From the IMG/VR virus record IMGVR_UViG_3300045988_072432: a stretch of DNA of 64,000 nucleotides; one strand, written 5' to 3'. This DNA comes from a virus. The notes beneath the pieces are model-generated. The model ran no database searches and was not told where the DNA came from. It saw nothing but the letters and a program-made list of their open reading frames with translations. Numbering within the stretch: position 1 is the first letter of the stretch; each line of letters opens with the position of its first letter. Both the position numbers and the translations under genes were made by a program. Shown here piece by piece: positions 1 to 64,000 of this stretch.

Positions 1-116
1 TCATCATAAGGGCCCTTAGTAGTTCTAGCCAATACACAAGAAACTCCTAACATAGGAGTAGTTTGAAGAACATTGTTGTTCTTAAACTTAAAATCAACAT
101 GAGGTGAAGTTGGCAT
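1..116 (-). CDS. hypothetical protein, N-terminal part only (runs off window start)
   Basis: ATG at 116..114 (MPTSPHVDFKFKNNNVLQTT...) stays open to position 1. Same strand and spacing as the structural operon. Confidence 0.3.
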   Translation of the reverse strand, partial: MPTSPHVDFKFKNNNVLQTTPMLGVSCVLARTTKGPYD

Positions 117-173
117 AATTCTATTGTGATTAAAGTTAATTACTTGTTTAATTTATACCCTAGAGTATTGTAC

Positions 174-878
174 CTATACCTTAGGTACTTTTAACTCTAA
201 CATTTCATTTTCTTTTTGTTCTAACAACCCGATGAGAACTGATATATCCTGGATAGGTGTAAGTATACCTTCTTCCAGGGGTTTTTCTGGAAGAATACCA
301 TCTTTACATAGGTAAGTATATACCTTTTCAAGTATTCCATGTTCTACATCTGGATGATCATAATAATTACCAATTTCAATGAATAGGTTTCCGGTTGATG
401 CAAGCCTGCCCTTGTCCCATTCCTCTAAATCATTGAAATAAGGTTTTATGTATCCTCTAGCAGGTAAGCCAGTATATAAGATTGTATGTAGTAATCTCAT
501 ATCTGCTTGAGTTTGAGAAACTAGATGTACATCTATGGTAATATCTTTGGTTTCATAAGGAAACTCTGAAGCTTGGTAATTACCATCTTCAAGTCTATCA
601 CCAATAATGTATTTGTTCACACCAATATCCCCAGCATAATAACCCTGTAATTCTAGGGTTATTCTTGGGAGAGTTTTAGGGCCTTTCACTTGATTATTCC
701 CGATACCAAATAGAGGTATAAACTTCTTCATATTCTTAATTGCCTCTTGAAATCTTTTTTCGTTTTCTTGAGACAAAGGTAAGAAGTCTTCTGGATTCAA
801 AGTTAGACCCATTTCTAACATTGTACTTAGTAAAGAGATATAAAAAGTTCTCTCTACTATCTCTTCTGAATTTACCAT
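174..878 (-). CDS. virion-module hypothetical protein
   Basis: 234-aa ORF. Its start overlaps the stop of the upstream gene at 878. Lies in the structural operon. Confidence 0.6.
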   Translation of the reverse strand: MVNSEEIVERTFYISLLSTMLEMGLTLNPEDFLPLSQENEKRFQEAIKNMKKFIPLFGIGNNQVKGPKTLPRITLELQGYYAGDIGVNKYIIGDRLEDGNYQASEFPYETKDITIDVHLVSQTQADMRLLHTILYTGLPARGYIKPYFNDLEEWDKGRLASTGNLFIEIGNYYDHPDVEHGILEKVYTYLCKDGILPEKPLEEGILTPIQDISVLIGLLEQKENEMLELKVPKV

Positions 879-1807
879 TAATTTCCTAATCTAATTTTTA
901 GTTGAACTTCATGGCTACCAGTATCATTTATAATTCCGTTATAAGTTACAATTATACCCCCCATCGAGAATATATTGGTTTCAAGATGGCCAGTACAATT
1001 TAATTCACTAACCCAAGTAGTACTTATATTAGAGGGGTAATCAGTAAGCCATACTTTATAGGGAAAGGGATTTGCCCCAGGAGCAGAAAAAGTACCTTCT
1101 ATAGTTTTACTAATGTCTGTTATCTTAAATTGTTTTACAAACTTAGCCACTTCATAACCATTGATATGGTAGTATTGGTATCCCTTTACACCCCTAATAG
1201 AAGCAGTACTACTGCCTTGTCCAACACCGGGGAATGGTATATTGGGAGTTGGTTCAAAACCATACTCAGTAGTTCTTTTACCAGGAGATTGTTTTATAGT
1301 TATATCTTTCGTACCAGCCCGAGATACTATTCGTATAACACCGCTTCTTTCCTTTGGATTATAAGTGCTTGCCTCATACTCGTTGTTATAAGAGAGCGTC
1401 TTAACTGTTAATTTTCCAGCATTATTACCTTCCCCAATCTCTTTGGTTATATTTAACCAATCCAAAGAATTTTCAACAGTCCAATCTAAGGCTCTATATT
1501 CTTCTTGAGGTTCACCACCAATATATTTTTGTTCATAACTATAAACTAATATTTCCCAAATCTCAAGCCTTTTGGTACCATCAAAAGTATAACTATCACT
1601 GTCAGGTGAAATAGTAAGGAAGGGCTTCCAAGTTTCTACTACTTGGGGTTTTCCCTTTTGTGTAAAAGTAACTTCCCTTTCTACTCCCTGAACTATCACT
1701 TTTATTACTTGTTCTTTATTAGATTCTGATTCATTAGCTGCTTTAGGCTTCACTCTAATAGTAGCAGGACCAGTCCCTGATAAAGAAGATATTTCGAAAT
1801 CCGACAT
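878..1807 (-). CDS. BACON-like Ig-domain structural protein
   Basis: Has the BACON-like pattern DWLNITKE...GKLTVKT...ERSGVIRIVSRAGTKDITIKQSPG. Lies next to the fibre genes. Confidence 0.6.
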   Translation of the reverse strand: MSDFEISSLSGTGPATIRVKPKAANESESNKEQVIKVIVQGVEREVTFTQKGKPQVVETWKPFLTISPDSDSYTFDGTKRLEIWEILVYSYEQKYIGGEPQEEYRALDWTVENSLDWLNITKEIGEGNNAGKLTVKTLSYNNEYEASTYNPKERSGVIRIVSRAGTKDITIKQSPGKRTTEYGFEPTPNIPFPGVGQGSSTASIRGVKGYQYYHINGYEVAKFVKQFKITDISKTIEGTFSAPGANPFPYKVWLTDYPSNISTTWVSELNCTGHLETNIFSMGGIIVTYNGIINDTGSHEVQLKIRLGN

Positions 1808-1808
1808 A

Positions 1809-2366
1809 TTATTTTACTTTCCTTAATTCATTTCTAACCGCATTACGTATCTCCTTTTGTAAAGCTGCTTTTCCACCAGCAGCTTTATAAGCAGGACCCC
1901 ATAGAGGACGAGGTGGTAAATTACCATCCCTGCTACCATATTCTAACATGATAGCTATCTGGTTCAAGGTTTTTCTAGAAGTCTTACCAGTATAAGTAAT
2001 CTTCTTGATTCTAATTGGTAATCCAACAAAAGTCCGTTTTTTACCCTTTACTAAAGTAACTGATCTAGCATACTGACCAGTAAGGTGTAACATAGTGTGA
2101 TCCCCATACTTTTTAATGGTTCCTGGAGCATGGGGTGGCCATGATACTTCTGAACCTCTTGGTGGAACACCCTTATTCAAACTTCGTCTTACTATACGAA
2201 GAAGTTGATTACCAAACTTTTCTGTACCCTTCGCATAGCCTTTGGTTAAGATACTTGGAGTTTTGGCAATCAACCTTTCTGCACGAGCTTGTTCTCGTTT
2301 GTCTACGTATATTTCTAGAGGGCCAACTGGAATCAATAGTGTAATATTAACCGACTTACTTGGCAT
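1809..2366 (-). CDS. HK97 gp10-like head-tail joining protein (putative)
   Basis: LTGQYARSV and IAIMLEYGSRDGNLPPRPLWGPA resemble the TGxLRxSI / EfGT..prPF motifs of the gp10 family. Confidence 0.45.
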   Translation of the reverse strand: MPSKSVNITLLIPVGPLEIYVDKREQARAERLIAKTPSILTKGYAKGTEKFGNQLLRIVRRSLNKGVPPRGSEVSWPPHAPGTIKKYGDHTMLHLTGQYARSVTLVKGKKRTFVGLPIRIKKITYTGKTSRKTLNQIAIMLEYGSRDGNLPPRPLWGPAYKAAGGKAALQKEIRNAVRNELRKVK

Positions 2367-2371
2367 AATTC

Positions 2372-2905
2372 TTACTGTTGTTTAGGTTTATCCAATCCCA
2401 GCTCCTGAGCAATTCTCTGTAACAGAGTCTCTTGAGTGGAGATTCGTTGGTCCATGTATTGACGGAACTCCTCAAACCCTGGAGCAGGTTTACTTGGAGC
2501 AGAAGGTGATTGGTTAATTGAATTGAGAATGTTATCGCATTCAGAAACAATTGCCTCAAACTTTGGTCGATTGTTAAGTATATTCAAGGCATTCTGTTTC
2601 TGCATAGTAACCTCATTAATTATATTCACTACATCGGTAGTATAATATACACCATTATAAATACCTTCATCAGATTGTGATGGCAAGTATATGGTGAGTT
2701 GTGATACCGAATCTTGGATTACCAATTCGACACTGTTAACAAAGCCGTCTTTAGCACCAGAGGCCATTGGTTTACTTTCTCCTACCTTTACGATTCTTGC
2801 TGTATCAAAAATAGGATAACCAGACCGTCTGTCTTTTTCTAATGTGAAAATCACTTCACCCTTTTGTAACTTTTGGAAAATCAATGTTCTTTCGTCCATA
2901 ATCAT
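2372..2905 (-). CDS. virion-module hypothetical protein
   Basis: 177-aa ORF with a 4-nt overlap onto the upstream ORF. Confidence 0.6.
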   Translation of the reverse strand: MIMDERTLIFQKLQKGEVIFTLEKDRRSGYPIFDTARIVKVGESKPMASGAKDGFVNSVELVIQDSVSQLTIYLPSQSDEGIYNGVYYTTDVVNIINEVTMQKQNALNILNNRPKFEAIVSECDNILNSINQSPSAPSKPAPGFEEFRQYMDQRISTQETLLQRIAQELGLDKPKQQ

Positions 2906-3102
2906 TTTCTATTTATTAAATTTAAACCAAATGAAACTGCACCCGGATTCTTTTGCATGAAGTCTACCAGGTTTAAGAATTGATAGTATCCAAATTGATC
3001 GATGAATACCTGAGCTTTGTTTGCTACTTCTTGTGCAATCTCTATATTGGGAGCCGGTAGAGCTAACTGTATCTTAAATTCGGTGAGTTGTTCTTTTTCC
3101 AT
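2902..3102 (-). CDS. small hypothetical protein
   Basis: 66-aa ORF, translationally coupled to 2372..2905. Confidence 0.45.
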   Translation of the reverse strand: MEKEQLTEFKIQLALPAPNIEIAQEVANKAQVFIDQFGYYQFLNLVDFMQKNPGAVSFGLNLINRK

Positions 3103-3123
3103 AATTCCTTAGTTCAAGTGGTT

Positions 3124-3163
3124 AAAACGAAAAAAGGAGTACACCCCTGATAGATGTACTCCT
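3124..3163 (-). terminator. rho-independent terminator
   Basis: 9-bp stem aggagtaca (3135-3143) / tgtactcct (3155-3163), followed on the minus strand by TTTTTCGTTTT. Lies directly after the stop of 3191..3904. Confidence 0.65.
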
Positions 3164-3190
3164 TTCTAATCATCCTGGTATGACAATTGG

Positions 3191-3904
3191 TTATGCCGTT
3201 ATAGTACCTCCAGTAGCCTTCAGAGCTGCAACCACTTGGTTGATAATGTTCTGGTCTCTCTGGGCATCTACCACTCGATTCAGACGGGCAATCTCCTGGT
3301 CCTTTGCAGTGTTCTCAATGAGACATTTGATTTCCTGTTGTCCATTCTTGAGGTCACAGCAGCAACGTTCCAGCTGAAGAGCCAAGTCTGATTTTACTTC
3401 TTTAATCAAGCCTTTAGTTTCGCAGCAGCAATTCTGTTGTTCAAACCCCATTTGGCAAAGGCGGTCCATAACCCGGTTGAAGCCTGCTCCCATTTGGTCA
3501 CGGGAATCACGGATATCCGAATTCGTTTTGTAACCCAGATCACAAAGACCTCTTTCGGTTGTGAAACGGTTGTTAAGAATTTCTCTACCAACACCAGCAA
3601 CATCTTTTGCTACTCCACCGATTTCTTGGGTTACCCCACGGGCAGCATCAGAGATATCCTTGTAGATACCTGCTTTTGCTTCCTGAACAGTAGATTCTAC
3701 TTTCTGGATGTCAGCCTTGGTGTCATTGATTTTGTCCCATACAGAAACTGCAGCCGCACCAAAGCCACCACCTACCAATGCACCCCCAACAGCACCCCAA
3801 CCGGAGCCCCAGCCAGAATTACGATTACCACAGCAACAATTATCATTGCAGCCTCTGTCCGCGATTACAACGCCATCGCCAGCACCTTTTACTTCTACTC
3901 CCAT
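3191..3904 (-). CDS. glycine-zipper / triple-CCC-motif protein, unknown function
   Basis: 237 aa. N-terminal GWGSGWGAVGGALVGGGFGAAAVSVW segment, 13 Cys including NCCCGN, NCCCET and RCCCDL. Locally much more GC-rich than its neighbours. Has its own terminator. Confidence 0.65.
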   Translation of the reverse strand: MGVEVKGAGDGVVIADRGCNDNCCCGNRNSGWGSGWGAVGGALVGGGFGAAAVSVWDKINDTKADIQKVESTVQEAKAGIYKDISDAARGVTQEIGGVAKDVAGVGREILNNRFTTERGLCDLGYKTNSDIRDSRDQMGAGFNRVMDRLCQMGFEQQNCCCETKGLIKEVKSDLALQLERCCCDLKNGQQEIKCLIENTAKDQEIARLNRVVDAQRDQNIINQVVAALKATGGTITA

Positions 3905-3969
3905 AATGTTTTAATTAATAATAAAGTTAATTATCTCATATAAAAATATCCTGGTGTTGTAAATTAAAT

Positions 3970-5757
3970 CTATGATAGTTCGAATACGTATTCATAGGTA
4001 ATCGTCGCAGCAGATTGATTAATGGAGAGTGTAATCTTCTCACCTGATTCATTTTGTGTAACTGTAACCGTAGCAGATCTTGAGGATTCTTCGACGTTCT
4101 CTGAAGCTTTACTAGTTACCTTACCACTACTAGCTGAAACGGTAGCCCAAGACGGAGTACCAGATAAGCTTACACCCACCTCATAAATATCTTCAGATTC
4201 AGACCCGTTAATTACTTTTGTCTTATAGGATGAGAAATATCGATATAAAGTATCTCCAACAGCATCATGATAAACGGATTCACTTGTAACCATACCATTC
4301 CAATAAAAGTGGTAATTATAACTTACACTAGCTCCACCTTGGGTAATATCCACATAATCAGAAGCCCCCTCATAGTTAGCAAAGACTCTAACAGTTCTAG
4401 AACTGGTACTACTGTTTGAAGAAGCAGTAAGGGTAGTCCCAGATAATGTAAAACCCGAAATACCATTGGTACTTAGGGAAGGATCTGCAGTATCATAGCC
4501 AACCCTTACTGTATAACCAGAAGTATAATTTGAATATCGATCTCTACTTGCACTTGGGTATAAAGTTACACTCCCCCCAGTATTAGAGATAGTGTATGAA
4601 CTAGCAGTTAGAGTTACAGACCATGAACCATAAGAATAGCTCAACCATTTATTTGCCTCTTGATATACAGGTATACTTACAGATTTAGTTTTACCATTGA
4701 GTGATAAGGTACCAGTAAGTGTACCTACTTGGGTTCTAGATTTTACTGTATCTTCCAGATTACTTGCACTAACTGCAGTACCATAACTAATACTAGCACC
4801 ACTTGTAATCGTACCTCCTCCCGTTGTAGAACCATTCCATCCCCAGGTCTGGGAATAAGTTGGCAAAGTAGTAAATGAACTTCTTGTACCTCCACTTGCA
4901 GGTATATCTGTTACAGCTCCACCACTTGCAGTAATTTCACTATAAGTCTTATAACCTGCAGATTGAGAACAAGATATGGTTACTTTCTTATTGGTTTCTG
5001 CTTGGGTTAAAGTTACGGTACCACTACGAGTACTGGTAGAAGTATTATTACCCATAGTTACTGAAGTACCGGTACCGGATATACTTCCTCCATTAGCTCT
5101 AGTATAAGTTAAAGAAATTTGGTTACCATAGTTATGACCATTTCTTAATTCTTGCTTGTATGAAGTTACCGTGAAAGTTTTAGTACCTCCTGTAGCCCCA
5201 AATGACATAGAAGTGGGGTTTACACTAAACCCATAACTCCAAGATTGAGAAGCTGCAGCTTGGACAAAAGCAACAGTTACTATCTTACCTGTTATATTTT
5301 GTGTAAAAACTAAATTGACCGAACGTTGACTTAATGCAGTATTTTCGGTAGCTACCCAATTACCCATACTACTATCGTTTAACCAATCTGGTACAGTGGT
5401 GGAGACCTCATAGGATATACCCTCTGAAGAACCAGAAGTAACTCCATCCAAGTACTTCTGCCGAGTAGAGGTTAAGCTTACATAAATTGGGGTAGGTCTC
5501 CCACCTAATGCTGGAAAGTTAAGGGTAGTATTTTGAGCAACAAAAGTATACTTATAAGTTACCTTGTGTATATCTTCCAGCTTTACACATTCATTATTTC
5601 CATAGGAACTGGCATTGGATAGTTCCAACCCCACATAATTCTCCCCTGTTCCTGTCGAGGAGAGTGCTAACAATTCAGCCTTGGTAGGGCAGTCATTTCC
5701 TGTCTTACCAAGGCCTACTTTAGTTTTGACAGCACTCCAGGTTGCTATCTCTCCCAT
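3970..5757 (-). CDS. tail fibre-associated protein with repeated BACON-like Ig domains
   Basis: S/T-rich 595 aa. Repeats of the type SFGATGGTKTFTVTSY... and PSWATVSASSGKV...SRSATVTVTQNESGEKITLSINQSA. Immediately downstream of the large fibre gene. Confidence 0.7.
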   Translation of the reverse strand: MGEIATWSAVKTKVGLGKTGNDCPTKAELLALSSTGTGENYVGLELSNASSYGNNECVKLEDIHKVTYKYTFVAQNTTLNFPALGGRPTPIYVSLTSTRQKYLDGVTSGSSEGISYEVSTTVPDWLNDSSMGNWVATENTALSQRSVNLVFTQNITGKIVTVAFVQAAASQSWSYGFSVNPTSMSFGATGGTKTFTVTSYKQELRNGHNYGNQISLTYTRANGGSISGTGTSVTMGNNTSTSTRSGTVTLTQAETNKKVTISCSQSAGYKTYSEITASGGAVTDIPASGGTRSSFTTLPTYSQTWGWNGSTTGGGTITSGASISYGTAVSASNLEDTVKSRTQVGTLTGTLSLNGKTKSVSIPVYQEANKWLSYSYGSWSVTLTASSYTISNTGGSVTLYPSASRDRYSNYTSGYTVRVGYDTADPSLSTNGISGFTLSGTTLTASSNSSTSSRTVRVFANYEGASDYVDITQGGASVSYNYHFYWNGMVTSESVYHDAVGDTLYRYFSSYKTKVINGSESEDIYEVGVSLSGTPSWATVSASSGKVTSKASENVEESSRSATVTVTQNESGEKITLSINQSAATITYEYVFELS

Positions 5758-5759
5758 GA

Positions 5760-8700
5760 TTATTTATTTTTAAGTTCTTGAATCTCAGCCTTCAAAGCCT
5801 TAATCTCATCGTAGAGAAGTTTAACACCCTCGATTGCCAAAGTTGACATCTTGTGATATTTAACTTGTTTTACGAGTACATATTCTTCTCCATTGATTTC
5901 CAAAGTTTCGAATTCCTCTGGATTAGGTACTGTAGATTTCTCTACTGGAACTTCCTCTACATATTTACCAAATCCCAATCCCTCAAGATTCTGAGCAATA
6001 GTTCCCTCGTCCTCTTTACCAAGCATTTCGAATGACTTGGTTGGTATCTGGCAAATCTGTTCCAGAGTATGATTCAAATCCTTGATATTAGATTTGAGTC
6101 GAACATCTGAGGATTCTTTGAAGAAACCAGAAGGAGCCGTGGTCTTAGCAAATACTACCTGGTCGGTAGTTGCCAAACTCAATTGAGCTCTAGTTACTAC
6201 GTGAGGATTATCTCTTCTACCAGCATGGCTATTGATAGAAGTCTGAGCAGCAGTACCTGCAGCCTTAGCATCAGCAATAGCAGTAGCTTGAGCAGTAGAT
6301 ACTGGCTTATCAGCATCAGAAGTATTATTAACATTACCCAATCCAACCTGAGTTTTAGTAACTGCATGCGGATTAGATTTATTGGCAATGTGATTATTTA
6401 CCTTAGTTTCTAAGGCAGTTACATCTGAACCAGTATCGGCAATCAAATCGTCAACGTAAGTTTTCAATTCTGTACGAAGAGCATTGATAGCATTAGTTCT
6501 ATTGGTAATCTCATTTGCCAACCCCTGTACGGTATTATCCAAGTTAGTCTTATCAGCTGCAGTCATTACACCTGCAGTAGTCTTAGTTGCTGCTGGTATA
6601 GTGACATTTACATCTGTACCTCTACTATATGAGCCCTCTTCGGTATTCTTTACCCATCTAAAATACTTTAATCCGAGATTATTCGTATTTTGGGTAATAC
6701 CGTTTATTACCGTCATTATCTCCTGAGGTAAACTATTGATTAGTTTATCATGCTCATTATCTTTTGCAATACGAGCTTCCTCTTCTGTTTGGATTGCATT
6801 GGGTAATGTGGTATGAAGTTTGGAGTAATCACCCGCAGTCATTACACCAGCATACGTACTGTTAACATTAGGTATAGTAATTGATTTATTTACGATAGTC
6901 TCATAAATCTCACTGAGTCTATCTTTTTCTGTATAATCAAAGGGTATAGTTACATTCAAAGAAGTACAAGTAGGCTTTTTAATGTCGACAACAATTTCTG
7001 TTGATAAACTATCTATGATATCCTCAAGATGTTTACCTCTCTTACCATCGAAGGCAGTCCCTTGAACTTGCCCAATGATGAGAGAAGAAGTATTACTATC
7101 TACAAATTGATTACCTGACCAACGGAATTGATATGATGGCTCGCCCTCACTTACATTGACATATATCTTACCTGATTCTCCAACTATTGGAGTTTGATAA
7201 TTGGGATCAGAAAACAATTCTATGTCGGATAATTGACCCGTATTGCTCATCTGGTAACTAGCATATACTTCGATAATATCATCTACATATGAAGGCAAAT
7301 GGTTAGCTGGTACCAATCCATTACCATCCAATGGAGCAAACCCATCAGGTTGTCCCTTAGTTGCTACAAAAGCATCATGCTTAGCCTCTAGAGCATTAAT
7401 ATTATTCTGGAGTTTAGTATCAAGGGCTGTATCTGCTGCAGTTCTATCGCTAATCTCCTTATCAATCCTTGCACCCAAAGCAGTGTCTGCAGAAGTACGA
7501 GCAGTTGCTTCATCATTTACTGCTTTAGTAAATTTTGTGTCGAGAGCGGTATCTGCATCTTTACGGGCTTGAACTTCTTCAGCAAGAGCTGCCTCCGATT
7601 TACCATCCAAAGCTTCAATAGCATCCTTTCTATCCTGGATTTCTTGAGCTATTGCATTGGGTAAGGTCTCATCCAGGTTTGTCTTATCTACGGCAGTCAT
7701 AACTCCGGCATTTTCTTTAGTTGCCTTTGATATACTGATATTATCAGTGCCCTTTAATTCATATACTCCAGTATCTCTATTAAAAGTTGAGGGTAGAGAT
7801 ACTAAGTCTACATGGTCTGAATAAGGAACTGGATTCCTATGATAACTTATAAACTTCTCAGGAAGAGAATCAAACAGCTTCTTATCTGCAGCAGATTGTA
7901 CACCAGCTTTTTCTGCAGTAGAAGCAGGTAAAGTAATTGGATTCTGTTCTACAGTACCATCCTCAATTACAGTTTTAGTAGCAGCAATGCCTACTGAAGT
8001 CTCATTTGGGGTTACATCCCCAAGAGCAAAGTTAACAGTAGTAATTCTATCTAACTCTACTTTATCCTTAGCAGTCATCGTACCCGCCTTAGTATCAGAT
8101 ACCTGAGGCAAATCAAAGGTTTCTGTAGTATCAAGATTCAAACCATTATCTTTAGTTACTGTAACAGTAACTTTTTCAGCATCTGAATCAGCAGAGAGAC
8201 CGGTAATAGAATTTTCATCTAGCCCATCCAACTTAATCTTATCTGCTGCAGTCATAACTCCTGCAAGAGATTGGGTTACCGGAAGAAGTTCTTTAATGGC
8301 CTCATTAGATTCTCCATATTGGTTGTTAGAAACGTCCTTAGTAGAAGTATTTACCTTGAAAGTAAGTTTAGAGTCATCTCTACTTATTTCACTTACACCA
8401 GTAACCATGGTATTGGGTAAAGCATCAGAAGTTGCTTCCTCGGCTACCAACCTTTCTTCGTGGTCATCAGTAATATTAGTAAACTTATTATCCAAAGCGG
8501 TATCTGCATCGGTTCGGTCTTGGATTTCCTTATCGATACGTTTACCCAAAGCAGTGTCTGCAGAAGTACGAGCAGCCTCTTCTGCATCTATGTTATCTTG
8601 AAGAACTTTATCAGCAGCCTTTCTCTCTTCACTCTCGGTATTAAGGTCAGAAGTATTCTGGTCAATCTTTGCTTCCAACCGAATATCCTCAGCTTTACGA

Positions 8701-11700
8701 GCGGCAATTTCGTTATTTAACAGATCGGTAATGGCAGTATAATTACCATTAATATTATCTTGAATACCCTGGATTAATTCCAGGTTACGTTGGATATTAG
8801 CAGTATTCTGAGTTACCAGAGCATTAGTAGCATTCAGAGAAGTTAACAACTCTGTACGAGTTTCACTTACAAAAGTTCTCAGCTCATTTACTGTGGTAGT
8901 AAGTGTAGTACTTAAGTTAGTAAAGGACTGTTGTAGAGTATTATCACCTTGTTCTCGTAAGTTCTTTTCGGCTTCAAGCTTATTCTCCAACTCGGTAAGC
9001 TTAGCAGTAATGGTTGCTGCAAAGTTGGGGTCATCACCAAGAGCCTTAGCAATCTCTGCCAAAGTGTCCAATACTTCGGGAGCTGAACCAATAATATTTT
9101 GGATTGCAGCCTCTACTTGTTCTGCATTCTGAAAATCAGAATCGTTTAATAACTCAGATACCTTAGTGATGTAGTTTGCATGTTCTTCAATGCCATCAAG
9201 TTTTGCATATAGCAAATCCGTGAAGTCATTAGAAGAAAGTACTTTACCATCTACTTTATCTACCTTCTTATTATCCAGTGCTTGGTCAGCAGCAATCCTA
9301 TCTGCCTTCTCTTGAGCAAGAGCATTACTGATAAGTGTATCTTGATTAGCTCTATCAGTTGCTTCTTTATCAATATTGGTTTGAAGTAGAGTGTCTCCAG
9401 CCAAACGTTCATTTTTCTCTGTAAGCATATCTCGAGTGATACCGGCCATATCATCCCTGTGATTCTGAAGATTGGTATCTATCTTTGCCTCCAGAGTGGT
9501 CTCTTTTGCAATAGCTCGGTCTTTCTCGGCATTAATAGCAGTGGTATTAGCATTTACCTTTGCTTTTAGTTCATTCATAGCATCGGTATTACCTACCTCT
9601 AGAGAATCAATACGAGTTCCTAAAGCATTATCACCTGCAATTCTATCTTCCTTCTCTTGATCTAACTTGAGGTTAAGTTTATCTACCTCGGATTCTAAAG
9701 CCTGTTTAGTATTATCCAATTTAGCAGTAAACTCCGTACTCAAAGCATTATCTGCAGCAGTACGATCTGCTATCTCTTTGTCAAGATTTACTTGAAGAAC
9801 TTGGTCGGCAGCAATCCTCTCTACTCTCTCAGTATTAAGGTCTATATTAAGATTATCAATCCTAGAACTTAAGGCAGTATCGGCATTGGTACGGTCAACG
9901 ATTTCCTCGTTAATCATATCCTTAACTTCCTTGTAGTTATCACTTACGGTTTTAGTTAAGTTTGTGATTAACTCAGAATTTCTTTCGATATTGTGAGTAT
10001 TCGTAGCAATAGCCGTTGTATTAGCATTTACTTGCTCAGTAAGCTCATTACGTAAGGTATTGATAGAATCTTGAATACTTAAAGCCAACTCGGCTATACG
10101 TCTATTAACGTTAGTCAAACTAACATTATAAGCATCATCTGCAGTCTTTCTGTCAGCAATCTCTTTATCTAAAGAAGCCTTAATAGCGGCATCGGCATCC
10201 TTTCTATCCTGGATTTCCTTGTTAAGATTATCCCTTACAACTCCAATTGCAGCATCGCCAGTTGCAGACTTATTGTCTATATATTCTTTTAACTTAGCCT
10301 CAAGAGCAATGTCTGCATCTTTACGGGCTTGGGTTTCTGTAGCTACTTCAGCACTATTTGCTTCATCACCTGCAATACGGTCCTCTATTTCCTGATTAAC
10401 CTGTTCAGTAATAGCCGCCAATTTCTTGGTGATAGTTGTAGCAAAATTTGGATCATTACCCAAAGCATCGGCAATTTCCTTAAGAGTATCAAGTACTTCA
10501 GGGGCAGCACCTACAATTTCTTGAATAGCTGCTTTTACTTCGTCCTCAGTTTGGAAACCTGAATCGTTGATAAGCTGAGATAAATGGGTAATATAGTTGG
10601 CATGTTCTTCAATACCGTCCAACTTAGCTTTGAGTATATCTGTAAAGTCATTCTTAGTTAATGAATAACCCTCTCGTTTATCCACCTTTTGATTATCGAG
10701 ATCGATATCGGCATTTTCACGAGCCATAGCCTCTGCAGCAATTGCCTCGAGTAATTGGGCTTTATCTGCTTGGCCCTGTAATTTTATATCCTCAATTTTA
10801 TGATCAAGGACTAAATCCTGAGCAGCTCTTGTAGTTGCTTCTGAATCGATATTATTCTGTAATACCTGGTCAGCAGAAGTACGAGCTTGTGCTTCTTTAT
10901 CGATGTTACTCTGAAGAAGGTTATCGGCATTTGTACGATCTGCTACCTCTTTAGAAATATCATTGTGAAGAACTTGGTCCTCCGAATGACGGTCTACTCT
11001 TTCCTGATCTATCTTACTCTGAAGAGCCTGGGTATCAGATTGGCGATTAGTAATTTCCTCGTTAATCTTAGAATCCAAGACAGTATCAGCATTGGTACGG
11101 TTGGCAGTCTCTTCAGCAATTTTAGCTTCGAGTGTGGCCTTATCATTGATATGAAGGGTCTTAAGTTCATTTACACTTTCCTTAATCTCAGCATCAGCAG
11201 CGATACGTTCTTCTCTTTCCTGTTGAATGAGTCCCTTGAGTTCATTCTCAAGTTTATTATTATTATTATTTATTTTATCGTTAAGGTCTTTGATGTCATC
11301 GGTATTCTTGTCTACCTTTCTTTCAACTCGATCAATTTCTGCCTTTAAATCTGACTTTACAGTATCAATCTTCTTGTTAATCTGATCTAGCCCATATTCA
11401 AGATTATCCTGAACTGCTGCTACTGCTGCACCCAAAGCGGCTTCTGCCTCTTTAGCTCGATTAACCTCTTCTGTTAAAGCAGTACGTAATTCGGTTAGCT
11501 TATTGGTAATAGTTGTAGCAAAATTTGGATCATTACCCAAAGCTTCTGCTAACTCTTTAAGAGTATCAAGAGCATCATCTGCACCATCAACCAAATCACT
11601 AATCATCTGTTTAACTTCTTCCTCAGTTTGATACTTTAAGTCATTTTCAAGCTGAGATACCTTAGTGATGTAGTTTGCATGTTCTTCAATGCCATCAAGT

Positions 11701-11900
11701 TTAGCTTTTAACTCATCAGTGAAGTCATTCTTAGATAAGTCATATCCTTCCTTCTTATCTACCTTATTTTTGATAGAAAGTACGAAAGCCCAGAACTCAT
11801 TTATAGTTCCCCCAAAGCCAGCACGAACAAAGTCATCATAGTAACCCTGTAACAACCGCTGGTCAATCTCTTCGCAGGTGTAATATTTACTTACATACAT
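5760..11900 (-). CDS. tail fibre with C-terminal S74-type intramolecular chaperone
   Basis: 2046 aa. Three copies of the ...APEVLDTLKE(I/L)AxALGNDPNFATTIT fibre repeat. At least six xAGVMTAxDKxKLD motifs. Long coiled-coil ADTAL/DRxxAD heptads. C-terminal SDVRLKSNIKDL...GTIAQNLE matches the peptidase S74 autoproteolytic chaperone signature. Confidence 0.9.
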   Translation of the reverse strand: MYVSKYYTCEEIDQRLLQGYYDDFVRAGFGGTINEFWAFVLSIKNKVDKKEGYDLSKNDFTDELKAKLDGIEEHANYITKVSQLENDLKYQTEEEVKQMISDLVDGADDALDTLKELAEALGNDPNFATTITNKLTELRTALTEEVNRAKEAEAALGAAVAAVQDNLEYGLDQINKKIDTVKSDLKAEIDRVERKVDKNTDDIKDLNDKINNNNNKLENELKGLIQQEREERIAADAEIKESVNELKTLHINDKATLEAKIAEETANRTNADTVLDSKINEEITNRQSDTQALQSKIDQERVDRHSEDQVLHNDISKEVADRTNADNLLQSNIDKEAQARTSADQVLQNNIDSEATTRAAQDLVLDHKIEDIKLQGQADKAQLLEAIAAEAMARENADIDLDNQKVDKREGYSLTKNDFTDILKAKLDGIEEHANYITHLSQLINDSGFQTEDEVKAAIQEIVGAAPEVLDTLKEIADALGNDPNFATTITKKLAAITEQVNQEIEDRIAGDEANSAEVATETQARKDADIALEAKLKEYIDNKSATGDAAIGVVRDNLNKEIQDRKDADAAIKASLDKEIADRKTADDAYNVSLTNVNRRIAELALSIQDSINTLRNELTEQVNANTTAIATNTHNIERNSELITNLTKTVSDNYKEVKDMINEEIVDRTNADTALSSRIDNLNIDLNTERVERIAADQVLQVNLDKEIADRTAADNALSTEFTAKLDNTKQALESEVDKLNLKLDQEKEDRIAGDNALGTRIDSLEVGNTDAMNELKAKVNANTTAINAEKDRAIAKETTLEAKIDTNLQNHRDDMAGITRDMLTEKNERLAGDTLLQTNIDKEATDRANQDTLISNALAQEKADRIAADQALDNKKVDKVDGKVLSSNDFTDLLYAKLDGIEEHANYITKVSELLNDSDFQNAEQVEAAIQNIIGSAPEVLDTLAEIAKALGDDPNFAATITAKLTELENKLEAEKNLREQGDNTLQQSFTNLSTTLTTTVNELRTFVSETRTELLTSLNATNALVTQNTANIQRNLELIQGIQDNINGNYTAITDLLNNEIAARKAEDIRLEAKIDQNTSDLNTESEERKAADKVLQDNIDAEEAARTSADTALGKRIDKEIQDRTDADTALDNKFTNITDDHEERLVAEEATSDALPNTMVTGVSEISRDDSKLTFKVNTSTKDVSNNQYGESNEAIKELLPVTQSLAGVMTAADKIKLDGLDENSITGLSADSDAEKVTVTVTKDNGLNLDTTETFDLPQVSDTKAGTMTAKDKVELDRITTVNFALGDVTPNETSVGIAATKTVIEDGTVEQNPITLPASTAEKAGVQSAADKKLFDSLPEKFISYHRNPVPYSDHVDLVSLPSTFNRDTGVYELKGTDNISISKATKENAGVMTAVDKTNLDETLPNAIAQEIQDRKDAIEALDGKSEAALAEEVQARKDADTALDTKFTKAVNDEATARTSADTALGARIDKEISDRTAADTALDTKLQNNINALEAKHDAFVATKGQPDGFAPLDGNGLVPANHLPSYVDDIIEVYASYQMSNTGQLSDIELFSDPNYQTPIVGESGKIYVNVSEGEPSYQFRWSGNQFVDSNTSSLIIGQVQGTAFDGKRGKHLEDIIDSLSTEIVVDIKKPTCTSLNVTIPFDYTEKDRLSEIYETIVNKSITIPNVNSTYAGVMTAGDYSKLHTTLPNAIQTEEEARIAKDNEHDKLINSLPQEIMTVINGITQNTNNLGLKYFRWVKNTEEGSYSRGTDVNVTIPAATKTTAGVMTAADKTNLDNTVQGLANEITNRTNAINALRTELKTYVDDLIADTGSDVTALETKVNNHIANKSNPHAVTKTQVGLGNVNNTSDADKPVSTAQATAIADAKAAGTAAQTSINSHAGRRDNPHVVTRAQLSLATTDQVVFAKTTAPSGFFKESSDVRLKSNIKDLNHTLEQICQIPTKSFEMLGKEDEGTIAQNLEGLGFGKYVEEVPVEKSTVPNPEEFETLEINGEEYVLVKQVKYHKMSTLAIEGVKLLYDEIKALKAEIQELKNK
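9156..9203. repeat. 48-nt exact intragenic repeat, copy 1 (partner 11655..11702)
   Basis: agataccttagtgatgtagtttgcatgttcttcaatgccatcaagttt is identical at both sites. Confidence 0.9.
11655..11702. repeat. 48-nt exact intragenic repeat, copy 2
   Basis: Identical to 9156..9203. A further 35-nt exact pair lies at 10432..10466 / 11509..11543. Confidence 0.9.
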
Positions 11901-11911
11901 ATTTATAAAAT

Positions 11912-12337
11912 TTAAGGATTAATTACTGAACGTTGACGACCCAGTAAGAATTCCGAATCTATATCCCTGAATGGTTCTCCCTCTGAACCACAGAAGGCAT
12001 TCATTGGTATATTCGGATTTTCTGGATCTACATCTCCACCGTCTTCTATATCCCCCCGTATGCAAGCATAATCGGGAAGCTTATTTACACGGAATTTCAT
12101 TACCTGGCCTATACCAGGATGAGGTATTATTTTATCCCAGATATCACCGAAGTAATCTTGAAAGCAGGTGACAAATTTGTTTCCGGTCATCGATTGAAAT
12201 GCCGTTACATCGTTGCCATTACCTTTCATTTCAATATGAACTCCAGATGTACCATTAAGGATAACCAGATTACTATCAAACCAGATTCCACTGGAGGTAG
12301 TAATTGGGGTCCACCTCAGTACTAACATCTTTGCCAT
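11912..12337 (-). CDS. virion-module hypothetical protein
   Basis: 141-aa ORF between the connector genes and the fibre gene. Confidence 0.6.
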   Translation of the reverse strand: MAKMLVLRWTPITTSSGIWFDSNLVILNGTSGVHIEMKGNGNDVTAFQSMTGNKFVTCFQDYFGDIWDKIIPHPGIGQVMKFRVNKLPDYACIRGDIEDGGDVDPENPNIPMNAFCGSEGEPFRDIDSEFLLGRQRSVINP

Positions 12338-12349
12338 ACACTTAATGTT

Positions 12350-12826
12350 TTATTCTACAAATTCAATTTTGGTATCTCGGTCTCTCTTTAGGATAACCAT
12401 GAAAACTAGAGCCTCATCCTTTGCCTGAGCAGTTTGAGTGTCACCGGATGGTTTATACGTTATGCCATTGATTACGAACCTATCTTGTTCCCAATTAAAA
12501 TCCCAATATCCCTCAGAGGTAAGATAACCAATCTGTTCTATATAAGATTTAGAAATTAGTATTGATAAGTTTTCATCGTCCAATTCTCCAGTTACTGTAG
12601 CCTTATTAATTGGCCAGTTTCTGAAAGCATTGTAGTAACATAATGCCTCGATTTGGATATTGTAATACTTGGGTATACTATCTTCGGCATGACTGAGAAG
12701 TTGGTTAACATTTTTTGCCCAAGTTATGGTTTGTCTACCAGCATCCCAATCCAAGAAATCGGTGATAATTTTCTTGTATCTATCCCAAGAGCGGTTCTTT
12801 ACCATTCTCCATGGTTCTTTTGTCAT
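12350..12826 (-). CDS. virion-module hypothetical protein
   Basis: 158-aa ORF with a 4-nt overlap onto the upstream gene. Confidence 0.6.
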   Translation of the reverse strand: MTKEPWRMVKNRSWDRYKKIITDFLDWDAGRQTITWAKNVNQLLSHAEDSIPKYYNIQIEALCYYNAFRNWPINKATVTGELDDENLSILISKSYIEQIGYLTSEGYWDFNWEQDRFVINGITYKPSGDTQTAQAKDEALVFMVILKRDRDTKIEFVE

Positions 12827-13719
12827 AGTTTAGTTAAAATTGAGTCATTACCACCCTTTACTGGTGCACTTGGGTTAGGCCCATCTAATATACCAGGTTT
12901 TCTTCGGTTAACTACCCTTGGTATTACAGTTCTGAATACTTCATCACAGAACGGTAAGTAGATTTCCAATCGTGAAGCTAACATGCAAAGGTTCTTTCTT
13001 AATTCATCTATTAATCCACCCGGTTGCATTGCTTGAGAAAGTGTTTTCCATAGGGAACTTGTAGCATCTGCCAAGGTATCATAATATTGCACTTCAGTAG
13101 GCCCAGTAGTGATTTGTTTAATTCTATCACCTCGGGCAAGTTCTGGTTTAGAGGTACCATCACCGGTTTGTTCTTTGTTAGAAGTTAATTGACTTAAATA
13201 TTCAGAAGTACTCGTTAATAAGTTAAGTATCTTCACATTAAGAAAATCCCATGCTGCCAATTCCATTATTAATTGGTTTTCTAGTGCTTCATACCATAAT
13301 TCGTCAGTATATTTATCTGGTGGAATTGTATGATTTACTAGAGGTCCAATATAATATTGCCACTTGGTGATGTAAATGGATTTATCCTCTCGTGTCATAC
13401 CATCGGAGATTTCTGATGGAATATAATGGTCAATTAAATTATATATTGTATCGGCTAATGCCGTATGCCCATAATCACAAACTACCAGAGTCTTATCTAC
13501 GGTGATATCTAAACCGCTAGAGTTAGTTACATGTAATGTTACGGTATAGAAACCGGGAGCTTCATAAGAATAGGAAACATGTCTTCCACCATTGAAAACC
13601 TCTCCCTTATCATCGCCAAAGTCCCAGTCAAAAATAGATTTGGCCGGGACTTTGGATATGACTCTGAATGAAACTTCCAGACCTGACGTAACGTACAAAA
13701 AGTCCAGATTATTTTTCAT
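12823..13719 (-). CDS. PKD-domain structural protein
   Basis: N-terminal FDWDFGDDKGEVFNGGRHVSYSYEAPGFYTVTLHVTNSSG is a classic PKD-domain signature. Confidence 0.7.
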   Translation of the reverse strand: MKNNLDFLYVTSGLEVSFRVISKVPAKSIFDWDFGDDKGEVFNGGRHVSYSYEAPGFYTVTLHVTNSSGLDITVDKTLVVCDYGHTALADTIYNLIDHYIPSEISDGMTREDKSIYITKWQYYIGPLVNHTIPPDKYTDELWYEALENQLIMELAAWDFLNVKILNLLTSTSEYLSQLTSNKEQTGDGTSKPELARGDRIKQITTGPTEVQYYDTLADATSSLWKTLSQAMQPGGLIDELRKNLCMLASRLEIYLPFCDEVFRTVIPRVVNRRKPGILDGPNPSAPVKGGNDSILTKL

Positions 13720-13748
13720 ATTAGTCTGTCTTATGTAATTTTCATATA

Positions 13749-14153
13749 TTAACCTTTAGAAGAAGATTCAAATTCTTCCAGCAAAGCCTGGAGAAGTGTT
13801 TCTACTGTATCATCTTTCTCGGCAACGATTTCATGTAAACCAGCTACCAGCTTCAGTTCTTCAAGAGAATATCCCTTTGAAAGCTTTTCCAAAGTCATGC
13901 CCTTTTTAAACTGGGCATTTAACCTCTTGTCCAACTTTTCGATGTCAGCCTCAGAATACTTTTCGATTTCCGATTTATCAGCAATGATAATCAGATGACC
14001 CGAAGCAACAGCCTTCTGAATTTTCGGTGTACGGAATTGACGACGAGTGAGTTCTTTTTCTTCTCCTCTACAAATGGTAATACCAGTTGATTGGTCATGA
14101 AAACTGTAAGCTCTTGGTCCCACAGTTAATGTGTATTTATTATCTTTAGCCAT
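13749..14153 (-). CDS. head-module hypothetical protein
   Basis: 134-aa ORF directly downstream of the capsid gene. Has a helix-extension-helix-like C-terminus. Confidence 0.55.
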   Translation of the reverse strand: MAKDNKYTLTVGPRAYSFHDQSTGITICRGEEKELTRRQFRTPKIQKAVASGHLIIIADKSEIEKYSEADIEKLDKRLNAQFKKGMTLEKLSKGYSLEELKLVAGLHEIVAEKDDTVETLLQALLEEFESSSKG

Positions 14154-14184
14154 ATTTCCTAAGATTAAAATAAAAGTTGATTAA

Positions 14185-14220
14185 AGAGGGGGATGGGTCT
14201 TTTTAGTTACCCACCCTCTC
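14185..14220 (-). terminator. imperfect hairpin after the capsid gene
   Basis: agagggggatgggt ... acccaccctct inverted repeat, followed by a T-rich run on the minus strand. Confidence 0.4.
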
Positions 14221-14251
14221 TGGGAATTTATATAGATGAAACCGGACGTTC

Positions 14252-15373
14252 TTATTCAAGATTAACCATCAGGTAAGGATCTACGTTCATGAATTCTGGG
14301 AATCCGAATTCGGAGAACTTCTTATCTGCAGCCAGCAACAGAGCAGCATCTTGGTACATCTTGGAGAAGCCAGTAGTTAAGCTTGCATAAACAGCCTCAG
14401 TTTGGTTAGAAACGATTCTTTCAGATTCCAACATCAATTGACGAGCGGTAAGCTTAATCAAGGCAGCAGATGTATCAATTAACAATAATTGCTGATCTGG
14501 AGTGCCCGGGTGAATATAGAAGTCAGCATTCTTGGGAACCGGAGACTTCACATTCAGTGTAGCTTCAGTTGTACCAGAATGACGATCTTTGAATTCTGGC
14601 AAGTTCAACATTTCAATTGCCTGATCTTCACCACCAATCATAGTAGTAAAGTTACGTCCCATACGAGCAGCACGAACCCAAATATGCAATAGATCCTTGT
14701 AAGTAATGCCATTGGTTGTTTCGTATACACCAATTACTGGGGCAGACTCAGAGCCATCAGGGTTGTTACCATTGATAGCCACGTCCATAGCCAGAGTATC
14801 CAAAGCATAACCCAACTGAACACCAAAGTCACGAAGATAGATCCCCAAGACATCGAGTGAAACATAGTTACGAACTTCATCAGTAAGTTTGAAACCCTTT
14901 CCGATTTTGAAGAGGCTAACTGATTTTTGTCCGAAACTAACATCACCCAAGGGAATAGTTTCTGCTTCGTTAACCTTTGCAGGAGCAGCATCCGACATAT
15001 TAACCATCGGCATAATTGCTTGCAATCCGTTAATGGATTGGTCTGAAGCGATGATGTTCGGATAGAACGGTGCTTGACGCATGCCCAGAGTGATAGCAGC
15101 ACGGATAATCTCCGGAACAATCCAACGGATATTCTGCTGAGGCATAGTAAAGATGTTCTGCATGGTATCAACCTTTGGATTGATGCCCACCTTTTCGAAG
15201 AGTTCATCCTGTGAAATTCCCCATTTACCTGTAACCAATTCTTCAAAGGTTACTTCTACAGGCTTCTTATCCTGTGAACCGGAACGAACAGCTTCCAAGC
15301 TTCTTACCATTTCCGGCAGCTCATTCATAAAGTCCTGAGCCTTCATTTTTGTAATATCAATCTTATTTTCCAT
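14252..15373 (-). CDS. major capsid protein (HK97-fold, putative)
   Basis: 373 aa. Sits in the protease / small cement-like gene / capsid order and is followed by a hairpin. Called from size and synteny only. Confidence 0.65.
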   Translation of the reverse strand: MENKIDITKMKAQDFMNELPEMVRSLEAVRSGSQDKKPVEVTFEELVTGKWGISQDELFEKVGINPKVDTMQNIFTMPQQNIRWIVPEIIRAAITLGMRQAPFYPNIIASDQSINGLQAIMPMVNMSDAAPAKVNEAETIPLGDVSFGQKSVSLFKIGKGFKLTDEVRNYVSLDVLGIYLRDFGVQLGYALDTLAMDVAINGNNPDGSESAPVIGVYETTNGITYKDLLHIWVRAARMGRNFTTMIGGEDQAIEMLNLPEFKDRHSGTTEATLNVKSPVPKNADFYIHPGTPDQQLLLIDTSAALIKLTARQLMLESERIVSNQTEAVYASLTTGFSKMYQDAALLLAADKKFSEFGFPEFMNVDPYLMVNLE

Positions 15374-15387
15374 AACTTTCTTTTCTC

Positions 15388-15858
15388 TTATTTAATGAGT
15401 ACTTGGATTACCTCATTTGCCTCCTCTGCAGGATTGAGGGCAATGAACGGAGTTGAAATACCTTGATTAGCCTTAACGAAACGGTCGTTAAGCAATGCTC
15501 CATCGGGAGTTACATAGCCAGCTTCGATAGTTCCGTTTGATACCCAGTTACAAATCATATAACCTTCTACAGCCACGGTTACTTCTACTGGGAAGTTTCT
15601 TTGAGGCTGATAAGCCGGGTTAACGTTATCCGTTACTGCCACACCCAAGTAAACTTGAGTAGACGGGTCAGTACAAGGGTAGATCAAACCGTCTTCATTT
15701 AAAGCTACCGGCATACCTTGTACAATTTTCTCTCCAGCTTTAACATTGAAAGCCTGATGCAATTTGTGGGATTCACTCTTGTAAATCACCGCTCTCGGAG
15801 TTCTTTCCCCAAAGAGAGTAAGTTGCTGAGGATCGTTTACGATTTTCGTTGTTTCCAT
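15388..15858 (-). CDS. capsid decoration/cement-like protein (putative)
   Basis: 156 aa between protease and capsid gene. The Gly/Val pattern (KAGEKIVQGMPVALNEDGLIY...LGVAV) resembles DUF2190-type proteins. Confidence 0.4.
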   Translation of the reverse strand: METTKIVNDPQQLTLFGERTPRAVIYKSESHKLHQAFNVKAGEKIVQGMPVALNEDGLIYPCTDPSTQVYLGVAVTDNVNPAYQPQRNFPVEVTVAVEGYMICNWVSNGTIEAGYVTPDGALLNDRFVKANQGISTPFIALNPAEEANEVIQVLIK

Positions 15859-15881
15859 AATGCGGATATTTATATAATAAC

Positions 15882-17399
15882 TTATTTAATTTTGTTTCGA
15901 TACAAATTATCGATCACATTCTTAGTACTCGGTAATTCGGAATTCTTGGTTGTGTCTGCACCGTCGGTAGTTTTTTTACCTTGAGTATCATCTTCAGTAA
16001 CTGAAGAAGCACGGTTAACATCCTTAGAACCACACTTAGAGCAGGTGAGAGGGAACTTCTCTTCCAAGCGAGCTTGGTAATCCTTAGTCAAGGAAACAAG
16101 AGTAGTAATACCAGTTGTTTCTGCATTAAGCATTGTAACAATGGTTTCATCAGCATTATCACCCATCAACTTTTTGTAGGTTGCTACTGCATCTTCACGA
16201 AGAGAAGCAATATGATTCTTTCCTACAGTTGCCATCTCTTTCAGATTAGCCACTTCTGCATTCAGGTTAGTAACCTGTTCCGTAAGAGAATTTTTCTCTG
16301 TAGTAAGGTTATCTACTGAAGTTTGCAGTTCATTTCTGGATGATACCAAACTTTGAATGCAGGCAACTACTGTTTCCTGATTCATTTCTTTACCTTCCTC
16401 AAGGGTAAGCAGATTATCCCCGAAGAGGCTCTCTAGAAATTTTTGTAATTCGTTCATACTATTTTTTTCGTTTGATTGATTATCCTTGGCATCATTATCA
16501 TTAAAAGAACCTTGAGTATCGTCCTTTTCTTGATAAGAAGTTAGGTCAGATTTATAATCGGTAAAGAAGTATTGCTTCGATTTATCGTCTCTGTATTCTT
16601 CATAAGATGCCCAAGTTCTTTTAGCAAAGGTAGGATTAATAATCTTACCATCAGAACCGATTTTTTGAGCAAAAGAATCAGCTCCATGAGATACCAATGA
16701 AGTCTCCAGGTAACGAACTATCTCAGTAACCATTCTACGTACCATCACTCCCTTAGAATCATAGGTACCGAGTTTCTGATAGAATTCGTTGTCCTCCATT
16801 TGGGGATGTGATTTATCCCACTTGAATTGTACTGTGACAGAGTTACTGTGAATTGAGGGTGGTTCCATAAGTATACCTCTAGCAATCCTTGGATTGGCTT
16901 TACCATCAATTTTCAGAATACCGTTGATACCTGCAGGTATAGTGAAACTTCCATCTTTGTAAGACTCTTGCCACATTACCTGAGATACAGCACCAATAGC
17001 ATTACCTATGTTAGTTTCATGGTCACAGTTTACTGTTTGACCAAGTAACATTTTCATAGAAGCTTTCAATACTCCATTTTGACCAAAGTCTGTAGGATTC
17101 CAATTCTTAGATACAATCGTTTCCGAAAGTAATCTGAACATAGGTTCAATGAACTCTTCATCCTTAGGAGTTAATTCCGATTTATCCAGGTTAGGATAAT
17201 AGGTATTATAATCTATATCCCCTCCCCAAAATCCAAATTGAGCAATGGAGTCCGGTGTAGGATTCTTCCATTTATAGTAATTCTCTGAGAAAGTCTGGGC
17301 TCCCACTGCTTCTGGTATATAACCAGCCATAATGGTATGGCCTTGACCTATCACCATAGAATCAAGATGCTCTTTGTTTTTCTTTGTAAATTTACTCAT
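15882..17399 (-). CDS. prohead protease fused to a scaffold-like coiled coil (putative)
   Basis: NCDHETNIGNAIG (His), SNSVTVQF (Ser) and LETSLVSHGADSFA resemble HK97-family protease blocks. The C-terminal half is coiled coil with a CxxC. Lies between portal and capsid genes. Confidence 0.5.
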   Translation of the reverse strand: MSKFTKKNKEHLDSMVIGQGHTIMAGYIPEAVGAQTFSENYYKWKNPTPDSIAQFGFWGGDIDYNTYYPNLDKSELTPKDEEFIEPMFRLLSETIVSKNWNPTDFGQNGVLKASMKMLLGQTVNCDHETNIGNAIGAVSQVMWQESYKDGSFTIPAGINGILKIDGKANPRIARGILMEPPSIHSNSVTVQFKWDKSHPQMEDNEFYQKLGTYDSKGVMVRRMVTEIVRYLETSLVSHGADSFAQKIGSDGKIINPTFAKRTWASYEEYRDDKSKQYFFTDYKSDLTSYQEKDDTQGSFNDNDAKDNQSNEKNSMNELQKFLESLFGDNLLTLEEGKEMNQETVVACIQSLVSSRNELQTSVDNLTTEKNSLTEQVTNLNAEVANLKEMATVGKNHIASLREDAVATYKKLMGDNADETIVTMLNAETTGITTLVSLTKDYQARLEEKFPLTCSKCGSKDVNRASSVTEDDTQGKKTTDGADTTKNSELPSTKNVIDNLYRNKIK

Positions 17400-18886
17400 C
17401 TTGGTTTAGTATTTTGGTCTCCTCGAGAAGGAGCCGGGTTATTCTTATCTCTTGACCTACGAGCAGATTGGTTTTTATCATCCTGCCTTTGTTTCTTTTT
17501 AGTTCCCTCTTGAGGATCTGAATTACCACCTTTAGCAAATTGATCTTCCAATGAAACTCTTGGTTCTTTCTCATCCGGGGAATCATAGCCCATTGCCCAA
17601 GCATACTGTTCTTGGCTAATAATACCAGCCTTATACAGTAAGTCAAGGTTCTGTATCTTATACTGAAGACCCTGTTGGATTTTAACTTCATCAGAAACTG
17701 TAGAAGTTCCCCAATCAATCTTCATTCCCTTATTATTAAATCCTGCCAGACGCAGTTCTAGAGAATAAAGTCGATCTAATACATAAGCTACAAGCATTTG
17801 GATATTTTTTAACTGGCTAATCATCTTAGACAGCATTATACCCGTTGCCCCTTCACCAGTAGTAGCAGATACTCCAATGATAGAGCCATTAACTCCCAAA
17901 CCATTAGCCACGGATTGTTGATTCATATTCCAAGGCTTTTCGATATTACCAAGTTCTTTGGTAGTAGAGTTGAGTTTAAATTCGTGGTCATCAATATAAC
18001 CCGCAACAACCCCATCCTTCATGCCATCCTTAACATTACGTTTTAAAAGATTGAGCTCTCGGTTTAGTCTAGATTCGTAGGCATTTATACTTTCGTTAGC
18101 CCTTTGAGGGGATTTCTGCATTTTAGCTTCAAGAAAACCCACCATACCACAAATCTCCATGATATGTTTGAAATTAATCTTCATATCATTTTGACCCTTG
18201 AGAGAATCTAAGGCAGGCATAAAGGGAGGAACTCCATAGGGTTCATCTGTATCATTGAACATACCAACATAGAAATAAGTTTCTGGGTTAAGCTTAATGT
18301 AATCTTGTTGCTTGTTCCAGTAATTATGATTCTTTTGATAAGGATGATACACCCCATTTAATTCACGTTTAAACTTGATATATTCTGGTTTAAGGAATAA
18401 TACCGTAGCCAAACCATCTAGTTTATCATTGGGAACTCCCTCTACAGATATTGCTCCACTTACAAGAAGTTGAACAATCATTTTGTTAACTAAACCATCT
18501 ATACCGGCAGTATATCTGGTCCATCCTTTGGTTGCTTTTTTAAGATGGTCTCTCATCTTAGAAGCCTCTTCATCGGTATTGTTTGGAAAGGTTACTGTAT
18601 GACTGGTGTTAGCTAACTTAAACATATCTTGCAATGCAATGCCCATATCCGGATTTACTTTATATAAATCTCGGATTAAAGGTATTACATCAACACGAAA
18701 AGAGGGCTCGACTAATTTAGTCAACCCATGTAATGATGTGATTAAGTTATCGCTATCATCGTCAACTGAAACTCTACCAGGTGATATCGGAGTGGTAGGC
18801 TTTTGCTCTTTATTAGAGGAGGTACCATCTTTGGGAGGGTCCTTCTTACGTCCCCAAACCCAATTAAAATTGAAGTACTTTTTCAT
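17396..18886 (-). CDS. portal protein (putative)
   Basis: 496 aa. ATGA-coupled to TerL upstream and to the protease downstream. Basic C-terminal tail. Called on synteny and size. Confidence 0.6.
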   Translation of the reverse strand: MKKYFNFNWVWGRKKDPPKDGTSSNKEQKPTTPISPGRVSVDDDSDNLITSLHGLTKLVEPSFRVDVIPLIRDLYKVNPDMGIALQDMFKLANTSHTVTFPNNTDEEASKMRDHLKKATKGWTRYTAGIDGLVNKMIVQLLVSGAISVEGVPNDKLDGLATVLFLKPEYIKFKRELNGVYHPYQKNHNYWNKQQDYIKLNPETYFYVGMFNDTDEPYGVPPFMPALDSLKGQNDMKINFKHIMEICGMVGFLEAKMQKSPQRANESINAYESRLNRELNLLKRNVKDGMKDGVVAGYIDDHEFKLNSTTKELGNIEKPWNMNQQSVANGLGVNGSIIGVSATTGEGATGIMLSKMISQLKNIQMLVAYVLDRLYSLELRLAGFNNKGMKIDWGTSTVSDEVKIQQGLQYKIQNLDLLYKAGIISQEQYAWAMGYDSPDEKEPRVSLEDQFAKGGNSDPQEGTKKKQRQDDKNQSARRSRDKNNPAPSRGDQNTKPR

Positions 18887-20385
18887 CTTGGTTGTACGAT
18901 TACGTTAGTTTTTCCTTTCCTTATGTGATTGCATATTGCTTTTCCAAATATATCATCATCTGAGTATACGTCTCCTTCAAGGTCTACATCAACAGCAGAA
19001 TTATTTGCTCTATGTTTACCCATTGCAACAGGCCTACCTAAACCATCATAGATGAAAGTATAAGCTTCCTGAACAAAAAATGGGTCCTTTATGATTACGT
19101 TATCATTTCTGATATCTTCTTCTAAGTTTTCTATTATCACTGAACGATTCTTTTGTGTAGTTAACCAACCAGGAGATTGGTCCATTTCTGGTCTACTCTT
19201 TCCCTTTTTCTTAAGCATTTTTTGGTAGTAGTACAGCTTTGGATAACCTTCATCTTGAAGTTTAGAGGTTACTGCTAAACCCACATCATTAGATTCCGGA
19301 GCTATAGTAGCCCAATTATACAATTGCCCGGTATCTCCAAGTAATTTAGCATAAGCCCCTACTGCCATTCTTCCCTTATATATTGCTTGTTCTTCTCCTA
19401 GCTTATCCATACAAGTGAATGAGGAATAGTCAGAAGCTCTACCAGTTGCAACGTCAGCACCAATGAAATATTCTTTGTCAGATTCTGGTTCACAGAATTG
19501 CCTGTATTGACCATTGAATCTTTTCTTTATTACTGGATAATCACTAAGGCAGTCTTCGATAGCCTTAATATCAGCTAAATCGAAGACTGTATTACCTGAT
19601 GACAAGAAGTCACCGTCTATTTCTTGTGCTGTTCGTTTTGCACCCAAAGCAGAAGACATTTGGTTATACCAATTTATATCTCGTTCCGGGTGCATCTGCC
19701 AGTATAATCGAATGGGATTGAAGGGGTTACCTCCAGCAATGGCATCTACCCAAGTTGAATGATAAAAGTTACCAACTCCATAAGGAGTGGAATTGACGAT
19801 GGCAGCTCCACCAGTGGAAAGAGTAGGAAAAGCAGCAGCCCAAATTTGAGCAGCCCATCTAACTACTGCTGCCTCGTCAATTACCAAAAGGGAAAGAGAT
19901 TCCGAACGACCGGCTTCGGATGATGTCGGAATTGATTCAATAAAAGACCCATTATCAAATTCTATCATGGATGCTGATCCGTATTCACCAGCCCTACCGT
20001 TTATAATGGGAGTTTGAAGGTACCAGGGTAGATTTTTGTACATGAACTTAATCTTCTTAAGTACTTTTTTAGCAGTGGTATCCTTGATAGAAATAATGTT
20101 TATCTTTTTGTTGGGATGGTACATCGCCAACCAAAGACAGTACATAGAAATCAATTCTGTAATACCTGCCTGACGAAATTTCAAAATGATATTGAAACGT
20201 TGAGCAATAAAATTATACAAAACCGATTTTTGAAATGGGTAAAGTTCGAACCTTACCTTTCCCCTTACTGGATGTATCACATAACAGAAAAGACTGAAAA
20301 AGAAAACATCTACTGTAACCCTTGAAAGATTTGATAACTCTTCTCGAGTTAAAGTAGTTCTAGTTTCTGAGATAGTCTTTGCCAT
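18883..20385 (-). CDS. terL: terminase large subunit
   Basis: YPFQK...KFRQAGITE (Walker A-like), LLVIDEAA (Walker B), and IGADVATGRASDYSSF (RNase H-like nuclease Asp). Confidence 0.85.
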   Translation of the reverse strand: MAKTISETRTTLTREELSNLSRVTVDVFFFSLFCYVIHPVRGKVRFELYPFQKSVLYNFIAQRFNIILKFRQAGITELISMYCLWLAMYHPNKKINIISIKDTTAKKVLKKIKFMYKNLPWYLQTPIINGRAGEYGSASMIEFDNGSFIESIPTSSEAGRSESLSLLVIDEAAVVRWAAQIWAAAFPTLSTGGAAIVNSTPYGVGNFYHSTWVDAIAGGNPFNPIRLYWQMHPERDINWYNQMSSALGAKRTAQEIDGDFLSSGNTVFDLADIKAIEDCLSDYPVIKKRFNGQYRQFCEPESDKEYFIGADVATGRASDYSSFTCMDKLGEEQAIYKGRMAVGAYAKLLGDTGQLYNWATIAPESNDVGLAVTSKLQDEGYPKLYYYQKMLKKKGKSRPEMDQSPGWLTTQKNRSVIIENLEEDIRNDNVIIKDPFFVQEAYTFIYDGLGRPVAMGKHRANNSAVDVDLEGDVYSDDDIFGKAICNHIRKGKTNVIVQPR

Positions 20386-20387
20386 AT

Positions 20388-21071
20388 CTAAAAGTTATAG
20401 GTTATTTGAAATTCGATGTCAGTACCTATCCCAGATTTTACCTTCGGATAGTAAAAGGTATTGACTCCGAATTTGTAATTAAATCTCTTAGTCTTGATTG
20501 AAAGACCAGCTCCCATATCGAATAGATTATTGAAAGGTCTATATTTGCCATAAACGTATGGACTAAGTAATAACTTTGCAACTTTCTTCCGAGTTAATTG
20601 ACCTTCATACCAGTTATAGTTGTACTTATCTAAGTCAATTTTGAACAGCTTAGTTGAATAAGTTCCAGTCTGTTGATTGAATAGACTCAAATTCAACTTA
20701 TCTTTCTTCAAAACAATTTGAACCAGGGAATCTTGTTTACTGATAGCTGGCTGCCTTAGCATGGAATCAGGAAAGAGAGTTGGCTGCCTATTGTCGTAAC
20801 TATTATCGTAAACTAAGATTTTACCTGGTTCAATTTCTTTAGAATACTTCTTCTCTGGTTTGAAAGGTTTGTCTTTGTATACTGTATCTGGGATTTCATT
20901 GACCGCTAGTTCCAGGGAATCAACTTCTCGAGAAAGTTTGTAATTCCTGAAGCAAAGGTAAATAGTAAATCCTAGAAGTACAATAAACAAGGCCCTCTTT
21001 AAATTCTTCATTGTAATTTCGCTTTTAGTGAAACTCTGGTACTCACTCGTTTCCTTGTTTTCCCTTAACAA
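20388..21071 (-). CDS. membrane-anchored protein with OMP-like C-terminal beta-signal
   Basis: The likely true start is M21 (21011): MKNLKRALFIVLLGFTIYLCF, a signal/TM segment. The C-terminus ...GIGTDIEFQITYNF ends in Phe, like outer-membrane beta-barrel signals. Confidence 0.45.
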   Translation of the reverse strand: MLRENKETSEYQSFTKSEITMKNLKRALFIVLLGFTIYLCFRNYKLSREVDSLELAVNEIPDTVYKDKPFKPEKKYSKEIEPGKILVYDNSYDNRQPTLFPDSMLRQPAISKQDSLVQIVLKKDKLNLSLFNQQTGTYSTKLFKIDLDKYNYNWYEGQLTRKKVAKLLLSPYVYGKYRPFNNLFDMGAGLSIKTKRFNYKFGVNTFYYPKVKSGIGTDIEFQITYNF

Positions 21072-21185
21072 TCCCTTTCTTACCTTCAGAATTGATTTAT
21101 AGGTTATAGCTTTCTTTACCAGAAAGCACTTTCCTAAAAAAGAAAAACTTAATAAAAAGAAAAAAGGGTTTTCAAACAGCTCAAT

Positions 21186-22244
21186 TTAGCTCAGTTTTGA
21201 TGAATCAATTTTCTTGAGGCATTTTTTGAACCAAATACCTATTTCCCCTACTGCCCCTTTGGCAATTGTATACCTTGCCTTGTTAAGCCAGTAATGGTAA
21301 TCCTTAAAATCACCTTCGAAGGTATCACCATTCTTGTGAAGGTAAATTTCGAATTTATCAGGGAATCCCATAATTGCCTTGAAGTCTTCGATTCCCAAGG
21401 GGTATCCATCTGGTCTAAATTGCCTATCTGCAGGTCTGAGAGTTAATGGTGGTTTATCATACTCCAATCGATATACTCCTGGGAGAGTACTCATCTTTGC
21501 AGTTTTGATAGGCCACTTCTTTTCACCCTTGAAATCTCTAACCCAGAGCCTATGTATCTTTGCTACAGTAAGGTTTTTCTTCTCGGGAAGCTTTCGATAG
21601 TCATACATTGCCAGAGTTTTACTCATAAATGGAATCTGATTAGTATTATTTTCCTGAGAGAATGTGAGCGGTTTAAGTAGATTTCTAGTAGTTGTTGGAG
21701 TTTTTACTTGAAATACTTCATCAAAAGCATTCAAGTATTTCTTACCGGTCTTTTTATGTACTCCAATGATGAGTAGTCGCTTCCTTGATTCTTGAGAATT
21801 TCCGTAGTCTAAAACTGACCTTTCGTGAAAAACTAATTTATAGTCTTTGAAGGTTTCCTCAAAGAAATCCTTGGGAAGCAAGGTTAGCAATCTTGGTAGA
21901 TTTTCTATAAGAAATATCTTGGGTTTATACTCGAGTATTGATGCAATTACTAGATTAAGACTACGGTTATCTTTGGGATTACCTAATTCTTTTACCTTGG
22001 ATAACCTCATAATACTAGAACTACCGCAATCAGGGCTTGATATAATTATGTCTACTTTCTCATCAAATTCTTGTAAACAAAAGCCCTTATAGAACGGTAT
22101 ATCTCCAAAATTTAATTTCCATTGTTCTTCGCCTGGAGTGTGGAATACTCCCCTTATCTCTATGTTCCCTAACAAATTCTTCTTAAAAGGGAACAGGAGT
22201 GCACCCTGTCCAGCGCACACTCCCAATACCATTAGTTTCTTCAT
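21186..22244 (-). CDS. DNA (cytosine-5) methyltransferase
   Basis: Ordered motifs: LGVCAGQGA (I), SSPDCGS (IV, PC-like), FLIENLPRL (VI, ENV-like), SQESRKRLLIIG (VIII, QxRxR), AKGAV (X). Confidence 0.7.
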   Translation of the reverse strand: MKKLMVLGVCAGQGALLFPFKKNLLGNIEIRGVFHTPGEEQWKLNFGDIPFYKGFCLQEFDEKVDIIISSPDCGSSSIMRLSKVKELGNPKDNRSLNLVIASILEYKPKIFLIENLPRLLTLLPKDFFEETFKDYKLVFHERSVLDYGNSQESRKRLLIIGVHKKTGKKYLNAFDEVFQVKTPTTTRNLLKPLTFSQENNTNQIPFMSKTLAMYDYRKLPEKKNLTVAKIHRLWVRDFKGEKKWPIKTAKMSTLPGVYRLEYDKPPLTLRPADRQFRPDGYPLGIEDFKAIMGFPDKFEIYLHKNGDTFEGDFKDYHYWLNKARYTIAKGAVGEIGIWFKKCLKKIDSSKLS

Positions 22245-22684
22245 TTCTTGTAGCTTCTCAATTTAATGTATTTAATCCAAGCAAATGGCTTACGGTCTTC
22301 CAAATAACTCAGATTCTTATCATTATTGTGAGCTTCCTCTTCGAAACTTACATCATGATATCTTTCATTCTGTTTATTCCACTTGGCAAAGCACATGATA
22401 ATTAGGTATTCAATAACATACCAAAGGTAAAAGAATCCAAAAGTCAGAGCCACTACCCACCAAAAGGACATACCAAATGATAACCAGAGTATGATACCAA
22501 GTATCAAACCGACTATACTACACTCAATCTGTTGTACCTGATGGATTCTCTCATGGTTGATATCATCCGGTTTACACTCCTCTACTCTATGCTTGAAAAA
22601 GGAGTTGTACAACATGGTTATTGCCTTGTAACTGGGGAAAAGGAATACTTTTACTACCCAGCTGTTAAAATGACATCTTTTCAT
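22241..22684 (-). CDS. two-TM membrane protein with HExxH motif (holin position)
   Basis: HERIH at the N-terminus, hydrophobic IVGLILGIILWLSFGMSFWWVVALTFGFFYLWYVIEYLII. 4-nt overlaps with the endolysin and methyltransferase genes. Confidence 0.5.
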   Translation of the reverse strand: MKRCHFNSWVVKVFLFPSYKAITMLYNSFFKHRVEECKPDDINHERIHQVQQIECSIVGLILGIILWLSFGMSFWWVVALTFGFFYLWYVIEYLIIMCFAKWNKQNERYHDVSFEEEAHNNDKNLSYLEDRKPFAWIKYIKLRSYKK

Positions 22685-23277
22685 AACTTATCTTTGAAAT
22701 TTTCGTAAGCATTTCTTAACTTTTGATCATAGGCATTCTGGGCATACCCGGGACCATTATACTTTTTGGCAAAGCCAGCCCAGTCTTTTGCTTTGAGTTC
22801 TTTCAAACAACCAGAGTTATTCATGAAATAATACATGAGTTCCAATTGTTTCTCATGAGATTCAGACATCTTGTGAACAAATTCGAAGACATCTTTACAT
22901 CCACAAAGGTGGTGATTGAAGCCCATAATTTGGAACATACCCCAACTTGCAGACTTTAATGCACATTCCTCATCAATTTCTTTGGCTAATTCGAGTCTCT
23001 TATACTCGTGTACACCTCCCAAATACTTCGATTTATCCCATTTAGGGAAGAAAATCGTAGAATATCTTTTACAAAGGTAAGCTAAATCTCTGTCAGGGAA
23101 TTTCTTATGTACTTCTTTGTACATAATGTGACCCTCAAAGAGAATTTGAGGCCTACCGTCAGCTAAAAACCCATCTCTACCGGCAGCTTCCACCAATTGG
23201 ACAGCTTTCAATAGGGCAGGTTCTAAACCTAAGCGAATAGCAAGGTCTTTAATCATTTCATTTGTTAGTTTATCCAT
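22681..23277 (-). CDS. endolysin, N-acetylmuramidase (DUF3380-like)
   Basis: LKAVQLVEAAGRDGFLADGRPQILFEGHIMYK and WGMFQIMG match the N-acetylmuramidase family signature. Confidence 0.75.
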   Translation of the reverse strand: MDKLTNEMIKDLAIRLGLEPALLKAVQLVEAAGRDGFLADGRPQILFEGHIMYKEVHKKFPDRDLAYLCKRYSTIFFPKWDKSKYLGGVHEYKRLELAKEIDEECALKSASWGMFQIMGFNHHLCGCKDVFEFVHKMSESHEKQLELMYYFMNNSGCLKELKAKDWAGFAKKYNGPGYAQNAYDQKLRNAYENFKDKL

Positions 23278-23387
23278 AACTTATCAGTTTTAATGGTTCA
23301 ATTTTAGTAACAAAAGTATTGCTTATAACCCATTTTTAGGATGTTTCGAGGTTCTATTATCATATATAACTTATAAAATAATGCAAT

Positions 23388-23885
23388 ATGGGCAAGAAAA
23401 ATGAATGCCAGATATGTGGCAAACCAATTAATTTAGAGGAATTCGATGAAACTAGAGAGATTCCCCAACTTATGGCAAGAAAACAAGTTTGTTTTAAATG
23501 TGCTTTTTGGTTTAATCGATTAGCTTATGATAAAGAACTTGAAAAAGAGAAGAAAATTGCCGTAATTACTCCCGATTATTCCCATTGGATAACTAGAATA
23601 CCAGGAAGTATTCTAATGGTTCCTTCGGCTTTCGGGGGAATTTACCAAACTAAACTCCAACCAGTAAACACTCTGGGAGTTATTGATGAAGACCGAAAGA
23701 AACTTTTCATCATCCGTTATAATAACATCACTCACCAGGGCACTATACCGGAGCATCTAAGAGATGCTTTTAAAGTAAACGGAATATTTCTATCTCCACA
23801 GGAATACAAAATGCTAGAGGATTACCGGGGCAATGCCTATGAATTTATAAAAAATAAAATAGATAATGCAATAAATAAAGAATAA
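23388..23885 (+). CDS. zinc-ribbon protein
   Basis: CQICGKP...CFKCAFW. First gene of the plus-strand island. Confidence 0.55.
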   Translation: MGKKNECQICGKPINLEEFDETREIPQLMARKQVCFKCAFWFNRLAYDKELEKEKKIAVITPDYSHWITRIPGSILMVPSAFGGIYQTKLQPVNTLGVIDEDRKKLFIIRYNNITHQGTIPEHLRDAFKVNGIFLSPQEYKMLEDYRGNAYEFIKNKIDNAINKE

Positions 23886-23890
23886 TTTCG

Positions 23891-23898
23891 TATATTTG
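23891..23898 (+). promoter_or_regulatory. Bacteroidota-type -7 box TATATTTG
   Basis: tatatttgca lies 30 nt upstream of the ATG at 23928. It is the same extended motif seen at minus-strand early promoters. Confidence 0.45.
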
Positions 23899-23927
23899 CA
23901 TAAAGAAAATTTCTAAATAAAATAGAT

Positions 23928-24323
23928 ATGAAAAAAGAAAAGAAAGAAGCTAAAAAGCTCAAAGAAGGTGATGAAGTTATCTTCGTATTATCAGGAAGAC
24001 CCATCACAGAGAAAGTAACAGTAGAATCCATCGATAAGAAAGGTGGATTTGCAATGCTCAGTAACCGGGTAAAAGTTGCAAGAACCTTGGGTCCTGATGA
24101 TACATATCCAAGATTGGATGGGCAAAAGGGAGAAGTTCGTCCGCTTACCGAAGAAAATGAAAGAGTATTCCTTGCATATAAGGCCTATTCCTCAATTAAG
24201 AGAAACATAGAATTACTTGATAAGGAAATTAGAAGTATGAAAGATTCGAAAGCTTTCGATATGATGATTGAATTTGATAAGAAGCTTACCAAGGTTATTA
24301 ACAAATACCTCAAAGAACAATGA
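23928..24323 (+). CDS. hypothetical protein
   Basis: 131-aa ORF with a promoter box upstream. ATGA overlap with the next ORF. Confidence 0.6.
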   Translation: MKKEKKEAKKLKEGDEVIFVLSGRPITEKVTVESIDKKGGFAMLSNRVKVARTLGPDDTYPRLDGQKGEVRPLTEENERVFLAYKAYSSIKRNIELLDKEIRSMKDSKAFDMMIEFDKKLTKVINKYLKEQ

Positions 24324-24511
24324 CTACAGTATTAGCAATAATTTATTTGGTATGCTTACCGTTCACTGTATTTTTTGTAAGGGCTTGCTTGGATTATTTA
24401 CCCTATACTCACAAAATACACTCTCTCGTTTTATTCATCTCGGTATGGATAGTATTACCTCTATTTCCGATTTATCTATTAATCAGATACATAAAATACA
24501 AATTACTATGA
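24320..24511 (+). CDS. small two-TM membrane protein
   Basis: 63 aa, two hydrophobic segments. ATGA-coupled on both sides. Confidence 0.5.
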   Translation: MTTVLAIIYLVCLPFTVFFVRACLDYLPYTHKIHSLVLFISVWIVLPLFPIYLLIRYIKYKLL

Positions 24512-24807
24512 GATACTTTTTTGACAGAGATGGTAATTATGCTGGGACATCAATGCAAGGGTGGGAGATTCTTCTCCTACTCTTGTTCCCAGTTGCTTTA
24601 ATAATTTTCCTCGTATTCTTACCTTTCTATGTATTTTATAAATACAGTTCTAGAGAAGAGGATAAAAAATACGAGGAAGAACATCCAGAAATACTAAAAG
24701 TAGATTCTTATATTACTTGCTGGTATCCCTGGCATAGGTATTCTGTTGCATATACACTGGCTCTTATATTCTGGGTAATTGCTTTTATAATTGGGATATT
24801 ATCTTGA
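24508..24807 (+). CDS. small membrane protein
   Basis: MRYFFDRD... (internal Met of track ORF 24268..24807). Its start overlaps the stop of 24320..24511 (ATGA). Two TM segments. Confidence 0.5.
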   Translation: MRYFFDRDGNYAGTSMQGWEILLLLLFPVALIIFLVFLPFYVFYKYSSREEDKKYEEEHPEILKVDSYITCWYPWHRYSVAYTLALIFWVIAFIIGILS

Positions 24808-24821
24808 TCTCAATATAAGTC

Positions 24822-25493
24822 TTAGGTTGGAACTCCCCAATAAAAGTTCAAATCTAATGGATATTTTTTAGTGGGGTTAAAACTACTAGAGAGTATAAGA
24901 GTACCACTGCTAACAGAGGGGGTTGAAACTTTTGTAAGAGTATAGGAACCTAAGCCAGTTGTTTTTGTTGTAAAGTATGAATTACTTGGTAAATTGTAGT
25001 TAGGGCTAAAAGCATTACCATTCTTATCAAGGCAGGACCAAGACAACATGTCGTAATCCCCTGGGTACATAGGAGAAATATAGACATTAATCATATTTCT
25101 ATTTTGATTTACTATCCAATTCTTATATAGGGTACCATCGGCCATTGATCCATATTCACCACTAATATTGGTATCTGCAGCAAAAAAACTATCCATTGTA
25201 ATCCCAAAGAGAATTAGGGGAGAGAAACGTATTTCCCAGTATTCTTTTTTTCCAGGAGTAGTAATATTAATATTTATTTTATTGCCAGATTCTTCTTGTA
25301 CCAGATTCAATACACCGGTATACCCACCGGCACTATCTATGGGAGTAATGAGTACTTGGTTATCTATATTTATATCTCTTTCTAAGAGATACTTAGATGG
25401 ATTACTAATAGAAGCAGAAAAGCCTACCGAAGTATTACCAGTAGGCTTCCCATTTATTAGTTTTCTCTTATAAGACTCTATTATCCAATCCAT
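24822..25493 (-). CDS. BACON-like paralog A (ESYKRKLIN family)
   Basis: N-terminal ESYKRKLINGKP, then ...LVQEESGNKININITTPG. Shares a 19-nt DNA block (gttttctcttataagactc) with paralog C. Confidence 0.65.
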   Translation of the reverse strand: MDWIIESYKRKLINGKPTGNTSVGFSASISNPSKYLLERDINIDNQVLITPIDSAGGYTGVLNLVQEESGNKININITTPGKKEYWEIRFSPLILFGITMDSFFAADTNISGEYGSMADGTLYKNWIVNQNRNMINVYISPMYPGDYDMLSWSCLDKNGNAFSPNYNLPSNSYFTTKTTGLGSYTLTKVSTPSVSSGTLILSSSFNPTKKYPLDLNFYWGVPT

Positions 25494-25558
25494 AGTTTCA
25501 CCATAGGGGATTTCTTGATTAATCTCGGTGGATCCCCCCCTCCCCTAATTTAAGAACT

Positions 25559-26140
25559 TTATTTTCCATATTCTTTTAAGTTTTGAGGTAAATAATTGTA
25601 TTTATCATCTTTAGAAGGTTCTACAGAAAAATCTGCGAGATATGGTAAATCATTACCAGATGTTCTTCTTACTCTAACTAAGTTAGATGTTCTAGAACCA
25701 TTAGCCATGGTAGTGATACCAGTTACATTCCCATTTTCTAAAGTAAACCCAGATCCCAATACAAAGTTGATTGTCAACTTAGATGTTACCGAATAGGCCG
25801 CCATCCATTGGATATCATAGAGTTGATATGAACCAGAAGTCCCAGCCTCCCCGTATATACTGAAAGAGATTGGGTTGTTTAATTTATTTGCTTCTTGTTT
25901 TACAATAATTTCAATTGTATTTCCAGAATCCTCTTGGTCTAAAGTTACTCGGATCTGTCTATCTGAGTTACCTGGGTTTGCTGATTTAGTGGTAAAAGTT
26001 ACATCATACTTAGGGACATCGGTATTAAGATATGGTGCAACACTTACATCCAACCAGGTAGCTACATTATGTACTGTAAAGGGTACTCTTTCTTTAGAAG
26101 CTTCATTCCCATTTACTAGTTTTTTCTTATAAGAAGTCAC
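25559..26140 (-). CDS. BACON-like paralog B (GTG start)
   Basis: TSYKKKLVNGNE...NSDRQIRVTLDQEDSGNTIEIIVKQEA. The first available start is GTG at 26140. Homology to paralog C continues upstream without a start codon. Confidence 0.55.
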   Translation of the reverse strand: MTSYKKKLVNGNEASKERVPFTVHNVATWLDVSVAPYLNTDVPKYDVTFTTKSANPGNSDRQIRVTLDQEDSGNTIEIIVKQEANKLNNPISFSIYGEAGTSGSYQLYDIQWMAAYSVTSKLTINFVLGSGFTLENGNVTGITTMANGSRTSNLVRVRRTSGNDLPYLADFSVEPSKDDKYNYLPQNLKEYGK

Positions 26141-26272
26141 AAGAATAGGACTTGAAGCTCCACTACTACCATTCAGGGTTATAGTACTTGACTCTACTAT
26201 CCCCCTACTACTGATTCTGAATTCTGTTTTTCTTCCATAATCACTTTAAATATTAGATTAGTTACTACTTAC

Positions 26273-27022
26273 TCATTCAATGAGTAAGTTCCAATTTGCT
26301 CTCCTTGAGATTTGGGGATATATATCGAGAAGATCTATGATGGTCATACTGTCTAAACGATCGAAAAAGTTTATATCGGCACTATAGATAATTTGTGGAC
26401 TCGGGTAGTTGAAGTCTGCAACCATTACATAAGTACCAGCGGGTATCTTGATTCCAGAGGGCTGAGCTGCAACCCAGGCATCATCCTTATATTGTAAATT
26501 TGGACCAGATACTACTTCATCGTTTGCTGTAGCCCAGGGAGAATACCTATACTTACGATGAATATCATAGATAAGGGCTTTTGTAGTATTATCCCCAGTA
26601 TTATCTTCATAAGTTATCCATACAAAGCATCTATCCACATTAGATGCTTTCAAGGTTTGTACATTCAGCACTAGCTTTTGAGGAGCTGCAGCTTGAGTGA
26701 AGCCAACATAGATTATATTACCTGATTCAGATTGAATAAATCTATTGCTAGCATTTCTCTCAGAGCTTGTAGTATTTTCTTGGCATACTGCTTTTACGTA
26801 ATATCCCAATTCTGTGACTCCAAGCTGGTTAGCAATTCCCCAATCTGTGACCTCTATCAGGGAAGTAGTAAACCAGCTAAGGTTAGAATAATCCCCAGTG
26901 AAGCTTACTCCTATCCTCTCTGCCAGATCCCAATTTATCAGTTTTCTCTTATAAGACTCGAGGAGATAATAGAAAGTCCCCTCCCCCGAAGGCAATTTAA
27001 AAGTTTTAGTTATAGTACTCAT
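26273..27022 (-). CDS. BACON-like paralog C
   Basis: MSTITKTF...LLESYKRKLINWD...SERNASNRFIQSESGNIIYVGFTQAAA. Confidence 0.65.
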   Translation of the reverse strand: MSTITKTFKLPSGEGTFYYLLESYKRKLINWDLAERIGVSFTGDYSNLSWFTTSLIEVTDWGIANQLGVTELGYYVKAVCQENTTSSERNASNRFIQSESGNIIYVGFTQAAAPQKLVLNVQTLKASNVDRCFVWITYEDNTGDNTTKALIYDIHRKYRYSPWATANDEVVSGPNLQYKDDAWVAAQPSGIKIPAGTYVMVADFNYPSPQIIYSADINFFDRLDSMTIIDLLDIYPQISRRANWNLLIE

Positions 27023-27118
27023 TGTTTTTTGATTTGGTTTATAGAAAGAACTTTGATATCGCCATTACCAAAGGGATAATCCGAAGTCTATGATATTATA
27101 TAATCAATATAAAGAATT

Positions 27119-27394
27119 ATGAGAAAGTATCAGTATCAGATTTACTACCATACAAGCAGAGGAAGGTACTTCATTAAGATTAGGTATTCCTTCCTGGGAT
27201 TGGTGTTTTGGCTTACACTTAGAGATAAGAATTCGAGTAATATAGAAACCTTCCTTGATAAGGATAAGGCAATTGAAAGGGCAGAAGATTATTTAAGGTA
27301 TTTATACCTAAAGAGAAAAAATAGTAGGGTGTTAAAGGTTACTGGGAGAATAGATATTACCAGTAGGTTAAAATCAGTGAGGGAGGATTATTAA
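27119..27394 (+). CDS. hypothetical protein
   Basis: 91-aa ORF. The plus strand is purine-rich here, consistent with plus-strand coding. Confidence 0.45.
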   Translation: MRKYQYQIYYHTSRGRYFIKIRYSFLGLVFWLTLRDKNSSNIETFLDKDKAIERAEDYLRYLYLKRKNSRVLKVTGRIDITSRLKSVREDY

Positions 27395-27395
27395 G

Positions 27396-27662
27396 ATGGT
27401 GAAGGTTGAAACCATTAGGGATGATAATGAAAAGAGAATCCTAAAGTGTTCTGAGGATAATAGGGTTTGGTATCAGATATGGATTACCCAATTGGATATG
27501 AATTGTATAGAAAGGTACTTTGATGGGTATGGTGAAGTTAAGAGGTGGTGGTTAAGGAATCTTCAACAGTATTATGTTTTCTTTTATGAGAAGAAAGGTG
27601 GTAAGGTTCGAGGAGTTCTTGGGAAAGATAGGACTAAGGATTTAATTCGTGCTATACTTTAA
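27396..27662 (+). CDS. hypothetical protein
   Basis: 88-aa ORF starting 2 nt after the previous stop. Confidence 0.5.
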   Translation: MVKVETIRDDNEKRILKCSEDNRVWYQIWITQLDMNCIERYFDGYGEVKRWWLRNLQQYYVFFYEKKGGKVRGVLGKDRTKDLIRAIL

Positions 27663-27739
27663 TTAGTTGCCAGGGATGTTAGGTCTCTGGCTTCTTTGTG
27701 TGTTATGGGGGCATGTGTGGTGTGGGATATCTTGGCATG

Positions 27740-27837
27740 CCTCTAATACGAGGTGTCAAAAAGTTGTGGTACTAAAATGTGTATTTGCCTTCAAGGTACC
27801 CCTTAATGTGAGGGCTTCGAAAGTTGTGGTACTAAAA
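27740..27837 (+). repeat. two about 40-nt units spaced 60 nt apart (small hairpin + aaagttgtggtactaaaa)
   Basis: 18-nt exact repeat at 27760..27777 and 27820..27837. Each is preceded by a 4-bp hairpin (cctc-taatac-gagg; ccct-taatgtg-aggg). Confidence 0.6.
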
Positions 27838-27918
27838 GGGGAGTACGGTTACGTTAAATTTAACATTTGAAAATAAAAATTAAGGGACAAACATTTTTAT
27901 TTAGTCCTTTGCTTTCTT

Positions 27919-28047
27919 TTAGTCCTCAAAAGTTTCGTTATCGTCTTTTAAAATTTCTTTTATATCCTTATAGCATTGAATAACTAAATAAGCTATAATT
28001 ACAAACAATGCTATATTAATAATTAAATATTGTGTAAATACTACCAT
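27919..28047 (-). CDS. 42-aa single-TM peptide (candidate)
   Basis: Hand-translated: MVVFTQYLIINIALFVIIAYLVIQCYKDIKEILKDDNETFED. Below the ORF-track size cutoff. Lies in the AT-rich island. Confidence 0.3.
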   Translation of the reverse strand: MVVFTQYLIINIALFVIIAYLVIQCYKDIKEILKDDNETFED

Positions 28048-28073
28048 ATCTTTATAAATGATTTATTTTAGTT

Positions 28074-28097
28074 AGTAGGGGAAATATTTCCCCTACT
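28074..28097. terminator. perfect 24-nt palindrome, bidirectional terminator candidate
   Basis: agtaggggaaat/atttcccctact, flanked by A/T runs, 11 nt after the stop of 28109..28579. Confidence 0.55.
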
Positions 28098-28108
28098 TTA
28101 ATTTTGTT

Positions 28109-28579
28109 TTACTTCAAAGATTTTTTTACTATTTCGAGACCTTTTATTAAAATTTCTTTCTTTTCTTCTTTTGTGTTTTCGCTTGCAATCGAAGAAAAAG
28201 AAAAATCATTTAAAACATAGACTTGTTTATAAAAGTCTATAAAGCCCTCGATTAGTTTTTTATCTGCATTTGTTGCGATAGTTGAAAGAAAATTAAATGT
28301 AACATTTCTAAACTTTTTTCGCAAAGATTTGATTTGCTTTTCGTTTGCTCCCAAAAACAACTCTTTTTTATAAATTTCTGTTTTTGTCCCTAAAGCTGTT
28401 TTAAAAAGTCCTTGATTTTTTTCTTTCACAGACTTTAAAACGTCTAAAGCAATTAAACTATTTGCTTTGCTGTTTGCTACTGCTTTTTCTACACTCACTT
28501 TGTTAATTTGATTTTTCATAATAAAAACGCTTGAATATTTTATTATTATTATTTTATAACCTTTTTGATAGATATTCAA
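28109..28579 (-). CDS. hypothetical helical protein in AT-rich island
   Basis: Track ORF of 156 aa. The likely true start is M21 (28519, MKNQINKVSVEK...). TATCTTTG -7-type boxes lie upstream on the minus strand (plus 28622-28629 and about 28726-28733). Confidence 0.5.
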   Translation of the reverse strand: MNIYQKGYKIIIIKYSSVFIMKNQINKVSVEKAVANSKANSLIALDVLKSVKEKNQGLFKTALGTKTEIYKKELFLGANEKQIKSLRKKFRNVTFNFLSTIATNADKKLIEGFIDFYKQVYVLNDFSFSSIASENTKEEKKEILIKGLEIVKKSLK

Positions 28580-28860
28580 GACTTATTAAACTATCTAATA
28601 AGGTTTTTCATTTCTGTATTACAAAGATAAGAACTATTTTTTAATTAGCAAAATTTTTAAAGAAATAATTTCTTAAAAAGTTTTAATTAAAAATTTATTC
28701 AAATATCGCTTTATCTTTTTGACATTGCAAAGATACGGACTTTATTTTAATCTACAAACATTTTCAAGAAAATTTTTTGAGAAAATGAATATTTTTATTT
28801 TTAAAATTATTTTTGTGAAAAATCTATAAATTCAAAAATTTATTGCACCCTAAAAAGGAC

Positions 28861-29170
28861 TTAATTTTTGCACTTAATTTTGGGGGTTCACAAGGGGAAT
28901 CTTCGCACGCCTTGTAGTGGGCATATATGATATGTATATGGATATTCCTATATGGCCTATGCCTGTCCTCTTGAGAGTGTATTATATACCTGTATATTGA
29001 TAGGGCCATTAATGGACTAAGGTGATAAAGAATTAAGGCCCATTAGCTATATCCCTATTATTGCCCTCTATAAACCTATTAGGTCCTAATTCAATAAGGC
29101 CATATAGGGACTATGGTAAGCCTATAGAGATTAGGATAGCCTATAAGGGCTTACTAAGTTAGCGTAAGTA
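28861..29170. repeat. non-coding block of degenerate short motifs (TAAGGSCC, CCTAT, ATTGCC)
   Basis: Examples: taaggcc at 29034 and 29095, taagggc at 29144, ggccattaatgga, ctataaacct. The same words recur in the 29.8-30.3 kb block. Confidence 0.4.
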
Positions 29171-29172
29171 AA

Positions 29173-29201
29173 AACCCAGGTACCTAAGTTAGGCCTGGGT
29201 T
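29173..29201 (-). terminator. rho-independent terminator ending the early leftward operon
   Basis: 8-bp stem aacccagg / cctgggtt with a 13-nt loop, followed by a U-run on the minus strand. Lies 7 nt after the stop of 29208..29501. Confidence 0.65.
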
Positions 29202-29207
29202 AAGGTA

Positions 29208-29501
29208 TTAATCGAAGTATGCCTTGAATGTAATATCGTCAGCATTAAAGGTAATATCTGGTTCAAGATCCTCTGGGTCTGGTTGCTCAAGTTCGAATTC
29301 GATTAGGCAATCGTCTGTATTGATATAGATGGTGATTTCCTTGTGTTGGGAGGTAATTAATTTAGGTAAGACCCGTTCGAAATGTTTTTGTGAACCCCAG
29401 ATATAAAGATGCCATGGGTAATCAGGAGTGTAAGCAATAAGATTTATGATTACTGTGTTAGAGATACGATCTGTACTCCAGTTGTTTTTTGTTGTTGCCA
29501 T
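29208..29501 (-). CDS. hypothetical protein
   Basis: 97-aa ORF followed by a terminator. Confidence 0.55.
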   Translation of the reverse strand: MATTKNNWSTDRISNTVIINLIAYTPDYPWHLYIWGSQKHFERVLPKLITSQHKEITIYINTDDCLIEFELEQPDPEDLEPDITFNADDITFKAYFD

Positions 29502-29518
29502 AATGATATGTATTTATA

Positions 29519-29542
29519 GGGGTACCTTGTTATGGGTACCCC
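29519..29542 (-). terminator. hairpin GGGGTACC-N8-GGTACCCC
   Basis: 8-bp GC-rich stem between the small ORF 29573..29731 and 29208..29501. No clear U-tract. Confidence 0.4.
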
Positions 29543-29572
29543 TTAAGTTAATTTAGCAAGTGAAAGGAACCG

Positions 29573-29731
29573 TTACTGTGTAACTGTGTAAAGGTTTTCG
29601 AATTCGTTTACCTTGGGTGCTTGACCGAAGCATGCCTCAGGGTAAGAAGGATAGGCATCGGGTGCAGCAATTAATGAAAGATTAATACTCTTTGCAAAAT
29701 TAAAATCAGTTGTTAAAATACTTGTTTTCAT
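29573..29731 (-). CDS. 52-aa small protein (candidate)
   Basis: Hand-translated: MKTSILTTDFNFAKSINLSLIAAPDAYPSYPEACFGQAPKVNEFENLYTVTQ. Full -33/-7 promoter about 30 nt upstream and a hairpin downstream. Confidence 0.35.
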   Translation of the reverse strand: MKTSILTTDFNFAKSINLSLIAAPDAYPSYPEACFGQAPKVNEFENLYTVTQ

Positions 29732-29761
29732 ACGTTTATATTTAATTAGTTATTATTACAA

Positions 29762-29797
29762 TGCAAATATAAATATAATATATTATATATGCAATAA
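29762..29797 (-). promoter_or_regulatory. Bacteroidota-type promoter (-7 TATATTTG, -33 TTG)
   Basis: The minus strand reads TTATTGCA-N20-TATATTTGCAT. The same architecture occurs at 32974..33010 and 36024..36059. Confidence 0.5.
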
Positions 29798-29802
29798 CCC
29801 TA

Positions 29803-30236
29803 ATTGCCTTCGTAGGTTATTAAGGGCCTTGAATTATATTTGCCTAAATCTCCGAGGCCATGAATGGAGATTGCCATTTACCTTCCCTACCTATAACTAA
29901 TATTATATAATACCTAATGGCTCTAGGCAATCTAGGTACCACTAAATCACAAAATTGTCCTAGAGTTCTGCAAATATCCATAATATAAATACTAAGCAAA
30001 TTACTTACAGAGTTACTAGGAATATTGCCTAAATATTACCTATAAAGGCCTTAAATCCTATAAACCTTTTAGCCTTGAAACCTAATAATTTTAATTGCCT
30101 AATCACAAATCCTATTGCCTAATCCCAGTACTTATTATATAATATATACTAATATAAATGGCTCTTAGGGGTAGGGGATTTAGGGGCCCCTAATGGTCGG
30201 ATTTTGTGTACCTTTTTAGCCTTTTTGTGATTGCCT
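29803..30236 (+). repeat. array of same-orientation ATTGCCT(A)A iteron-like motifs
   Basis: attgcct at 29803, 30024, 30094, 30114 and 30230, and tttgcctaa at 29839. Also aatggctct(t)agg x2, tatagtgg x2 and attatataat tracts. Confidence 0.5.
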
Positions 30237-30494
30237 TTAAAGTGTGGGGTAGTAGAGCTAGAGAGCTATATAGTATAGTGGCTATAGTGTAGTTGTATAG
30301 TGGTAGGTAGGTACCCATACCTGGTTCACCAAAGGCAAATACCCCCGGCGAGGTACCTTGATATATGTATTTGGTATTATTATATTAGTAGATGGTATAT
30401 TGGTTATAGATGGGATAGGTATTATATTATGTACCTTAGTTAGCGTTAGTATGATTTTGTTTTGTTTTTGGGTGGTGTGGGAGGTACCCGGTAT

Positions 30495-30641
30495 TTATTC
30501 GATTAGGTATACCTGTATGAAGGCATATACTAAAAGGATTACGATTAGATTCATTCTGTAGATGAATTTCTTTGTTAGGTAGGCTTCTTCATTTAGGATT
30601 AGGAGCCAGGTTGTTACGATGAGTAGGATTAGTGATTTCAT
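30495..30641 (-). CDS. 48-aa two-TM peptide (candidate)
   Basis: Hand-translated: MKSLILLIVTTWLLILNEEAYLTKKFIYRMNLIVILLVYAFIQVYLIE. Directly downstream of 30679..30888. Confidence 0.3.
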   Translation of the reverse strand: MKSLILLIVTTWLLILNEEAYLTKKFIYRMNLIVILLVYAFIQVYLIE

Positions 30642-30678
30642 AATTTTTTAGTATTATTGTATGTACCTTGATATAATC

Positions 30679-30888
30679 CTATATGTATAGGATACCAGGA
30701 TTAGTGATGAGGTGTATAGGGTTAGGATTATTAGCTGTGAGATGATATACCTTATTTACGTCATTTATGATTTCCTTTTTAGCCTTCTCTATGTCTTCAA
30801 AGAATGAATGATAGCATATACTTTTCTCAGGTACAGATAAATCTGTAGTATCCTCAATGATTACTAGAGTTGTTATTGTTAGTTTCAT
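30679..30888 (-). CDS. early hypothetical protein
   Basis: 69-aa ORF, tightly packed with its neighbours. Confidence 0.5.
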   Translation of the reverse strand: MKLTITTLVIIEDTTDLSVPEKSICYHSFFEDIEKAKKEIINDVNKVYHLTANNPNPIHLITNPGILYI

Positions 30889-30892
30889 GATG

Positions 30893-31219
30893 TTAATTGA
30901 GTTGAGGGTTAAACATTTGTTTTGGTTGGACTAATAGGCAGCAATGAGGATAACCTGCTTCATCGAGGATTCCCAGTATAAGATATCGATTGGTATCTCT
31001 GGGAATTTCGAAATAGAAAGCTGGTTTCATGTCGCCATCTATGAATGTAAAAACTATCTGAGTGTTTTCTAGTAACCCATTTAGTTGTACATGAGAAAGG
31101 TAGTTATAAATAGCTTCCCTTTGATTTCTTGGGTTTTTATCCCATGAGATGAGCATATCGTCATACCAATTTGGATTATCGCATAGCTTTTTAAGTTGTT
31201 GTTGAATATACGGTGTCAT
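30893..31219 (-). CDS. early hypothetical protein
   Basis: 108-aa ORF with a 4-nt overlap upstream. Confidence 0.55.
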   Translation of the reverse strand: MTPYIQQQLKKLCDNPNWYDDMLISWDKNPRNQREAIYNYLSHVQLNGLLENTQIVFTFIDGDMKPAFYFEIPRDTNRYLILGILDEAGYPHCCLLVQPKQMFNPQLN

Positions 31220-31509
31220 GATTTGAAGTAATAATATAAGTCCTCGATTAGTTTATCCTGTTCTTCCCATATAGTATCTGATACTACGTATTCTGATACG
31301 AAATAGTTATAGAAAGGCCCAAATAGTATTTTTAATACTATGTCCTTGAGTTCGATATTGAGTTGTTCCTCTTCTTCGGTAGAACTGGGTTTGATTGCCT
31401 GAAGTTCTGCCTTATAGGATGCCATTACGGCATCCTTTAGGGTTTGAATATATTCTGGGTTAGTTTCCTTGAGAATACTTAATTGTGATTTGAGTTCTTT
31501 ACTTATCAT
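31216..31509 (-). CDS. early hypothetical protein
   Basis: 97-aa ORF. Confidence 0.55.
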   Translation of the reverse strand: MISKELKSQLSILKETNPEYIQTLKDAVMASYKAELQAIKPSSTEEEEQLNIELKDIVLKILFGPFYNYFVSEYVVSDTIWEEQDKLIEDLYYYFKS

Positions 31510-31861
31510 GGGGCTTAGCGATTATGGATATGAATCCTTGTGGATATTGAGTATAGAATAATTGATAGTTCCCTGTGGGCAAGAAGACTTGCATTATGTT
31601 TGCAAGTAATGGGTAGATTTTCCATTGGTTTTCCTCTAGAAACTTGTCCCAGGCTTCTGATTCTTCGGGATAATTTCCAGAAAGTTGAATGTGATATTCC
31701 TTTTGTTCCGGAATAAATAAATTGGTTACTATCTGAATTTCGTCTGATTCCTTTTTGTATTGAGTAATAGGATACCAGATGCCTTCGGTTTTCCATTTAT
31801 TGAGTTGGAACAAGGACATGCCCTGTTCCAGTACGTTTAAAAGTTTATATAAGTTTACCAT
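31499..31861 (-). CDS. early hypothetical protein
   Basis: 120-aa ORF. Confidence 0.55.
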   Translation of the reverse strand: MVNLYKLLNVLEQGMSLFQLNKWKTEGIWYPITQYKKESDEIQIVTNLFIPEQKEYHIQLSGNYPEESEAWDKFLEENQWKIYPLLANIMQVFLPTGNYQLFYTQYPQGFISIIAKPHDK

Positions 31862-31866
31862 AGTGA

Positions 31867-32388
31867 TTATTTATTAAGTTGTCTAATGAGTTCTGATGCA
31901 GCCAGGGAATCAAAGAGTTGGGTTTCTCTTTTGTCGGATTCCCATTTTTCGAGAGCATTATATGTTGCCGTATATTGATATATCATGTCCTCATCTTGTT
32001 CCTCGTCCTGGATGAATTCCCGGAGATGTTTTTTGAGTCCAGTAATTATGTAATCCTGATGTTCTGGAGTTAATTGAGGAATACCAAATATGATAGCTTC
32101 TACCTGTGATGGAGAATAATCATAGTATTGGTCGTCAGCACCCTTTGTTAGATCCATGTGGGAGATGATGTTTTCCTTTAAGTTTTCGAATAAGTCTTCC
32201 TCTGAGGAGTATACCATTATGTAACCAGAGATATAAGAAGCAAGTGGATCATCATCCAGATCAATTGAGTAGACCCAGATATGTTTTGAATCCTTGTTAA
32301 TATGGAGACCATCAGCATAGTCGTAAGTAAAAAATGGGTGGGCAGCAAGCAAGTTGCGGATTTCGCTTAAATTTTTTAAATCATTCAT
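31867..32388 (-). CDS. early acidic hypothetical protein
   Basis: 173-aa ORF downstream of the promoter contained in the 57-bp repeat. Confidence 0.6.
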   Translation of the reverse strand: MNDLKNLSEIRNLLAAHPFFTYDYADGLHINKDSKHIWVYSIDLDDDPLASYISGYIMVYSSEEDLFENLKENIISHMDLTKGADDQYYDYSPSQVEAIIFGIPQLTPEHQDYIITGLKKHLREFIQDEEQDEDMIYQYTATYNALEKWESDKRETQLFDSLAASELIRQLNK

Positions 32389-32428
32389 AACGTCTATATT
32401 TAAAAATTATTTGAGAAATATTTCTCAC

Positions 32429-32485
32429 TGCAAATATAAATATAATATTTGAATTATATACTATATTTCTATTTCTTTTTATAAA
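32429..32485 (-). repeat. 57-bp exact direct repeat, copy 1 (contains -7 box TATATTTG)
   Basis: tgcaaatataaatataatatttgaattatatactatatttctatttctttttataaa is identical to 45454..45510. It overlaps the 3' end of 32479..32904. Confidence 0.9.
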
Positions 32486-32904
32486 TACGGGAGTTCTAGG
32501 ATGTGTTTGAGATGCATCCTAGAATTATTTTGATTAGTACTGCCCCGTAAAATTGTAAAATTGATAATGATAAATAATGAAGTATCATTGAAATGAACCG
32601 AGATAGTATCTCCATCGGAGTTTGCCATATAATGACCGTTATCGTTGAGTTCCTTCAGAGGAGTTTCCCAATTAGAATTGATATACTGAATGACCTTGTT
32701 TTCGAATGATTTGGATTCTTCGACGTAGATATCAGAATCGGCATCATCATCGGGGTAATTTGAAAAGTTGAGATTAAGAGTTCCCAAATAAGATTCATCC
32801 GGATTCGAGATTTCCTGATAGAAATCGTGTCTGTAGAAGAATTGCTTTTGAGTTCCATCGAATTGTTCTTTGATAAAATCCCTGATTTCTGTAATCGTTA
32901 TCAT
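32479..32904 (-). CDS. early hypothetical protein
   Basis: 141-aa ORF. Promoter at 32974 and a GC hairpin in the leader. Confidence 0.55.
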   Translation of the reverse strand: MITITEIRDFIKEQFDGTQKQFFYRHDFYQEISNPDESYLGTLNLNFSNYPDDDADSDIYVEESKSFENKVIQYINSNWETPLKELNDNGHYMANSDGDTISVHFNDTSLFIIINFTILRGSTNQNNSRMHLKHILELPYL

Positions 32905-32973
32905 AATGATTGAGTTTTGTGACCCGTTGCGGGGTCGGATTAATAATAATAATAATATTATTTCTTTTCTCTT

Positions 32974-33010
32974 TGCAAATATAAGAATAATATATTATAT
33001 ATGCAAATAA
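32974..33010 (-). promoter_or_regulatory. Bacteroidota-type promoter (-33 TTG / -7 TATATTTG)
   Basis: tgcaaatataagaataat... (18 nt shared with 39158..39175) plus tgcaaataa 28 nt away. Confidence 0.5.
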
Positions 33011-33017
33011 ATTTAAA

Positions 33018-33062
33018 GGAGTCCAGGTTCTAGGTTTCGATAGGGATTTGTACCTGGACTCC
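33018..33062 (-). terminator. rho-independent terminator
   Basis: 11-bp stem ggagtccaggt / acctggactcc, followed by TTTAAATTTATTT on the minus strand. Lies after the stop of 33090..33476. Confidence 0.6.
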
Positions 33063-33089
33063 CTGGGGATATATTAACGGATTTAGGGA

Positions 33090-33476
33090 TTAGTATAACT
33101 CATCGGCCAATAACGGTTCATTATTTGGCTTATTTAGTTTCTCCTTTGAACGTCTAGTAGCCCAATTCTCGTAGGGTTTGTAACTAAATGTACGCATTGT
33201 TTCATCGTATGCAGCATATACCATTCGTTTACGAGAGATTCTCCTTCCGTAAGTTTTCTTAAGATTAGCAAACCAATCTAGATACTCCTGTAAAGAGTTA
33301 AAAGTTTCTTTATGCCCGTCTAAATTACTTTTGGGACGGGTTTTCCATGTTGCTTCTATATAGCATTGGTGTAAGGTGATTGATATAAAGTATCTGCACC
33401 AGGTAGCACTAATGATAGTGCCCGTGGAGATTTCGATCTCCTGGGCAACTAATGGTCTAACGTTATACTTTGTCAT
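33090..33476 (-). CDS. early hypothetical protein
   Basis: 128-aa ORF. Confidence 0.55.
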   Translation of the reverse strand: MTKYNVRPLVAQEIEISTGTIISATWCRYFISITLHQCYIEATWKTRPKSNLDGHKETFNSLQEYLDWFANLKKTYGRRISRKRMVYAAYDETMRTFSYKPYENWATRRSKEKLNKPNNEPLLADELY

Positions 33477-33859
33477 GATATTGAGAAATTAAGTTGGAAA
33501 ATCCAGTTGTTTCTATCGAGTTGATTGAATGATATGAACATCCCATCATTATCGGTGAATTCATTCATGAACCGAATTGCAGCATCCGCTAATTGTCCCT
33601 TATAGGGATTGGTATCTGCAGTTATCACTGATTCGAATGTAAATGTATAATAGGTAGTCTCATATATTTGGATTTGGTTGATATCCAAGCAATTGAGTTT
33701 GTAATCCTCTTCCAGTTGAATGAGGAGTCCCATTAGAAGATTTAAGAGATGACCCTGTTCATCAGAGTCGAGTTCAAATGTAGATTTCTTGTCTAAGAAA
33801 TTGCGAACTACCTTAGTTAGTTGTTCGTCTTGATTGTAAGTTACTGAGTTGGTTTTCAT
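33473..33859 (-). CDS. early hypothetical protein
   Basis: Track ORF 33473..33889, trimmed to MKTNSV... because the first 10 codons are the conserved promoter/leader repeat. Confidence 0.55.
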   Translation of the reverse strand: MKTNSVTYNQDEQLTKVVRNFLDKKSTFELDSDEQGHLLNLLMGLLIQLEEDYKLNCLDINQIQIYETTYYTFTFESVITADTNPYKGQLADAAIRFMNEFTDNDGMFISFNQLDRNNWIFQLNFSIS

Positions 33860-33896
33860 ATTTTTGTCTATTTTAAAATTGATATGCAAATATAAT
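33857..33896 (-). promoter_or_regulatory. 40-nt promoter + leader repeat, copy 1
   Basis: catatttttgtctattttaaaattgatatgcaaatataat. It differs by 1 nt from 35996..36035. The ATG is its last 3 nt on the minus strand. Confidence 0.6.
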
Positions 33897-33964
33897 CATT
33901 TTTATTTTAATACTAAAATATATCCCTTTTATTTTTAAAGTGGCTGAGGATGTGTACACGCTAT

Positions 33965-33991
33965 GAAAGGCAGTGGATTAGACTGCCTTTC
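33965..33991 (-). terminator. 10-bp hairpin after 33996..34502
   Basis: gaaaggcagt / actgcctttc. Weak U-tract. Confidence 0.4.
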
Positions 33992-33995
33992 AAAT

Positions 33996-34502
33996 TTAGA
34001 GAACCAGGGTATTCTTGGCATAATTGCAAGCATCCTCAAGGATATATGGAGCAGAAGAGCATAAAGCAGCATAGCCAACTCGATTCAAATCATGATTTTT
34101 CTTTTCTAATTCCTCTTTGATTATCTTTTTAAGAGATTCCCCAATCTTCTGAGATAACTCTTGAGATTGATAATAGATTCTCAATTGGTTGATAAGGTCT
34201 TTTAGGGCTTCATCACTGGGTGTTAAACATTCAGCCTTATCAAGATCTAGGATTCCATCCCCAAGGTCTTTCCAAATCTCAAACCCAATATGAATTATCT
34301 CTTCGGTAAATCCCCCGAACTCTTCATATTCGAGTTTAGTACCCTTATCAAATCCCCAATAATATCTGGCTAAAGGTATCAGATATCCCGTTAACCTTTG
34401 GGGAACTAGATTCTCTATATAATGATCCAAAGTAATTATATAGACCTTATTAGGCCTCAGTGTTACTGCTATCCTGCATATTCGCTTTGTTGTCTGGCTC
34501 AT
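33996..34502 (-). CDS. early hypothetical protein
   Basis: 168-aa ORF. Confidence 0.55.
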   Translation of the reverse strand: MSQTTKRICRIAVTLRPNKVYIITLDHYIENLVPQRLTGYLIPLARYYWGFDKGTKLEYEEFGGFTEEIIHIGFEIWKDLGDGILDLDKAECLTPSDEALKDLINQLRIYYQSQELSQKIGESLKKIIKEELEKKNHDLNRVGYAALCSSAPYILEDACNYAKNTLVL

Positions 34503-34818
34503 AGTAGTGTAGTTTTTGAATTACAGCTTGAATATATGTATTCTTCTCACGGTATTGAAAGATAATTGAGATAAGCACCTCATCCTTGGGTAGTAACATT
34601 TGAATTAGATTCCCTGGTACTACTAAAGTAGGTATACATTTGCATTCTTCTCGAGAAAAATTCTCGATTATCATTTCGGCTCTTTTTATGGGTTCTGGCT
34701 TAGTTGGGTCCAAAGTTAGGATTGGAGCAGTTACGCATTCCTTTAAGCCTTTTGTTAAGGCCTCATGTAACCATTCATCTTGAATAGTTTCGGCATTTAG
34801 CATAGTCATTTTAATCAT
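34450..34818 (-). CDS. early hypothetical protein
   Basis: 122-aa ORF. Confidence 0.5.
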   Translation of the reverse strand: MIKMTMLNAETIQDEWLHEALTKGLKECVTAPILTLDPTKPEPIKRAEMIIENFSREECKCIPTLVVPGNLIQMLLPKDEVLISIIFQYREKNTYIQAVIQKLHYYEPDNKANMQDSSNTEA

Positions 34819-35162
34819 ATCCGGAATCTATTTAATGTCCATGTTTCGTATAAACAGTTTGCTTCTTTGTTCAAGTTTAGGGTTTTAGCCTTACTAAACA
34901 CCCAAATCTCATAATCTCTATATTCTAAAGCCAATCTACTGAACTTAGAAGTTTGAAAGATTATTAGACTTGAGGTTCTTGATAGCATATCAGAATGGCA
35001 AGTCACCTTATCTGAAGTAATCTTATCCTTAAAAGCCATTAATAAACTCTCATCTGACTTTTCTTGATTCTCCGTTAGAAGTTTGATAAACTCTACTTCT
35101 ACATCCTGATTCATGTGTACCTTTCTAAAGGCGAATTTTTCTTTATTTTCCATACGTATCAT
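34815..35162 (-). CDS. early hypothetical protein
   Basis: 115-aa ORF. Confidence 0.5.
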   Translation of the reverse strand: MIRMENKEKFAFRKVHMNQDVEVEFIKLLTENQEKSDESLLMAFKDKITSDKVTCHSDMLSRTSSLIIFQTSKFSRLALEYRDYEIWVFSKAKTLNLNKEANCLYETWTLNRFRI

Positions 35163-35778
35163 TTTTAGATAAGAACTCTTGAGCTAGTTCATCTTGAGTT
35201 CTTTCGATTATATTCTTTACTATAGTTTTATTCTCTACTCTAGCCCAGTGTATGAGCATACCAAGTTGATTCTCCATATAAGCATCTATGAGATCTGGAT
35301 TTTTATAAAATAAGTCCCATTGTTTAAGGAAATTAGCCCGTATTAATCTGAGGTATTTAATGTCATTGATATCAGACATATCTATATATGGTGATACTCT
35401 TTCTTTAGTTTTGACCAATATACCCTCCAGTTGGGATGGGAGGCAAAAACAAGATGGCACTCTAAGATAAGTATTCTCACTTGGTACCAAGTGAGTAAAG
35501 GTAAACTTATTGTTAAAAACCGAAAAAGTCGAAAATCTCTTATTGAATATGATAGGTAGTTTGTACAGTAAGAGTACCGGAACAATATCATATATTATGT
35601 AATGTTTTCGATATTCCCGATATAAGTCAAAGTAAAGCCTTTCATCAAATTTACCCGATTCTTTCATGATTTTCTGCATAGAAGTATAAACGGATCTCAT
35701 AGCTTCTTTGAATTCTAAGTTATCGCCCCTAAGTTTGATAAGCTCCTTGGAGCACCGGTTTCTTTTAAATAAACTCAT
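35143..35778 (-). CDS. early hypothetical protein
   Basis: Track ORF 35143..35886. The Met at 35778 (MSLFKRNR...) begins just after the upstream stop at 35783, which removes a 104-nt overlap. Confidence 0.5.
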   Translation of the reverse strand: MSLFKRNRCSKELIKLRGDNLEFKEAMRSVYTSMQKIMKESGKFDERLYFDLYREYRKHYIIYDIVPVLLLYKLPIIFNKRFSTFSVFNNKFTFTHLVPSENTYLRVPSCFCLPSQLEGILVKTKERVSPYIDMSDINDIKYLRLIRANFLKQWDLFYKNPDLIDAYMENQLGMLIHWARVENKTIVKNIIERTQDELAQEFLSKNDTYGK

Positions 35779-35782
35779 GTGA

Positions 35783-35998
35783 TTAAAATGTAAAGTTAAT
35801 GTATATGTCTCGATTTCCCTTGAAGAATTTTTCATGATTAGAGTCATAATACTTATGGCAAGCATAAGATTGAGAATTTCTATCATAATGATTTCTTACC
35901 CATACCGGAGCAGTTTCCGTTGGCTTTAATTTAAAGTAAGTACCTTGATTAACCTTGTTAATCTTGGTTTTCTTGTAACAATTGGTCTGTACTTCCAT
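35783..35998 (-). CDS. early hypothetical protein
   Basis: Track ORF trimmed to MEVQTNCYKK..., the start defined by the conserved leader repeat. Confidence 0.5.
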   Translation of the reverse strand: MEVQTNCYKKTKINKVNQGTYFKLKPTETAPVWVRNHYDRNSQSYACHKYYDSNHEKFFKGNRDIYINFTF

Positions 35999-36059
35999 AT
36001 TTTTGTCTATTTTAAAATTGATATACAAATATAATTCTTTCTTTTTAAATATGCAATAA
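35996..36059 (-). promoter_or_regulatory. 40-nt promoter + leader repeat, copy 2, with upstream TTG element
   Basis: 35996..36035 matches 33857..33896 at 39 of 40 nt. tgcaataat lies 28 nt beyond the -7 box. Confidence 0.6.
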
Positions 36060-36069
36060 TCCCATATAA

Positions 36070-37023
36070 CTACGGTAGCTTATTATTCCGGAGAAATTGA
36101 GATGCAAAAGAGCTATTGTCTTCCTCTTCTGGTAATTCTTCTTCGTAAGTATAGAGTTCTGGATCTTCTTCATCTGGGTCTATATTCATTTCTATCTCTC
36201 TCCTTAATTCATGATGTTCTTTTGAGAATGAAGACATTGCTCCCTTATAGTCATCCGTGATTTGCATTAGCTCAGCTTTATTCAAGTTAAGCCCCTCCTT
36301 ACTGGTATCTACTCCCTCTTGTTTAGTAGCAACAACTTCTGGTAAACTACTGAGGTCATATCTTGACTCTAACAGTTTAGCTTCTTCGGTTTTATCCATT
36401 ACCCTTTGGGATTCCAATACAATTTGACGGGCTTCTTCAACTGTGATAGCATTTTGCTGAGTCACATTGTTCTGTTGATTAAATTGAGCAAATATATTAG
36501 TAGTGCTCCCTCCAGTAAGATTACGTACAATTGATTGAAGTGAAGTAGAAGATTCAAGTTTTAATTTAAGTGCTTTTCCTAATTCAGAAGATATGAAAGG
36601 TACATATTTTCCACCCTGAGACTCTCTCAAGATGTTAACCTGATGGGCAATCTCCATACGATCTTCCAAGACCCATGCTAGTTGTTCTCCCATTAAAGCT
36701 TGCAATAAATCTTCTGCCTTATCTTTATCCCATATTCTAGAGCTTAATAGCCTATCCCTCATAAATACACGTATGTAATTAATATCTATGCCCATACGGT
36801 ATGAGAAGGTATTAATATCATAGGTAATACCACATAATACACCATTACCCATCAACCATTGATTGATAATGTAATTATGTATCTTCATCAAAAGACTATC
36901 ATCAGGATTCTTTTGATATTCTAATGCCATAGCTGTAGTTCCCATGGGTCTTGGGAACCTTACTATCTTACTTTCTTTTTCTGACATACAAATGAGATTT
37001 TCGGATATCGGAACTTTCACCAT
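36070..37023 (-). CDS. hypothetical protein with acidic C-terminus
   Basis: 317-aa ORF. An alternative start is M13 at 36987. Confidence 0.55.
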   Translation of the reverse strand: MVKVPISENLICMSEKESKIVRFPRPMGTTAMALEYQKNPDDSLLMKIHNYIINQWLMGNGVLCGITYDINTFSYRMGIDINYIRVFMRDRLLSSRIWDKDKAEDLLQALMGEQLAWVLEDRMEIAHQVNILRESQGGKYVPFISSELGKALKLKLESSTSLQSIVRNLTGGSTTNIFAQFNQQNNVTQQNAITVEEARQIVLESQRVMDKTEEAKLLESRYDLSSLPEVVATKQEGVDTSKEGLNLNKAELMQITDDYKGAMSSFSKEHHELRREIEMNIDPDEEDPELYTYEEELPEEEDNSSFASQFLRNNKLP

Positions 37024-37246
37024 AACCTCTATACTCTAAATCATATCTTACATACAAATTCAAAGATAGGTTATAGAAATATCCCCTATACTTTTTCTTA
37101 TTCACTGATAAATTAAAAGGTTCACCAGAGATTAAGTCCCTGGTGAATATCAAATTACCTTTCCCCGTTGTTGGGATTTTAAGGCAAAGTTTATAATCCC
37201 CTACCTTAAATTTATTGCCATGAAGGTCTAGGATTTCCTTTGCCAT
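36968..37246 (-). CDS. early hypothetical protein
   Basis: 92-aa ORF. Confidence 0.45.
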   Translation of the reverse strand: MAKEILDLHGNKFKVGDYKLCLKIPTTGKGNLIFTRDLISGEPFNLSVNKKKYRGYFYNLSLNLYVRYDLEYRGYGESSDIRKSHLYVRKRK

Positions 37247-37662
37247 ATTTTTACCTTTTTAGGGTTCGAAGGTTTTTTGTCTTGTTTACTACGGTAAGGA
37301 TTATTAGGCCTTGGGTCATTTTGGATAATCCCCTTCTGTTCTTCGATTAACTTTTGTACCTCAGGGAATAATTTTTTCCTCAATGGTACTACCTGCGTAG
37401 CGAAAAAGGCATTCCATAATTTCTGAGTAAATGGTTCCCCTACCTTAAGTTTCGAAATTGCCCAGAATTTAGTTTCGAAATTCTTTATTATTTCCTTAAA
37501 CCGATAGTAATAGATATATCCACACTTTGGATTTATACCTATGGTGGTGTTTTGGCAATAATCTAGAAAATCTTTACCTAATTCGGATATAAACTCTTCC
37601 CTTTTGAAATCATAATTCTCTTGATCGAGTTTAAATAGTTTGACATAATCTATTGCTTCCAT
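37228..37662 (-). CDS. early hypothetical protein
   Basis: 144-aa ORF with a basic C-terminus. Confidence 0.55.
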   Translation of the reverse strand: MEAIDYVKLFKLDQENYDFKREEFISELGKDFLDYCQNTTIGINPKCGYIYYYRFKEIIKNFETKFWAISKLKVGEPFTQKLWNAFFATQVVPLRKKLFPEVQKLIEEQKGIIQNDPRPNNPYRSKQDKKPSNPKKVKIWQRKS

Positions 37663-37668
37663 ATAACT

Positions 37669-38082
37669 TTACTTTGTGATTATTAACTTGGGATATTCAT
37701 CAGTTATCTGAAATAAATATCCCCTTATATCATCCTCATAGTATGAGGACCAATAAACCCTTCTAATTCGAAAATTATCAAGGATTGCCCCTTTCGGTAT
37801 ACCCGTAACATAAAGCCTATGCTTAGGCATCATTGGAGTTATTTCAAATTCACCAGTAGTAAGTAAATTACCATAGGTACCATAATCTGGCATATTACCA
37901 GTAAAACCTGTAGGTTGTAATACATCCATTACTAAGGTGGTTTGTGGTAATTCTCTTTGATTACATTTTATTATCAATTTCGATTTACCTATATATAGGT
38001 CTTTTACTATTGTCCCAAACATTTGTATATAATTATGTGAGTGATACCATTCTTCTTGAAGTAGAATTGGTTCTGTGAACAT
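37669..38082 (-). CDS. early hypothetical protein
   Basis: 137-aa ORF. Confidence 0.5.
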   Translation of the reverse strand: MFTEPILLQEEWYHSHNYIQMFGTIVKDLYIGKSKLIIKCNQRELPQTTLVMDVLQPTGFTGNMPDYGTYGNLLTTGEFEITPMMPKHRLYVTGIPKGAILDNFRIRRVYWSSYYEDDIRGYLFQITDEYPKLIITK

Positions 38083-38306
38083 TCTTCTAACTTCTTTAAT
38101 TCTCGACGAGATTCAGTACAAACCCTTTCTGACTTCCGAAGTATATCAGAAATATTATCCCAGATTGGTGCCATTGGTTCTACTGGACCTGCATAAACAA
38201 TTTTGTGTTTAGCATCAATCTGAGGATATTTGGATTTATACTGGTATTTACCTTTGCAGTAAAGTACGTTATATCTTTCGATTCCGTTTCTTTTTTCGTT
38301 TTCCAT
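38007..38306 (-). CDS. early hypothetical protein
   Basis: 99-aa ORF. Confidence 0.45.
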   Translation of the reverse strand: MENEKRNGIERYNVLYCKGKYQYKSKYPQIDAKHKIVYAGPVEPMAPIWDNISDILRKSERVCTESRRELKKLEECSQNQFYFKKNGITHIIIYKCLGQ

Positions 38307-38568
38307 TTTTGTTATTGTCTATGTAATCGGATATATCATCAAGCTGCCCTAATAGCAATGCTTGAATAAAGATGTGTATAGGCCTAAAAAAGAAGCTCCT
38401 TACGTTATGAGGGTTAATATACCAATCATAAACTATGAAGAACTTCTTTATCTTAGAATGCTTAAGTGAATGCTGAACTAGCCAAGACTTACAACAACGT
38501 TTATGTAATTCGACAAGTTCTTTATCCTGTTTAAGCATCTCCTTATCAGAGAAGATAGTGTAATCCAT
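38269..38568 (-). CDS. early hypothetical protein
   Basis: 99-aa ORF. Confidence 0.45.
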   Translation of the reverse strand: MDYTIFSDKEMLKQDKELVELHKRCCKSWLVQHSLKHSKIKKFFIVYDWYINPHNVRSFFFRPIHIFIQALLLGQLDDISDYIDNNKNGKRKKKRNRKI

Positions 38569-38624
38569 TTTGTATGAATTAAAGTGCCCAGGTTATTTAT
38601 CCCAGGCACTTGGTTAGTAAAGGG

Positions 38625-39119
38625 TTATGCAACTTGTTCTGGTTTGAGAACCTTTTTCTTAAAGTCCTCGTATGCCTTAGCCGCTGCCTTGAATTCCTTT
38701 GAGTTAGAATCTTTGATACGAGCCATGGCAAGTTCCAATCGATGGAGTTCATTACGGGTTTGTTGTCTCCATTTCTTCCGGGCAAGTGTGTCTACTACAT
38801 CCTCGGGATATACATATTTTACTTCTCGGTTGGAGATTACCTGTTCAATGATGGAGGGTTTCTGTTGTTCTTTTACCTCCTTGACTACCTGTTCTTTTTT
38901 AGATTTGGCAAGCTTTGCATTTGGGGTAAGTTCTACCAATTTAGCATTGGCAAAAGATTTGGCAGCTTCTTGAGCATTTTCTACCAATTCCTTTTTAGTC
39001 TTTTTGGCCTTTTCTTTAGAAGCCTTAGAAGTTGTGGACTTTGCATTCTTAATGCCTTCAAGTTGTTCTGCAACCTTGTTGCTGATAAGGTTAGTAACCT
39101 TGTTTTCATTCTTTTTCAT
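38625..39119 (-). CDS. lysine-rich protein
   Basis: 164 aa, K/E/A-rich (…KSTTSKASKEKAKKTKKEL…). Promoter box 39 nt upstream. Confidence 0.6.
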   Translation of the reverse strand: MKKNENKVTNLISNKVAEQLEGIKNAKSTTSKASKEKAKKTKKELVENAQEAAKSFANAKLVELTPNAKLAKSKKEQVVKEVKEQQKPSIIEQVISNREVKYVYPEDVVDTLARKKWRQQTRNELHRLELAMARIKDSNSKEFKAAAKAYEDFKKKVLKPEQVA

Positions 39120-39157
39120 AATGTCTATATTAAAATGTTAGTAAATTGATTTCTCTA

Positions 39158-39168
39158 TGCAAATATAA
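39158..39168 (-). promoter_or_regulatory. -7 box TATATTTG (extended TTATATTTGCA)
   Basis: tgcaaatataa upstream of 38625..39119. Confidence 0.45.
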
Positions 39169-39222
39169 GAATAATCTTTTTAATACAAAAATAAATCGAA
39201 TAAATTTTTATATTTGCTAAGG

Positions 39223-39711
39223 TTAATCGGCTAGGAAGTCAAAGACCTCTGGAGGATAGTTAATTTCGTCCTCTGGGTCATTGATGTAATCTTCGTATTC
39301 CTCGTTATATCTATCATAAATGTTTTCGGTTTTAGTATTAGGTACCCGAGTACATTTTTCAGGATATTTCTTTACGAATTCGTAGGCTTCTTCGGTAGTC
39401 ATTATCTTATCCGATGTAAATTCGTAGGTTACATAAGAATAGGATTCACCCAATCTAGAAACTTCATATTGCTGGTATCCAGATTTCTCAATCTTATATA
39501 ATTGATTTTCTGGAATCGTCTCTATTTCTACCCTATATTTATACCATTGCTTAGATATCTTGGGTTTTATATCTAATGGCTTGGGCCTATTAAACTCAGA
39601 AGGAGCAATGATCACTTTTTCTGTAGGGGCATTATATTTAGTCCCCAAGTAAAGTAGCATTGCTCCTATGGTAATTAAAAGACTTTTTGTAACCTTAGTT
39701 CCTGAGTTCAT
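39223..39711 (-). CDS. N-terminally anchored/secreted hypothetical protein
   Basis: 162 aa with an N-terminal hydrophobic segment LLITIGAMLLYLG. Confidence 0.55.
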   Translation of the reverse strand: MNSGTKVTKSLLITIGAMLLYLGTKYNAPTEKVIIAPSEFNRPKPLDIKPKISKQWYKYRVEIETIPENQLYKIEKSGYQQYEVSRLGESYSYVTYEFTSDKIMTTEEAYEFVKKYPEKCTRVPNTKTENIYDRYNEEYEDYINDPEDEINYPPEVFDFLAD

Positions 39712-39961
39712 ATCCGGTAGTTTTAAACTTATCCTTGATATTACTGTTCAAGTATTTACCTTTGGATTCTGATTGGTGTAAACCATTGCAGATTTCATAG
39801 GGTACCTTATCATAGCGATATACTCGGTTATTTTTAAAAGCAACCCAAAGTTGTTGTTTCTTTGAGTCGTAACCAAAGCCCTCAATGTTAGAGGATTCGC
39901 AGGGAATCATTTCAACCTCGGTGTTCATTTCTACTGATTCTAAGTATTCGTTCTTCTCCAT
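39695..39961 (-). CDS. KTSC-domain protein
   Basis: SSNIEGFGYDSKKQQLWVAFKNNRVYRYDKVPYEICNGLHQSESKGKYLN matches the KTSC domain pattern. Confidence 0.55.
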   Translation of the reverse strand: MEKNEYLESVEMNTEVEMIPCESSNIEGFGYDSKKQQLWVAFKNNRVYRYDKVPYEICNGLHQSESKGKYLNSNIKDKFKTTGYELRN

Positions 39962-39968
39962 GTCTGTA

Positions 39969-40340
39969 TTAAATTTTTAAAAGTGTTAATTCTGGGTGAA
40001 ATTTGAGATTGGCTTTCTGGAAAATTGCCCAAGTACCAAGTACTCCCTGGGAATTGTTATGTACCCATTCATCTTCCATTCTGAATAATATGTGTGAGCA
40101 TACTAACATCTGATATTCGCTTAGCATATTTATCAGTTGAGGAGTATTCTCAATCTCTGTATATAATTCGATATGTTCATCTAATGCCCTTATAATCTCG
40201 TCATTGTCAATTTGAAGAAGTTTCTTTATTAGGTCTTGGGCAATATTATTCCCATTAGAAATATCCTCCTTCAAAGAGTTTAGTGATTCGATTTGAATAC
40301 CAGCGATGAGTTTTACAATGTCTTTTGTTTCTTTGTCCAT
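39969..40340 (-). CDS. early hypothetical protein
   Basis: 123-aa ORF with a promoter box at 40358. Confidence 0.55.
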   Translation of the reverse strand: MDKETKDIVKLIAGIQIESLNSLKEDISNGNNIAQDLIKKLLQIDNDEIIRALDEHIELYTEIENTPQLINMLSEYQMLVCSHILFRMEDEWVHNNSQGVLGTWAIFQKANLKFHPELTLLKI

Positions 40341-40357
40341 AATTAAATTTTTCTTTA

Positions 40358-40368
40358 TGCAAATATAC
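40358..40368 (-). promoter_or_regulatory. -7 box TATATTTG
   Basis: tgcaaatatac lies 17 nt upstream of the ATG at 40340. Confidence 0.35.
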
Positions 40369-40417
40369 TAAAATTATTTTATATAAAATATCTTTTCAAT
40401 AAATACTGAGGTAAGTG

Positions 40418-41260
40418 TTAGCGGTTCTTGATTTCCTCGATCTTTTCCTTGATTGAGTCAGGGAATATAGCATCATCTACCCATCGCATAAAGAATTTAG
40501 ATGGCTTTTTCTCTGGATTTAGAAGTAATTGTCTTTGCTCTGTAGAGAACTTGATTCGTTCATCTTCCCTCATATATTTGGGCAATTTAGTAAATTCTGC
40601 TTGAGAGAAAGATATTACATTCTTACCCACTTGAGCCCTTAATGGTTTCCTCCTTTCTTTATAAAGGTACGGAATAATCTTTTTCGATGGTCCACCAAGA
40701 ATGCTGAAACCGAAGATGACCATCGGATCAAATTTATCTGCCTTGGGATCTTTGGCTCGTTTGATACATCTTGCCATCCAGGAGAATGAATTGGGATATT
40801 GCTTATTGTCGGTTGCTTCTCCAACATCCTTTTTATCGAATTCAAATCCGGGAAAGTGATAAAGAAAGTCCTCTGTAAGGATAAATATAAACCCTAATTC
40901 TCTTAGGTATTTAATAATCTCCTGTTGGCTTTTACCTTCTTCAACCATTTTCTCTACATCTGCAAGAATATCCTCCCTTGGTGATTCAAGATTTTTAATT
41001 GTAGTCCCTGCAGGTCTTCCTCTACCAGCAGTTGGTGCCTTAGCGGGTAATACTCCAGTTAGCCTATCTAAGTATTCTTTAAAGTTATCTATATCTTGTT
41101 TATTTGTGAGAGTTACTTCTACTCTTACGGGACCCTTATGCTGTACCTTTGGACCTGAGTTCATCTCAGTATAAGCATCTACTAACCTATCTGATAAAGG
41201 GGTACCATTCTCTGATAGTGTAGTGATTCTCAGTTTTGGTTTATATACTTCTTGTTCCAT
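40418..41260 (-). CDS. AT-hook-containing protein
   Basis: Track ORF trimmed to MEQEVYKP, because the terminator hairpin at 41281..41319 occupies the first 12 codons. Contains TAGRGRPAGT (RGRP AT-hook core). Confidence 0.55.
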   Translation of the reverse strand: MEQEVYKPKLRITTLSENGTPLSDRLVDAYTEMNSGPKVQHKGPVRVEVTLTNKQDIDNFKEYLDRLTGVLPAKAPTAGRGRPAGTTIKNLESPREDILADVEKMVEEGKSQQEIIKYLRELGFIFILTEDFLYHFPGFEFDKKDVGEATDNKQYPNSFSWMARCIKRAKDPKADKFDPMVIFGFSILGGPSKKIIPYLYKERRKPLRAQVGKNVISFSQAEFTKLPKYMREDERIKFSTEQRQLLLNPEKKPSKFFMRWVDDAIFPDSIKEKIEEIKNR

Positions 41261-41280
41261 ATAATTAAGTGTGGGTAAAT

Positions 41281-41319
41281 AAAAAGGCCTGAACAAAGTA
41301 ATATTGCCAGGCCTTTTTT
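41281..41319 (-). terminator. rho-independent (bidirectional) terminator
   Basis: 11-bp stem aaaaaggcctg / caggccttttt with flanking A and T runs. Lies after the stop of 41350..41940. Confidence 0.65.
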
Positions 41320-41349
41320 CATTATTAACGAATACTTATATAAAAGGGA

Positions 41350-41892
41350 TTAATCCTCTTCTTTTACGGCCTTTTTCTTCTTTTTATCTTTGGCCTTCTT
41401 TTCTTTCTTTTCCGAAGCTGGTTTTTCTTTTACCTTCTTCTCCTTTTTCTCTTTGGTTTCCTTCGGTTCCTTGGGAGTCTTTCCTGAAGCAAGCTTTCTT
41501 TGCTCCATACGATATTTCTTTTTTTCGGCAGAAGTCATTTCTCTACCATCAATAAGAGGGTAATCGTATTTAGTAGCAGTTTTACCGGCAGATTTCTTTT
41601 CCTTCTTCTCTTTGGTTTCAGATTCCTCTTTCTTGCCTTTTTCTTTACTGAGTTTTACCAATTTCTTGGTATTCTCCTTGTCACCTTCTGGGTAAGCAGC
41701 AGCTACCTTGTCCCGTTCTTTGTTGAGCTTATTTACAAGTTCGGTAACCTTTTTACCATGTTTCTTGTCCTTGGTCCAATCCTTAGTCGGGTCCAACTTG
41801 TTCTCTTTAAGGTAAGCATCTAAAGCTTTCTTTGCCTTGGTGAGTTCCGGAGTCTTAGATTCCGGTTTGCTCTTCTTGTCTTTCTTAGCCAT
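41350..41892 (-). CDS. highly lysine-rich (KEKKEKK) protein
   Basis: Track ORF trimmed to MAKKDKKSKPE. About 180 aa dominated by K/E repeats. Confidence 0.55.
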   Translation of the reverse strand: MAKKDKKSKPESKTPELTKAKKALDAYLKENKLDPTKDWTKDKKHGKKVTELVNKLNKERDKVAAAYPEGDKENTKKLVKLSKEKGKKEESETKEKKEKKSAGKTATKYDYPLIDGREMTSAEKKKYRMEQRKLASGKTPKEPKETKEKKEKKVKEKPASEKKEKKAKDKKKKKAVKEED

Positions 41893-41942
41893 TTTCTTTA
41901 TATTTGGTGAATAATGAATTTCCGATTTACATAATACCATAG

Positions 41943-42311
41943 TTATACTTCCCTAATTTGGGTTGGGATTTCTTTAATTTCTAGGATTTCTACACTTGCA
42001 TTTTCCATAATAGCCCTTATTTGTAATATGTCTACTACCTCTTGCTGAGTAAGATTAGTAAAAGTTTGTTCGTAAGTTTTATCCCCAACCTGATAAGTGA
42101 CAGTGATTATAATACCATTAAGTTTTCGATTTAGTTTATCCATTAGGCCTTTTAACTTCCTCTGAAGATAACTGATCCTTAACTTATGTTTTTGCCAATC
42201 TCCTTTCTTACCCTTTTCAAATGCTACTCTTTTTTGATAATGAGTAAACTGTATATCATTAACTGTCATCTTAAGACTTGATAAGAGAGTTCTTATACTT
42301 ATTTCTTCCAT
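41943..42311 (-). CDS. early hypothetical protein
   Basis: 122-aa ORF. Confidence 0.55.
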   Translation of the reverse strand: MEEISIRTLLSSLKMTVNDIQFTHYQKRVAFEKGKKGDWQKHKLRISYLQRKLKGLMDKLNRKLNGIIITVTYQVGDKTYEQTFTNLTQQEVVDILQIRAIMENASVEILEIKEIPTQIREV

Positions 42312-42520
42312 TTGGGTCTTTGTATTACTGGGTTAACTACTTCCTGGATTTCTTCTGATAGCATCTCCTTTGCCTCATGTATGATATTGATTGCAAGTTC
42401 CCTTTCATCTGATTCCAGGTTTAATTCTTTATCTTCTAGTGCATCAGTATAAGTATTTATTAAATTATCTAATGCAAGTATTCGAATATTCTTTCGAATT
42501 GCTAATTTCTCTTTATCCAT
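42299..42520 (-). CDS. early hypothetical protein
   Basis: 73-aa ORF. Confidence 0.45.
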   Translation of the reverse strand: MDKEKLAIRKNIRILALDNLINTYTDALEDKELNLESDERELAINIIHEAKEMLSEEIQEVVNPVIQRPKWKK

Positions 42521-42664
42521 GGGTAATAAAATTAAAGCCCACTACCCTCACAGGCAATGAGCTTTACGATGAACAACGTCCTAAGTGTGTAGTGTTGTTT
42601 ACCTTTTCTTTATTATGAGATTAAACTTGATTTAGCAGATAGATTTTTTAGGATGTGCCAAAAA

Positions 42665-43039
42665 TTAATCTTCTGTTTCGGACTCTTCGTTTTTGTCCTT
42701 CTTGTTTTTCGGAGAACAAATAACTCCATGGCCCTTCTTTGATTTTACAGTAAGATTGCCCGGAACGAAAGCAACCGAAGTAGATACCGGTTTACCCTCA
42801 GTAACCAAAACTGAAGTAACTACTACTCCCTGATAGCCCTCCTTGTTCTTTACGGCATAACCAAAGTTCATTACCTTGGATTTGTCGTTGATTGCAATGA
42901 TGTCAATTTGCTTACTGTTAGGACGTTGTTCAGCAGGTCTGTTTTTCAGAGCCTCTTGACGAGCTTTACGTTTTGCTTCCTTTTCAGCGTCTTTCTTTTC
43001 GTCACCTTTTTTCTTGGTGTCAGCTTTCTTTGTTGCCAT
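42665..43039 (-). CDS. protein with lysine-rich N-terminal tail
   Basis: 124 aa: MATKKADTKKKGDEKKDAEKEAKRKARQEALK..., then a beta-rich core. Confidence 0.6.
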   Translation of the reverse strand: MATKKADTKKKGDEKKDAEKEAKRKARQEALKNRPAEQRPNSKQIDIIAINDKSKVMNFGYAVKNKEGYQGVVVTSVLVTEGKPVSTSVAFVPGNLTVKSKKGHGVICSPKNKKDKNEESETED

Positions 43040-43082
43040 TTCTTTTAATTTTTAATGTTATGTTACTAAATAGTTTTTAAAA

Positions 43083-43114
43083 GGGAAGGTCATCCCTTGG
43101 GTCGTCTCCTTCCC
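43083..43114 (-). terminator. rho-independent terminator
   Basis: 7-bp stem gggaagg / ccttccc, then UUUU on the minus strand. Lies after the stop of 43142..43621. Confidence 0.5.
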
Positions 43115-43141
43115 AGTAATATTTCCTTCCCTCATAGTCTC

Positions 43142-43621
<480 letters not shown>

Positions 43622-43661
43622 TTTCGTAATGTTTAAGTTGGTTAATAAATTAATAAATATA

Positions 43662-43895
43662 TCACTCTGTTATAAGTTTCTGATAATTACCGTTTCCGGG
43701 ATTTTCGTTATCACTGTTAAATTGTTTAATCTCATCTAGAGTTGTTTTCAATTCTATTTGAGATTCTATAGTTACCACTTCGGATTTAATCTCCTTATGG
43801 TATTTATCATAAGTTACCTTTTTAAATATCTTACCTATGAAAGGATTAATAGGTCCATGGGTTACTAAACCCACCTTTGATAGTTTATCGTTCAT
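43662..43895 (-). CDS. early hypothetical protein
   Basis: 77-aa ORF. Confidence 0.45.
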   Translation of the reverse strand: MNDKLSKVGLVTHGPINPFIGKIFKKVTYDKYHKEIKSEVVTIESQIELKTTLDEIKQFNSDNENPGNGNYQKLITE

Positions 43896-44520
43896 TGCTA
43901 TATCTAATTTTGGTTATTCCAGGAATACCAACCTTTCCAAATACTTCGGTATAGGATAGATATTTTCCCTTTTTCATTGTTTTATAGTTATCTGATAATC
44001 GAATTGGGTATACCCATATCTTATTTTCTATCAACCTGTTGGTCATTATATAAGCATAAGAACTTCTAAGTTTAATGCTTTCTAATGATATAAACCCTTG
44101 AAATACAAGAGACTTCTTGATAAACCTTTCTTTTGGCAGATATCCGATAAATTTAAGTGATGCCTCATCAAATATGTCAATCATATCTCTTTGTGCTTTA
44201 ATAAATAGTACCTTCTGTATTGGGATATTCATTTTCTTTCTCAAATATAAAGCTAATGAGCTTACCAATGGAGGGTACTGCAAGAAAAGTATATTGAACC
44301 TATGTCTTTCCTCTGGAGAAAGCTTGTTGTAAATCCTGTAAGATAGCAAGACGGACCTGTAATCTCTTAGCGTGGAGATGCTCGGTAGATATGCCTTGCC
44401 GTTGTCCATAGAGTTTAATTGAGTATCTTTCATCGAATGCCTTTTTTCCTTTAGACTTAAAGACTCGGTGCATTTGAACCATAAATCTTCTTCGTCGGTG
44501 TTTATCAATATGATATTCAT
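43885..44520 (-). CDS. hypothetical protein, 3' partner of a possibly frameshifted gene
   Basis: 211-aa ORF. Overlaps 44300..44911 by 221 nt and lies in the +1 frame relative to it. Confidence 0.4.
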   Translation of the reverse strand: MNIILINTDEEDLWFKCTESLSLKEKRHSMKDTQLNSMDNGKAYLPSISTLRDYRSVLLSYRIYNKLSPEERHRFNILFLQYPPLVSSLALYLRKKMNIPIQKVLFIKAQRDMIDIFDEASLKFIGYLPKERFIKKSLVFQGFISLESIKLRSSYAYIMTNRLIENKIWVYPIRLSDNYKTMKKGKYLSYTEVFGKVGIPGITKIRYSNER

Positions 44521-44911
44521 CGGGTATTATGAATTTCTTCGCTTGTACAAATTTACCCTTGTACCAAAATTTAGTATATCCCCATTTATATCGGGTACCG
44601 TTCATATCGGATAATTCTTTAATACCATGCCTTATTAGTTTCCTTCCAGATATTATATGGATATATTGAAGAACATCAACTCCATAAAGATAAACTAAAG
44701 TAACTTTTACGTGATGTCTAGTGAAATATGGGATACCAGTTAAGTGTTTCCTATATAGACTTTTTTCAGTTATATACTTGTTGGTGGTATCTGGTCTCCA
44801 AGTCCAAATATAATACCTATCGGGTCGTATCGGTTCGTTATTTCCCTCCCTTAGTTTTACCATTGATATTCCTTTTTGCCATTCTATACCAAAGGTTAAT
44901 CGATTTCTCAT
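44300..44911 (-). CDS. hypothetical protein, 5' partner of a possibly frameshifted gene
   Basis: 203-aa ORF. The A6 run (plus T6 at 44442..44447) lies inside the overlap. Confidence 0.4.
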   Translation of the reverse strand: MRNRLTFGIEWQKGISMVKLREGNNEPIRPDRYYIWTWRPDTTNKYITEKSLYRKHLTGIPYFTRHHVKVTLVYLYGVDVLQYIHIISGRKLIRHGIKELSDMNGTRYKWGYTKFWYKGKFVQAKKFIIPDEYHIDKHRRRRFMVQMHRVFKSKGKKAFDERYSIKLYGQRQGISTEHLHAKRLQVRLAILQDLQQAFSRGKT

Positions 44912-45419
44912 TTGCCTCAGGGAATTTTTTCTTCATTCTCCGAATAATCCTATCAAGTTCAAAACCCTTTGCAGTCAATTCAAATACATAAGATTTTTTA
45001 GTACCCTTGATAAGATTGAATTCATCTCTTTCTCTTGGAGGTTTCTTTTCCCGAGGTTTCTTTATCCCTGGTACCCGTTTTGTTCTTCTTTGCCCATTTT
45101 CCCCCTCTTCTCCAAGAAACCCAAGCCTTAATCGAGAATTCCTTAGTGGATCATCCTTTGAATAACCAATATTCTCTAATTGCTTATCCATCCAATCATC
45201 ATATTTATCTATTAAGGATCTGTCTGGTTTTTCTTCTGAAACATTTATAAAATGAAGTAGATCAAATACTCCAGCAGAGCAAGCATCAGGAAAAGGCATA
45301 CCAAGTATGATAGCCTTTCTCTTTAGATCCTTGTAAGTCATGTTTCTCCCTGATGCACCAAGGAAATTCGATTTCTCTTTGGAGGGAGCTTTCAGGTCTT
45401 TTCTACTCTTTTTTGCCAT
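44838..45419 (-). CDS. basic hypothetical protein
   Basis: 193 aa: MAKKSRKDLK... The promoter in the 57-bp repeat lies 35 nt upstream. Confidence 0.6.
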   Translation of the reverse strand: MAKKSRKDLKAPSKEKSNFLGASGRNMTYKDLKRKAIILGMPFPDACSAGVFDLLHFINVSEEKPDRSLIDKYDDWMDKQLENIGYSKDDPLRNSRLRLGFLGEEGENGQRRTKRVPGIKKPREKKPPRERDEFNLIKGTKKSYVFELTAKGFELDRIIRRMKKKFPEANEKSINLWYRMAKRNINGKTKGGK

Positions 45420-45453
45420 ATATTTAATATTTTAAAGTATTCATTAATTCACT

Positions 45454-45510
45454 TGCAAATATAAATATAATATTTGAATTATATACTATATTTCTATTTC
45501 TTTTTATAAA
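45454..45510 (-). repeat. 57-bp exact direct repeat, copy 2 (contains -7 box)
   Basis: Identical to 32429..32485. Overlaps the 3' end of 45494..46474. Confidence 0.9.
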
Positions 45511-46474
45511 AATCCGAGGTTTTTGCCCGTTCTACGGCAGTAGATTTAGGTTTCTTCGGTTTTCTGTGTGTATGGATATTATATGCCATGTCTAATTTCT
45601 TTATATTGAATTCTATGTTGTTCACTTGATTATAGTTTACTGCTCTTTCCACACAGCATCTGTACTCTGGCCAGAATTTTTGCCCGAGCTTTACTGTACC
45701 AGTTTTAATCATAAACTTAGATACCATGAAACCAAAAGTATCAGCATCATCTTTAGTTTCAAATACATACATATAAAATCTACTAAACTCACTGACTACT
45801 TCTTCTAGTGGCCTCACAGGTAATAGTAGATAACCATCAGTATATAAGTCCTCAGATATTAGAGCTACCCAATATTTCTTTTTACCTGGTTTCACTTTAT
45901 ATCTAAACCTCTCTTTAAGTTTAGTGTGCATCCAGTCGGGTATTCTATTAAGGAGATATTTGATGTATATCTTATCCTTTTTATTCGACCTCCTTTTAAA
46001 TGCAGAAGGCTGTTGTAGCATCCTGGGTAGTATTCTAAAATTATTCCACCTATCAAATTCAAGAATTAATCTTAGAGTATCTATATCCCATTCATCGTCA
46101 GACTCTTTTAACCTCCTCATATTCCTCTCTATATTCTTAGAGTTTACTTTTGGGAGTAATTGAGTAGAGTCCCCAGTATATATACTGGCATCTTTTCTCT
46201 TTAATCTTTTCTCTAAACATCCCTCCATATAATCTTGGAAGTTTCTCTCACAGGGACAATCTGGTCGAAAGATAGAAGTGTGTTTCTCAAAAAAATCCGA
46301 GAATAGCCTAAAGAATTTTTCTGACCGTTCTCGGATTTCAAGATACTTGTAATGAGATAACTTTAAAATTTCACCAGCTTCCCATGAAGATTTACTTTCG
46401 GATAATTGAAGGAATAATGACTGTTGTTCTTTATCAATTAAACAACTCCAGGCTTTTTGTTGAGCTTCGTTCAT
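45494..46474 (-). CDS. HTH (sigma-70 region-4-like) transcription regulator (putative)
   Basis: N-terminal LFLQLSESKSSWEAGEILKLSHYKYLEIRERSEKFF resembles a region-4/LuxR HTH. Adjacent to the NusG-like gene. Confidence 0.3.
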   Translation of the reverse strand: MNEAQQKAWSCLIDKEQQSLFLQLSESKSSWEAGEILKLSHYKYLEIRERSEKFFRLFSDFFEKHTSIFRPDCPCERNFQDYMEGCLEKRLKRKDASIYTGDSTQLLPKVNSKNIERNMRRLKESDDEWDIDTLRLILEFDRWNNFRILPRMLQQPSAFKRRSNKKDKIYIKYLLNRIPDWMHTKLKERFRYKVKPGKKKYWVALISEDLYTDGYLLLPVRPLEEVVSEFSRFYMYVFETKDDADTFGFMVSKFMIKTGTVKLGQKFWPEYRCCVERAVNYNQVNNIEFNIKKLDMAYNIHTHRKPKKPKSTAVERAKTSDFYKKK

Positions 46475-46478
46475 AACA

Positions 46479-47195
46479 TTAAATTCTTCTATATCTCATT
46501 ATACTATCAATTGCTTCATTGGTTATCTGATTGGGGTCATATTCACCAGAATTAGCATAAAGCTTATCTGGGTCATGGTTTAAATATACACTATAGATAA
46601 CGTTGTCAAAGGGTAACCATACTTCCATCCTTCCCATTTCTGGGTATATAAGGACTTTTACTCTTTTACAAAGATGGTCAACCTCTAATACTGTAGCATC
46701 TACTCCCTCATAGGGATAACCTCGTAATACTAAGTAATCTCCCGGTTTTACATTGACTAAATCATCTACCGAAAACTTCTTGTTCTCTCTAGCAATACGT
46801 TTAAATCGCCTTACTTCTTTTCTACTACAAGTAGCCACTAAAGAAAAATCATCAAAGTCTTCTGCATTGTCAATCCTTACCTTTTTCTTTCTTGGGTGCA
46901 TTGTCTCGGTATTACGTAACCAAGTTCTGATACCAGATATATTCCTACGTAACTTATTAAGAAAGGGCCTTGAGAATGCTAATTTAGTGGGCATTCTCAT
47001 AAAACCATAATTGAATAATACTGGTACTTCTTCGAATACCATCTTACCCTTTGTGGTTTTTCTTAATACGTTTACCATAGGAATAATTGCCTTGATTTGG
47101 TCATACCCCTTTTCTTTAAGTTCTTTATTAATTTTATCACAGTACTTCCTTTCAAGGTAAAATATACAATATGAGTATGGGGTATGCTTCTTCAT
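46479..47195 (-). CDS. NusG/UpxY-like transcription antiterminator
   Basis: NGN-like N-terminus (YCIFYLERKY...EVPVLFNYGFMRM) and a KOW-like segment (KPGDYLVLRGYPYEGVDATVLEVD...RVKVLI). Confidence 0.55.
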   Translation of the reverse strand: MKKHTPYSYCIFYLERKYCDKINKELKEKGYDQIKAIIPMVNVLRKTTKGKMVFEEVPVLFNYGFMRMPTKLAFSRPFLNKLRRNISGIRTWLRNTETMHPRKKKVRIDNAEDFDDFSLVATCSRKEVRRFKRIARENKKFSVDDLVNVKPGDYLVLRGYPYEGVDATVLEVDHLCKRVKVLIYPEMGRMEVWLPFDNVIYSVYLNHDPDKLYANSGEYDPNQITNEAIDSIMRYRRI

Positions 47196-47198
47196 GGG

Positions 47199-47732
47199 TT
47201 ACCGATTTTTAAGAATTAACTTAGCTTGTTTATGTACTAACTTATAGTTTACATTCTTCAGTATATCACTAGCCATGAATACATAAAGAATCTCATCTAT
47301 CTTTGGTACATCGATTACCATAATATTGGCTTTATCGAATAGGGGTTTATATAATACGGAAGATAGACCCTTTCCAACTACAAAGAAAAATTCTTCTGAG
47401 GGCATTGAATTATATCTCATACAGAGTATGGGAACTTTATTTGCTCTTTTTGCATCCTTAGAAGCTTGTTCCCAAAATTTCAATATATCGCATCCCTTAT
47501 TACCTAAGAGTAGATGTTCAAATTTAATCTCTTTATAATTCTTGCATTCAATAGATATCTTACATCTATGAGCATGCCTTTCATCAGTACAGGTTAAATC
47601 AGAAGTGGAGTCCTTGTTTGAATGCCAAGCTCCACTCCCGGCTCTGTTTCTTTCAAATTTGTACCCGGTCCATTTCGTAAACCAAGCCCCTATCTTTCTT
47701 TCGAATCGATTTCCTTTATTCTTAGAGTTCAT
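47199..47732 (-). CDS. Hjc-like PD-(D/E)xK Holliday-junction resolvase (putative)
   Basis: KGNRFERKI...SGAW...SDL...ISIECK pattern. Confidence 0.5.
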   Translation of the reverse strand: MNSKNKGNRFERKIGAWFTKWTGYKFERNRAGSGAWHSNKDSTSDLTCTDERHAHRCKISIECKNYKEIKFEHLLLGNKGCDILKFWEQASKDAKRANKVPILCMRYNSMPSEEFFFVVGKGLSSVLYKPLFDKANIMVIDVPKIDEILYVFMASDILKNVNYKLVHKQAKLILKNR

Positions 47733-47763
47733 GATATAATGGTGTATTGTATTTTATATACCA

Positions 47764-49476
47764 TTATAGTAATTGGTACTTACTCAGGCCTTGGGTCTTT
47801 TCCACTTGCAGGATTTTGGTATTACCGAGAGGAAGTGAATCCAAGTGGGTTATCAAGAATAAAGTTTTCTCTTTGAATATGTGACGTATCAATGATGTAA
47901 CTACTTCTACATTATCTGAACTTAAAGATTCGAATACCTCATCAAGGAATGCAATATTAATACCCTTAGATGCTATGAGAGATTCATTCATGGCAAAAGC
48001 CATTGCTACATTACATAATTGTTTTTCACCTCCCGAAAGTTCATCATAATCCATAATCATCCCATCCCTTTCTATTAGAGTAACAAAATCTTTTCTTGCA
48101 GTTCCCAGGTCTATATTGAACTCTATTCTAAACCCAAGTACCTCTGAATACTTGTCCAGAGTTCTATTAAGGAATTCAAGAGATGAATCGAAGAGATAGG
48201 CCTTAATCCCATTATTACCAAGAGGGTCATTAATTAACCAATTATAATTCTCTAACTCTAATTCTTTGTTATGAAAATCCTCATCAACTTTCCGTAAGTT
48301 TTTCCTAATCTCTTTAAGCTTCTGTTTATACTTGGGAGACATGACCTTAAGCTTTTCCTGTTTGAGCTTGGCCAAATCTTCTTCAATAGAAGCAAGGTCA
48401 TCAGCAATATCATCACAATCAGATTTCAATTTCTTATATCGTTCATCCACGTTCTCTAATTCTTCCAACCTATCTTGGGCTTTTGAGTATTTCTTCTCAT
48501 ATTTTTCAATATCAGAGAACGCATTATATATTGATTTAGCATCTCGTAATGCACGTTTGTAGTTACCTCCTTCTAACTGTATTACTAATTCCTTAATGAC
48601 CTCTTTGAGAGATACATTGGATATCTTCTTAGCATTATTCAATTTACCCCTGATATCAGAGATTAATTTGTTCTGATTTTTAATCTTAATCTTTATAGAA
48701 GCATCTACCTCATCTTTAATCTGTTTTTGTTTTTGTATCAGTAACTTGGTTAGTTTCTCCCTATCTTGCTTCAAGGATTTCCTTTCTTCTCTGTTCTTCT
48801 TCTTAAAGGACTTCTCTCTATCTCTTAAGTCGAAGTAAGCCTCCTTGTTTGCCTCTAATTCTTTCTTTAATAATTGAGATTGATGCTCTACCTCATTTAT
48901 CTGGGCCACTATATTATTTTTATCTTGTAATGCAATGCCTTTGGCAAGGTTTAAGAATTCTAAATCAAATACTTCTTCGAATATCTTTTTCTTATCAGAA
49001 TTAGATTCTTGTATTAATCGTTTGATGCCCTGACCAAACATTATAGAATTCATAAACAGAGTATATGATAAACCTATCTCTCGGTTTATGGCATCTTGTA
49101 TCTTACCCTTACACTTGATGTCAATTATATCACCATCTTTGATGAATACTAATCGGTCTTTGCCCTTTGCACCATCCTCAAGTACTTCTTCATATTTTTG
49201 ACATCGGATAATCTTATAAGTATGGGTGTCTTTTTGGAAGAATACCTGGACCATAGTCCCCTTGTAATCTTTGGGTCTTACTTCCTTCCAGGTATTTACA
49301 TCAGATACACCCTTTAGATTTTTCCCATATATTGCCCATACTAATGCCGATAGAATAGTTGATTTCCCTTTCCCATTTGGTGCCTTGATAAGGATGGTAC
49401 AAGTTGGATTTAGTTGTAGATGCAGGGTTTCTATTGAACAAAAACCCACTACATCCATATTCATAAAACTTAGCAT
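47764..49476 (-). CDS. sbcC: SbcC/Rad50-like ATPase
   Basis: Walker A APNGKGKST, central coiled coil, signature LSGGEKQL, Walker B IAFLDEVF. Confidence 0.85.
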   Translation of the reverse strand: MLSFMNMDVVGFCSIETLHLQLNPTCTILIKAPNGKGKSTILSALVWAIYGKNLKGVSDVNTWKEVRPKDYKGTMVQVFFQKDTHTYKIIRCQKYEEVLEDGAKGKDRLVFIKDGDIIDIKCKGKIQDAINREIGLSYTLFMNSIMFGQGIKRLIQESNSDKKKIFEEVFDLEFLNLAKGIALQDKNNIVAQINEVEHQSQLLKKELEANKEAYFDLRDREKSFKKKNREERKSLKQDREKLTKLLIQKQKQIKDEVDASIKIKIKNQNKLISDIRGKLNNAKKISNVSLKEVIKELVIQLEGGNYKRALRDAKSIYNAFSDIEKYEKKYSKAQDRLEELENVDERYKKLKSDCDDIADDLASIEEDLAKLKQEKLKVMSPKYKQKLKEIRKNLRKVDEDFHNKELELENYNWLINDPLGNNGIKAYLFDSSLEFLNRTLDKYSEVLGFRIEFNIDLGTARKDFVTLIERDGMIMDYDELSGGEKQLCNVAMAFAMNESLIASKGINIAFLDEVFESLSSDNVEVVTSLIRHIFKEKTLFLITHLDSLPLGNTKILQVEKTQGLSKYQLL

Positions 49477-50444
49477 GACTCTACCTTTTTAAGTGTTTCT
49501 ATTAATAGGTTCGATTTAACCTTATCATTGATACCTTTCTCTTTTAAGTACCTCTTTGCTAGTGACTTCTTAGAAAGTTGCTTAGTAATCTTATGTTTGT
49601 TATTAACGGGAGTACTAGTTTTCTTGGGAATCACAGTATAATAATTGCCATCATCTTTAATATCTTCCTCAGATTCTACATCAATGAATTTCGGGAATTC
49701 CCTTAAAGGGATGAACTTCATTGATAGGTCCTCATATATTTTCCAATAACCCAATTCGCAATCTCTATCGGTTCTTCTTTGATGGTTAGTTGCCCCAATC
49801 ATATAGACCTTTTTCGAAAGTCTTTGAGGTTTATGAATATGTCCACATAATACTAAATCGAACTTATTGAGAAGGTTAACATTAAGATTCTCTACAGAAT
49901 CTATTTCCCTACCATCGGTGTCCTTTGCTCCTGGATAATCCGTGTGTAGTAAAAGTATATTCTTAAGACTTTTATCTAATTCAATATTCTTTAAATATTC
50001 ACTTAGACCGACATTATTATCAATATAAGGTACACCATATACTTTTATATCCTTATGATTAGAAGATAAGATAGCAGACCCATAATCTAATATATAAATC
50101 CCATACCTTTCTACTCTATAAAGCCAGCTATAGGGAGGTGTACCAGCTTTACTTACCTTCTTGATGTCATGATTCCCTGAAATAGCGTATACCCATAGAG
50201 GGTCATAATCATTGTACTTATTAAATTCTTTATAGCATATCTCATCAAGTTCTTGGTCCATATTCTCGGGCTTATGAAATAAGTCCCCACAGAATAAAGC
50301 TGGGCAATTATACTTCCTACATTGTTTTTGTATAATCGACAAAACCCTGAAACTATTCAGGGTCCTGTGATTATTCTCATTGAACTTAGCCCAGAGATTA
50401 ATATGCAAATCTGAAAAGGCTATTGCTATTACTTCTTTCCCCAT
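49470..50444 (-). CDS. sbcD: SbcD/Mre11-like nuclease
   Basis: Metallophosphoesterase motifs in order: FSDLH, GDLFH, GNHD, LLLHTD, GHIH. Confidence 0.85.
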   Translation of the reverse strand: MGKEVIAIAFSDLHINLWAKFNENNHRTLNSFRVLSIIQKQCRKYNCPALFCGDLFHKPENMDQELDEICYKEFNKYNDYDPLWVYAISGNHDIKKVSKAGTPPYSWLYRVERYGIYILDYGSAILSSNHKDIKVYGVPYIDNNVGLSEYLKNIELDKSLKNILLLHTDYPGAKDTDGREIDSVENLNVNLLNKFDLVLCGHIHKPQRLSKKVYMIGATNHQRRTDRDCELGYWKIYEDLSMKFIPLREFPKFIDVESEEDIKDDGNYYTVIPKKTSTPVNNKHKITKQLSKKSLAKRYLKEKGINDKVKSNLLIETLKKVESC

Positions 50445-51016
50445 ATCCTATCTAAATGGTAATTGATTTGTTCCGTTCTCATACCTAAATCGAGCTCAGA
50501 TATACAAATAGTGGGTATTTCCCAATTTGCAAGCAATTCCCCCATAAGAGATGATATCTGAACTTGGAAGAATCTGTTAAGTATTCTCTTACCATTATCT
50601 TCCATTGACCAATGCTTATAAGTATCTAGATTTAATGGTAAGAAGATTGCTACATCACATTGATCTTCCATTAAAGTCTTACATTGACAGAAAAAATGTT
50701 CCATTTCACATTCTGGTAAAGTTCTTGATTGCTTATACCAAAAATAAGCAGCCAAATCTGCATAACTCCTATCAGTTACAAAGTATTCTCTATCCTTGAA
50801 TAACCTATTCCTTTTGTTCAGAAGTTGAAAATCTGCTTTATACATTGCCTCCGAACCGAGGGATAATATTTCATTATGTGATACCCCTTCAGTAGCAGGT
50901 AATAAATCTGACATACTACCAGAAATAAAAGGTAGATCTTCTCTCTTAGCTACATACTTAGCTAAAGTAGTTTTCCCTATACCTGAGGGACCTACAAACA
51001 TTATACGTTTACTCAT
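50429..51016 (-). CDS. P-loop nucleotide kinase-like protein
   Basis: GPSGIGKTTLAKY resembles the guanylate/dNMP-kinase-type P-loop. 195 aa. Confidence 0.4.
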   Translation of the reverse strand: MSKRIMFVGPSGIGKTTLAKYVAKREDLPFISGSMSDLLPATEGVSHNEILSLGSEAMYKADFQLLNKRNRLFKDREYFVTDRSYADLAAYFWYKQSRTLPECEMEHFFCQCKTLMEDQCDVAIFLPLNLDTYKHWSMEDNGKRILNRFFQVQISSLMGELLANWEIPTICISELDLGMRTEQINYHLDRIWGKK

Positions 51017-51881
51017 GATGTAATTCTTTAAAGGGTTTTATAAATTCATTTGTCAAGAAGGATGCTAAAGAGTATTCGATACAAAGCTCTTTGAATTTCT
51101 CATACTTAAACTTCTTCTTTGACTTAAGTGGTAACTTGTCCAATGGGTTATGTCTTACAAACCAGAAGAGGTCAATCAATTGCTCATTCCTTTTCCATAT
51201 TTGAAGATATTCTTTGTTCTTACTCTGAGCAATGAATTTCTCAATCCTACCTTCATCGAGTATTTTCCTTGCCTTTACTGGACCTATACCAGGAAACCCA
51301 GATATATCATCGGAAGTATCTCCAACCATTGCTAAATATTCTACTGTCTCATGAGAATGATATCCGAATAATTCTTTGCAATTATCCATCCTTATCATCT
51401 CATCTTTTCTGGGATTATATATCCTCAGGTTATTTGATAGCAACTGATTAAAGTCTTTATCCGATGATATAAGTATCATTTTCTCGGATTGGAATTTTTT
51501 AATTGCAAGATATGCTAAGAAGTCATCTCCTTCATATACTGTAGATTTCTTTTTATCGAAGATATAATTAATTCTTAGCATACCCAGCATTTTCATTATG
51601 ATTGCCTTTTGCTTTTGCAATGACTCATAATCTATTGATATATTTTTTCGATGCCCCTTGTAATTGGGCAATAACTTCGTCCTTACTGGTGAATGACCAT
51701 TATCGAATGAAATATAAACCCCATCTGGTTCAAACCTCGTAAGATACATATGCAGGGATTTAAAAAGTCCAAATATTGCCCCACTGGGTTTTCCATCAGT
51801 AGATTTAAGTTTTTCGAACTTATGGAAGGATTGATGGAGGATATTTTCTCCATCAATCAATAATATTGTTTTCTTACTCAT
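51009..51881 (-). CDS. 5'-3' exonuclease / flap endonuclease
   Basis: ILLIDGENILHQSF (PIN-like N-terminus), ISSDKDFNQL, VGDTSDDISGFPGIGPVKA (H3TH). Confidence 0.8.
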   Translation of the reverse strand: MSKKTILLIDGENILHQSFHKFEKLKSTDGKPSGAIFGLFKSLHMYLTRFEPDGVYISFDNGHSPVRTKLLPNYKGHRKNISIDYESLQKQKAIIMKMLGMLRINYIFDKKKSTVYEGDDFLAYLAIKKFQSEKMILISSDKDFNQLLSNNLRIYNPRKDEMIRMDNCKELFGYHSHETVEYLAMVGDTSDDISGFPGIGPVKARKILDEGRIEKFIAQSKNKEYLQIWKRNEQLIDLFWFVRHNPLDKLPLKSKKKFKYEKFKELCIEYSLASFLTNEFIKPFKELHHE

Positions 51882-52063
51882 ACTCTAAAATCGAATTCAT
51901 AAAGTGAAACTTCTTGAATCTTTTCGTTACCAAGATAGATATCAAGATAATTCTCAGCAGAACTATAAGCATCTAAGTATCTAACTCTTGGTTCAATTCT
52001 CAAATTCTTTTTAAGGTATTCTTTAATTACTTTCTCTATACCCTCTACCTCCTTTTTATTCAT
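51878..52063 (-). CDS. small hypothetical protein
   Basis: 61-aa ORF coupled on both sides. Confidence 0.4.
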   Translation of the reverse strand: MNKKEVEGIEKVIKEYLKKNLRIEPRVRYLDAYSSAENYLDIYLGNEKIQEVSLYEFDFRV

Positions 52064-53207
52064 CTTCTACCTCCTCTTCGTCTTCCGATTCGTTAAATGA
52101 TTCATATTCTACTCCATCTACTGGATATAAATTAGTAGTCAATGCTACTATCTTCTTTCTAGTTGTACCGATAGTATTTATCTCGGCCTTCTTTAATAGT
52201 TTACGACGAAGTTCATCATCCTCTTCCAAAAGCTTTTGGAATTTCTCTTCCCCTCTTGCAAGAGTTTTTCCTTTGAACTTATATACTCCACCTGAAGATT
52301 TTTCTATGATATCATTTTCTACCAATACATCCTCAAGAGCATAGCATCTATCAAAACCTACTTCATGGAACTTAGGATTGAAGTAAACCGGGCACTTACT
52401 GATTGTAGGTCTTGGAGGAGCAACCTTATTTTTAATAAGTCGGATTGTGACCAATTTACCAGCTTTCCGTTCTTTACCTTTCTGTTTAACAGTGATAGAC
52501 CTGCCTGAGTAAAAGGCAGCTCTGATTGAAGCGTAGAACTTAAGTGCTGCACCTCCTGTAGTAGTTGTGTTATCTTTTCCGAATCCGACATTTAAAGCAG
52601 TTCTTAATTGGTTAATGTAAATCTGTGTAACTCCTAATCTATAGAATAGTTCACTTCTGATACGGAAGTATTTGTAAAGAGCTTTTGCTCTACCTCCCAT
52701 TTCAGCCTTACCCTCTACCATTTTAGAATCTATGTTATCTGCACAATCCATAGCAGCAATAGAATCTATCACTAAGAGAATCGGTTCATTATTAGTTAAT
52801 TGAGAACGAAGATAGATTGCTAAGTCTGCTACAGCATCAGAAATATATTCTATACGAGTATCATTTAATACTGTAACTCTTTCTGGGTCTACTCCATTAA
52901 TTTCTGCCCAAGAGTTCATCCAAGATTGTTCGGCATCTACCCATATGACATGTCCTCCGAGTTGTTGACAAGTATATGCAAAGTTATAGGCAATAAGAGA
53001 TTTACCAGATGATTCTTCTCCAGCTACTTCTAAAATTTTACCGAATGGTATACCACCACCAAAGGTATAGTTGAGAGCAAAGAAGGTTGATGGCAACCAT
53101 AGATTTGATTCTACAGTTTCTGAAGCCAATCTCATCATGCCCCCATATTTCTTTAATATCTCATTTTTTGTTGGTACCTTTAAACCCACTTTCGATTTCT
53201 TTGCCAT
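52056..53207 (-). CDS. recA: RecA/UvsX-like recombinase
   Basis: GGIPFGKILEVAGEESSGKS (Walker A), LLVIDSIAAM (Walker B), INQLR...TTTGGAALKFYASIR, IKNKVAPP. Confidence 0.85.
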   Translation of the reverse strand: MAKKSKVGLKVPTKNEILKKYGGMMRLASETVESNLWLPSTFFALNYTFGGGIPFGKILEVAGEESSGKSLIAYNFAYTCQQLGGHVIWVDAEQSWMNSWAEINGVDPERVTVLNDTRIEYISDAVADLAIYLRSQLTNNEPILLVIDSIAAMDCADNIDSKMVEGKAEMGGRAKALYKYFRIRSELFYRLGVTQIYINQLRTALNVGFGKDNTTTTGGAALKFYASIRAAFYSGRSITVKQKGKERKAGKLVTIRLIKNKVAPPRPTISKCPVYFNPKFHEVGFDRCYALEDVLVENDIIEKSSGGVYKFKGKTLARGEEKFQKLLEEDDELRRKLLKKAEINTIGTTRKKIVALTTNLYPVDGVEYESFNESEDEEEVEDE

Positions 53208-53229
53208 AATGTAATGTATTTAAACTAAA

Positions 53230-53265
53230 GAAGGTGATAACCGAACGAATCTAATTATCACCTTC
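53230..53265 (-). terminator. rho-independent terminator
   Basis: 11-bp stem gaaggtgataa / ttatcaccttc, then TTTAGTTTAAAT on the minus strand. Lies after the SSB gene. Confidence 0.6.
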
Positions 53266-53291
53266 GAATGAAACCATATTATTACTAACCC

Positions 53292-54098
53292 TTAAATATC
53301 CGATTTGTATTTTCTTTTCTTTTTCTTGGGTTCATCGTCTTCCATGTAATGGTCTTTGTGAACTCCCTTTTTCTTTTTCTTCTTTGGATTATCTTCCTCA
53401 TCATCACCGTGGTCTTCATTTAGATACTGTGAAAGTAAATCTTCCAACTCATCATAGGATTTGATTTGAGAACGAACTATACCCTCAAGGTCAATTGTAC
53501 CTTGATATTTCTTGTCCAACTTAGTTGGTTTGCAAGCACGAGCAGAATAAGTGGTGTCTAGTTTACCAGACCCTGAACGTATTATCTTAATATCATAACC
53601 AGTTTTTGGGTCGGTCATATCACCTGCCTCATCTTCATCAAGGTATAGGTCAATGATATCCTGGTATACTGAGCGAGGAACTAAAACTCCCTTATCTTTG
53701 CCTTCATAATCTACCTTACTACCCTTTTCATCTGAATAGATTATACCACCAATAACATATCTTCTTCTTGGTACCAGATTCTTGGCAAGTTCCTTGTCGT
53801 CTTCATCCTTAGAGTTTTTCAATTCTTGATACTTCTCCATAAATGGGCAAGGTTCATCAAAAGTAGCCGGAGATATAACTCCTCCCAAATTGCCTCCCAG
53901 GTAGAATTGAATAATTTCGATACCCAATTCTTGGTCATCACCAGGAGACTTAATTCTCATTCTCAGAGTTCCTTCTTTTGGATATACTAACCCACTACCA
54001 TTTCCCTTAGATTCTAGCTGTTTCTTTCTAGCTAGCATCTTTTCTTTTGTAGAAAGTCCCTCTGATGAAACTTTCTTTTTCTTCTTATCTTTTATCAT
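53292..54098 (-). CDS. gp32-like single-stranded DNA-binding protein (putative)
   Basis: Basic N-terminus, OB-like core whose blocks are colinear with T4 gp32 as I recall it (…LRMRIKSPGDDQ…, CPFMEKY, RRRYVIGGII), acidic/basic C-terminal tail. Next to recA. Confidence 0.55.
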   Translation of the reverse strand: MIKDKKKKKVSSEGLSTKEKMLARKKQLESKGNGSGLVYPKEGTLRMRIKSPGDDQELGIEIIQFYLGGNLGGVISPATFDEPCPFMEKYQELKNSKDEDDKELAKNLVPRRRYVIGGIIYSDEKGSKVDYEGKDKGVLVPRSVYQDIIDLYLDEDEAGDMTDPKTGYDIKIIRSGSGKLDTTYSARACKPTKLDKKYQGTIDLEGIVRSQIKSYDELEDLLSQYLNEDHGDDEEDNPKKKKKKGVHKDHYMEDDEPKKKKRKYKSDI

Positions 54099-54103
54099 AA
54101 TGA

Positions 54104-54496
54104 TTAATTTTGATTGTTCGGTTCTGAATAGACTACCTCATTCATACTCAATACGGTAAGAACGTTTTTCTCTAAGATCTTTTGAAGAGCAGGAGATAAT
54201 TTATCTGTTTCGAATTCAAGTTCTTTACCCGCATACAAACCATAGGTAACTATCCTACCTATGCCCACCAATTCCCGATAGGTTTTATATTCTTCTGTAA
54301 TCTCCCCACTCTTTACTACAACTCCTTTACGAGGAACTCCCTCTTTTACTTGTTCAGGGATAATCAAACCCGATTTAGTTTGGTTTACCTCCTTTGGAGA
54401 TAAAATAAGTACCCGGTTTTCTGTAGGGCATCCAGGTAATTCTTGATTAAATTTCTCAGCCACAAGAGGTGAGATAAATGTCATTGAATAATTCAT
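54104..54496 (-). CDS. GroES-like co-chaperonin
   Basis: NRVLILSPKEVNQTKSGLIIPEQVKEGVPRKGVVVKSGE...GRIVTYGLYAGKELEFE...VLTVLSMNEVV is colinear with GroES. Confidence 0.55.
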   Translation of the reverse strand: MNYSMTFISPLVAEKFNQELPGCPTENRVLILSPKEVNQTKSGLIIPEQVKEGVPRKGVVVKSGEITEEYKTYRELVGIGRIVTYGLYAGKELEFETDKLSPALQKILEKNVLTVLSMNEVVYSEPNNQN

Positions 54497-54544
54497 ATTC
54501 TAATACTGTTTTTAAAAGTTAGTAATTATTTATAGTTCAATGGG

Positions 54545-54961
54545 TTAACCCTTTCTTAGATTCGCATTAATAGTTCTTAATATATTCTCCCGACTCTCAT
54601 AAGCTTTACATATAGCTATGAACTTATTTGCTTTTTCTACAGCTTTTAAGTATCTCTCATAAATGGAAGAATACTTCTTGTTAAGATTTGCCTTATGAGA
54701 AACATATTCGTTATTCCACCTTTCATTGGCATCCTTATAATATACCCAAGCATTGGAATAGGCTTCATCCTTTTCCCTTGCTAGTAAATCTCTTTCCTTT
54801 ATATACTTATCTCTAAGAGAACAAAGAATATAATAATTAGAAGGAGATTCTCGTAGCTGAGAATTAATGATATTCTCATTGATAGACAATTCTTTTTGAA
54901 TATCAATTTCTAGGGTCCTACCCTCAAATTTAACCTTTAGTTTTTTTAGCTCCGTCTTCAT
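54545..54961 (-). CDS. hypothetical protein
   Basis: 138-aa ORF. Confidence 0.55.
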   Translation of the reverse strand: MKTELKKLKVKFEGRTLEIDIQKELSINENIINSQLRESPSNYYILCSLRDKYIKERDLLAREKDEAYSNAWVYYKDANERWNNEYVSHKANLNKKYSSIYERYLKAVEKANKFIAICKAYESRENILRTINANLRKG

Positions 54962-55451
54962 AAACTTCTAATAGGTTTTTAAAGTCTTCCTTACTAAATT
55001 CGCCTTTACTTATAGCATTAGATACTTGAGCAAAAGCCATTTGATAAGCTAAACTCATACCAGGCAATCTAAGAAGAGATTTATAGGGACTAATCTTATC
55101 TACTAAAGCTCTTAATCGTAAGTCGCATAAGTTATCAGTTCCCCCTCTATCTAATAATACTAAAAATGCAGCCCAATAAATATGGGTGGCATCTTCATAA
55201 GCAAGTTTACCATCCTCATCTGTAGCCATCACTTTAAAAGCCAATCCCTCTAAAGTAGTAAGATTAGTTTGTACTTGAGATAACTGGGTCTTTAATCGGT
55301 TAAGTAACATTTTTTCTTGTCCACTCAACCTTAGATTAACCCCATCTAAATACTTAAGTAAATTTTCGATAGAATAACCTAAGCAACCTGCAACCATATA
55401 AGTAAGGGCAGTTAATTTGCTTGCATTATCAATCTCTTTCTGTGTTGCCAT
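54930..55451 (-). CDS. hypothetical protein
   Basis: 173-aa ORF. Confidence 0.55.
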   Translation of the reverse strand: MATQKEIDNASKLTALTYMVAGCLGYSIENLLKYLDGVNLRLSGQEKMLLNRLKTQLSQVQTNLTTLEGLAFKVMATDEDGKLAYEDATHIYWAAFLVLLDRGGTDNLCDLRLRALVDKISPYKSLLRLPGMSLAYQMAFAQVSNAISKGEFSKEDFKNLLEVYEDGAKKTKG

Positions 55452-55472
55452 AATCTCATAAATTTTTATTAT

Positions 55473-55682
55473 TTATGTAGACATAGTATCCTCTCTTTTC
55501 GCTTCTGTAGTGGATTTAGCATTATCTTTATGATGAAGATACCTATTGCAACCTGGGCATTTAACCAATTTACAATCAGCAAAAGTATGTGAATCCACTT
55601 CTGAATAATCATACTCAAATTCACAATCACAGTATGGGCACTTAGCTCGCCATACAGTGGGTCCGTTCAAAATCTTTTTCAT
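55473..55682 (-). CDS. zinc-ribbon protein
   Basis: CPYCDC...CPGCN, 69 aa. Confidence 0.5.
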   Translation of the reverse strand: MKKILNGPTVWRAKCPYCDCEFEYDYSEVDSHTFADCKLVKCPGCNRYLHHKDNAKSTTEAKREDTMST

Positions 55683-56251
55683 TTCCTTAGTTTTATGTTA
55701 TTACATCGTAATATTTTATATAATACCCCAGTTGATATACCGAATTCTTCCAGTATATCTTTTCTAGGTATACCCTCTATATACATAGAAATTAATAATT
55801 CTACATTTACCTTACGTTCTCGTTCTTTACCCACAAAATAAAATCTTTTATCTTCTATACATTGACCAATGTTCATCTTAGCTGTGCCCCAATATAAATT
55901 ACTTACTCGATTATTCTCTGGATTATTATTTTTATGACATACTTGAGGATAATTGTTTGGGTTAGGGATGTAAATAGAAGCAACTAACCTATGTCTATAA
56001 AAGTTCTTCCGTTTACCCTCGTCTCCTACTAAAGAGTTAGATAAATAACCATTATCTTTCATAGCGGGTTTTACTAATTTCCAACTACCAGTAAATTTCG
56101 AGTATAATTTTCCAGTACGTGATATGTAATAATTACTAAACCCAGGTATATTACCCTTTTCTCGATTTTTCATATTCTCGTTGATATTTATGGATTTCCT
56201 TTTTATATAGTTCCATAAATACTTCTGGTGAAGCTGCACTAAAATTACCAA
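55679..56251 (-). mobile_element. free-standing HNH homing endonuclease (NUMOD4/HNH_3-like + C-terminal HTH)
   Basis: IPGFSNYYISRTGKLYSK, HRLVASIYIPNPNNYPQVCHKNNNPENNRVSNLYWGT. Likely start at M27 (56173). Paralog of 62239..62745. Confidence 0.75.
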
Positions 56252-59200
56252 TTTTACGATTCTTAAACTTATGATATTCCTCCATGTACTCTTCTACCGA
56301 AAAGTCTGGTTTTAACATTCTAGTATAATCATATCCTGGAATAAAAGGTAATTCTTCTGCCATTGACCGGCCTATTGTAAAATCCATTGATAGAGTTACA
56401 TCATCCACTTGAAAACCAAAATATTTCTTAGTACTAGGGTTTCTCAATATATCCCATATTTTAAAAACAGTCCAAGTATTAATATATTCAGGCTTTGAGT
56501 AAAAATAGGCTGCATCATGAACAGTTGCTACTTCAAGCATACGGGGTAATTTACCTTGTCTCATTAACCAATAAACAAGGATAGCTCCAAAATTAGTCAT
56601 ATTTGCTGCAGCACCCTGGCAATTACCCGTGATTAAAGTTCTATATCGTTTATCTTCACCAATTACCCTTGTAAAGAAAGCTCCAGATTTTACAGTAGGA
56701 CACCATACTTTACCTACATACTTCTCTTTCGTTAAATTATTCTCTGAATTGTAAGTATTCTTGGTGTTTACTGATTTCCTAAAATTAGAGAATTTTACTC
56801 CATAACTAGTTTTAGTGGCCCGTACAAACTCTTGACCATATTTACTTGGTTTCTTATCTTTAAAATAAGATATGTCACCTTCATGTGATAATTCATACAT
56901 ACTTGAGGTGTTGTTACAAAGTACTACCAAAGCCTGAAGTAATTCTCCTTGAGTTTTATCTCCGGTTGCCCATATCGACCAACCATCCCCTAATCTCATA
57001 TTCTCTAATAAGATACTTAATTGAGGGTTAGTTAATCGAGTTAATAACTTCATATTTAACTTACGTTCAGGAACTAACCTATTAAGTTTATAAACAAATC
57101 CTGGGTCTCTTATTTCCCATATCACTTGATTCTTTTCTCTACGGGAGAATTCTACATCTAATTCTTCCATAATAGAATCAATAATATCTACCTTGTGAGG
57201 ATTTGCAGTATTACTCTGACATATTCTTACTATGTTACCATTCTTCAGATGACCATCAGTAAGATACCAACCTAAAAAAGCTACATAAGCATCCGAATAT
57301 CTAGCTTTCACTTGATTATTATGAGGAGCTCTTATTGGGATAGCATAAGGTTTATCTGAATTGTATAATTCTTCAGAAGTTAATACTTCGGTATTATCTA
57401 ACTTAGATATCTTATTTGGTTTAGTAACTACCCATCTATGGTCTGGGGTTGATAATACGTCTAGATGTTTTGTCTTTAACCTAATCATATCTCCATCATA
57501 ATCAAATACATTTACCCTTTCAACCTTTTGCCATTCTGATTCTCCTATATCCCGATTAAAAGCTAATATCTCATCACCAACCTTTAAATCTTCATAGTTT
57601 ACCCATCCCTTAGTTTTACTAAGAGCCTGAGATGATGGTAATAAGCAAGGAAAATTAAGTCCCAAACGGATGGCATAAGCAACTTCTTGTTTATCATTTG
57701 AGTATATTTGTGGTAATCTTCTCTTAGTACCAAATAACTGAGTATAATACCCATGCTTACGAAGGAATTTCTCTTGCTTCTCTTTGAACTTAAGTATCTT
57801 TGGATGTTTCTCAAAGAACTCTGCCATTTCTTTATGGGCTTCTTCTTTAGTAACTATAATACCAGCTTTTGGGTCGGATAGTTTTACTGCAAGTAAAGCT
57901 TCCCCAATACCATAAATCAAACCGAATGCAATTTGCTTAGCTTGTTTTCTTCTAGTCTTCCATAGTTTATGGTCTGGATGATTTTCATCTTCATATATCC
58001 TAGATGCTTCTTCAATTGATACCCCATATTTTGCTGCTGCTATACCCAAGTGAGGGTCAGCCCCCTTTGCAAAAGCATCAAGATAAGTTTCATCACCTGA
58101 TAAGTGTGCCATCATTCTTAACTCTGCTTGAGAGTAGTCAAATGCCATATATAGATATCCAGGAGGGGCAATCAATTGTTTCTTGATATTTGGGTCTACT
58201 GATGTCTTAGGTATCTGCTGCATATTTGGGTCTGCAGAACTAAATCTATTAGAATCTGTACCGTGTATATTATACCTACCATGTAATCGGGAATCATCTT
58301 GTACTTTTTCCCACCATCCATAAATATAGGTCTTATACATTTTCTCTAACCCTCGTAATTCAAGAAGCTTATCAAGAAATATTGCCTTTGGTGAATCTTG
58401 CTTTTTAATTGTTAGCCTAAGATTAGTAAGAGTTTCTTCATCAGTACTTGGTTTACCAGATTCATTATCCTTAATTACATCGAAATGAAAACCATCTTCT
58501 GAATACATCAATGCAGGTAAATCAACGGGACTACCCAAATTAATAGGTCTTATTAGTTCTTGTTCTTTTTTAGTTGTGAATATACCTGCTTTGATATTTG
58601 AAATTTTCTGTTCCCTTGATGCAATCTTCCGTTTATCCTTTGGGTCATTATAATCTAACTCTTCAAGTTCTGATTCGATAGATTGAATATACTTATCAAT
58701 CTTTTCTTGGTTATACTTCTTTTCGAATTTCTTTACTCTTGGCAAAGCATATATTGCGTCTCTAGCAGCATCTATTTTTGGCTTATATTCTTCTAAAAGT
58801 TTTTTATTGAACTCAGTATCTAGATATAAACCTTCTTTCTCTACCGAAGTAAGTACTCGTGAATTACACATAAATAAATTACGGAATACCGAATACATAC
58901 CCAAGTCAACCAACTTCTTTTCAAAAAATATCATTAACCTAAGAGTATAATCCGTATCTTGACAACCGTAATGACAGAGTGAATCCAATTCCTTTTTATC
59001 CCATGGTATCTTATCAAAGGCATCTTGCTTTTCATAATTACCATACTCTGGTAAATATCTTCTTACCATTGACTTTAAGTCATGAGGTTTTTCCTCGTTG
59101 AGAACATATTTAGCAAGCATCCCATCTAAACATGTACCTCTGTAGAATATCTGATACTTCTGATTTATCTGATCATCAAATTTCCAGTTCCATGCAACCT

Positions 59201-59486
59201 TAGTTATCTCATAATTCTCGATTACCTCTTCCCCAAATTTCCTTAACATCTTCTTCCAGTTCCACCCAGGTGAAGTATATTCTTTTGTTTGGAAATGGTC
59301 TAAGGGAATAGAAGCACCAAATCCTGGCATCCAAGATACTGAAAGTATGGTTGGCTTAAAACTTTTGTTGTATATTGGTTCTGCATTTGTTTCATAGTCA
59401 CAGCAAGCATAACCAGTAGCTTTACAACAAGCAATAAGTTTTTTAAGCTCTTTCTTGTTTTTTATTATTGTATACCGTGTCTCCAT
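56151..59486 (-). CDS. polA: family A DNA polymerase with 3'-5' exonuclease domain, interrupted by an intein
   Basis: Exo I CCDYETN. Motif A FDYSQAELRMMAHLSGDE. Motif B RRKQAKQIAFGLIYG. Motif LNFP//CQGAAAN split by the intein. Motif C VHDA. Confidence 0.9.
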   Translation of the reverse strand: METRYTIIKNKKELKKLIACCKATGYACCDYETNAEPIYNKSFKPTILSVSWMPGFGASIPLDHFQTKEYTSPGWNWKKMLRKFGEEVIENYEITKVAWNWKFDDQINQKYQIFYRGTCLDGMLAKYVLNEEKPHDLKSMVRRYLPEYGNYEKQDAFDKIPWDKKELDSLCHYGCQDTDYTLRLMIFFEKKLVDLGMYSVFRNLFMCNSRVLTSVEKEGLYLDTEFNKKLLEEYKPKIDAARDAIYALPRVKKFEKKYNQEKIDKYIQSIESELEELDYNDPKDKRKIASREQKISNIKAGIFTTKKEQELIRPINLGSPVDLPALMYSEDGFHFDVIKDNESGKPSTDEETLTNLRLTIKKQDSPKAIFLDKLLELRGLEKMYKTYIYGWWEKVQDDSRLHGRYNIHGTDSNRFSSADPNMQQIPKTSVDPNIKKQLIAPPGYLYMAFDYSQAELRMMAHLSGDETYLDAFAKGADPHLGIAAAKYGVSIEEASRIYEDENHPDHKLWKTRRKQAKQIAFGLIYGIGEALLAVKLSDPKAGIIVTKEEAHKEMAEFFEKHPKILKFKEKQEKFLRKHGYYTQLFGTKRRLPQIYSNDKQEVAYAIRLGLNFPCLLPSSQALSKTKGWVNYEDLKVGDEILAFNRDIGESEWQKVERVNVFDYDGDMIRLKTKHLDVLSTPDHRWVVTKPNKISKLDNTEVLTSEELYNSDKPYAIPIRAPHNNQVKARYSDAYVAFLGWYLTDGHLKNGNIVRICQSNTANPHKVDIIDSIMEELDVEFSRREKNQVIWEIRDPGFVYKLNRLVPERKLNMKLLTRLTNPQLSILLENMRLGDGWSIWATGDKTQGELLQALVVLCNNTSSMYELSHEGDISYFKDKKPSKYGQEFVRATKTSYGVKFSNFRKSVNTKNTYNSENNLTKEKYVGKVWCPTVKSGAFFTRVIGEDKRYRTLITGNCQGAAANMTNFGAILVYWLMRQGKLPRMLEVATVHDAAYFYSKPEYINTWTVFKIWDILRNPSTKKYFGFQVDDVTLSMDFTIGRSMAEELPFIPGYDYTRMLKPDFSVEEYMEEYHKFKNRKIGNFSAASPEVFMELYKKEIHKYQREYEKSRKG
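56622..57647 (-). mobile_element. intein (342 aa) with LAGLIDADG-type endonuclease
   Basis: Residues 614-955 of the polymerase. It starts with Cys (CLLPSS), has block B STPDHRW and LAGLIDADG-like FLGWYLTDGHL and LLENMRLGDGWS, and ends ...LITGN followed by the +1 Cys. Removing it restores NFP-CQGAAAN (the NxPIQG motif). Confidence 0.75.
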
Positions 59487-59540
59487 ATTTTAAAATAGAA
59501 AAAGGGACATACCTACCAGTAGTAGATACATCCCTCATTA

Positions 59541-60275
59541 TTAATACTTCTCTTGTAAATCTTCCAGATTGGATGATAATGCTAACCAATCCTTCTTATA
59601 AGCATGAAGAGAATCAATAGTATGATACAGATAACCGGGTTTAACCCCAACCTCTTTAGCTACGTATTCCATAAGTTTCCATGCAAGGTATATATCATTA
59701 CCAAAGTGAGTAATAAAATCCGAACTTCTTTGGTGATAGCAAATATGTAATACCTTCTCCCCCTTACCATTCTGACGAATAAGAAAATCATAATACATAG
59801 AGCAAGGAATACGTTGTCTACCACCATAGTATAAGGTATCATCATGATCAAATATTGGTATAATTGCTTTTCTTGTATCTGGGTCTCTCTTTAAAAGACG
59901 AACTAAATCTTTTATTAATACTTCACCCATTCTCTCATTGTATGTGTAATCGAACATACCCTTATCATCAAGGAATTGTTCCCATAAATCTTTTCTTAAT
60001 TTCCAAGCTTCTCCTGGATTTATATCATTAGGGGATATTCTTTCTTGGAACTCTGCATCTGCCCATTCTCTTGAATGAGAGAATACGAATAACCATACCG
60101 GGTCTCCCAATGAAGTTAAGCAATATTGTTGGCAAATGAGTTCTTTAGTAATAAAATCCTCATTACCTTCAATGACTTTATTTTGATAGGTCTTTGGTTT
60201 TACAAGTTGACCATAACTATTGAGTTCTCTGCCCATTTCGGACATTAACTCAAAACTGTTAGAATATATCCTCAT
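59541..60275 (-). CDS. ThyA-family pyrimidine deoxynucleotide hydroxymethylase/methylase (dCMP-hydroxymethylase-like)
   Basis: LLKRDPDTRKAII, catalytic IPCS, HQRSSDFITHFGNDIYLAW, DSLHAY. Asp sits where thymidylate synthases have the dUMP-specifying Asn. 244 aa. Confidence 0.65.
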   Translation of the reverse strand: MRIYSNSFELMSEMGRELNSYGQLVKPKTYQNKVIEGNEDFITKELICQQYCLTSLGDPVWLFVFSHSREWADAEFQERISPNDINPGEAWKLRKDLWEQFLDDKGMFDYTYNERMGEVLIKDLVRLLKRDPDTRKAIIPIFDHDDTLYYGGRQRIPCSMYYDFLIRQNGKGEKVLHICYHQRSSDFITHFGNDIYLAWKLMEYVAKEVGVKPGYLYHTIDSLHAYKKDWLALSSNLEDLQEKY

Positions 60276-60288
60276 ATTATATAAATAT

Positions 60289-60483
60289 TTAACTGTATGA
60301 CATTGTAGAATTAACCCAGGTCATATGCCAGTAGCGAAATACAAAATTATCGAAATCCTCTACCTCTTTCATTAACAAGGGTATATCTGGTTCTGCACCG
60401 TTCTTTTTAATCTCTAAAACTTGGTAATAAAATTTGTTTACTAATCCTATCCGCTTCTGATTTAAAAATTCCCTAGCTTCCAT
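60289..60483 (-). CDS. small hypothetical protein
   Basis: 64-aa ORF between the two ThyA-fold candidates. Confidence 0.4.
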   Translation of the reverse strand: MEAREFLNQKRIGLVNKFYYQVLEIKKNGAEPDIPLLMKEVEDFDNFVFRYWHMTWVNSTMSYS

Positions 60484-61396
60484 TGTTGTTCTTTTGTTTT
60501 AAAAGTTTCTTCTTATAGGCTTTACGTTGAGAGTAAGAAATTACATTCTCGGGATATTCAATATCTTCGTATTCAAGAAGTAATTCTTTTGCTTTCATTG
60601 ATTTATATGTTTCTTCATATAAATCTGGTCTGAGCACTTTAAAACTTCTAAAGAATACCTTGAATGAAGAGAATTCCTTCTCTGTACCCTTTTGGAATTT
60701 CTTCCATATCTCTTTTATTCTCTTATTCCAAGCATTCTCTTCTGCCCCCTTAAGTACCTTCTTCAATGGCTTATGGGTATGATACATTAGAAGTGTCTCC
60801 ACATTTCCGTACATTTGAGTCGCGAATAGGTTGATTTGTACTGACTGATCCGGACCATATACGTACTCTGACATTCGTTGAATTAATAGGAAATCGAATA
60901 TTAACCTCTTGGTAATCTCCGAAGCCCGAACTACCATTGTAATAACTGGGATGTCCTCCCCGAATCGTTTTGAAAAAGTCGCTGCTATTAGACATTGCTT
61001 TCCGTTATCATGATGATTGTTAAACATATAGGTTATATTGTAATTCTGATTGTACTTATTTCTCAGTACTCTCAGTTTACTACGCAACAAGTCAAGCTTA
61101 TTAAAGTCTATGTAGTTATTCAATAAGCTAGTCCACTTAGTTTCTTTATAATTGAAACATCTCCCATAATCAAATTCTGGGTCTACCCAGGCATTGCGTA
61201 TCTTTATGAATACGTTATACACTACTGCTACCCCACTATTGGCAATAGCCCCCTTTGCAAATAAAGCAGGCTCTAATCTTAGGAATCCCTCATTGAGTTT
61301 TTCCCATGCTTCTTGTGAGGTAGCAAATTCTAACGAATGGAGGGACTCCTCCGGATTAAGTTGAAGTCCCTCTAATTTATGGTTCCATCCTGACAT
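60473..61396 (-). CDS. hypothetical protein, possibly a second divergent ThyA-fold enzyme
   Basis: Track ORF trimmed to MSGWNHK: the ATG at 61396 follows the upstream TAA by 1 nt. GKQCLIAATF ... VVRASEITKRLIFDF ... is weakly colinear with the PC / RSxD / ND blocks. Confidence 0.5.
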   Translation of the reverse strand: MSGWNHKLEGLQLNPEESLHSLEFATSQEAWEKLNEGFLRLEPALFAKGAIANSGVAVVYNVFIKIRNAWVDPEFDYGRCFNYKETKWTSLLNNYIDFNKLDLLRSKLRVLRNKYNQNYNITYMFNNHHDNGKQCLIAATFSKRFGEDIPVITMVVRASEITKRLIFDFLLIQRMSEYVYGPDQSVQINLFATQMYGNVETLLMYHTHKPLKKVLKGAEENAWNKRIKEIWKKFQKGTEKEFSSFKVFFRSFKVLRPDLYEETYKSMKAKELLLEYEDIEYPENVISYSQRKAYKKKLLKQKNNNGS

Positions 61397-61397
61397 G

Positions 61398-62285
61398 TTA
61401 ATAATTAGTTTGTTGCCTCCATCTATTGAGACGCTGTTTTTTAAAGAATAAACTGAATAACCCTTGGTCTGTGAACCCATTCAATGCAAGGAATCCCATA
61501 TATAGGTAGAAAGCTTTTACCAGTGATTCCTGGAAGTCTATCTCTTTAGTCATTACTTGGGTTTGTTTCCAAGGTCTAGACTTAAGGAAATTCCTTGCCT
61601 TGTTCAATTCATATATCACTTCCCATAAGTATAACTTCTCTGCCTCATGTGATAATTCATTCATCTTATGAAAACCAGGGATGTAAGAGATGATTTGTTC
61701 CCATTTACCACCTTCATCAAAAAAATCCTCTTCACAAATAATATCGAATTTCAATAAATTCTGGTAGTCGGAATATTTTACCACTAACTCTTTAACACCC
61801 ATAGCCATCACATCAAATAAGTTCTTTGCCTTATTATAGCTAAGAATATCTTCAGGAAGTATATTTGAATATACTAGAAGAGTAAAGAAAAAGCCTAAAG
61901 CATCTGCTTGTTCTTCATTTGCATTAGCAAGAGAATTCAATATCAATTGACATTCATTTTCATTGAACATCTCGATATTCCAACCATTCTTCTGACATAA
62001 TTCAAATACTTCTTCGGTAGATTCAAAACCCTCGGTAAGTTCTTCAATTACCCTACCTATAAAGTCCTTGAGTATTACCTGGTTCTTTGCATTATTGATA
62101 TCAAATGGGTAATCAGGTAACTGTTCTATTTGCCTATATCCATGCAATTGTTCTAACCCCAATTCATACATCTTTGATAGTACCCAATTAGTTTCTACTT
62201 TAGGTACTGGTTCACTTATATTTCTTATATCCAAAATGTTAACTTTTATAATGTTTACCATTAAGATAATTACCAACAGTAGCAT
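61398..62285 (-). CDS. all-alpha NTP pyrophosphatase (MazG / dimeric dUTPase / T4 gp56 dCTPase-like)
   Basis: IEELTEGFE and EEQADALGFFF (ExxE...ExxD). The C-terminal half has YELNKARNFLKSRPWK...LVKAFYLYMGFLALNG...FFKKQRLNRWRQQTNY, like the family's WK and K..N..RQ..Y ends. Start uncertain (62285, 62261 or 62171). Confidence 0.55.
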   Translation of the reverse strand: MLLLVIILMVNIIKVNILDIRNISEPVPKVETNWVLSKMYELGLEQLHGYRQIEQLPDYPFDINNAKNQVILKDFIGRVIEELTEGFESTEEVFELCQKNGWNIEMFNENECQLILNSLANANEEQADALGFFFTLLVYSNILPEDILSYNKAKNLFDVMAMGVKELVVKYSDYQNLLKFDIICEEDFFDEGGKWEQIISYIPGFHKMNELSHEAEKLYLWEVIYELNKARNFLKSRPWKQTQVMTKEIDFQESLVKAFYLYMGFLALNGFTDQGLFSLFFKKQRLNRWRQQTNY

Positions 62286-62745
62286 TACTAACCTTCAACC
62301 TTTTAGCTATGTACTTGTTAGTATTACCTTTTAATTTCAATCTCCCTAATCTTCGAATACTACGTACTGTTAATGAAGTATGAGGAGCAAATAGACCTCT
62401 TCTACTTACTCCATACATAGGATTATTTATACCTTTTAATTTCAACCCACCCTTATTAATGGCATCATATACATTATCTTTTTGAGTACCCCATTTAAGG
62501 TTCTCTAAACGATTATTCAAAGGGTTGTCATCTAAGTGCATTACTACTGGTAAATTATTCGGATTAGGTATATAGGCTTCTGCTACTAATCTATGTATTT
62601 TTACATTCTTAGATACCTTATTATTTCTAAGTTTAGTACGTTCGTATCCTTTATGGAAGAAAGTCTTTACGGGATGTCCCTTATTATAAAGCTTACCCTC
62701 CCGAGTAATATGATATCCTGGGAATCCTAATATATTATCTTCCAC
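62239..62745 (-). mobile_element. free-standing HNH homing endonuclease
   Basis: ILGFPGYHITREGKLYNK, HRLVAEAYIPNPNNLPVVMHLDDNPLNNRLENLKWGT, C-terminal HTH. Inserted between the dUTPase and NTP-PPase genes. Confidence 0.75.
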
Positions 62746-63287
62746 TATTTTATGTTTTGAGATGAACCAAATCCCTTATCTCCTCTACTTCCCCACATTT
62801 GAGACTCAGTATAGAATTCTTCTTGTTGAATCTCTTCTGGCTCTGTGATGTAGATGGGAACATGTATGAACTGTACAAGCTTCTTGCCACATTCGATAAC
62901 TTGAGCCTTATTAGAAGCATTATATACTCCGATATGTATCTCTCCTACATAGGGAGAATCTACTATCTCAGCTGTAAAGAGTAAACCTTGCTTAGTGGCT
63001 ATACCTGACTTATTAGCAGCCATTAACATAGAGGCAGGTGGTTCAAGCAATCCCATGATACCAGAGGGGATAAGTATACGATGTCCAGGTTTTAAAGCTA
63101 TATGCCTTACAAAGGCTTCACCAAAAGGAACATCTAAATCATAACCTTCGGAGTCGAATTCATTTTTAGAATGAATATGCTCTGGGTATAAATCAGTTGG
63201 TACATAAAAATCTAACCCAGCATCATTGGGGTTTGCTCTGTTTGGAGATATTACCTCCCTTACTTTGATAAATTTGAATCTGTTCAT
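62745..63287 (-). CDS. dut: trimeric dUTPase
   Basis: Motifs in order: AGLDF, ANKSG, IVDSPYVGEI, KLVQFI, SRGDKGFGSS. Confidence 0.85.
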   Translation of the reverse strand: MNRFKFIKVREVISPNRANPNDAGLDFYVPTDLYPEHIHSKNEFDSEGYDLDVPFGEAFVRHIALKPGHRILIPSGIMGLLEPPASMLMAANKSGIATKQGLLFTAEIVDSPYVGEIHIGVYNASNKAQVIECGKKLVQFIHVPIYITEPEEIQQEEFYTESQMWGSRGDKGFGSSQNIK

Positions 63288-63547
63288 AATATATTACATT
63301 TATGTAAAAGTTGTCCAAAGGTTAATCCTCTTTGAGGAGTTACTCCGAGTGAATGACAGAATCTTTCTACGTCATATTCACCCTGCATAAACAAATCAGC
63401 AAGAACATCGTCCTGCCGTACATAATAATTTGGGTTATTAAGATATAACTTAAACATTGCCCATATCATTCTTAACTTACCTACTTTTCCCATTGCATTC
63501 TTTATAAAGTTCTCTAATACGTTTCTTAGGTACTTCGAATTTCTCAA
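63284..63547 (-). CDS. hypothetical protein
   Basis: 87-aa ORF. The true start may be an internal Met (63493 or 63469), which would reduce the overlap. Confidence 0.45.
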   Translation of the reverse strand: MRNSKYLRNVLENFIKNAMGKVGKLRMIWAMFKLYLNNPNYYVRQDDVLADLFMQGEYDVERFCHSLGVTPQRGLTFGQLLHKCNIL

Positions 63548-63869
63548 CTGTCTTTGAGATAATTTCTTTTCTGTCTTTCCCTTTCCGAATCAAGCTTCGG
63601 ATGAATTTCTTGATACCAACTGTGTCTTCTAATACATCCAAATCTTTGTATTGATTCTTCTGTTCTAATTCTTTCCTTGTAATGTTCAAGTTCTGGGACA
63701 TCTTGAATGCACACAGTTCTGAATCTCCGCATAATTTACATTCTTTAGTGGATAAATCATACCCAATACCAAAGCATGGGTCTCCATTACTTCCCAATTG
63801 AGAGATATCCAATGGTGTTAGGATATCCTGCTTGGTTAAGTCAGGAAGCATTTGTTTTTTCTTTGCCAT
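63477..63869 (-). CDS. hypothetical Cys-containing protein
   Basis: 130-aa ORF: MAKKKQMLPD... with CFG...CKLCGDSELC. Confidence 0.55.
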   Translation of the reverse strand: MAKKKQMLPDLTKQDILTPLDISQLGSNGDPCFGIGYDLSTKECKLCGDSELCAFKMSQNLNITRKELEQKNQYKDLDVLEDTVGIKKFIRSLIRKGKDRKEIISKTVEKFEVPKKRIRELYKECNGKSR

Positions 63870-63871
63870 AA

Positions 63872-64000
63872 TTAATCATCTATTTTTTTTTCTGTTAGTC
63901 TTATGACTGAATCTCCAATCTTCAATTCCGACTCATACAGTGGTAAGTAGGAATGTCCAATTGCATTAATAAATAGTTTCCTGATATCACCCAAGTGTTG
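63872..64000 (-). CDS. hypothetical protein, C-terminal 42 aa only (gene starts beyond window end)
   Basis: Hand-translated open frame from 64000: QHLGDIRKLFINAIGHSYLPLYESELKIGDSVIRLTEKKIDD, with TAA at 63874..63872, 2 nt before the next ATG. Confidence 0.4.
   Translation of the reverse strand, partial: QHLGDIRKLFINAIGHSYLPLYESELKIGDSVIRLTEKKIDD

Follow-up and report, generated by a model that had tools for sequence, protein, structure and literature searches.

Introduction

Thymidylate synthase (TS) homologues, PRA-PH-type pyrophosphatases and family A DNA polymerases (PolA) co-localise specifically on modified-cytosine contigs (PMC8670742; bioRxiv 2024.12.05.627091). In these homologues, the position of N177 in Escherichia coli ThyA, whose numbering is used here unless T4 is named, sets cytosine specificity. 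N177D shifts the specificity to dCMP, and position 147 also distinguishes modified from unmodified contigs (PMC8670742; PMC13326640). According to work cited in PMC8670742, N177D alone makes a TS a dCMP methylase. In TS, the C-terminal tail closes the active site for hydride transfer, and the C terminus of the T4 dCMP hydroxymethylase (dCH) is short; in the T4 enzyme, Asp145 activates water, and the D145N variant yields no 5-hydroxymethyl-dCMP (5hm-dCMP) (PMC6400193). The rule for the flavin-dependent 5-hydroxylases is D169N.

Here, a gene set adjoining the DNA polymerase gene of an abundant human-gut phage was analyzed within a window of 64,000 nucleotides (IMG/VR record IMGVR_UViG_3300045988_072432). 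The original prediction for this window was a T4-style module consisting of a dCTPase, a dCMP hydroxymethylase and a dNMP kinase. The most likely function of this conserved set is to make a chemically modified cytosine that enters the phage DNA. Its key ThyA enzyme departs from the T4 type, and a second enzyme of the same fold, formerly unannotated, always accompanies it.

Results

All of the ORFs originally listed were recovered on the minus strand with unchanged coordinates. The order of the cassette, 5' of PolA, is trimeric dUTPase, all-alpha NTP pyrophosphatase (PPase), cryptic ThyA-fold protein and ThyA homologue. The polymerase (56151..59486, minus strand) is a family A enzyme of 1111 aa with an intein-like insertion (PF00476, E 3e-59; PF01612, E 4.6e-14). 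Between the ThyA gene and the start of PolA, a consensus scan gave a candidate terminator-like hairpin, a 16-pair stem followed by a T-run (59502..59536, minus strand). The 64-aa ORF (60289..60483, minus strand) is a real ORF, had no family match and is specific to the present phage group; of 80 close loci, 65 have it at 84 to 100% identity, and it is absent from the 80 loci of other gut phages and from the cultured phages. An HNH homing endonuclease of 168 aa with a C-terminal HTH (62239..62745, minus strand; PF13392 HNH_3, E 6.6e-9; PHROG 59, E 1.8e-40), missing from the original prediction, is encoded between the dUTPase and PPase genes. Its occurrence and location differ between related loci, and it is a mobile insertion with no functional share in the pathway.

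Among 80 loci of other gut-phage groups, 79 showed the same succession of PPase, cryptic ThyA-fold protein and Arg143/Asp177 ThyA homologue, and the remaining one is truncated before the PPase. A dUTPase homologue was present in 78 of 80 such loci, usually directly 5' of the three-gene core; where Pfam was applied, in three loci, its gene immediately preceded the PPase gene. The core also occurs in the cultured phages Clostridium CP3, Brevundimonas Strzyga, Gordonia Horseradish and Mycobacterium FF47; in these four, as in the gut-phage loci examined, PolA lies 3' of the ThyA gene. Pseudomonas phage STP12 carries the pair of cryptic ThyA-fold protein and ThyA homologue, and no PPase was detected in it with the narrow profile used. 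In the actinophage versions of the cassette, a dCMP-deaminase gene adjoins PolA; a family scan of the ORFs found no deaminase in the window's own cassette. No report on the DNA composition of the cultured carriers was found in the literature.

The first cassette gene (62745..63287, minus strand) encodes a trimeric (all-beta) dUTPase of 180 aa. Its original assignment as a canonical enzyme was borne out by matches to PF00692 (E 6.6e-15), NCBIfam dut TIGR00576 (E 1.6e-18) and many dUTPases in the PDB (best E 8e-11), and by its motif V, RGDKGFGSS. The second NTP pyrophosphatase, an all-alpha protein of the MazG/dimeric-dUTPase/gp56 type, had been placed at 61398..62285, the extent of the longest ORF. 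The start is likely the TTG at 62234, giving a protein of 278 aa (61398..62234, minus strand), the length of most homologues. The C-terminal third of the PPase matched dUTPase_2 (PF08761) with 20.0 bits, just below the 22.9-bit cut-off, and the protein matched PHROG 12184, "nucleotide pyrophosphohydrolase" (E 9e-19). Of the nine orthologues scanned, eight scored above the cut-off of PF08761, with E 2.8e-5 to 1.4e-11, and the ninth, from Strzyga, above that of PRA-PH. The AlphaFold model of the PPase is all-helical, both AlphaFold models being of low confidence (pLDDT 56 and 46). The gp56 dCTPase of the T-even genus Mosigvirus matched PF08761 over the same segment (E 1e-6), which agrees with the predicted gp56 type in that the PPase and T4 gp56 fall into one Pfam family. 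As a second dUTPase, the all-alpha PPase would be redundant, since the trimeric dUTPase is encoded alongside. The PPase is a predicted dCTPase that would both supply dCMP and remove dCTP.

The 244-aa ThyA-family protein (59541..60275, minus strand; PF00303, E 1.6e-14; PHROG 160, E 2.9e-28) keeps the complete set of catalytic residues for folate and nucleotide. It bears the signature E58 W80 Y94 R126 K127 R143 C146 S147 R166 S167 D169 D177 H207 Y209 and has no C-terminal tail. The full signature is common to 156 sequences, and five others deviate solely at position 127. Asp177 and Ser/Thr147 were invariant in about 165 members. Arg143, three residues before the catalytic Cys and equivalent to L143 of E. 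coli and D145 of T4, was likewise invariant in about 165 relatives.

This protein clearly falls outside the ordinary thymidylate synthases (N177D, H147S, no tail). In some sister loci, the same cassette also includes either a genuine ThyX (PF02511, E 2e-47) or a ThyA of the canonical type with N177 and H147 (PF00303, E 1e-78), indicating that the variant enzyme is not the dTMP synthase. A role in ordinary nucleotide metabolism that leaves the DNA unmodified, in which a dUTPase, a house-cleaning MazG-like PPase and divergent thymidylate synthases would boost dTTP supply, is very improbable, although GenBank annotates "thymidylate synthase" and "dUTPase" and the cluster lies within a replication and nucleotide-supply module. 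The invariant Asp177 and Ser/Thr147 contrast with N177 and H147 in the canonical ThyA copies found in such cassettes, the ThyX or ThyA that some relatives have beside the variant would be redundant, and two different dUTPases would be superfluous as well.

The best PDB matches of the 244-aa protein were the dCMP hydroxylase of phage HY126 (9iqu/9iqc, E 9e-9), followed by MilA. A 5-hydroxy-dCMP synthase is excluded by the retained D169, which argues for a folate-type enzyme and not a flavin 5-hydroxylase. The predicted role is a folate-dependent C5 one-carbon modification of dCMP.

Of the hydroxymethylase-like active site originally described for the 244-aa protein, Asp177 was confirmed, but the defining Asp/Glu is an Arg here. 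A strictly T4-style module, in which this protein would be a dCMP hydroxymethylase forming 5hm-dCMP, the PPase a dCTPase, the virion DNA a carrier of 5hmC and the 307-aa protein an accessory or degenerate paralogue, is rather unlikely. It agrees with Asp177, with the kept D169, E58, Y94 and W80, with a Thr at the position of T4 Ser94, with the length and short C terminus (T4 dCH has 246 aa) and with a PPase that belongs to the gp56 family. By tblastn, the protein also matched gp42-position proteins of T-even-like phages over their full length at 26 to 28% identity, but these are of the RB69/HY126 type, 5-hydroxy-dCMP synthases and not hydroxymethylases. T4 dCH itself (1B5E and related entries) gave no significant match by phmmer. 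The invariant Arg stands where the T4 D145N variant makes no 5hm-dCMP; this violation of the hydroxymethylase Asp/Glu rule makes a 5-hydroxymethyl product insecure.

The 307-aa cryptic ThyA-fold protein (60473..61396, minus strand) belongs to PHROG 34294, "unknown function," and was recognized by Foldseek and profile-profile comparison. The weak ThyA-fold colinearity first noted for it was strengthened: hhalign against ThyA gave a probability of 53% (E 1.3e-4), rising to 84.3% with broader profiles (E 7.2e-6, 115 columns), and the top Foldseek matches were 9iqc (probability 0.98), 9iqu, T4 dCH, MilA and TS. Cys135, Arg157, Ser159, Glu160 and Asp168 are in register with C146, R166, S167, D169 and N177 of E. 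coli. The family comprises 153 clusters at 50% identity. Among 78 diverse members, none of which had a Pfam match, Y83, K87, Y95, C135, R157 and D168 were invariant. The position of E. coli D169 is Glu or Asp in this family. The invariance of Cys, Arg and Asp across members that are about 20% identical predicts an active enzyme and not a relic, which also speaks against a degenerate paralogue in a T4-style module. The importance of this ORF was underrated in the original prediction; it represents a large ThyA-fold family, so far unannotated, whose members always accompany the Arg143/Asp177 ThyA.

Alternatively, the 244-aa protein might be an XP12-like dCMP methyltransferase forming 5-methyl-dCMP, with 5mC replacing C in the DNA. 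The methylase activity attributed to N177D would fit this, and 5mC phages typically have TS(D177), a PRA-PH-type PPase and PolA as neighbors; five of seven tested deaminase-linked TS homologues made 5mdCMP (bioRxiv 2024.12.05.627091). The dCMP-deaminase gene beside PolA in the actinophage versions is a further feature of 5mC phages, but the window's cassette is without one. The 244-aa protein also has no tail of the kind with which TS closes its active site for hydride transfer. The long C-terminal segment is retained in the TS homologue that Xanthomonas phage Bosa encodes next to a dCMP deaminase, a homologue taken as XP12-like. Position 143 is charged rather than hydrophobic, and no role would be left for the second ThyA-fold protein, which is obligatory. 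The methyltransferase reading is thus quite improbable.

A P-loop ORF (50429..51016, minus strand) had been proposed as the dNMP kinase for re-phosphorylation. This was not borne out: it had Walker-A similarity to AAA+ ATPases and a weak match to the PHROG "thymidylate kinase," but matched no dNMP kinase among PDB entries. The window yielded no dNMP kinase to act on the modified nucleotide, and the ORFs scanned in it included no glycosyltransferase or other enzyme for decoration or group transfer. A homologue of DNA C5-cytosine methyltransferases (21186..22244; PF00145, E 2.8e-13) would be without a substrate if each C were already C5-substituted, which, like the missing kinase and transferases, counts against the modified-cytosine reading.

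Discussion

On balance, the region is probably a pre-replicative dCMP C5-modification cassette that is widespread and distinct from the characterised types. The PPase would hydrolyse dCTP, and perhaps dUTP too, to the monophosphate, feeding dCMP to the ThyA homologue and shielding the phage polymerase from unmodified dCTP. Cys158 of the ThyA homologue would then attack C6 of dCMP, and a one-carbon unit from methylene-tetrahydrofolate would be transferred to C5. The exocyclic methylene intermediate would most likely be captured by a nucleophile and not reduced, since the active site is open in the absence of a tail and position 143 is polar. The product would be 5hm-dCMP or a related 5-CH2-X derivative. 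The 307-aa protein, which also keeps a Cys nucleophile, a phosphate-binding Arg and a cytosine-type Asp, would work on a cytosine nucleotide of this pathway too, whether as a partner subunit or by catalysing a second chemical step. Some kinase would raise the product to the triphosphate for incorporation by PolA, and the dUTPase would supply dUMP and keep uracil out of the DNA.

The T4 logic of the original prediction thus stands in part. The PPase, the cytosine-type ThyA homologue and the dUTPase lie beside the replicase, but there is an Arg at T4 Asp145, no significant match to T4 dCH and no supported kinase. Similarly, the gene set suggests a modified cytosine in virion DNA, as predicted, but Arg143 leaves the hydroxymethyl form of that pyrimidine insecure.

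The cassette resembles T4 gp42/gp56 in the ThyA fold, the Asp at N177, the kept D169, E58 and Y94, the size of about 245 aa without a C-terminal tail, and an all-alpha PPase partner of the same Pfam family (PF08761) beside replication genes. Unlike T4 gp42, the present enzyme has Arg at the catalytic Asp145 and no significant direct match to T4 dCH; unlike T4, the cassette has an obligatory second ThyA-fold protein and a separate trimeric dUTPase, and no gp1-type dNMP kinase or glucosyltransferase was found in the window ORFs scanned.

The XP12-type dCMP methyltransferase, which is accompanied by a 5mdCTP deaminase, shares Asp177, the kept D169 and the neighborhood of PPase and PolA, and the actinophage versions of the cassette carry a dCMP deaminase. 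In contrast, the Bosa enzyme has Asn143 and Pro147 along with its long C-terminal segment, and no cryptic ThyA-fold partner was found in the stretch of Bosa examined.

Among solved structures, the flavin-dependent 5-hydroxy-dCMP synthases RB69 gp48, DLP3 gp80 and HY126 AfhB (9iqc, 9iqu) provide the closest match to the 244-aa protein (E 9e-9) and, judged by fold, to the 307-aa protein as well. The 244-aa protein shares their Asp177, Ser/Thr147 and short C terminus, but the diagnostic D169N is absent (Asp in the 244-aa protein, Glu or Asp in the 307-aa family), residue 143 is Arg and not Glu, and the ORFs scanned included no cluster of arabinosyl or glycosyl transferases. The third-best PDB match of the 244-aa protein, the CMP 5-hydroxymethylase MilA of the mildiomycin pathway (E 8e-7), is a ThyA homologue that is specific for cytosine and has Asp177; unlike the present enzyme, MilA has Asp at 143 and acts on a ribonucleotide in a bacterial antibiotic pathway.

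Genomic setting of the cassette

The window is a tailed-phage genome with genes for TerL, portal, protease, major head protein, tail fibre and endolysin, and with a recombination/replication block comprising RusA/PDDEXK, SbcCD, exonuclease, UvsX, SSB and PolA. Hundreds of metagenomic contigs about 85 kb long encode near-identical proteins. The 'Flandersviridae'/Gubaphage, to which the phage group probably belongs, have been described (PMC8008677) in terms that agree with the genome size, PolA, the contractile-tail-type structural module, the gut origin and the 20 kb or so of unknown ORFs. Of the minus-strand ORFs from about 27000 to 47200 (roughly 20 kb), those that were scanned matched nothing in PHROG or Pfam. 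ORFs of at least 100 aa are missing from about 28.6 to 30.9 kb, where GC falls to 30%, and at about 26-34 kb the GC skew is positive, contrary to the rest of the window. A 2046-aa protein at 5760..11900 (minus strand) contains a peptidase-like segment as well as several repeated domains of tail-fibre type.

All ORFs of the original prediction were present on the minus strand. The cassette ends at the gene of a family A DNA polymerase, PolA (56151..59486, minus strand). A terminator-like hairpin of 16 pairs with a T-run (59502..59536, minus strand) lies directly after the stop codon of the last cassette gene, a ThyA homologue, and ahead of the PolA start; it may terminate or attenuate transcription between these two genes. 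PolA carries an insertion of 342 aa (residues 614-955; 56622..57647, minus strand) with intein-type boundaries (NFP/CLLPSS and LITGN/CQG, the slash marking the junction); PolA of L093, a related locus, lacks it. No Pfam match to Hint or LAGLIDADG was found in the insertion at E <= 0.001.

An HNH homing endonuclease of 168 aa, which was absent from the original prediction, is encoded at 62239..62745 (minus strand) and was identified by domain matches. Its paralogue, 43% identical over about 100 aa, is located just downstream of PolA at 55679..56251 (minus strand). The two copies thus bracket PolA and the nucleotide-metabolism block, and related loci have HNH genes elsewhere in the same cassette.

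dUTPase and the all-alpha pyrophosphatase

The first gene of the cassette encodes a trimeric dUTPase of 180 aa (62745..63287, minus strand). It matched PF00692 (E 6.6e-15, 55.5 bits against a cut-off of 22), the NCBIfam dut model and dUTPases in the PDB, with which its motif V, RGDKGFGSS, aligns.

The predicted all-alpha NTP pyrophosphohydrolase (PPase; 61398..62285, minus strand) has 295 aa at most. Its most likely start, predicted from the sequence, is the TTG at 62234, 4 bases after the HNH stop, giving 278 aa as in most homologues. The window protein scored 20.0 bits against dUTPase_2 (PF08761), under the cut-off of 22.9, and matched PHROG 12184 'nucleotide pyrophosphohydrolase' with E 9e-19. 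Eight of nine orthologues scanned exceeded the PF08761 threshold (24.9-45.4 bits), and the ninth, from Brevundimonas phage Strzyga, passed PRA-PH. The gp56 dCTPase of a T-even-like Mosigvirus scored 29.6 bits on the same C-terminal positions of PF08761. The orthologue scores and the gp56 match on the same part of the model make it probable that PPase belongs to the dUTPase_2/gp56 family. A BLAST comparison of PPase with Mosigvirus gp56 gave no significant match, and a PDB sequence search with the 295-aa ORF found nothing. The AlphaFold2 model of the 278-aa form was all-helical (pLDDT 46); its Foldseek matches, led by PfRH5 and spike proteins, were discarded as meaningless. From its context, namely the separate trimeric dUTPase and the adjoining cytosine-type ThyA, PPase is a candidate dCTPase, an enzyme that prefers dCTP (and dCDP) over other dNTPs.

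Residue signature of the 244-aa ThyA homologue

The last cassette gene (59541..60275, minus strand) encodes a 244-aa enzyme of the ThyA superfamily (PF00303, E 1.6e-14, 54.1 bits against a cut-off of 24.3; PHROG 160, E 2.9e-28). It was aligned with E. coli ThyA, the Mosigvirus gp42-position protein and T4 gp42, the T4 dCMP hydroxymethylase (T4 dCH), whose reference sequence was checked and is identical to PDB 1B49. The catalytic positions of ThyA were aligned as C158 (Cys146 in E. coli numbering), R183-S184 (R166-S167), Y112 (Y94), E75 (E58) and H224/Y226 (H207/Y209), and W80, R126 and D169 are kept as well. Relative to E. coli ThyA, N177 is replaced with Asp, H147 with Ser and L143 with Arg, and the chain stops about 20 residues past the H-x-Y motif, so that there is no TS-type C-terminal tail. 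The full signature was common to 156 related sequences, and 5 further ones deviate at position 127 only.

Cytosine specificity is set by N177D, and position 147 is a second residue that differs between TS homologues encoded on contigs with and without modification (PMC8670742). In TS, the C-terminal tail closes the active site for hydride transfer (PMC6400193). The 244-aa protein differs from a canonical dTMP-forming TS at all these points, having Asp194 at position 177, Ser159 at 147, Arg155 in place of a hydrophobic residue at 143, and no closing tail, and its NCBIfam TS equivalog scores were far under the cut-offs. The canonical ThyA copies in sister loci do carry N177 and H147.

Hydroxymethylases are marked by Asp or Glu at position 143; in T4 dCH, Asp145 activates the substrate water, and the D145N variant forms no 5hm-dCMP (PMC6400193). 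At this site, three residues ahead of the catalytic Cys, the 244-aa protein has neither Asp nor Glu. Its motif is R-I-P-C, and this Arg is invariant in the 156 plus 5 close signatures and is also found in the enzymes of phages CP3, Strzyga, STP12, Horseradish and FF47. The active-site residues had been described in the original prediction as dCMP-hydroxymethylase-like. Measured against the T4 enzyme, this description stood for D194 (Asp177; T4 Asp179), D186 (D169; T4 Asp171), T110 in Y-T-Y112 (T4 Ser94) and the short C terminus, but not for the defining Asp/Glu, which is replaced with Arg.

The best PDB match of the 244-aa protein was the dCMP hydroxylase of phage HY126 (9iqu/9iqc, E 9e-9), followed by MilA, and T4 dCH gave no significant match in this search. 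The identity of 9iqu/9iqc was taken from the Foldseek descriptions and PMC13326640; a literature search by the codes 9IQU and 9IQC found no paper. D169N is the mark of the flavin-dependent 5-hydroxy-dCMP synthases, such as those of RB69 and DLP3 (PMC13326640). The 244-aa protein has R-S-S-D186 at this site, versus R-S-Q-N in the Mosigvirus enzyme (RB69 gp48 type). Although its best PDB match is such an enzyme, a 5hoC synthase was rejected because D169 is retained.

The XP12 type of dCMP methyltransferase is characterised by Asp177, a TS-like C-terminal segment and a neighbouring 5mdCTP deaminase. The TS homologue of Xanthomonas phage Bosa was taken as XP12-like; it adjoins a dCMP deaminase, has Asp177 and keeps a long C-terminal segment. 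The 244-aa protein shares Asp177, but it has no such segment and there is no deaminase in the window cassette.

Compared with the published rules, the residue signature indicates that the 244-aa enzyme is, as far as sequence can tell, cytosine-type and folate-type, and neither a dTMP synthase nor a 5-hydroxylase. It lacks both the hydroxymethylase hallmark at position 143 and the tail of the methyl-forming enzymes. The current rules (L143D/E for hydroxymethyl and D169N for hydroxyl) leave the Arg143/Asp177 type unclassified. For ThyA homologues specific for cytosine, Arg143, Asp169, Asp177 and a short C terminus make up a fourth signature.

A cryptic ThyA-fold family encoded beside the Arg143/Asp177 enzyme

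The 307-aa protein (60473..61396, minus strand) gave no match in Pfam, NCBIfam and PDB sequence searches. It is separated from the 244-aa enzyme by an ORF of 64 aa (60289..60483, minus strand). An exhaustive search yielded a family of 153 clusters at 50% identity, and none of 78 diverse members matched any relevant Pfam family, PF00303 included (E <= 0.01). Over these 78 members, Y83, K87, Y95, C135, R157 and D168 are invariant, and W88, E160 and R164 are nearly so. At the position of Glu160, the proteins of two actinophage cassettes, from Gordonia phage Horseradish (locus L167) and Mycobacterium phage FF47 (locus L168), have Tyr.

Using the alignments supplied by the tool, hhalign matched the family to ThyA at a probability of 53% (E 1.3e-4); broader, locally built profiles raised this to 84.3% (E 7.2e-6, 115 columns). 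A shallow family alignment gave 1.6% only, and the comparison became informative once diverse members were included. The register paired C135 with C146, R157-x-S159 with R166-S167, E160 with D169 and D168 with N177. The top Foldseek matches of the AlphaFold2 model were 9iqc (probability 0.98), 9iqu, T4 dCH, MilA and thymidylate synthases, with weak E-values (0.017). The models of both the 307-aa protein (pLDDT 56) and the 278-aa PPase were built from shallow alignments (74-99% identity), and the Foldseek result was weighed only jointly with the profile and motif evidence. The R126-R127 pair, which TS contributes across its dimer interface, and a conserved H207/Y209 pair are missing from the family. 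From the profiles, the conserved residues and the model, we conclude that the 307-aa protein is a highly divergent ThyA-fold protein that keeps the Cys nucleophile, the phosphate-binding Arg and the cytosine-type Asp. A role as a substitute for the deaminase was rejected because the actinophage cassettes contain both.

The cryptic ThyA-fold gene is labelled 'hypothetical protein' in the GenBank records of all cultured carriers (CP3 and relatives, Strzyga, Horseradish, FF47 and STP12). The analysis exposes a large unannotated ThyA-fold family, with catalytic-type residues kept, that is always encoded beside the Arg143/Asp177 ThyA.

Conservation of the cassette and its cultured carriers

A search with a medium-diversity alignment retrieved 80 IMG/VR loci of other gut-phage groups, where the match is 34-40% identical to the family member that served as query; single distant proteins used as queries found no loci. 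PPase, the cryptic ThyA-fold gene and the Arg143/Asp177 ThyA gene occur in the same order and on the same strand in 79 of the 80 loci, and the remaining one ends before PPase. PolA homologues were detected in 76 loci. In the ten loci that were mapped closely, the ThyA gene is followed by an ORF of polymerase size, and the trimeric dUTPase is just upstream of the cassette in the loci examined. Many of the 80 loci have two paralogues of the cryptic family, of about 330 and 250 aa.

The cassette of some loci has an extra gene inserted, coding for either a true ThyX (PF02511, E 2e-47) or a canonical ThyA (PF00303, E 1e-78; N177 and H147 both present). This serves as an internal control, showing that the variant Arg143/Asp177 enzyme does not make dTMP. 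In some groups the ThyX or canonical ThyA gene lies between the two cryptic paralogues, so that up to four ThyA-fold/TS genes stand in a row before PolA; examples of paralogue and TS genes in such rows are at 5086-5724, 4049-5083 and 5944-6690 of locus L084 and at 3668-4636 of locus L143.

The full cassette of PPase, cryptic ThyA-fold protein, Arg143 ThyA and PolA is also present in cultured phages, namely Clostridium perfringens phage CP3 and its relatives, Brevundimonas phage Strzyga, Gordonia phage Horseradish (L167, 1157-7495) and Mycobacterium phage FF47 (L168, 1407-6938). C. perfringens phages CPD4 and CPAS-15 are further cultured carriers. The two actinophage cassettes are extended by a thymidylate-kinase-like gene on the upstream side and by a dCMP deaminase gene beside PolA. 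In Pseudomonas phage STP12, the cryptic ThyA-fold and Arg143 ThyA genes are adjacent, and PPase was not detected with the narrow profile used. Megablast of the window region against GenBank phages gave essentially no match. No DNA-modification data were found in the literature for the C. perfringens, Brevundimonas and Gordonia carriers; the Brevundimonas phage paper typed isolates by EcoRI patterns only, which are not informative on modification. Existing assays could test the chemistry directly, as the phages of C. perfringens, Brevundimonas, Gordonia and Mycobacterium that carry the cassette are easily grown and a Pseudomonas phage has the ThyA pair.

Kinase, decoration enzymes and a C5-methyltransferase homologue

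The P-loop ORF at 50429..51016 had been proposed as the dNMP kinase of the pathway, an assignment that we do not retain. Its PDB matches were AAA+ ATPases, aligned via the Walker-A region at residues 2-60 only. Pfam dNK and Cytidylate_kin gave E-values of 0.03-0.09, PHROG 2107 'thymidylate kinase' gave E 7e-9, and the best BLAST match to the actinophage cassette kinases had E 0.004. A kinase of the T4 gp1 or thymidylate kinase type was rejected, as the PDB search showed no similarity to an NMP kinase beyond the Walker A loop. No dNMP kinase for a modified nucleotide was identified in the window, outside which roughly 21 kb of a genome of about 85 kb would lie. Among the 30-odd window ORFs scanned there was no glycosyltransferase or other decoration enzyme, and the ORFs without any family match cover about 20 kb.

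A DNA C5-cytosine methyltransferase homologue of 352 aa is encoded at 21186..22244 (minus strand; PF00145, E 2.8e-13), between the packaging and lysis genes. Motifs I (VCAGQG) and VI (ENL) are present, and motif IV is unusual, with PDCG for PCQ. Its presence is odd in a phage predicted to carry a C5-modified base in place of C. There would be no use for such an enzyme if C already bore a C5 substituent throughout, which suggests partial replacement of cytosine, a different target or a different role.

Proposed route and comparison with known systems

From the observed gene identities (at family level), residue signatures and conserved linkage, we infer a sequence of steps. PPase would convert dCTP to dCMP, and the Arg143/Asp177 enzyme would transfer the one-carbon unit of methylene-THF onto C5 of dCMP through Cys158. 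The open, polar active site would allow the methylene intermediate to be captured and not reduced. The cryptic ThyA-fold enzyme would carry out a second step on the cytosine nucleotide or have a partner role, and a kinase and then PolA would bring the product into DNA. On balance, we lean slightly towards this general model of a pre-replicative dCMP C5-modification cassette. Under this model, plain 5hmC is less secure than the original prediction assumed, given the Arg at position 143.

More speculatively, and with considerable doubt, the Arg143/Asp177 ThyA and the cryptic ThyA-fold protein may constitute a novel two-enzyme pathway that modifies cytosine at C5 and yields something other than 5mC, 5hmC or 5hoC. 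A non-water nucleophile might capture the exocyclic methylene intermediate, in which case the invariant Arg would bind an anionic co-substrate; alternatively, the second enzyme might re-activate a 5-substituted dCMP for exchange. If so, one of the most abundant phage groups of the human gut would possess such chemistry, as would cultured phages from four bacterial phyla.

Should the general model hold, the DNA packaged by a very common group of Bacteroidota phages of the human gut would contain modified cytosine. This would have consequences for the evasion of restriction and CRISPR, for the prediction of host range, and for library-preparation bias and base-calling in virome studies. The cassette resembles the T4, RB69 and XP12 systems in that a ThyA homologue and a pyrophosphatase would act before replication. 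It differs from all three in that its residues depart from the defining signature of each class and in that a second ThyA-fold family is added.

Follow-up and report, generated by a model that had tools for sequence, protein, structure and literature searches.

[quoted passage not shown] ThyL carries an aspartate of the dCMP type at the pyrimidine-specificity position, and therefore the phage probably replaces the cytosine of its DNA with a modified base. The likeliest product is 5-hydroxymethyl-dCMP. The complete proposal, namely, a folate-dependent, dCMP-specific enzyme that forms this product within a T4-like pathway, is about as likely as not.

The assignment to the superfamily is evident from sequence and structure. 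The translation of the ORF, which contains RIPCSMYYDFLIRQ and HQRSSDFITHFGNDIY, is matched by Pfam PF00303 (Thymidylat_synt) with 54.1 bits at a cut-off of 24.3 (E 1.6e-14) and by phrog_160, 'thymidylate synthase', at 2.9e-28. The AlphaFold2 model of ThyL has a pLDDT of 97.1, and a Foldseek comparison of the model with the PDB yielded 396 matches at E<=1e-3. The best 50 of these 396 matches are all ThyA-fold proteins, and the top matches comprise MilA, HY126 AfhB, thymidylate synthases, and T4 dCH.

The preliminary description had placed an Asp of ThyL, in an ungapped alignment, where E. coli ThyA has N177, and the placement holds in every alignment that was made. ThyL was aligned with T4 gp42 and E. 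coli ThyA by BLASTP, by MAFFT, and by hhalign with a 112-sequence family profile. The QRS..ND block has zero gaps with all three methods, and Asp194 of ThyL is always equivalent to D179 of gp42 and N177 of ThyA. The preliminary description had named, as the result that could overturn this placement, a gapped profile alignment in which the specificity position is taken by the Asn of GND; profile alignments were made, and in none of all the alignments does the Asn fall there. Further equivalences are Cys158, the nucleophile, with C148 of gp42 and C146 of ThyA, Asp186 with D171 and D169, and Asn193 with N178 and F176. The residue number of the catalytic Cys, 158, is a small correction to the earlier account, in which the strand, minus, was unstated. 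Asp194 is invariant in all 124 representatives of 50%-identity clusters and in all 112 rows of the family alignment (A1), and this invariance argues for selection rather than for the tolerance of a chance substitution. N177D is an established determinant of dCMP specificity and marks cytosine-modified contigs (PMC8670742; PMC13326640). Because ThyL has Asp at this position, dCMP is the expected substrate and not dUMP.

The neighborhood of ThyL contains candidates for additional steps of nucleotide modification. Directly downstream lies the gene for DNA polymerase I (PolA; 56151..59486, minus strand), an intein-bearing protein of 1111 aa, compared with 765-769 aa in close relatives; the PolA proteins of the related contigs L005-L007, which are annotated with DNA_pol_A_exo1 and DNA_pol_A, have 769, 765, and 1111 aa. 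A small ORF of 64 aa (60289..60483, minus strand) separates ThyL from the gene for protein X (60473..61396, minus strand). The small ORF has no Pfam or PHROG match, and a 64-aa gene is found at the same place in the three contigs L005-L007. Protein X has 307 aa when the start of the related contigs is used, while the mechanical ORF extends to 61480 and has 335 aa. The next gene (61398..62285, minus strand) encodes a dUTPase_2-type pyrophosphatase of 295 aa, a homolog of dimeric dUTPases and all-alpha NTP pyrophosphatases that is a candidate dCTPase/dUTPase and T4 gp56 analog. It is matched by PF08761 at 8.9e-4, under the Pfam cut-off, and by phrog_12184, 'nucleotide pyrophosphohydrolase', at 9e-19. 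In BLASTP it matches the PF08761 proteins that adjoin ThyL in the related loci L010 and L011 (2.6e-18 and 1.5e-17), which match the C-terminus of T4 gp56 at 2e-4 to 1e-3; direct BLASTP against T4 gp56 gave no match, and the link runs only via such intermediate dUTPase_2 homologs. An HNH homing-type endonuclease (62239..62745, minus strand; PF13392 at 6.6e-9, phrog_59 at 1.8e-40) is located between two pyrophosphatase genes and is probably a mobile passenger outside the pathway. It is followed by a trimeric-type dUTPase of 180 aa (62745..63287, minus strand; PF00692 at 6.6e-15, TIGR00576 at 1.6e-18, under its cut-off). A thymidylate-kinase-like P-loop kinase of 195 aa (50429..51016, minus strand) is a candidate dNMP kinase for modified dCMP; it is matched by phrog_2107, 'thymidylate kinase', at 7e-9 and by the 'thymidylate kinase' of phage Serbin at 1e-4 (BLASTP). 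This kinase gene is about 8.5 kb away from ThyL, whereas in other phages the kinase is adjacent to the module.

Most of this gene arrangement is conserved. Related loci were retrieved with an alignment ordered around distant members of the family. The usual order of the module is a dNMP-kinase-like protein, the gp56-like dUTPase_2, X, ThyL, often a dCMP-type deaminase, and PolA, and it is repeated in the cultured phages Serbin, Strzyga, and CPD4. The ThyL homologs are labelled 'thymidylate synthase' in the records of these three phages and in JGI records. A dUTPase_2 homolog is present in 79 of 80 diverse loci and a kinase homolog in 50 of 80, usually 1.3-2.6 kb upstream of ThyL, and a deaminase of the dCMP_cyt_deam_1/MafB19 type adjoins ThyL in 50 of 80; all three are co-oriented with ThyL. 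The gp56-like, gp1-like, and ThyA-like folds, candidates by homology, are thus strongly co-localized, and the module would parallel the cytosine-replacement pathway of T4 if the neighbors had the enzymatic roles of their analogs. Related phages contain a separate ThyX (a cluster in 9 loci, and also L012) or a co-resident canonical ThyA with L143, N177, and an ...IPVAI tail (L156, L175), which argues that ThyL is not the dTMP synthase of the phage.

T4 gp42 (dCH; PDB 1B5D, 1B49, 6L18) and ThyL have the same fold (Foldseek E about 1e-12) and similar sizes (246 and 244 aa). Common to both are Thr or Ser after the catalytic Cys, a (Y/F)LIR strand, a short C-terminus, and an ungapped RS(N/S)D...ND block with the specificity Asp. 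In addition, ThyL is surrounded by genes of the dCTPase, kinase, and deaminase types, which the T4 pathway also has. The T4 record agrees with the gp42 features given in the preliminary description, namely, MRSNDVVFGFRNDYAW, YLIRD following the Cys, and a length of 246 aa. Its view that ThyL is nearer to gp42 than to ThyA can be retained for the motifs, which are really gp42-like, and for the coverage in hhalign, but the scores of the family profile are equal (gp42, prob 98.3, E 1.6e-14, 173 columns; ThyA, prob 98.6, E 6.8e-16, 129 columns). By structure, Foldseek ranks MilA and the HY126 dCMP hydroxylase above T4 dCH. The identity with gp42 is only about 22% (BLASTP), ThyL is not an ortholog, and it belongs to a large phage clade. 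The glucosyltransferase of the T4 system has no counterpart around ThyL, and the T4 genes are dispersed, whereas ThyL-type modules are mostly clustered, apart from the distant kinase in the window. The invariant Arg155 of ThyL replaces the water activator Asp145 of gp42, and Ser94, Gly175, and Lys28 of gp42 are replaced by Tyr110, His190, and Asn38. Hydroxymethylases have a published signature that combines an Asp/Glu at the third position ahead of the Cys with a Ser/Thr at the second position ahead of the catalytic Tyr; the D145N variant of T4 dCH is inactive (PMC6400193). ThyL has Arg155 and Tyr110 at these two positions, and therefore its product is not assignable by homology to gp42. The gp42-like, dCMP-specific reading that had been put forward is consequently supported with respect to dCMP by the position of the Asp, but it was too specific with respect to gp42.

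The best structure match of ThyL is the CMP 5-hydroxymethylase MilA (PDB 5B6D, 5JNH; Foldseek E 2e-15, TM 0.75-0.77 on query). Both enzymes share Asp177, the FLIRD strand, and, as regards ThyL itself, Lys at the R127 position. However, MilA has 318-342 aa and Asp three residues before the Cys, compared with 244 aa and Arg in ThyL, and it has Ala at S167 (motif MRAND) and favors ribo-CMP, whereas Ser184 is invariant in the ThyL family. The combination of Ala at S167 and Lys at R127 that defines the MilA type is therefore not found in ThyL.

The active site combines conserved and unusual residues. Cys158, the catalytic Tyr112 (Tyr94 of ThyA), and the phosphate-site residues Arg183 and Ser184, at the positions of Arg166 and Ser167, are invariant in the family, and His224 (H207) is invariant as well. 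Tyr226 (Y209) is Tyr or Phe throughout the representatives, Glu75 at the Glu58 position is kept in 117 of 124, and Asp186 (D169) in 121 of 124. Of the four arginines with which ThyA binds phosphate, R21 and R127 are not conserved; at the R127 position (136 in ThyL) ThyL has Lys and 91 of the 124 representatives have Gln. Within 6 A of C5, the family differs from every characterized class at three positions, all of which are invariant or nearly so: L143 is replaced by Arg155, three residues before Cys158 (124 of 124 representatives, and Arg in 80 of 80 further loci), G173 is replaced by His190, and Tyr110 is found two residues before the catalytic Tyr (124 of 124). The position of ThyA H147 is occupied by Ser159, in agreement with the Ser/Thr of gp42, MilA, and AfhB, and not by His, as in ThyA, or Pro, as in Xp12. 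ThyL ends 18 residues past SLHAY, and the median tail in 80 relatives has 10 residues. The C-terminal tail of ThyA, for which a role in sealing the active site for hydride transfer has been described (PMC6400193), is thus absent, whereas ThyA and the Xp12 dCMP methylase (289 aa) keep a long tail. However, thymidylate synthases of the short methanogen type, whose model TIGR03283 is the top NCBIfam match of ThyL, end at the same point, and therefore the missing tail is no proof against methyl transfer.

From these features we infer the following reaction. Cys158 would add to C6 of dCMP, Asp194 would read and protonate the N3/N4 face of the cytosine, and the one-carbon unit of methylene-tetrahydrofolate would be transferred to C5. 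Because ThyL has no sealing tail and a polar C5 pocket (Arg155, Tyr110, His190), water would most likely trap the exocyclic methylene intermediate, and 5-hydroxymethyl-dCMP would be formed. In the cell, the dUTPase_2-type pyrophosphatase, as the gp56 analog, would convert dCTP to dCMP, ThyL would modify dCMP, the P-loop kinase, as the gp1 analog, would start the re-phosphorylation of the product, and the adjacent PolA would incorporate the modified nucleotide. The virion DNA would then contain C5-modified cytosine, which would blunt restriction. In this scheme the fold, the residue equivalences and their invariance, and the conserved module are observations, and the substrate, the cofactor, the product, and the roles of the neighbors are deduced from them. 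The retained Asp186 speaks for folate and against flavin as the cofactor. The missing tail, the Ser at H147, and the fact that the best structure matches are cytosine hydroxymethylase/hydroxylase members of the superfamily (MilA, AfhB) suggest the hydroxymethyl product. It is opposed by the Arg and Tyr in place of Asp/Glu and Ser/Thr, by the non-conserved R21 and R127, and by the existence of the tailless methanogen-type enzymes. Moreover, within 8 kb of ThyL in the 80 loci no glycosyl- or carbamoyltransferase or kinase needing a hydroxymethyl handle recurs, and the window ORFs that were scanned include no such glycosyl- or carbamoyltransferase. A C5-cytosine DNA methyltransferase is encoded in the window (21186-22244) and in 14 of 80 loci, abutting ThyL in L010 and separated from it by a single small ORF in L009 and L012, which would be odd if every cytosine were C5-substituted.

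Deaminases of the type that neighbors ThyL are linked to ThyA homologs that produce 5-methyl-dCMP: five of seven tested deaminase-linked Asp177 homologs made this compound (bioRxiv 10.1101/2024.12.05.627091). This result counts against 5-hydroxymethyl-dCMP and favors an alternative that we regard as unlikely on balance, namely, that ThyL is a dCMP methyltransferase of the Xp12/PaMx74 type. It would form 5-methyl-dCMP and lead to 5-methylcytosine DNA, and in relatives the deaminase would convert a fraction of the 5-methyl-dCTP to dTTP. Asp177 fits this reaction equally well, the Xp12 enzyme (QNN97214.1) also has RSSD...D with a non-acidic residue (Asn) three residues before the Cys, a deaminase neighbor in relatives is a further common feature, and no hydroxyl-using transferase recurs nearby. 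However, Xp12 TS, with 289 aa, has Gly at 173, Pro after the Cys, and a full ThyA-like C-terminal segment, while the ThyL family is devoid of this segment of about 50 residues common to Xp12 TS and ThyA. The Xp12 type, as defined from one characterized sequence, combines Asp177 with this segment, and ThyL has only the former. The C5 pocket of ThyL is polar (Arg155, His190, Tyr110) and not formed by Leu/Gly. Neither the scanned ORFs of the window nor the flanks in related contigs include a deaminase, and many relatives have their own ThyX or ThyA and therefore do not need a bypass to dTTP. The assayed enzymes, furthermore, are described as Xp12/PaMx74 homologs.

The three unusual pocket positions and the frequent presence of protein X point to another alternative, which in all its variants together is rather improbable: ThyL and X would produce some other C5-substituted dCMP, which may be new. 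X often accompanies ThyL, being encoded in 56 of 80 loci, always on the same strand and usually abutting ThyL. Its sole library match is phrog_34294, of unknown function, and searches of Pfam, NCBIfam, and PDB sequences gave no match; in BLASTP it matches gp74 of CPD4, directly upstream of CPD4 ThyL, at 1.8e-10. In an alignment of 65 sequences Cys135, Asp168, and Tyr95 are invariant, Arg157 is found in 60, and Glu160 is conserved. Cys135, Asp168, and Arg157 are in register with ThyA C146, N177, and R166, and hhalign aligned X with the ThyL family at E 1.2e-4 (controls, E 0.15-0.41), with a moderate probability of 55%. Foldseek of the AlphaFold2 model has HY126 AfhB as its top two matches (prob 0.90, 0.84), which is a hint only, because the model is poor (shallow alignment, pLDDT 53). 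Therefore, with moderate support, X is probably a very diverged second ThyA-fold protein. With a Cys and a putative cytosine-reading Asp of its own, X could re-activate the product of ThyL via C6 addition and exchange the substituent. T4 dCH reportedly forms the exocyclic methylene reversibly from its own product, according to 18O-exchange work, which is in favor of such a step. In other variants, ThyL and X would form a hetero-oligomer, or the Arg/His/Tyr pocket of ThyL would admit a nucleophile other than water. Against a joint product stand the absence of X from 24 of 80 loci, in which ThyL keeps an identical active-site signature, and the lack of a recurrent gene that would supply a co-substrate, except for an AsnB-like amidotransferase in 13 of 80 loci, which is absent from the window. 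The more far-reaching idea that the Arg155/Tyr110/His190 clade and X together perform a tandem ThyA-fold, pre-replicative hypermodification, with a C5 substituent other than methyl, hydroxymethyl, or hydroxyl, is quite doubtful.

It is very unlikely that ThyL belongs with the 5-hydroxy-dCMP synthases HY126 AfhB, RB69 gp48, and DLP3 gp80 (PDB 9IQU, 9IQC), which depend on flavin and O2. In favor of this identity, AfhB is the best PDB sequence match (9iqu/9iqc, identity taken from the Foldseek entry descriptions; E 9e-9) and the second-best structure match (Foldseek E 7e-14), and in tblastn the nearest T-even matches of ThyL belong to RB69-like Mosigvirus and Klebsiella phages. ThyL and AfhB both have Asp177, a short C-terminus, Cys-Thr/Ser, and an Arg at the third position past the catalytic Tyr. 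However, the 5-hydroxy-dCMP synthases carry a D169N signature (PMC13326640) and have Glu three residues before the Cys, where ThyL has Arg155. The D169N signature, which had not been considered before, was examined in ThyL, and Asp186 is retained; therefore, ThyL is not of this type and the identity was rejected. Genes for arabinose or other glycosylation were likewise not found among the window ORFs scanned. That ThyL is the ordinary thymidylate synthase of the phage, with a tolerated Asp, is extremely improbable and was rejected in spite of the PF00303 match and the GenBank labels on homologs, because Asn177, Leu143, His147, and the C-terminal tail were looked for and Asp, Arg, Ser, and no tail were found, ThyL scores far under all cut-offs of the NCBIfam thymidylate synthase models (at best 49.5 bits vs 174.55) and misses the equivalogs by >120 bits, the Asp is invariant, and relatives have a co-resident ThyX or canonical ThyA; that ThyL is not a canonical thymidylate synthase had already been proposed.

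Asp177 ThyA homologs are already a recognized marker of cytosine-modified phage DNA, and ThyL is a variant on top of this established idea, which limits the surprise. In the MetaGPA study (PMC8670742), positions 177 and 147 separate modified from unmodified contigs, and the same predictive logic is used here for ThyL. In such studies the homologs of modified contigs are accompanied by PolA, a deaminase, and an NTP pyrophosphatase (PMC8670742; bioRxiv 10.1101/2024.12.05.627091), the pyrophosphatase being PRA-PH (PF01503) there and dUTPase_2 at the ThyL loci. As far as the available texts go, they describe neither the clade with Arg three residues before the Cys nor protein X. A literature search found no assayed member of the Arg-type clade and no DNA-modification reports on C. 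perfringens phages, Serbin, or Flandersviridae.

If the prediction is correct, an abundant group of phages of the human gut with genomes of about 85 kb, whose protein clusters have thousands of member sequences, replaces cytosine with a modified base. This would bear on the escape from restriction and CRISPR in Bacteroidales, on the targeting by type IV systems and the sensing of phage DNA by the host, and on the recovery of these phages by sequencing libraries and restriction-based methods. [quoted passage not shown] The ThyL clade, in which Arg/Tyr together with His stand in place of the Asp/Ser dyad of T4 dCH, can thus serve as a natural experiment on how ThyA-fold enzymes determine what becomes of the exocyclic methylene intermediate.

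ThyL, the ThyA-like protein encoded at 59541..60275 (minus strand, 244 aa; carrying RIPCSMYYDFLIRQ and HQRSSDFITHFGNDIY), matches Pfam Thymidylat_synt with 54.1 bits (cut-off 24.3), and it also matches PHROG thymidylate synthase families. For comparison, the T4 gene 42 product (gp42) and E. coli ThyA were taken from annotated records. BLASTP aligned the QRS...ND block of ThyL ungapped to MRSNDVVFGFRND of gp42 and to QRSCDVFLGLPFN of ThyA. The same ungapped register was obtained by hhalign with the profile A1, built from 112 family members of which none exceeds about 67% identity to the query, against both gp42 (probability 98.3, 173 columns) and ThyA (probability 98.6, 129 columns). Accordingly aligned are Cys158 with gp42 C148 and ThyA C146, Asp186 with D171 and D169, Asn193 with N178 and F176, and Asp194 with D179 and N177. 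The Asp that the preliminary description had placed at the pyrimidine-specificity position of ThyA is thus confirmed, and none of the hhalign profiles was gapped in a way that would move the Asn of the GND motif to this site. Asp194 is invariant in all 124 family representatives (50%-identity clusters from an exhaustive HMMER search), and therefore chance or a sequencing error can be ruled out as its source.

N177D is a marker of dCMP use, and metavirome contigs with modified cytosine are best told apart from unmodified ones by this residue and position 147 (PMC8670742). Further rules concern the product. In T4 dCH, the residue three before the catalytic Cys (Cys-3) is Asp145; it activates a water molecule for attack on the methylene intermediate and forms a pair with Ser94, two positions ahead of Tyr96. 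The D145N variant is inactive, and an Asp/Glu plus Ser/Thr pair has been proposed as the hydroxymethylase signature, whereas ThyA has Leu at Cys-3 and closes the site for hydride transfer with its C-terminal tail (PMC6400193). The 5-hydroxy-dCMP synthases that depend on flavin and O2 are recognised by D169N (PMC13326640). The residues named in these rules or listed as lying within 6 A of C5 (PMC13326640) were tabulated for the 124 representatives. Invariant are Tyr112 (ThyA Y94), Arg155 (L143), Cys158 (C146), Ser184 (S167), Asp194 (N177) and also Tyr110, two residues before the catalytic Tyr; Trp98 (W80) is found in 122, Asp186 (D169) in 121 and His190 (G173) in 107. Ser159 (H147) is Ser in 109 and Thr in 15 representatives, Gln182 (Q165) is Met in 83 and Gln in 30, and Ser185 (C168) is Cys in 75, Ser in 23 and Asn in 10. 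By these residues the family conforms to the dCMP rule and not to the hydroxylase rule, and it fits neither the Asp/Glu of the hydroxymethylase signature nor the Leu of the methyl signature. Arg155, Tyr110 and His190 might form a polar stand-in for the Asp145/Ser94 dyad, a set that would be compatible with water addition. Two related loci encode a second, longer ThyA homolog (293-294 aa) beside the short one (L113:969-1850, L138:4911-5795), again with Arg at Cys-3 and Asp at 177 (RRPCT, MRSNDVINLLPYD), and therefore the Arg/Asp signature spans more than one clade.

An AlphaFold2 model of ThyL built on A1 was confident (pLDDT 97.1). Its best structural match in the PDB was the CMP hydroxymethylase MilA (E 2e-15), followed by the dCMP hydroxylase AfhB of HY126 (9iqu/9iqc, E 7e-14) and later by thymidylate synthases and T4 dCH (about 1e-12), while AfhB was the top PDB match by sequence (E 9e-9) and MilA the second. 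From both rankings it follows that ThyL is roughly equidistant from all characterised classes, and an assignment as a gp42 ortholog was rejected. The preliminary description was right about the substrate class, dCMP, and in denying that ThyL is a thymidylate synthase; its proposal of a gp42-like hydroxymethylase holds for the substrate class, but the replacement of the water-activating signature leaves the hydroxymethylase call insecure.

The genes around ThyL are all on the minus strand. In the order of that strand they encode a trimeric dUTPase (62745-63287), an HNH endonuclease (62239-62745), a 295-aa dUTPase_2 homolog by BLASTP (61398-62285; 2.6e-18 against dUTPase_2 proteins of related loci), protein X (60473-61396), a 64-aa ORF (60289-60483), ThyL, PolA with an intein (56151-59486) and, further downstream, a thymidylate-kinase-like P-loop protein (50429-51016). 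Contigs with an identical ThyL protein share this arrangement. The order kinase, dUTPase_2, X homolog, ThyL, (deaminase), PolA is found in the cultured phages CPD4 (C. perfringens), Serbin (Serratia) and Strzyga (Brevundimonas); local BLASTP linked X to CPD4 gp74 (1.8e-10) and the window kinase to that of Serbin (1e-4). The ThyL proteins of Serbin and Strzyga also have Arg at Cys-3 and lack the tail. Serbin, with kinase, dUTPase_2, X, ThyA-like protein and deaminase, is related to 9g-like phages without having their 7-deazaguanine (queuosine-type) cluster (PMC6509536), which looks as if one DNA-modification cassette had taken the place of another. HMMs from seed proteins were applied to 80 diverse IMG/VR loci with 40-63% identity to one distant family member. 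The dUTPase_2 homolog was present in 79, X in 56, mostly directly upstream of ThyL, and deaminase and kinase in 50 each, in every case on the ThyL strand. The dUTPase_2 proteins match the C-terminus of the T4 dCTPase gp56 (2e-4 to 1e-3, local BLASTP). Because dCTPase-like, kinase-like and deaminase genes around ThyL mirror the T4 set of gp56, gp1, cd and gp42, we propose by analogy a T4-like pathway around a putatively dCMP-specific ThyL with candidate partner enzymes. An AsnB-like glutamine amidotransferase (GATase_7 + Asn_synthase), absent from the window, is encoded in three related loci (L009:5977-7305, L011:12948-14468, L012:5993-7348) and recurs beside the module in 13 of the 80 loci (L096-L175); a further tailoring or nucleotide-amination step is possible.

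Protein X had no sequence match in Pfam, NCBIfam or the PDB. The mechanical ORF (60473-61480, minus strand, 335 aa) shares 83 bp with the end of the 295-aa gene upstream of it; adopted was the start 28 codons later, as called in three related contigs (307 aa, MSGWNHK). By eye, its motifs QCLIAATF, VVRASE and IFD resemble the Cys strand, the RSxD motif and the specificity residue of ThyA. Support by hhalign against the ThyL family rose with alignment diversity, from a probability of 0.6% for the single sequence over 1.9% (35 close homologs) and 23% (11 sequences including cultured-phage homologs) to 55% (E 1.2e-4) for 65 sequences with a median identity of 18%, and the register was constant throughout. 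E was 1.5e-3 against a canonical set (E. coli ThyA, Xp12 TS, gp42, RB69-like enzyme) versus 0.15-0.41 for unrelated families and a reversed alignment as controls. Paired with ThyA are Cys135 (C146), Arg157 (R166), Glu160 (D169) and Asp168 (N177); Cys135, Asp168 and Tyr95 are invariant in the 65 sequences, of which 60 have Arg157 and 52 have Glu160. The AlphaFold2 model was poor (pLDDT 53), yet it has the ThyA-core order strand-strand-helix-strand, and its two best Foldseek matches were AfhB (probability 0.90 and 0.84). Therefore, we consider it likely that X is a very diverged ThyA-fold paralog, and it probably represents an unrecognised branch of the thymidylate synthase fold. Homologs lie at L002:7208-7957, L015:5192-6001 (Serbin), L014:5165-6004 and L010:9006-9776.

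As product of ThyL we favour 5-hydroxymethyl-dCMP, a prediction to which we give an even chance. Formation of 5-methyl-dCMP would agree with the dCMP rule and is rather unlikely; Xp12 TS, the single characterised dCMP methylase compared, differs in having Asn at Cys-3, Gly at 173, Pro after Cys and a long ThyA-type C-terminal segment, which the ThyL family lacks. Equally doubtful is a different product, possibly involving the neighbouring X; loci that have X and loci that lack it share an identical active-site signature of ThyL, for which X is thus dispensable. The similarity to AfhB would suit 5-hydroxy-dCMP, a very improbable product for a family retaining Asp at 169. Synthesis of dTMP, suggested by the Pfam match, is the least credible: thymidylate synthase was rejected on Asp177, Arg at L143, Ser at H147 and an end 18 residues past SLHAY, ThyL (like gp42) scores more than 120 bits under every NCBIfam thymidylate synthase cut-off, and ThyL is not the dTMP synthase of its relatives because these encode ThyX (one cluster in 9 loci, plus L012) or canonical ThyA (Leu143, Asn177, IPVAI tail; L156, L175).

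One argument against complete replacement of cytosine by any C5 adduct is a C5-cytosine DNA methyltransferase encoded in the window (21186-22244, minus strand; PF00145, 2.8e-13), which would be puzzling if every C5 were substituted, and its presence may point to incomplete replacement or to another function. This family occurs in 14 of the 80 loci, abuts ThyL directly in L010 and is separated from it by one small ORF in L009 and L012. Near ThyL in the related loci no hydroxyl-using transferase was recurrent, which also argues against complete C5 replacement. In some 'Flandersviridae' the replication module contains inserted genes for an IspD-family nucleotidyltransferase and a LicD-family transferase, read by the authors as cell-wall related (PMC8008677); the pair is not in the window. 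It is pure speculation that, if these phages make 5hm-cytosine DNA, the two enzymes could instead use a CDP-activated donor to modify its hydroxymethyl group.

GenBank contained no phage close to the window at the DNA level, and the best protein matches were unannotated human-faecal phage records. The phage seems to resemble the 'Flandersviridae', a proposed family of Bacteroides/Parabacteroides phages (PMC8008677), in the size of related contigs (84-88 kb), GC content (33-39%), a weak BACON-domain match (PF13004, E 0.0018, under the Pfam cut-off), PolA and DnaB, and a long run of genes of unknown function. DNA modification is unmentioned in that paper (PMC8008677), and a literature search returned no paper tying a 'Flandersviridae'-like group to modified cytosine. 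A co-chaperonin gene (Cpn10/GroES-like, 54104-54496) neighbours gp32-like ssDNA-binding (53292-54098) and RecA/UvsX-like (52056-53207) genes, all on the minus strand, and with SbcCD-like genes (47764-50444) these make up a T4-like recombination-replication set in an 85-kb phage. PolA has 1111 aa in the window and in the related contig L007 and 765-769 aa in the otherwise near-identical L005 and L006, which points to an intein (about 340 aa) that carries a homing-endonuclease-like insert and is polymorphic in the phage population; in L010, Intein_splicing and LAGLIDADG_3 are annotated inside PolA. Two HNH_3 + HTH endonuclease genes (62239-62745 and 55679-56251, minus strand) lie in the nucleotide-metabolism/replication module, one wedged between two pyrophosphatase genes, and together with the intein they single out this stretch as a hotspot of selfish elements.

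ThyA homologs with Asp177 are already a textbook marker of modified phage cytosine, and therefore ThyL varies a known theme. The finding is of value because ThyL has an unusual active site and a cryptic partner, X, and is hosted by an abundant phage group.
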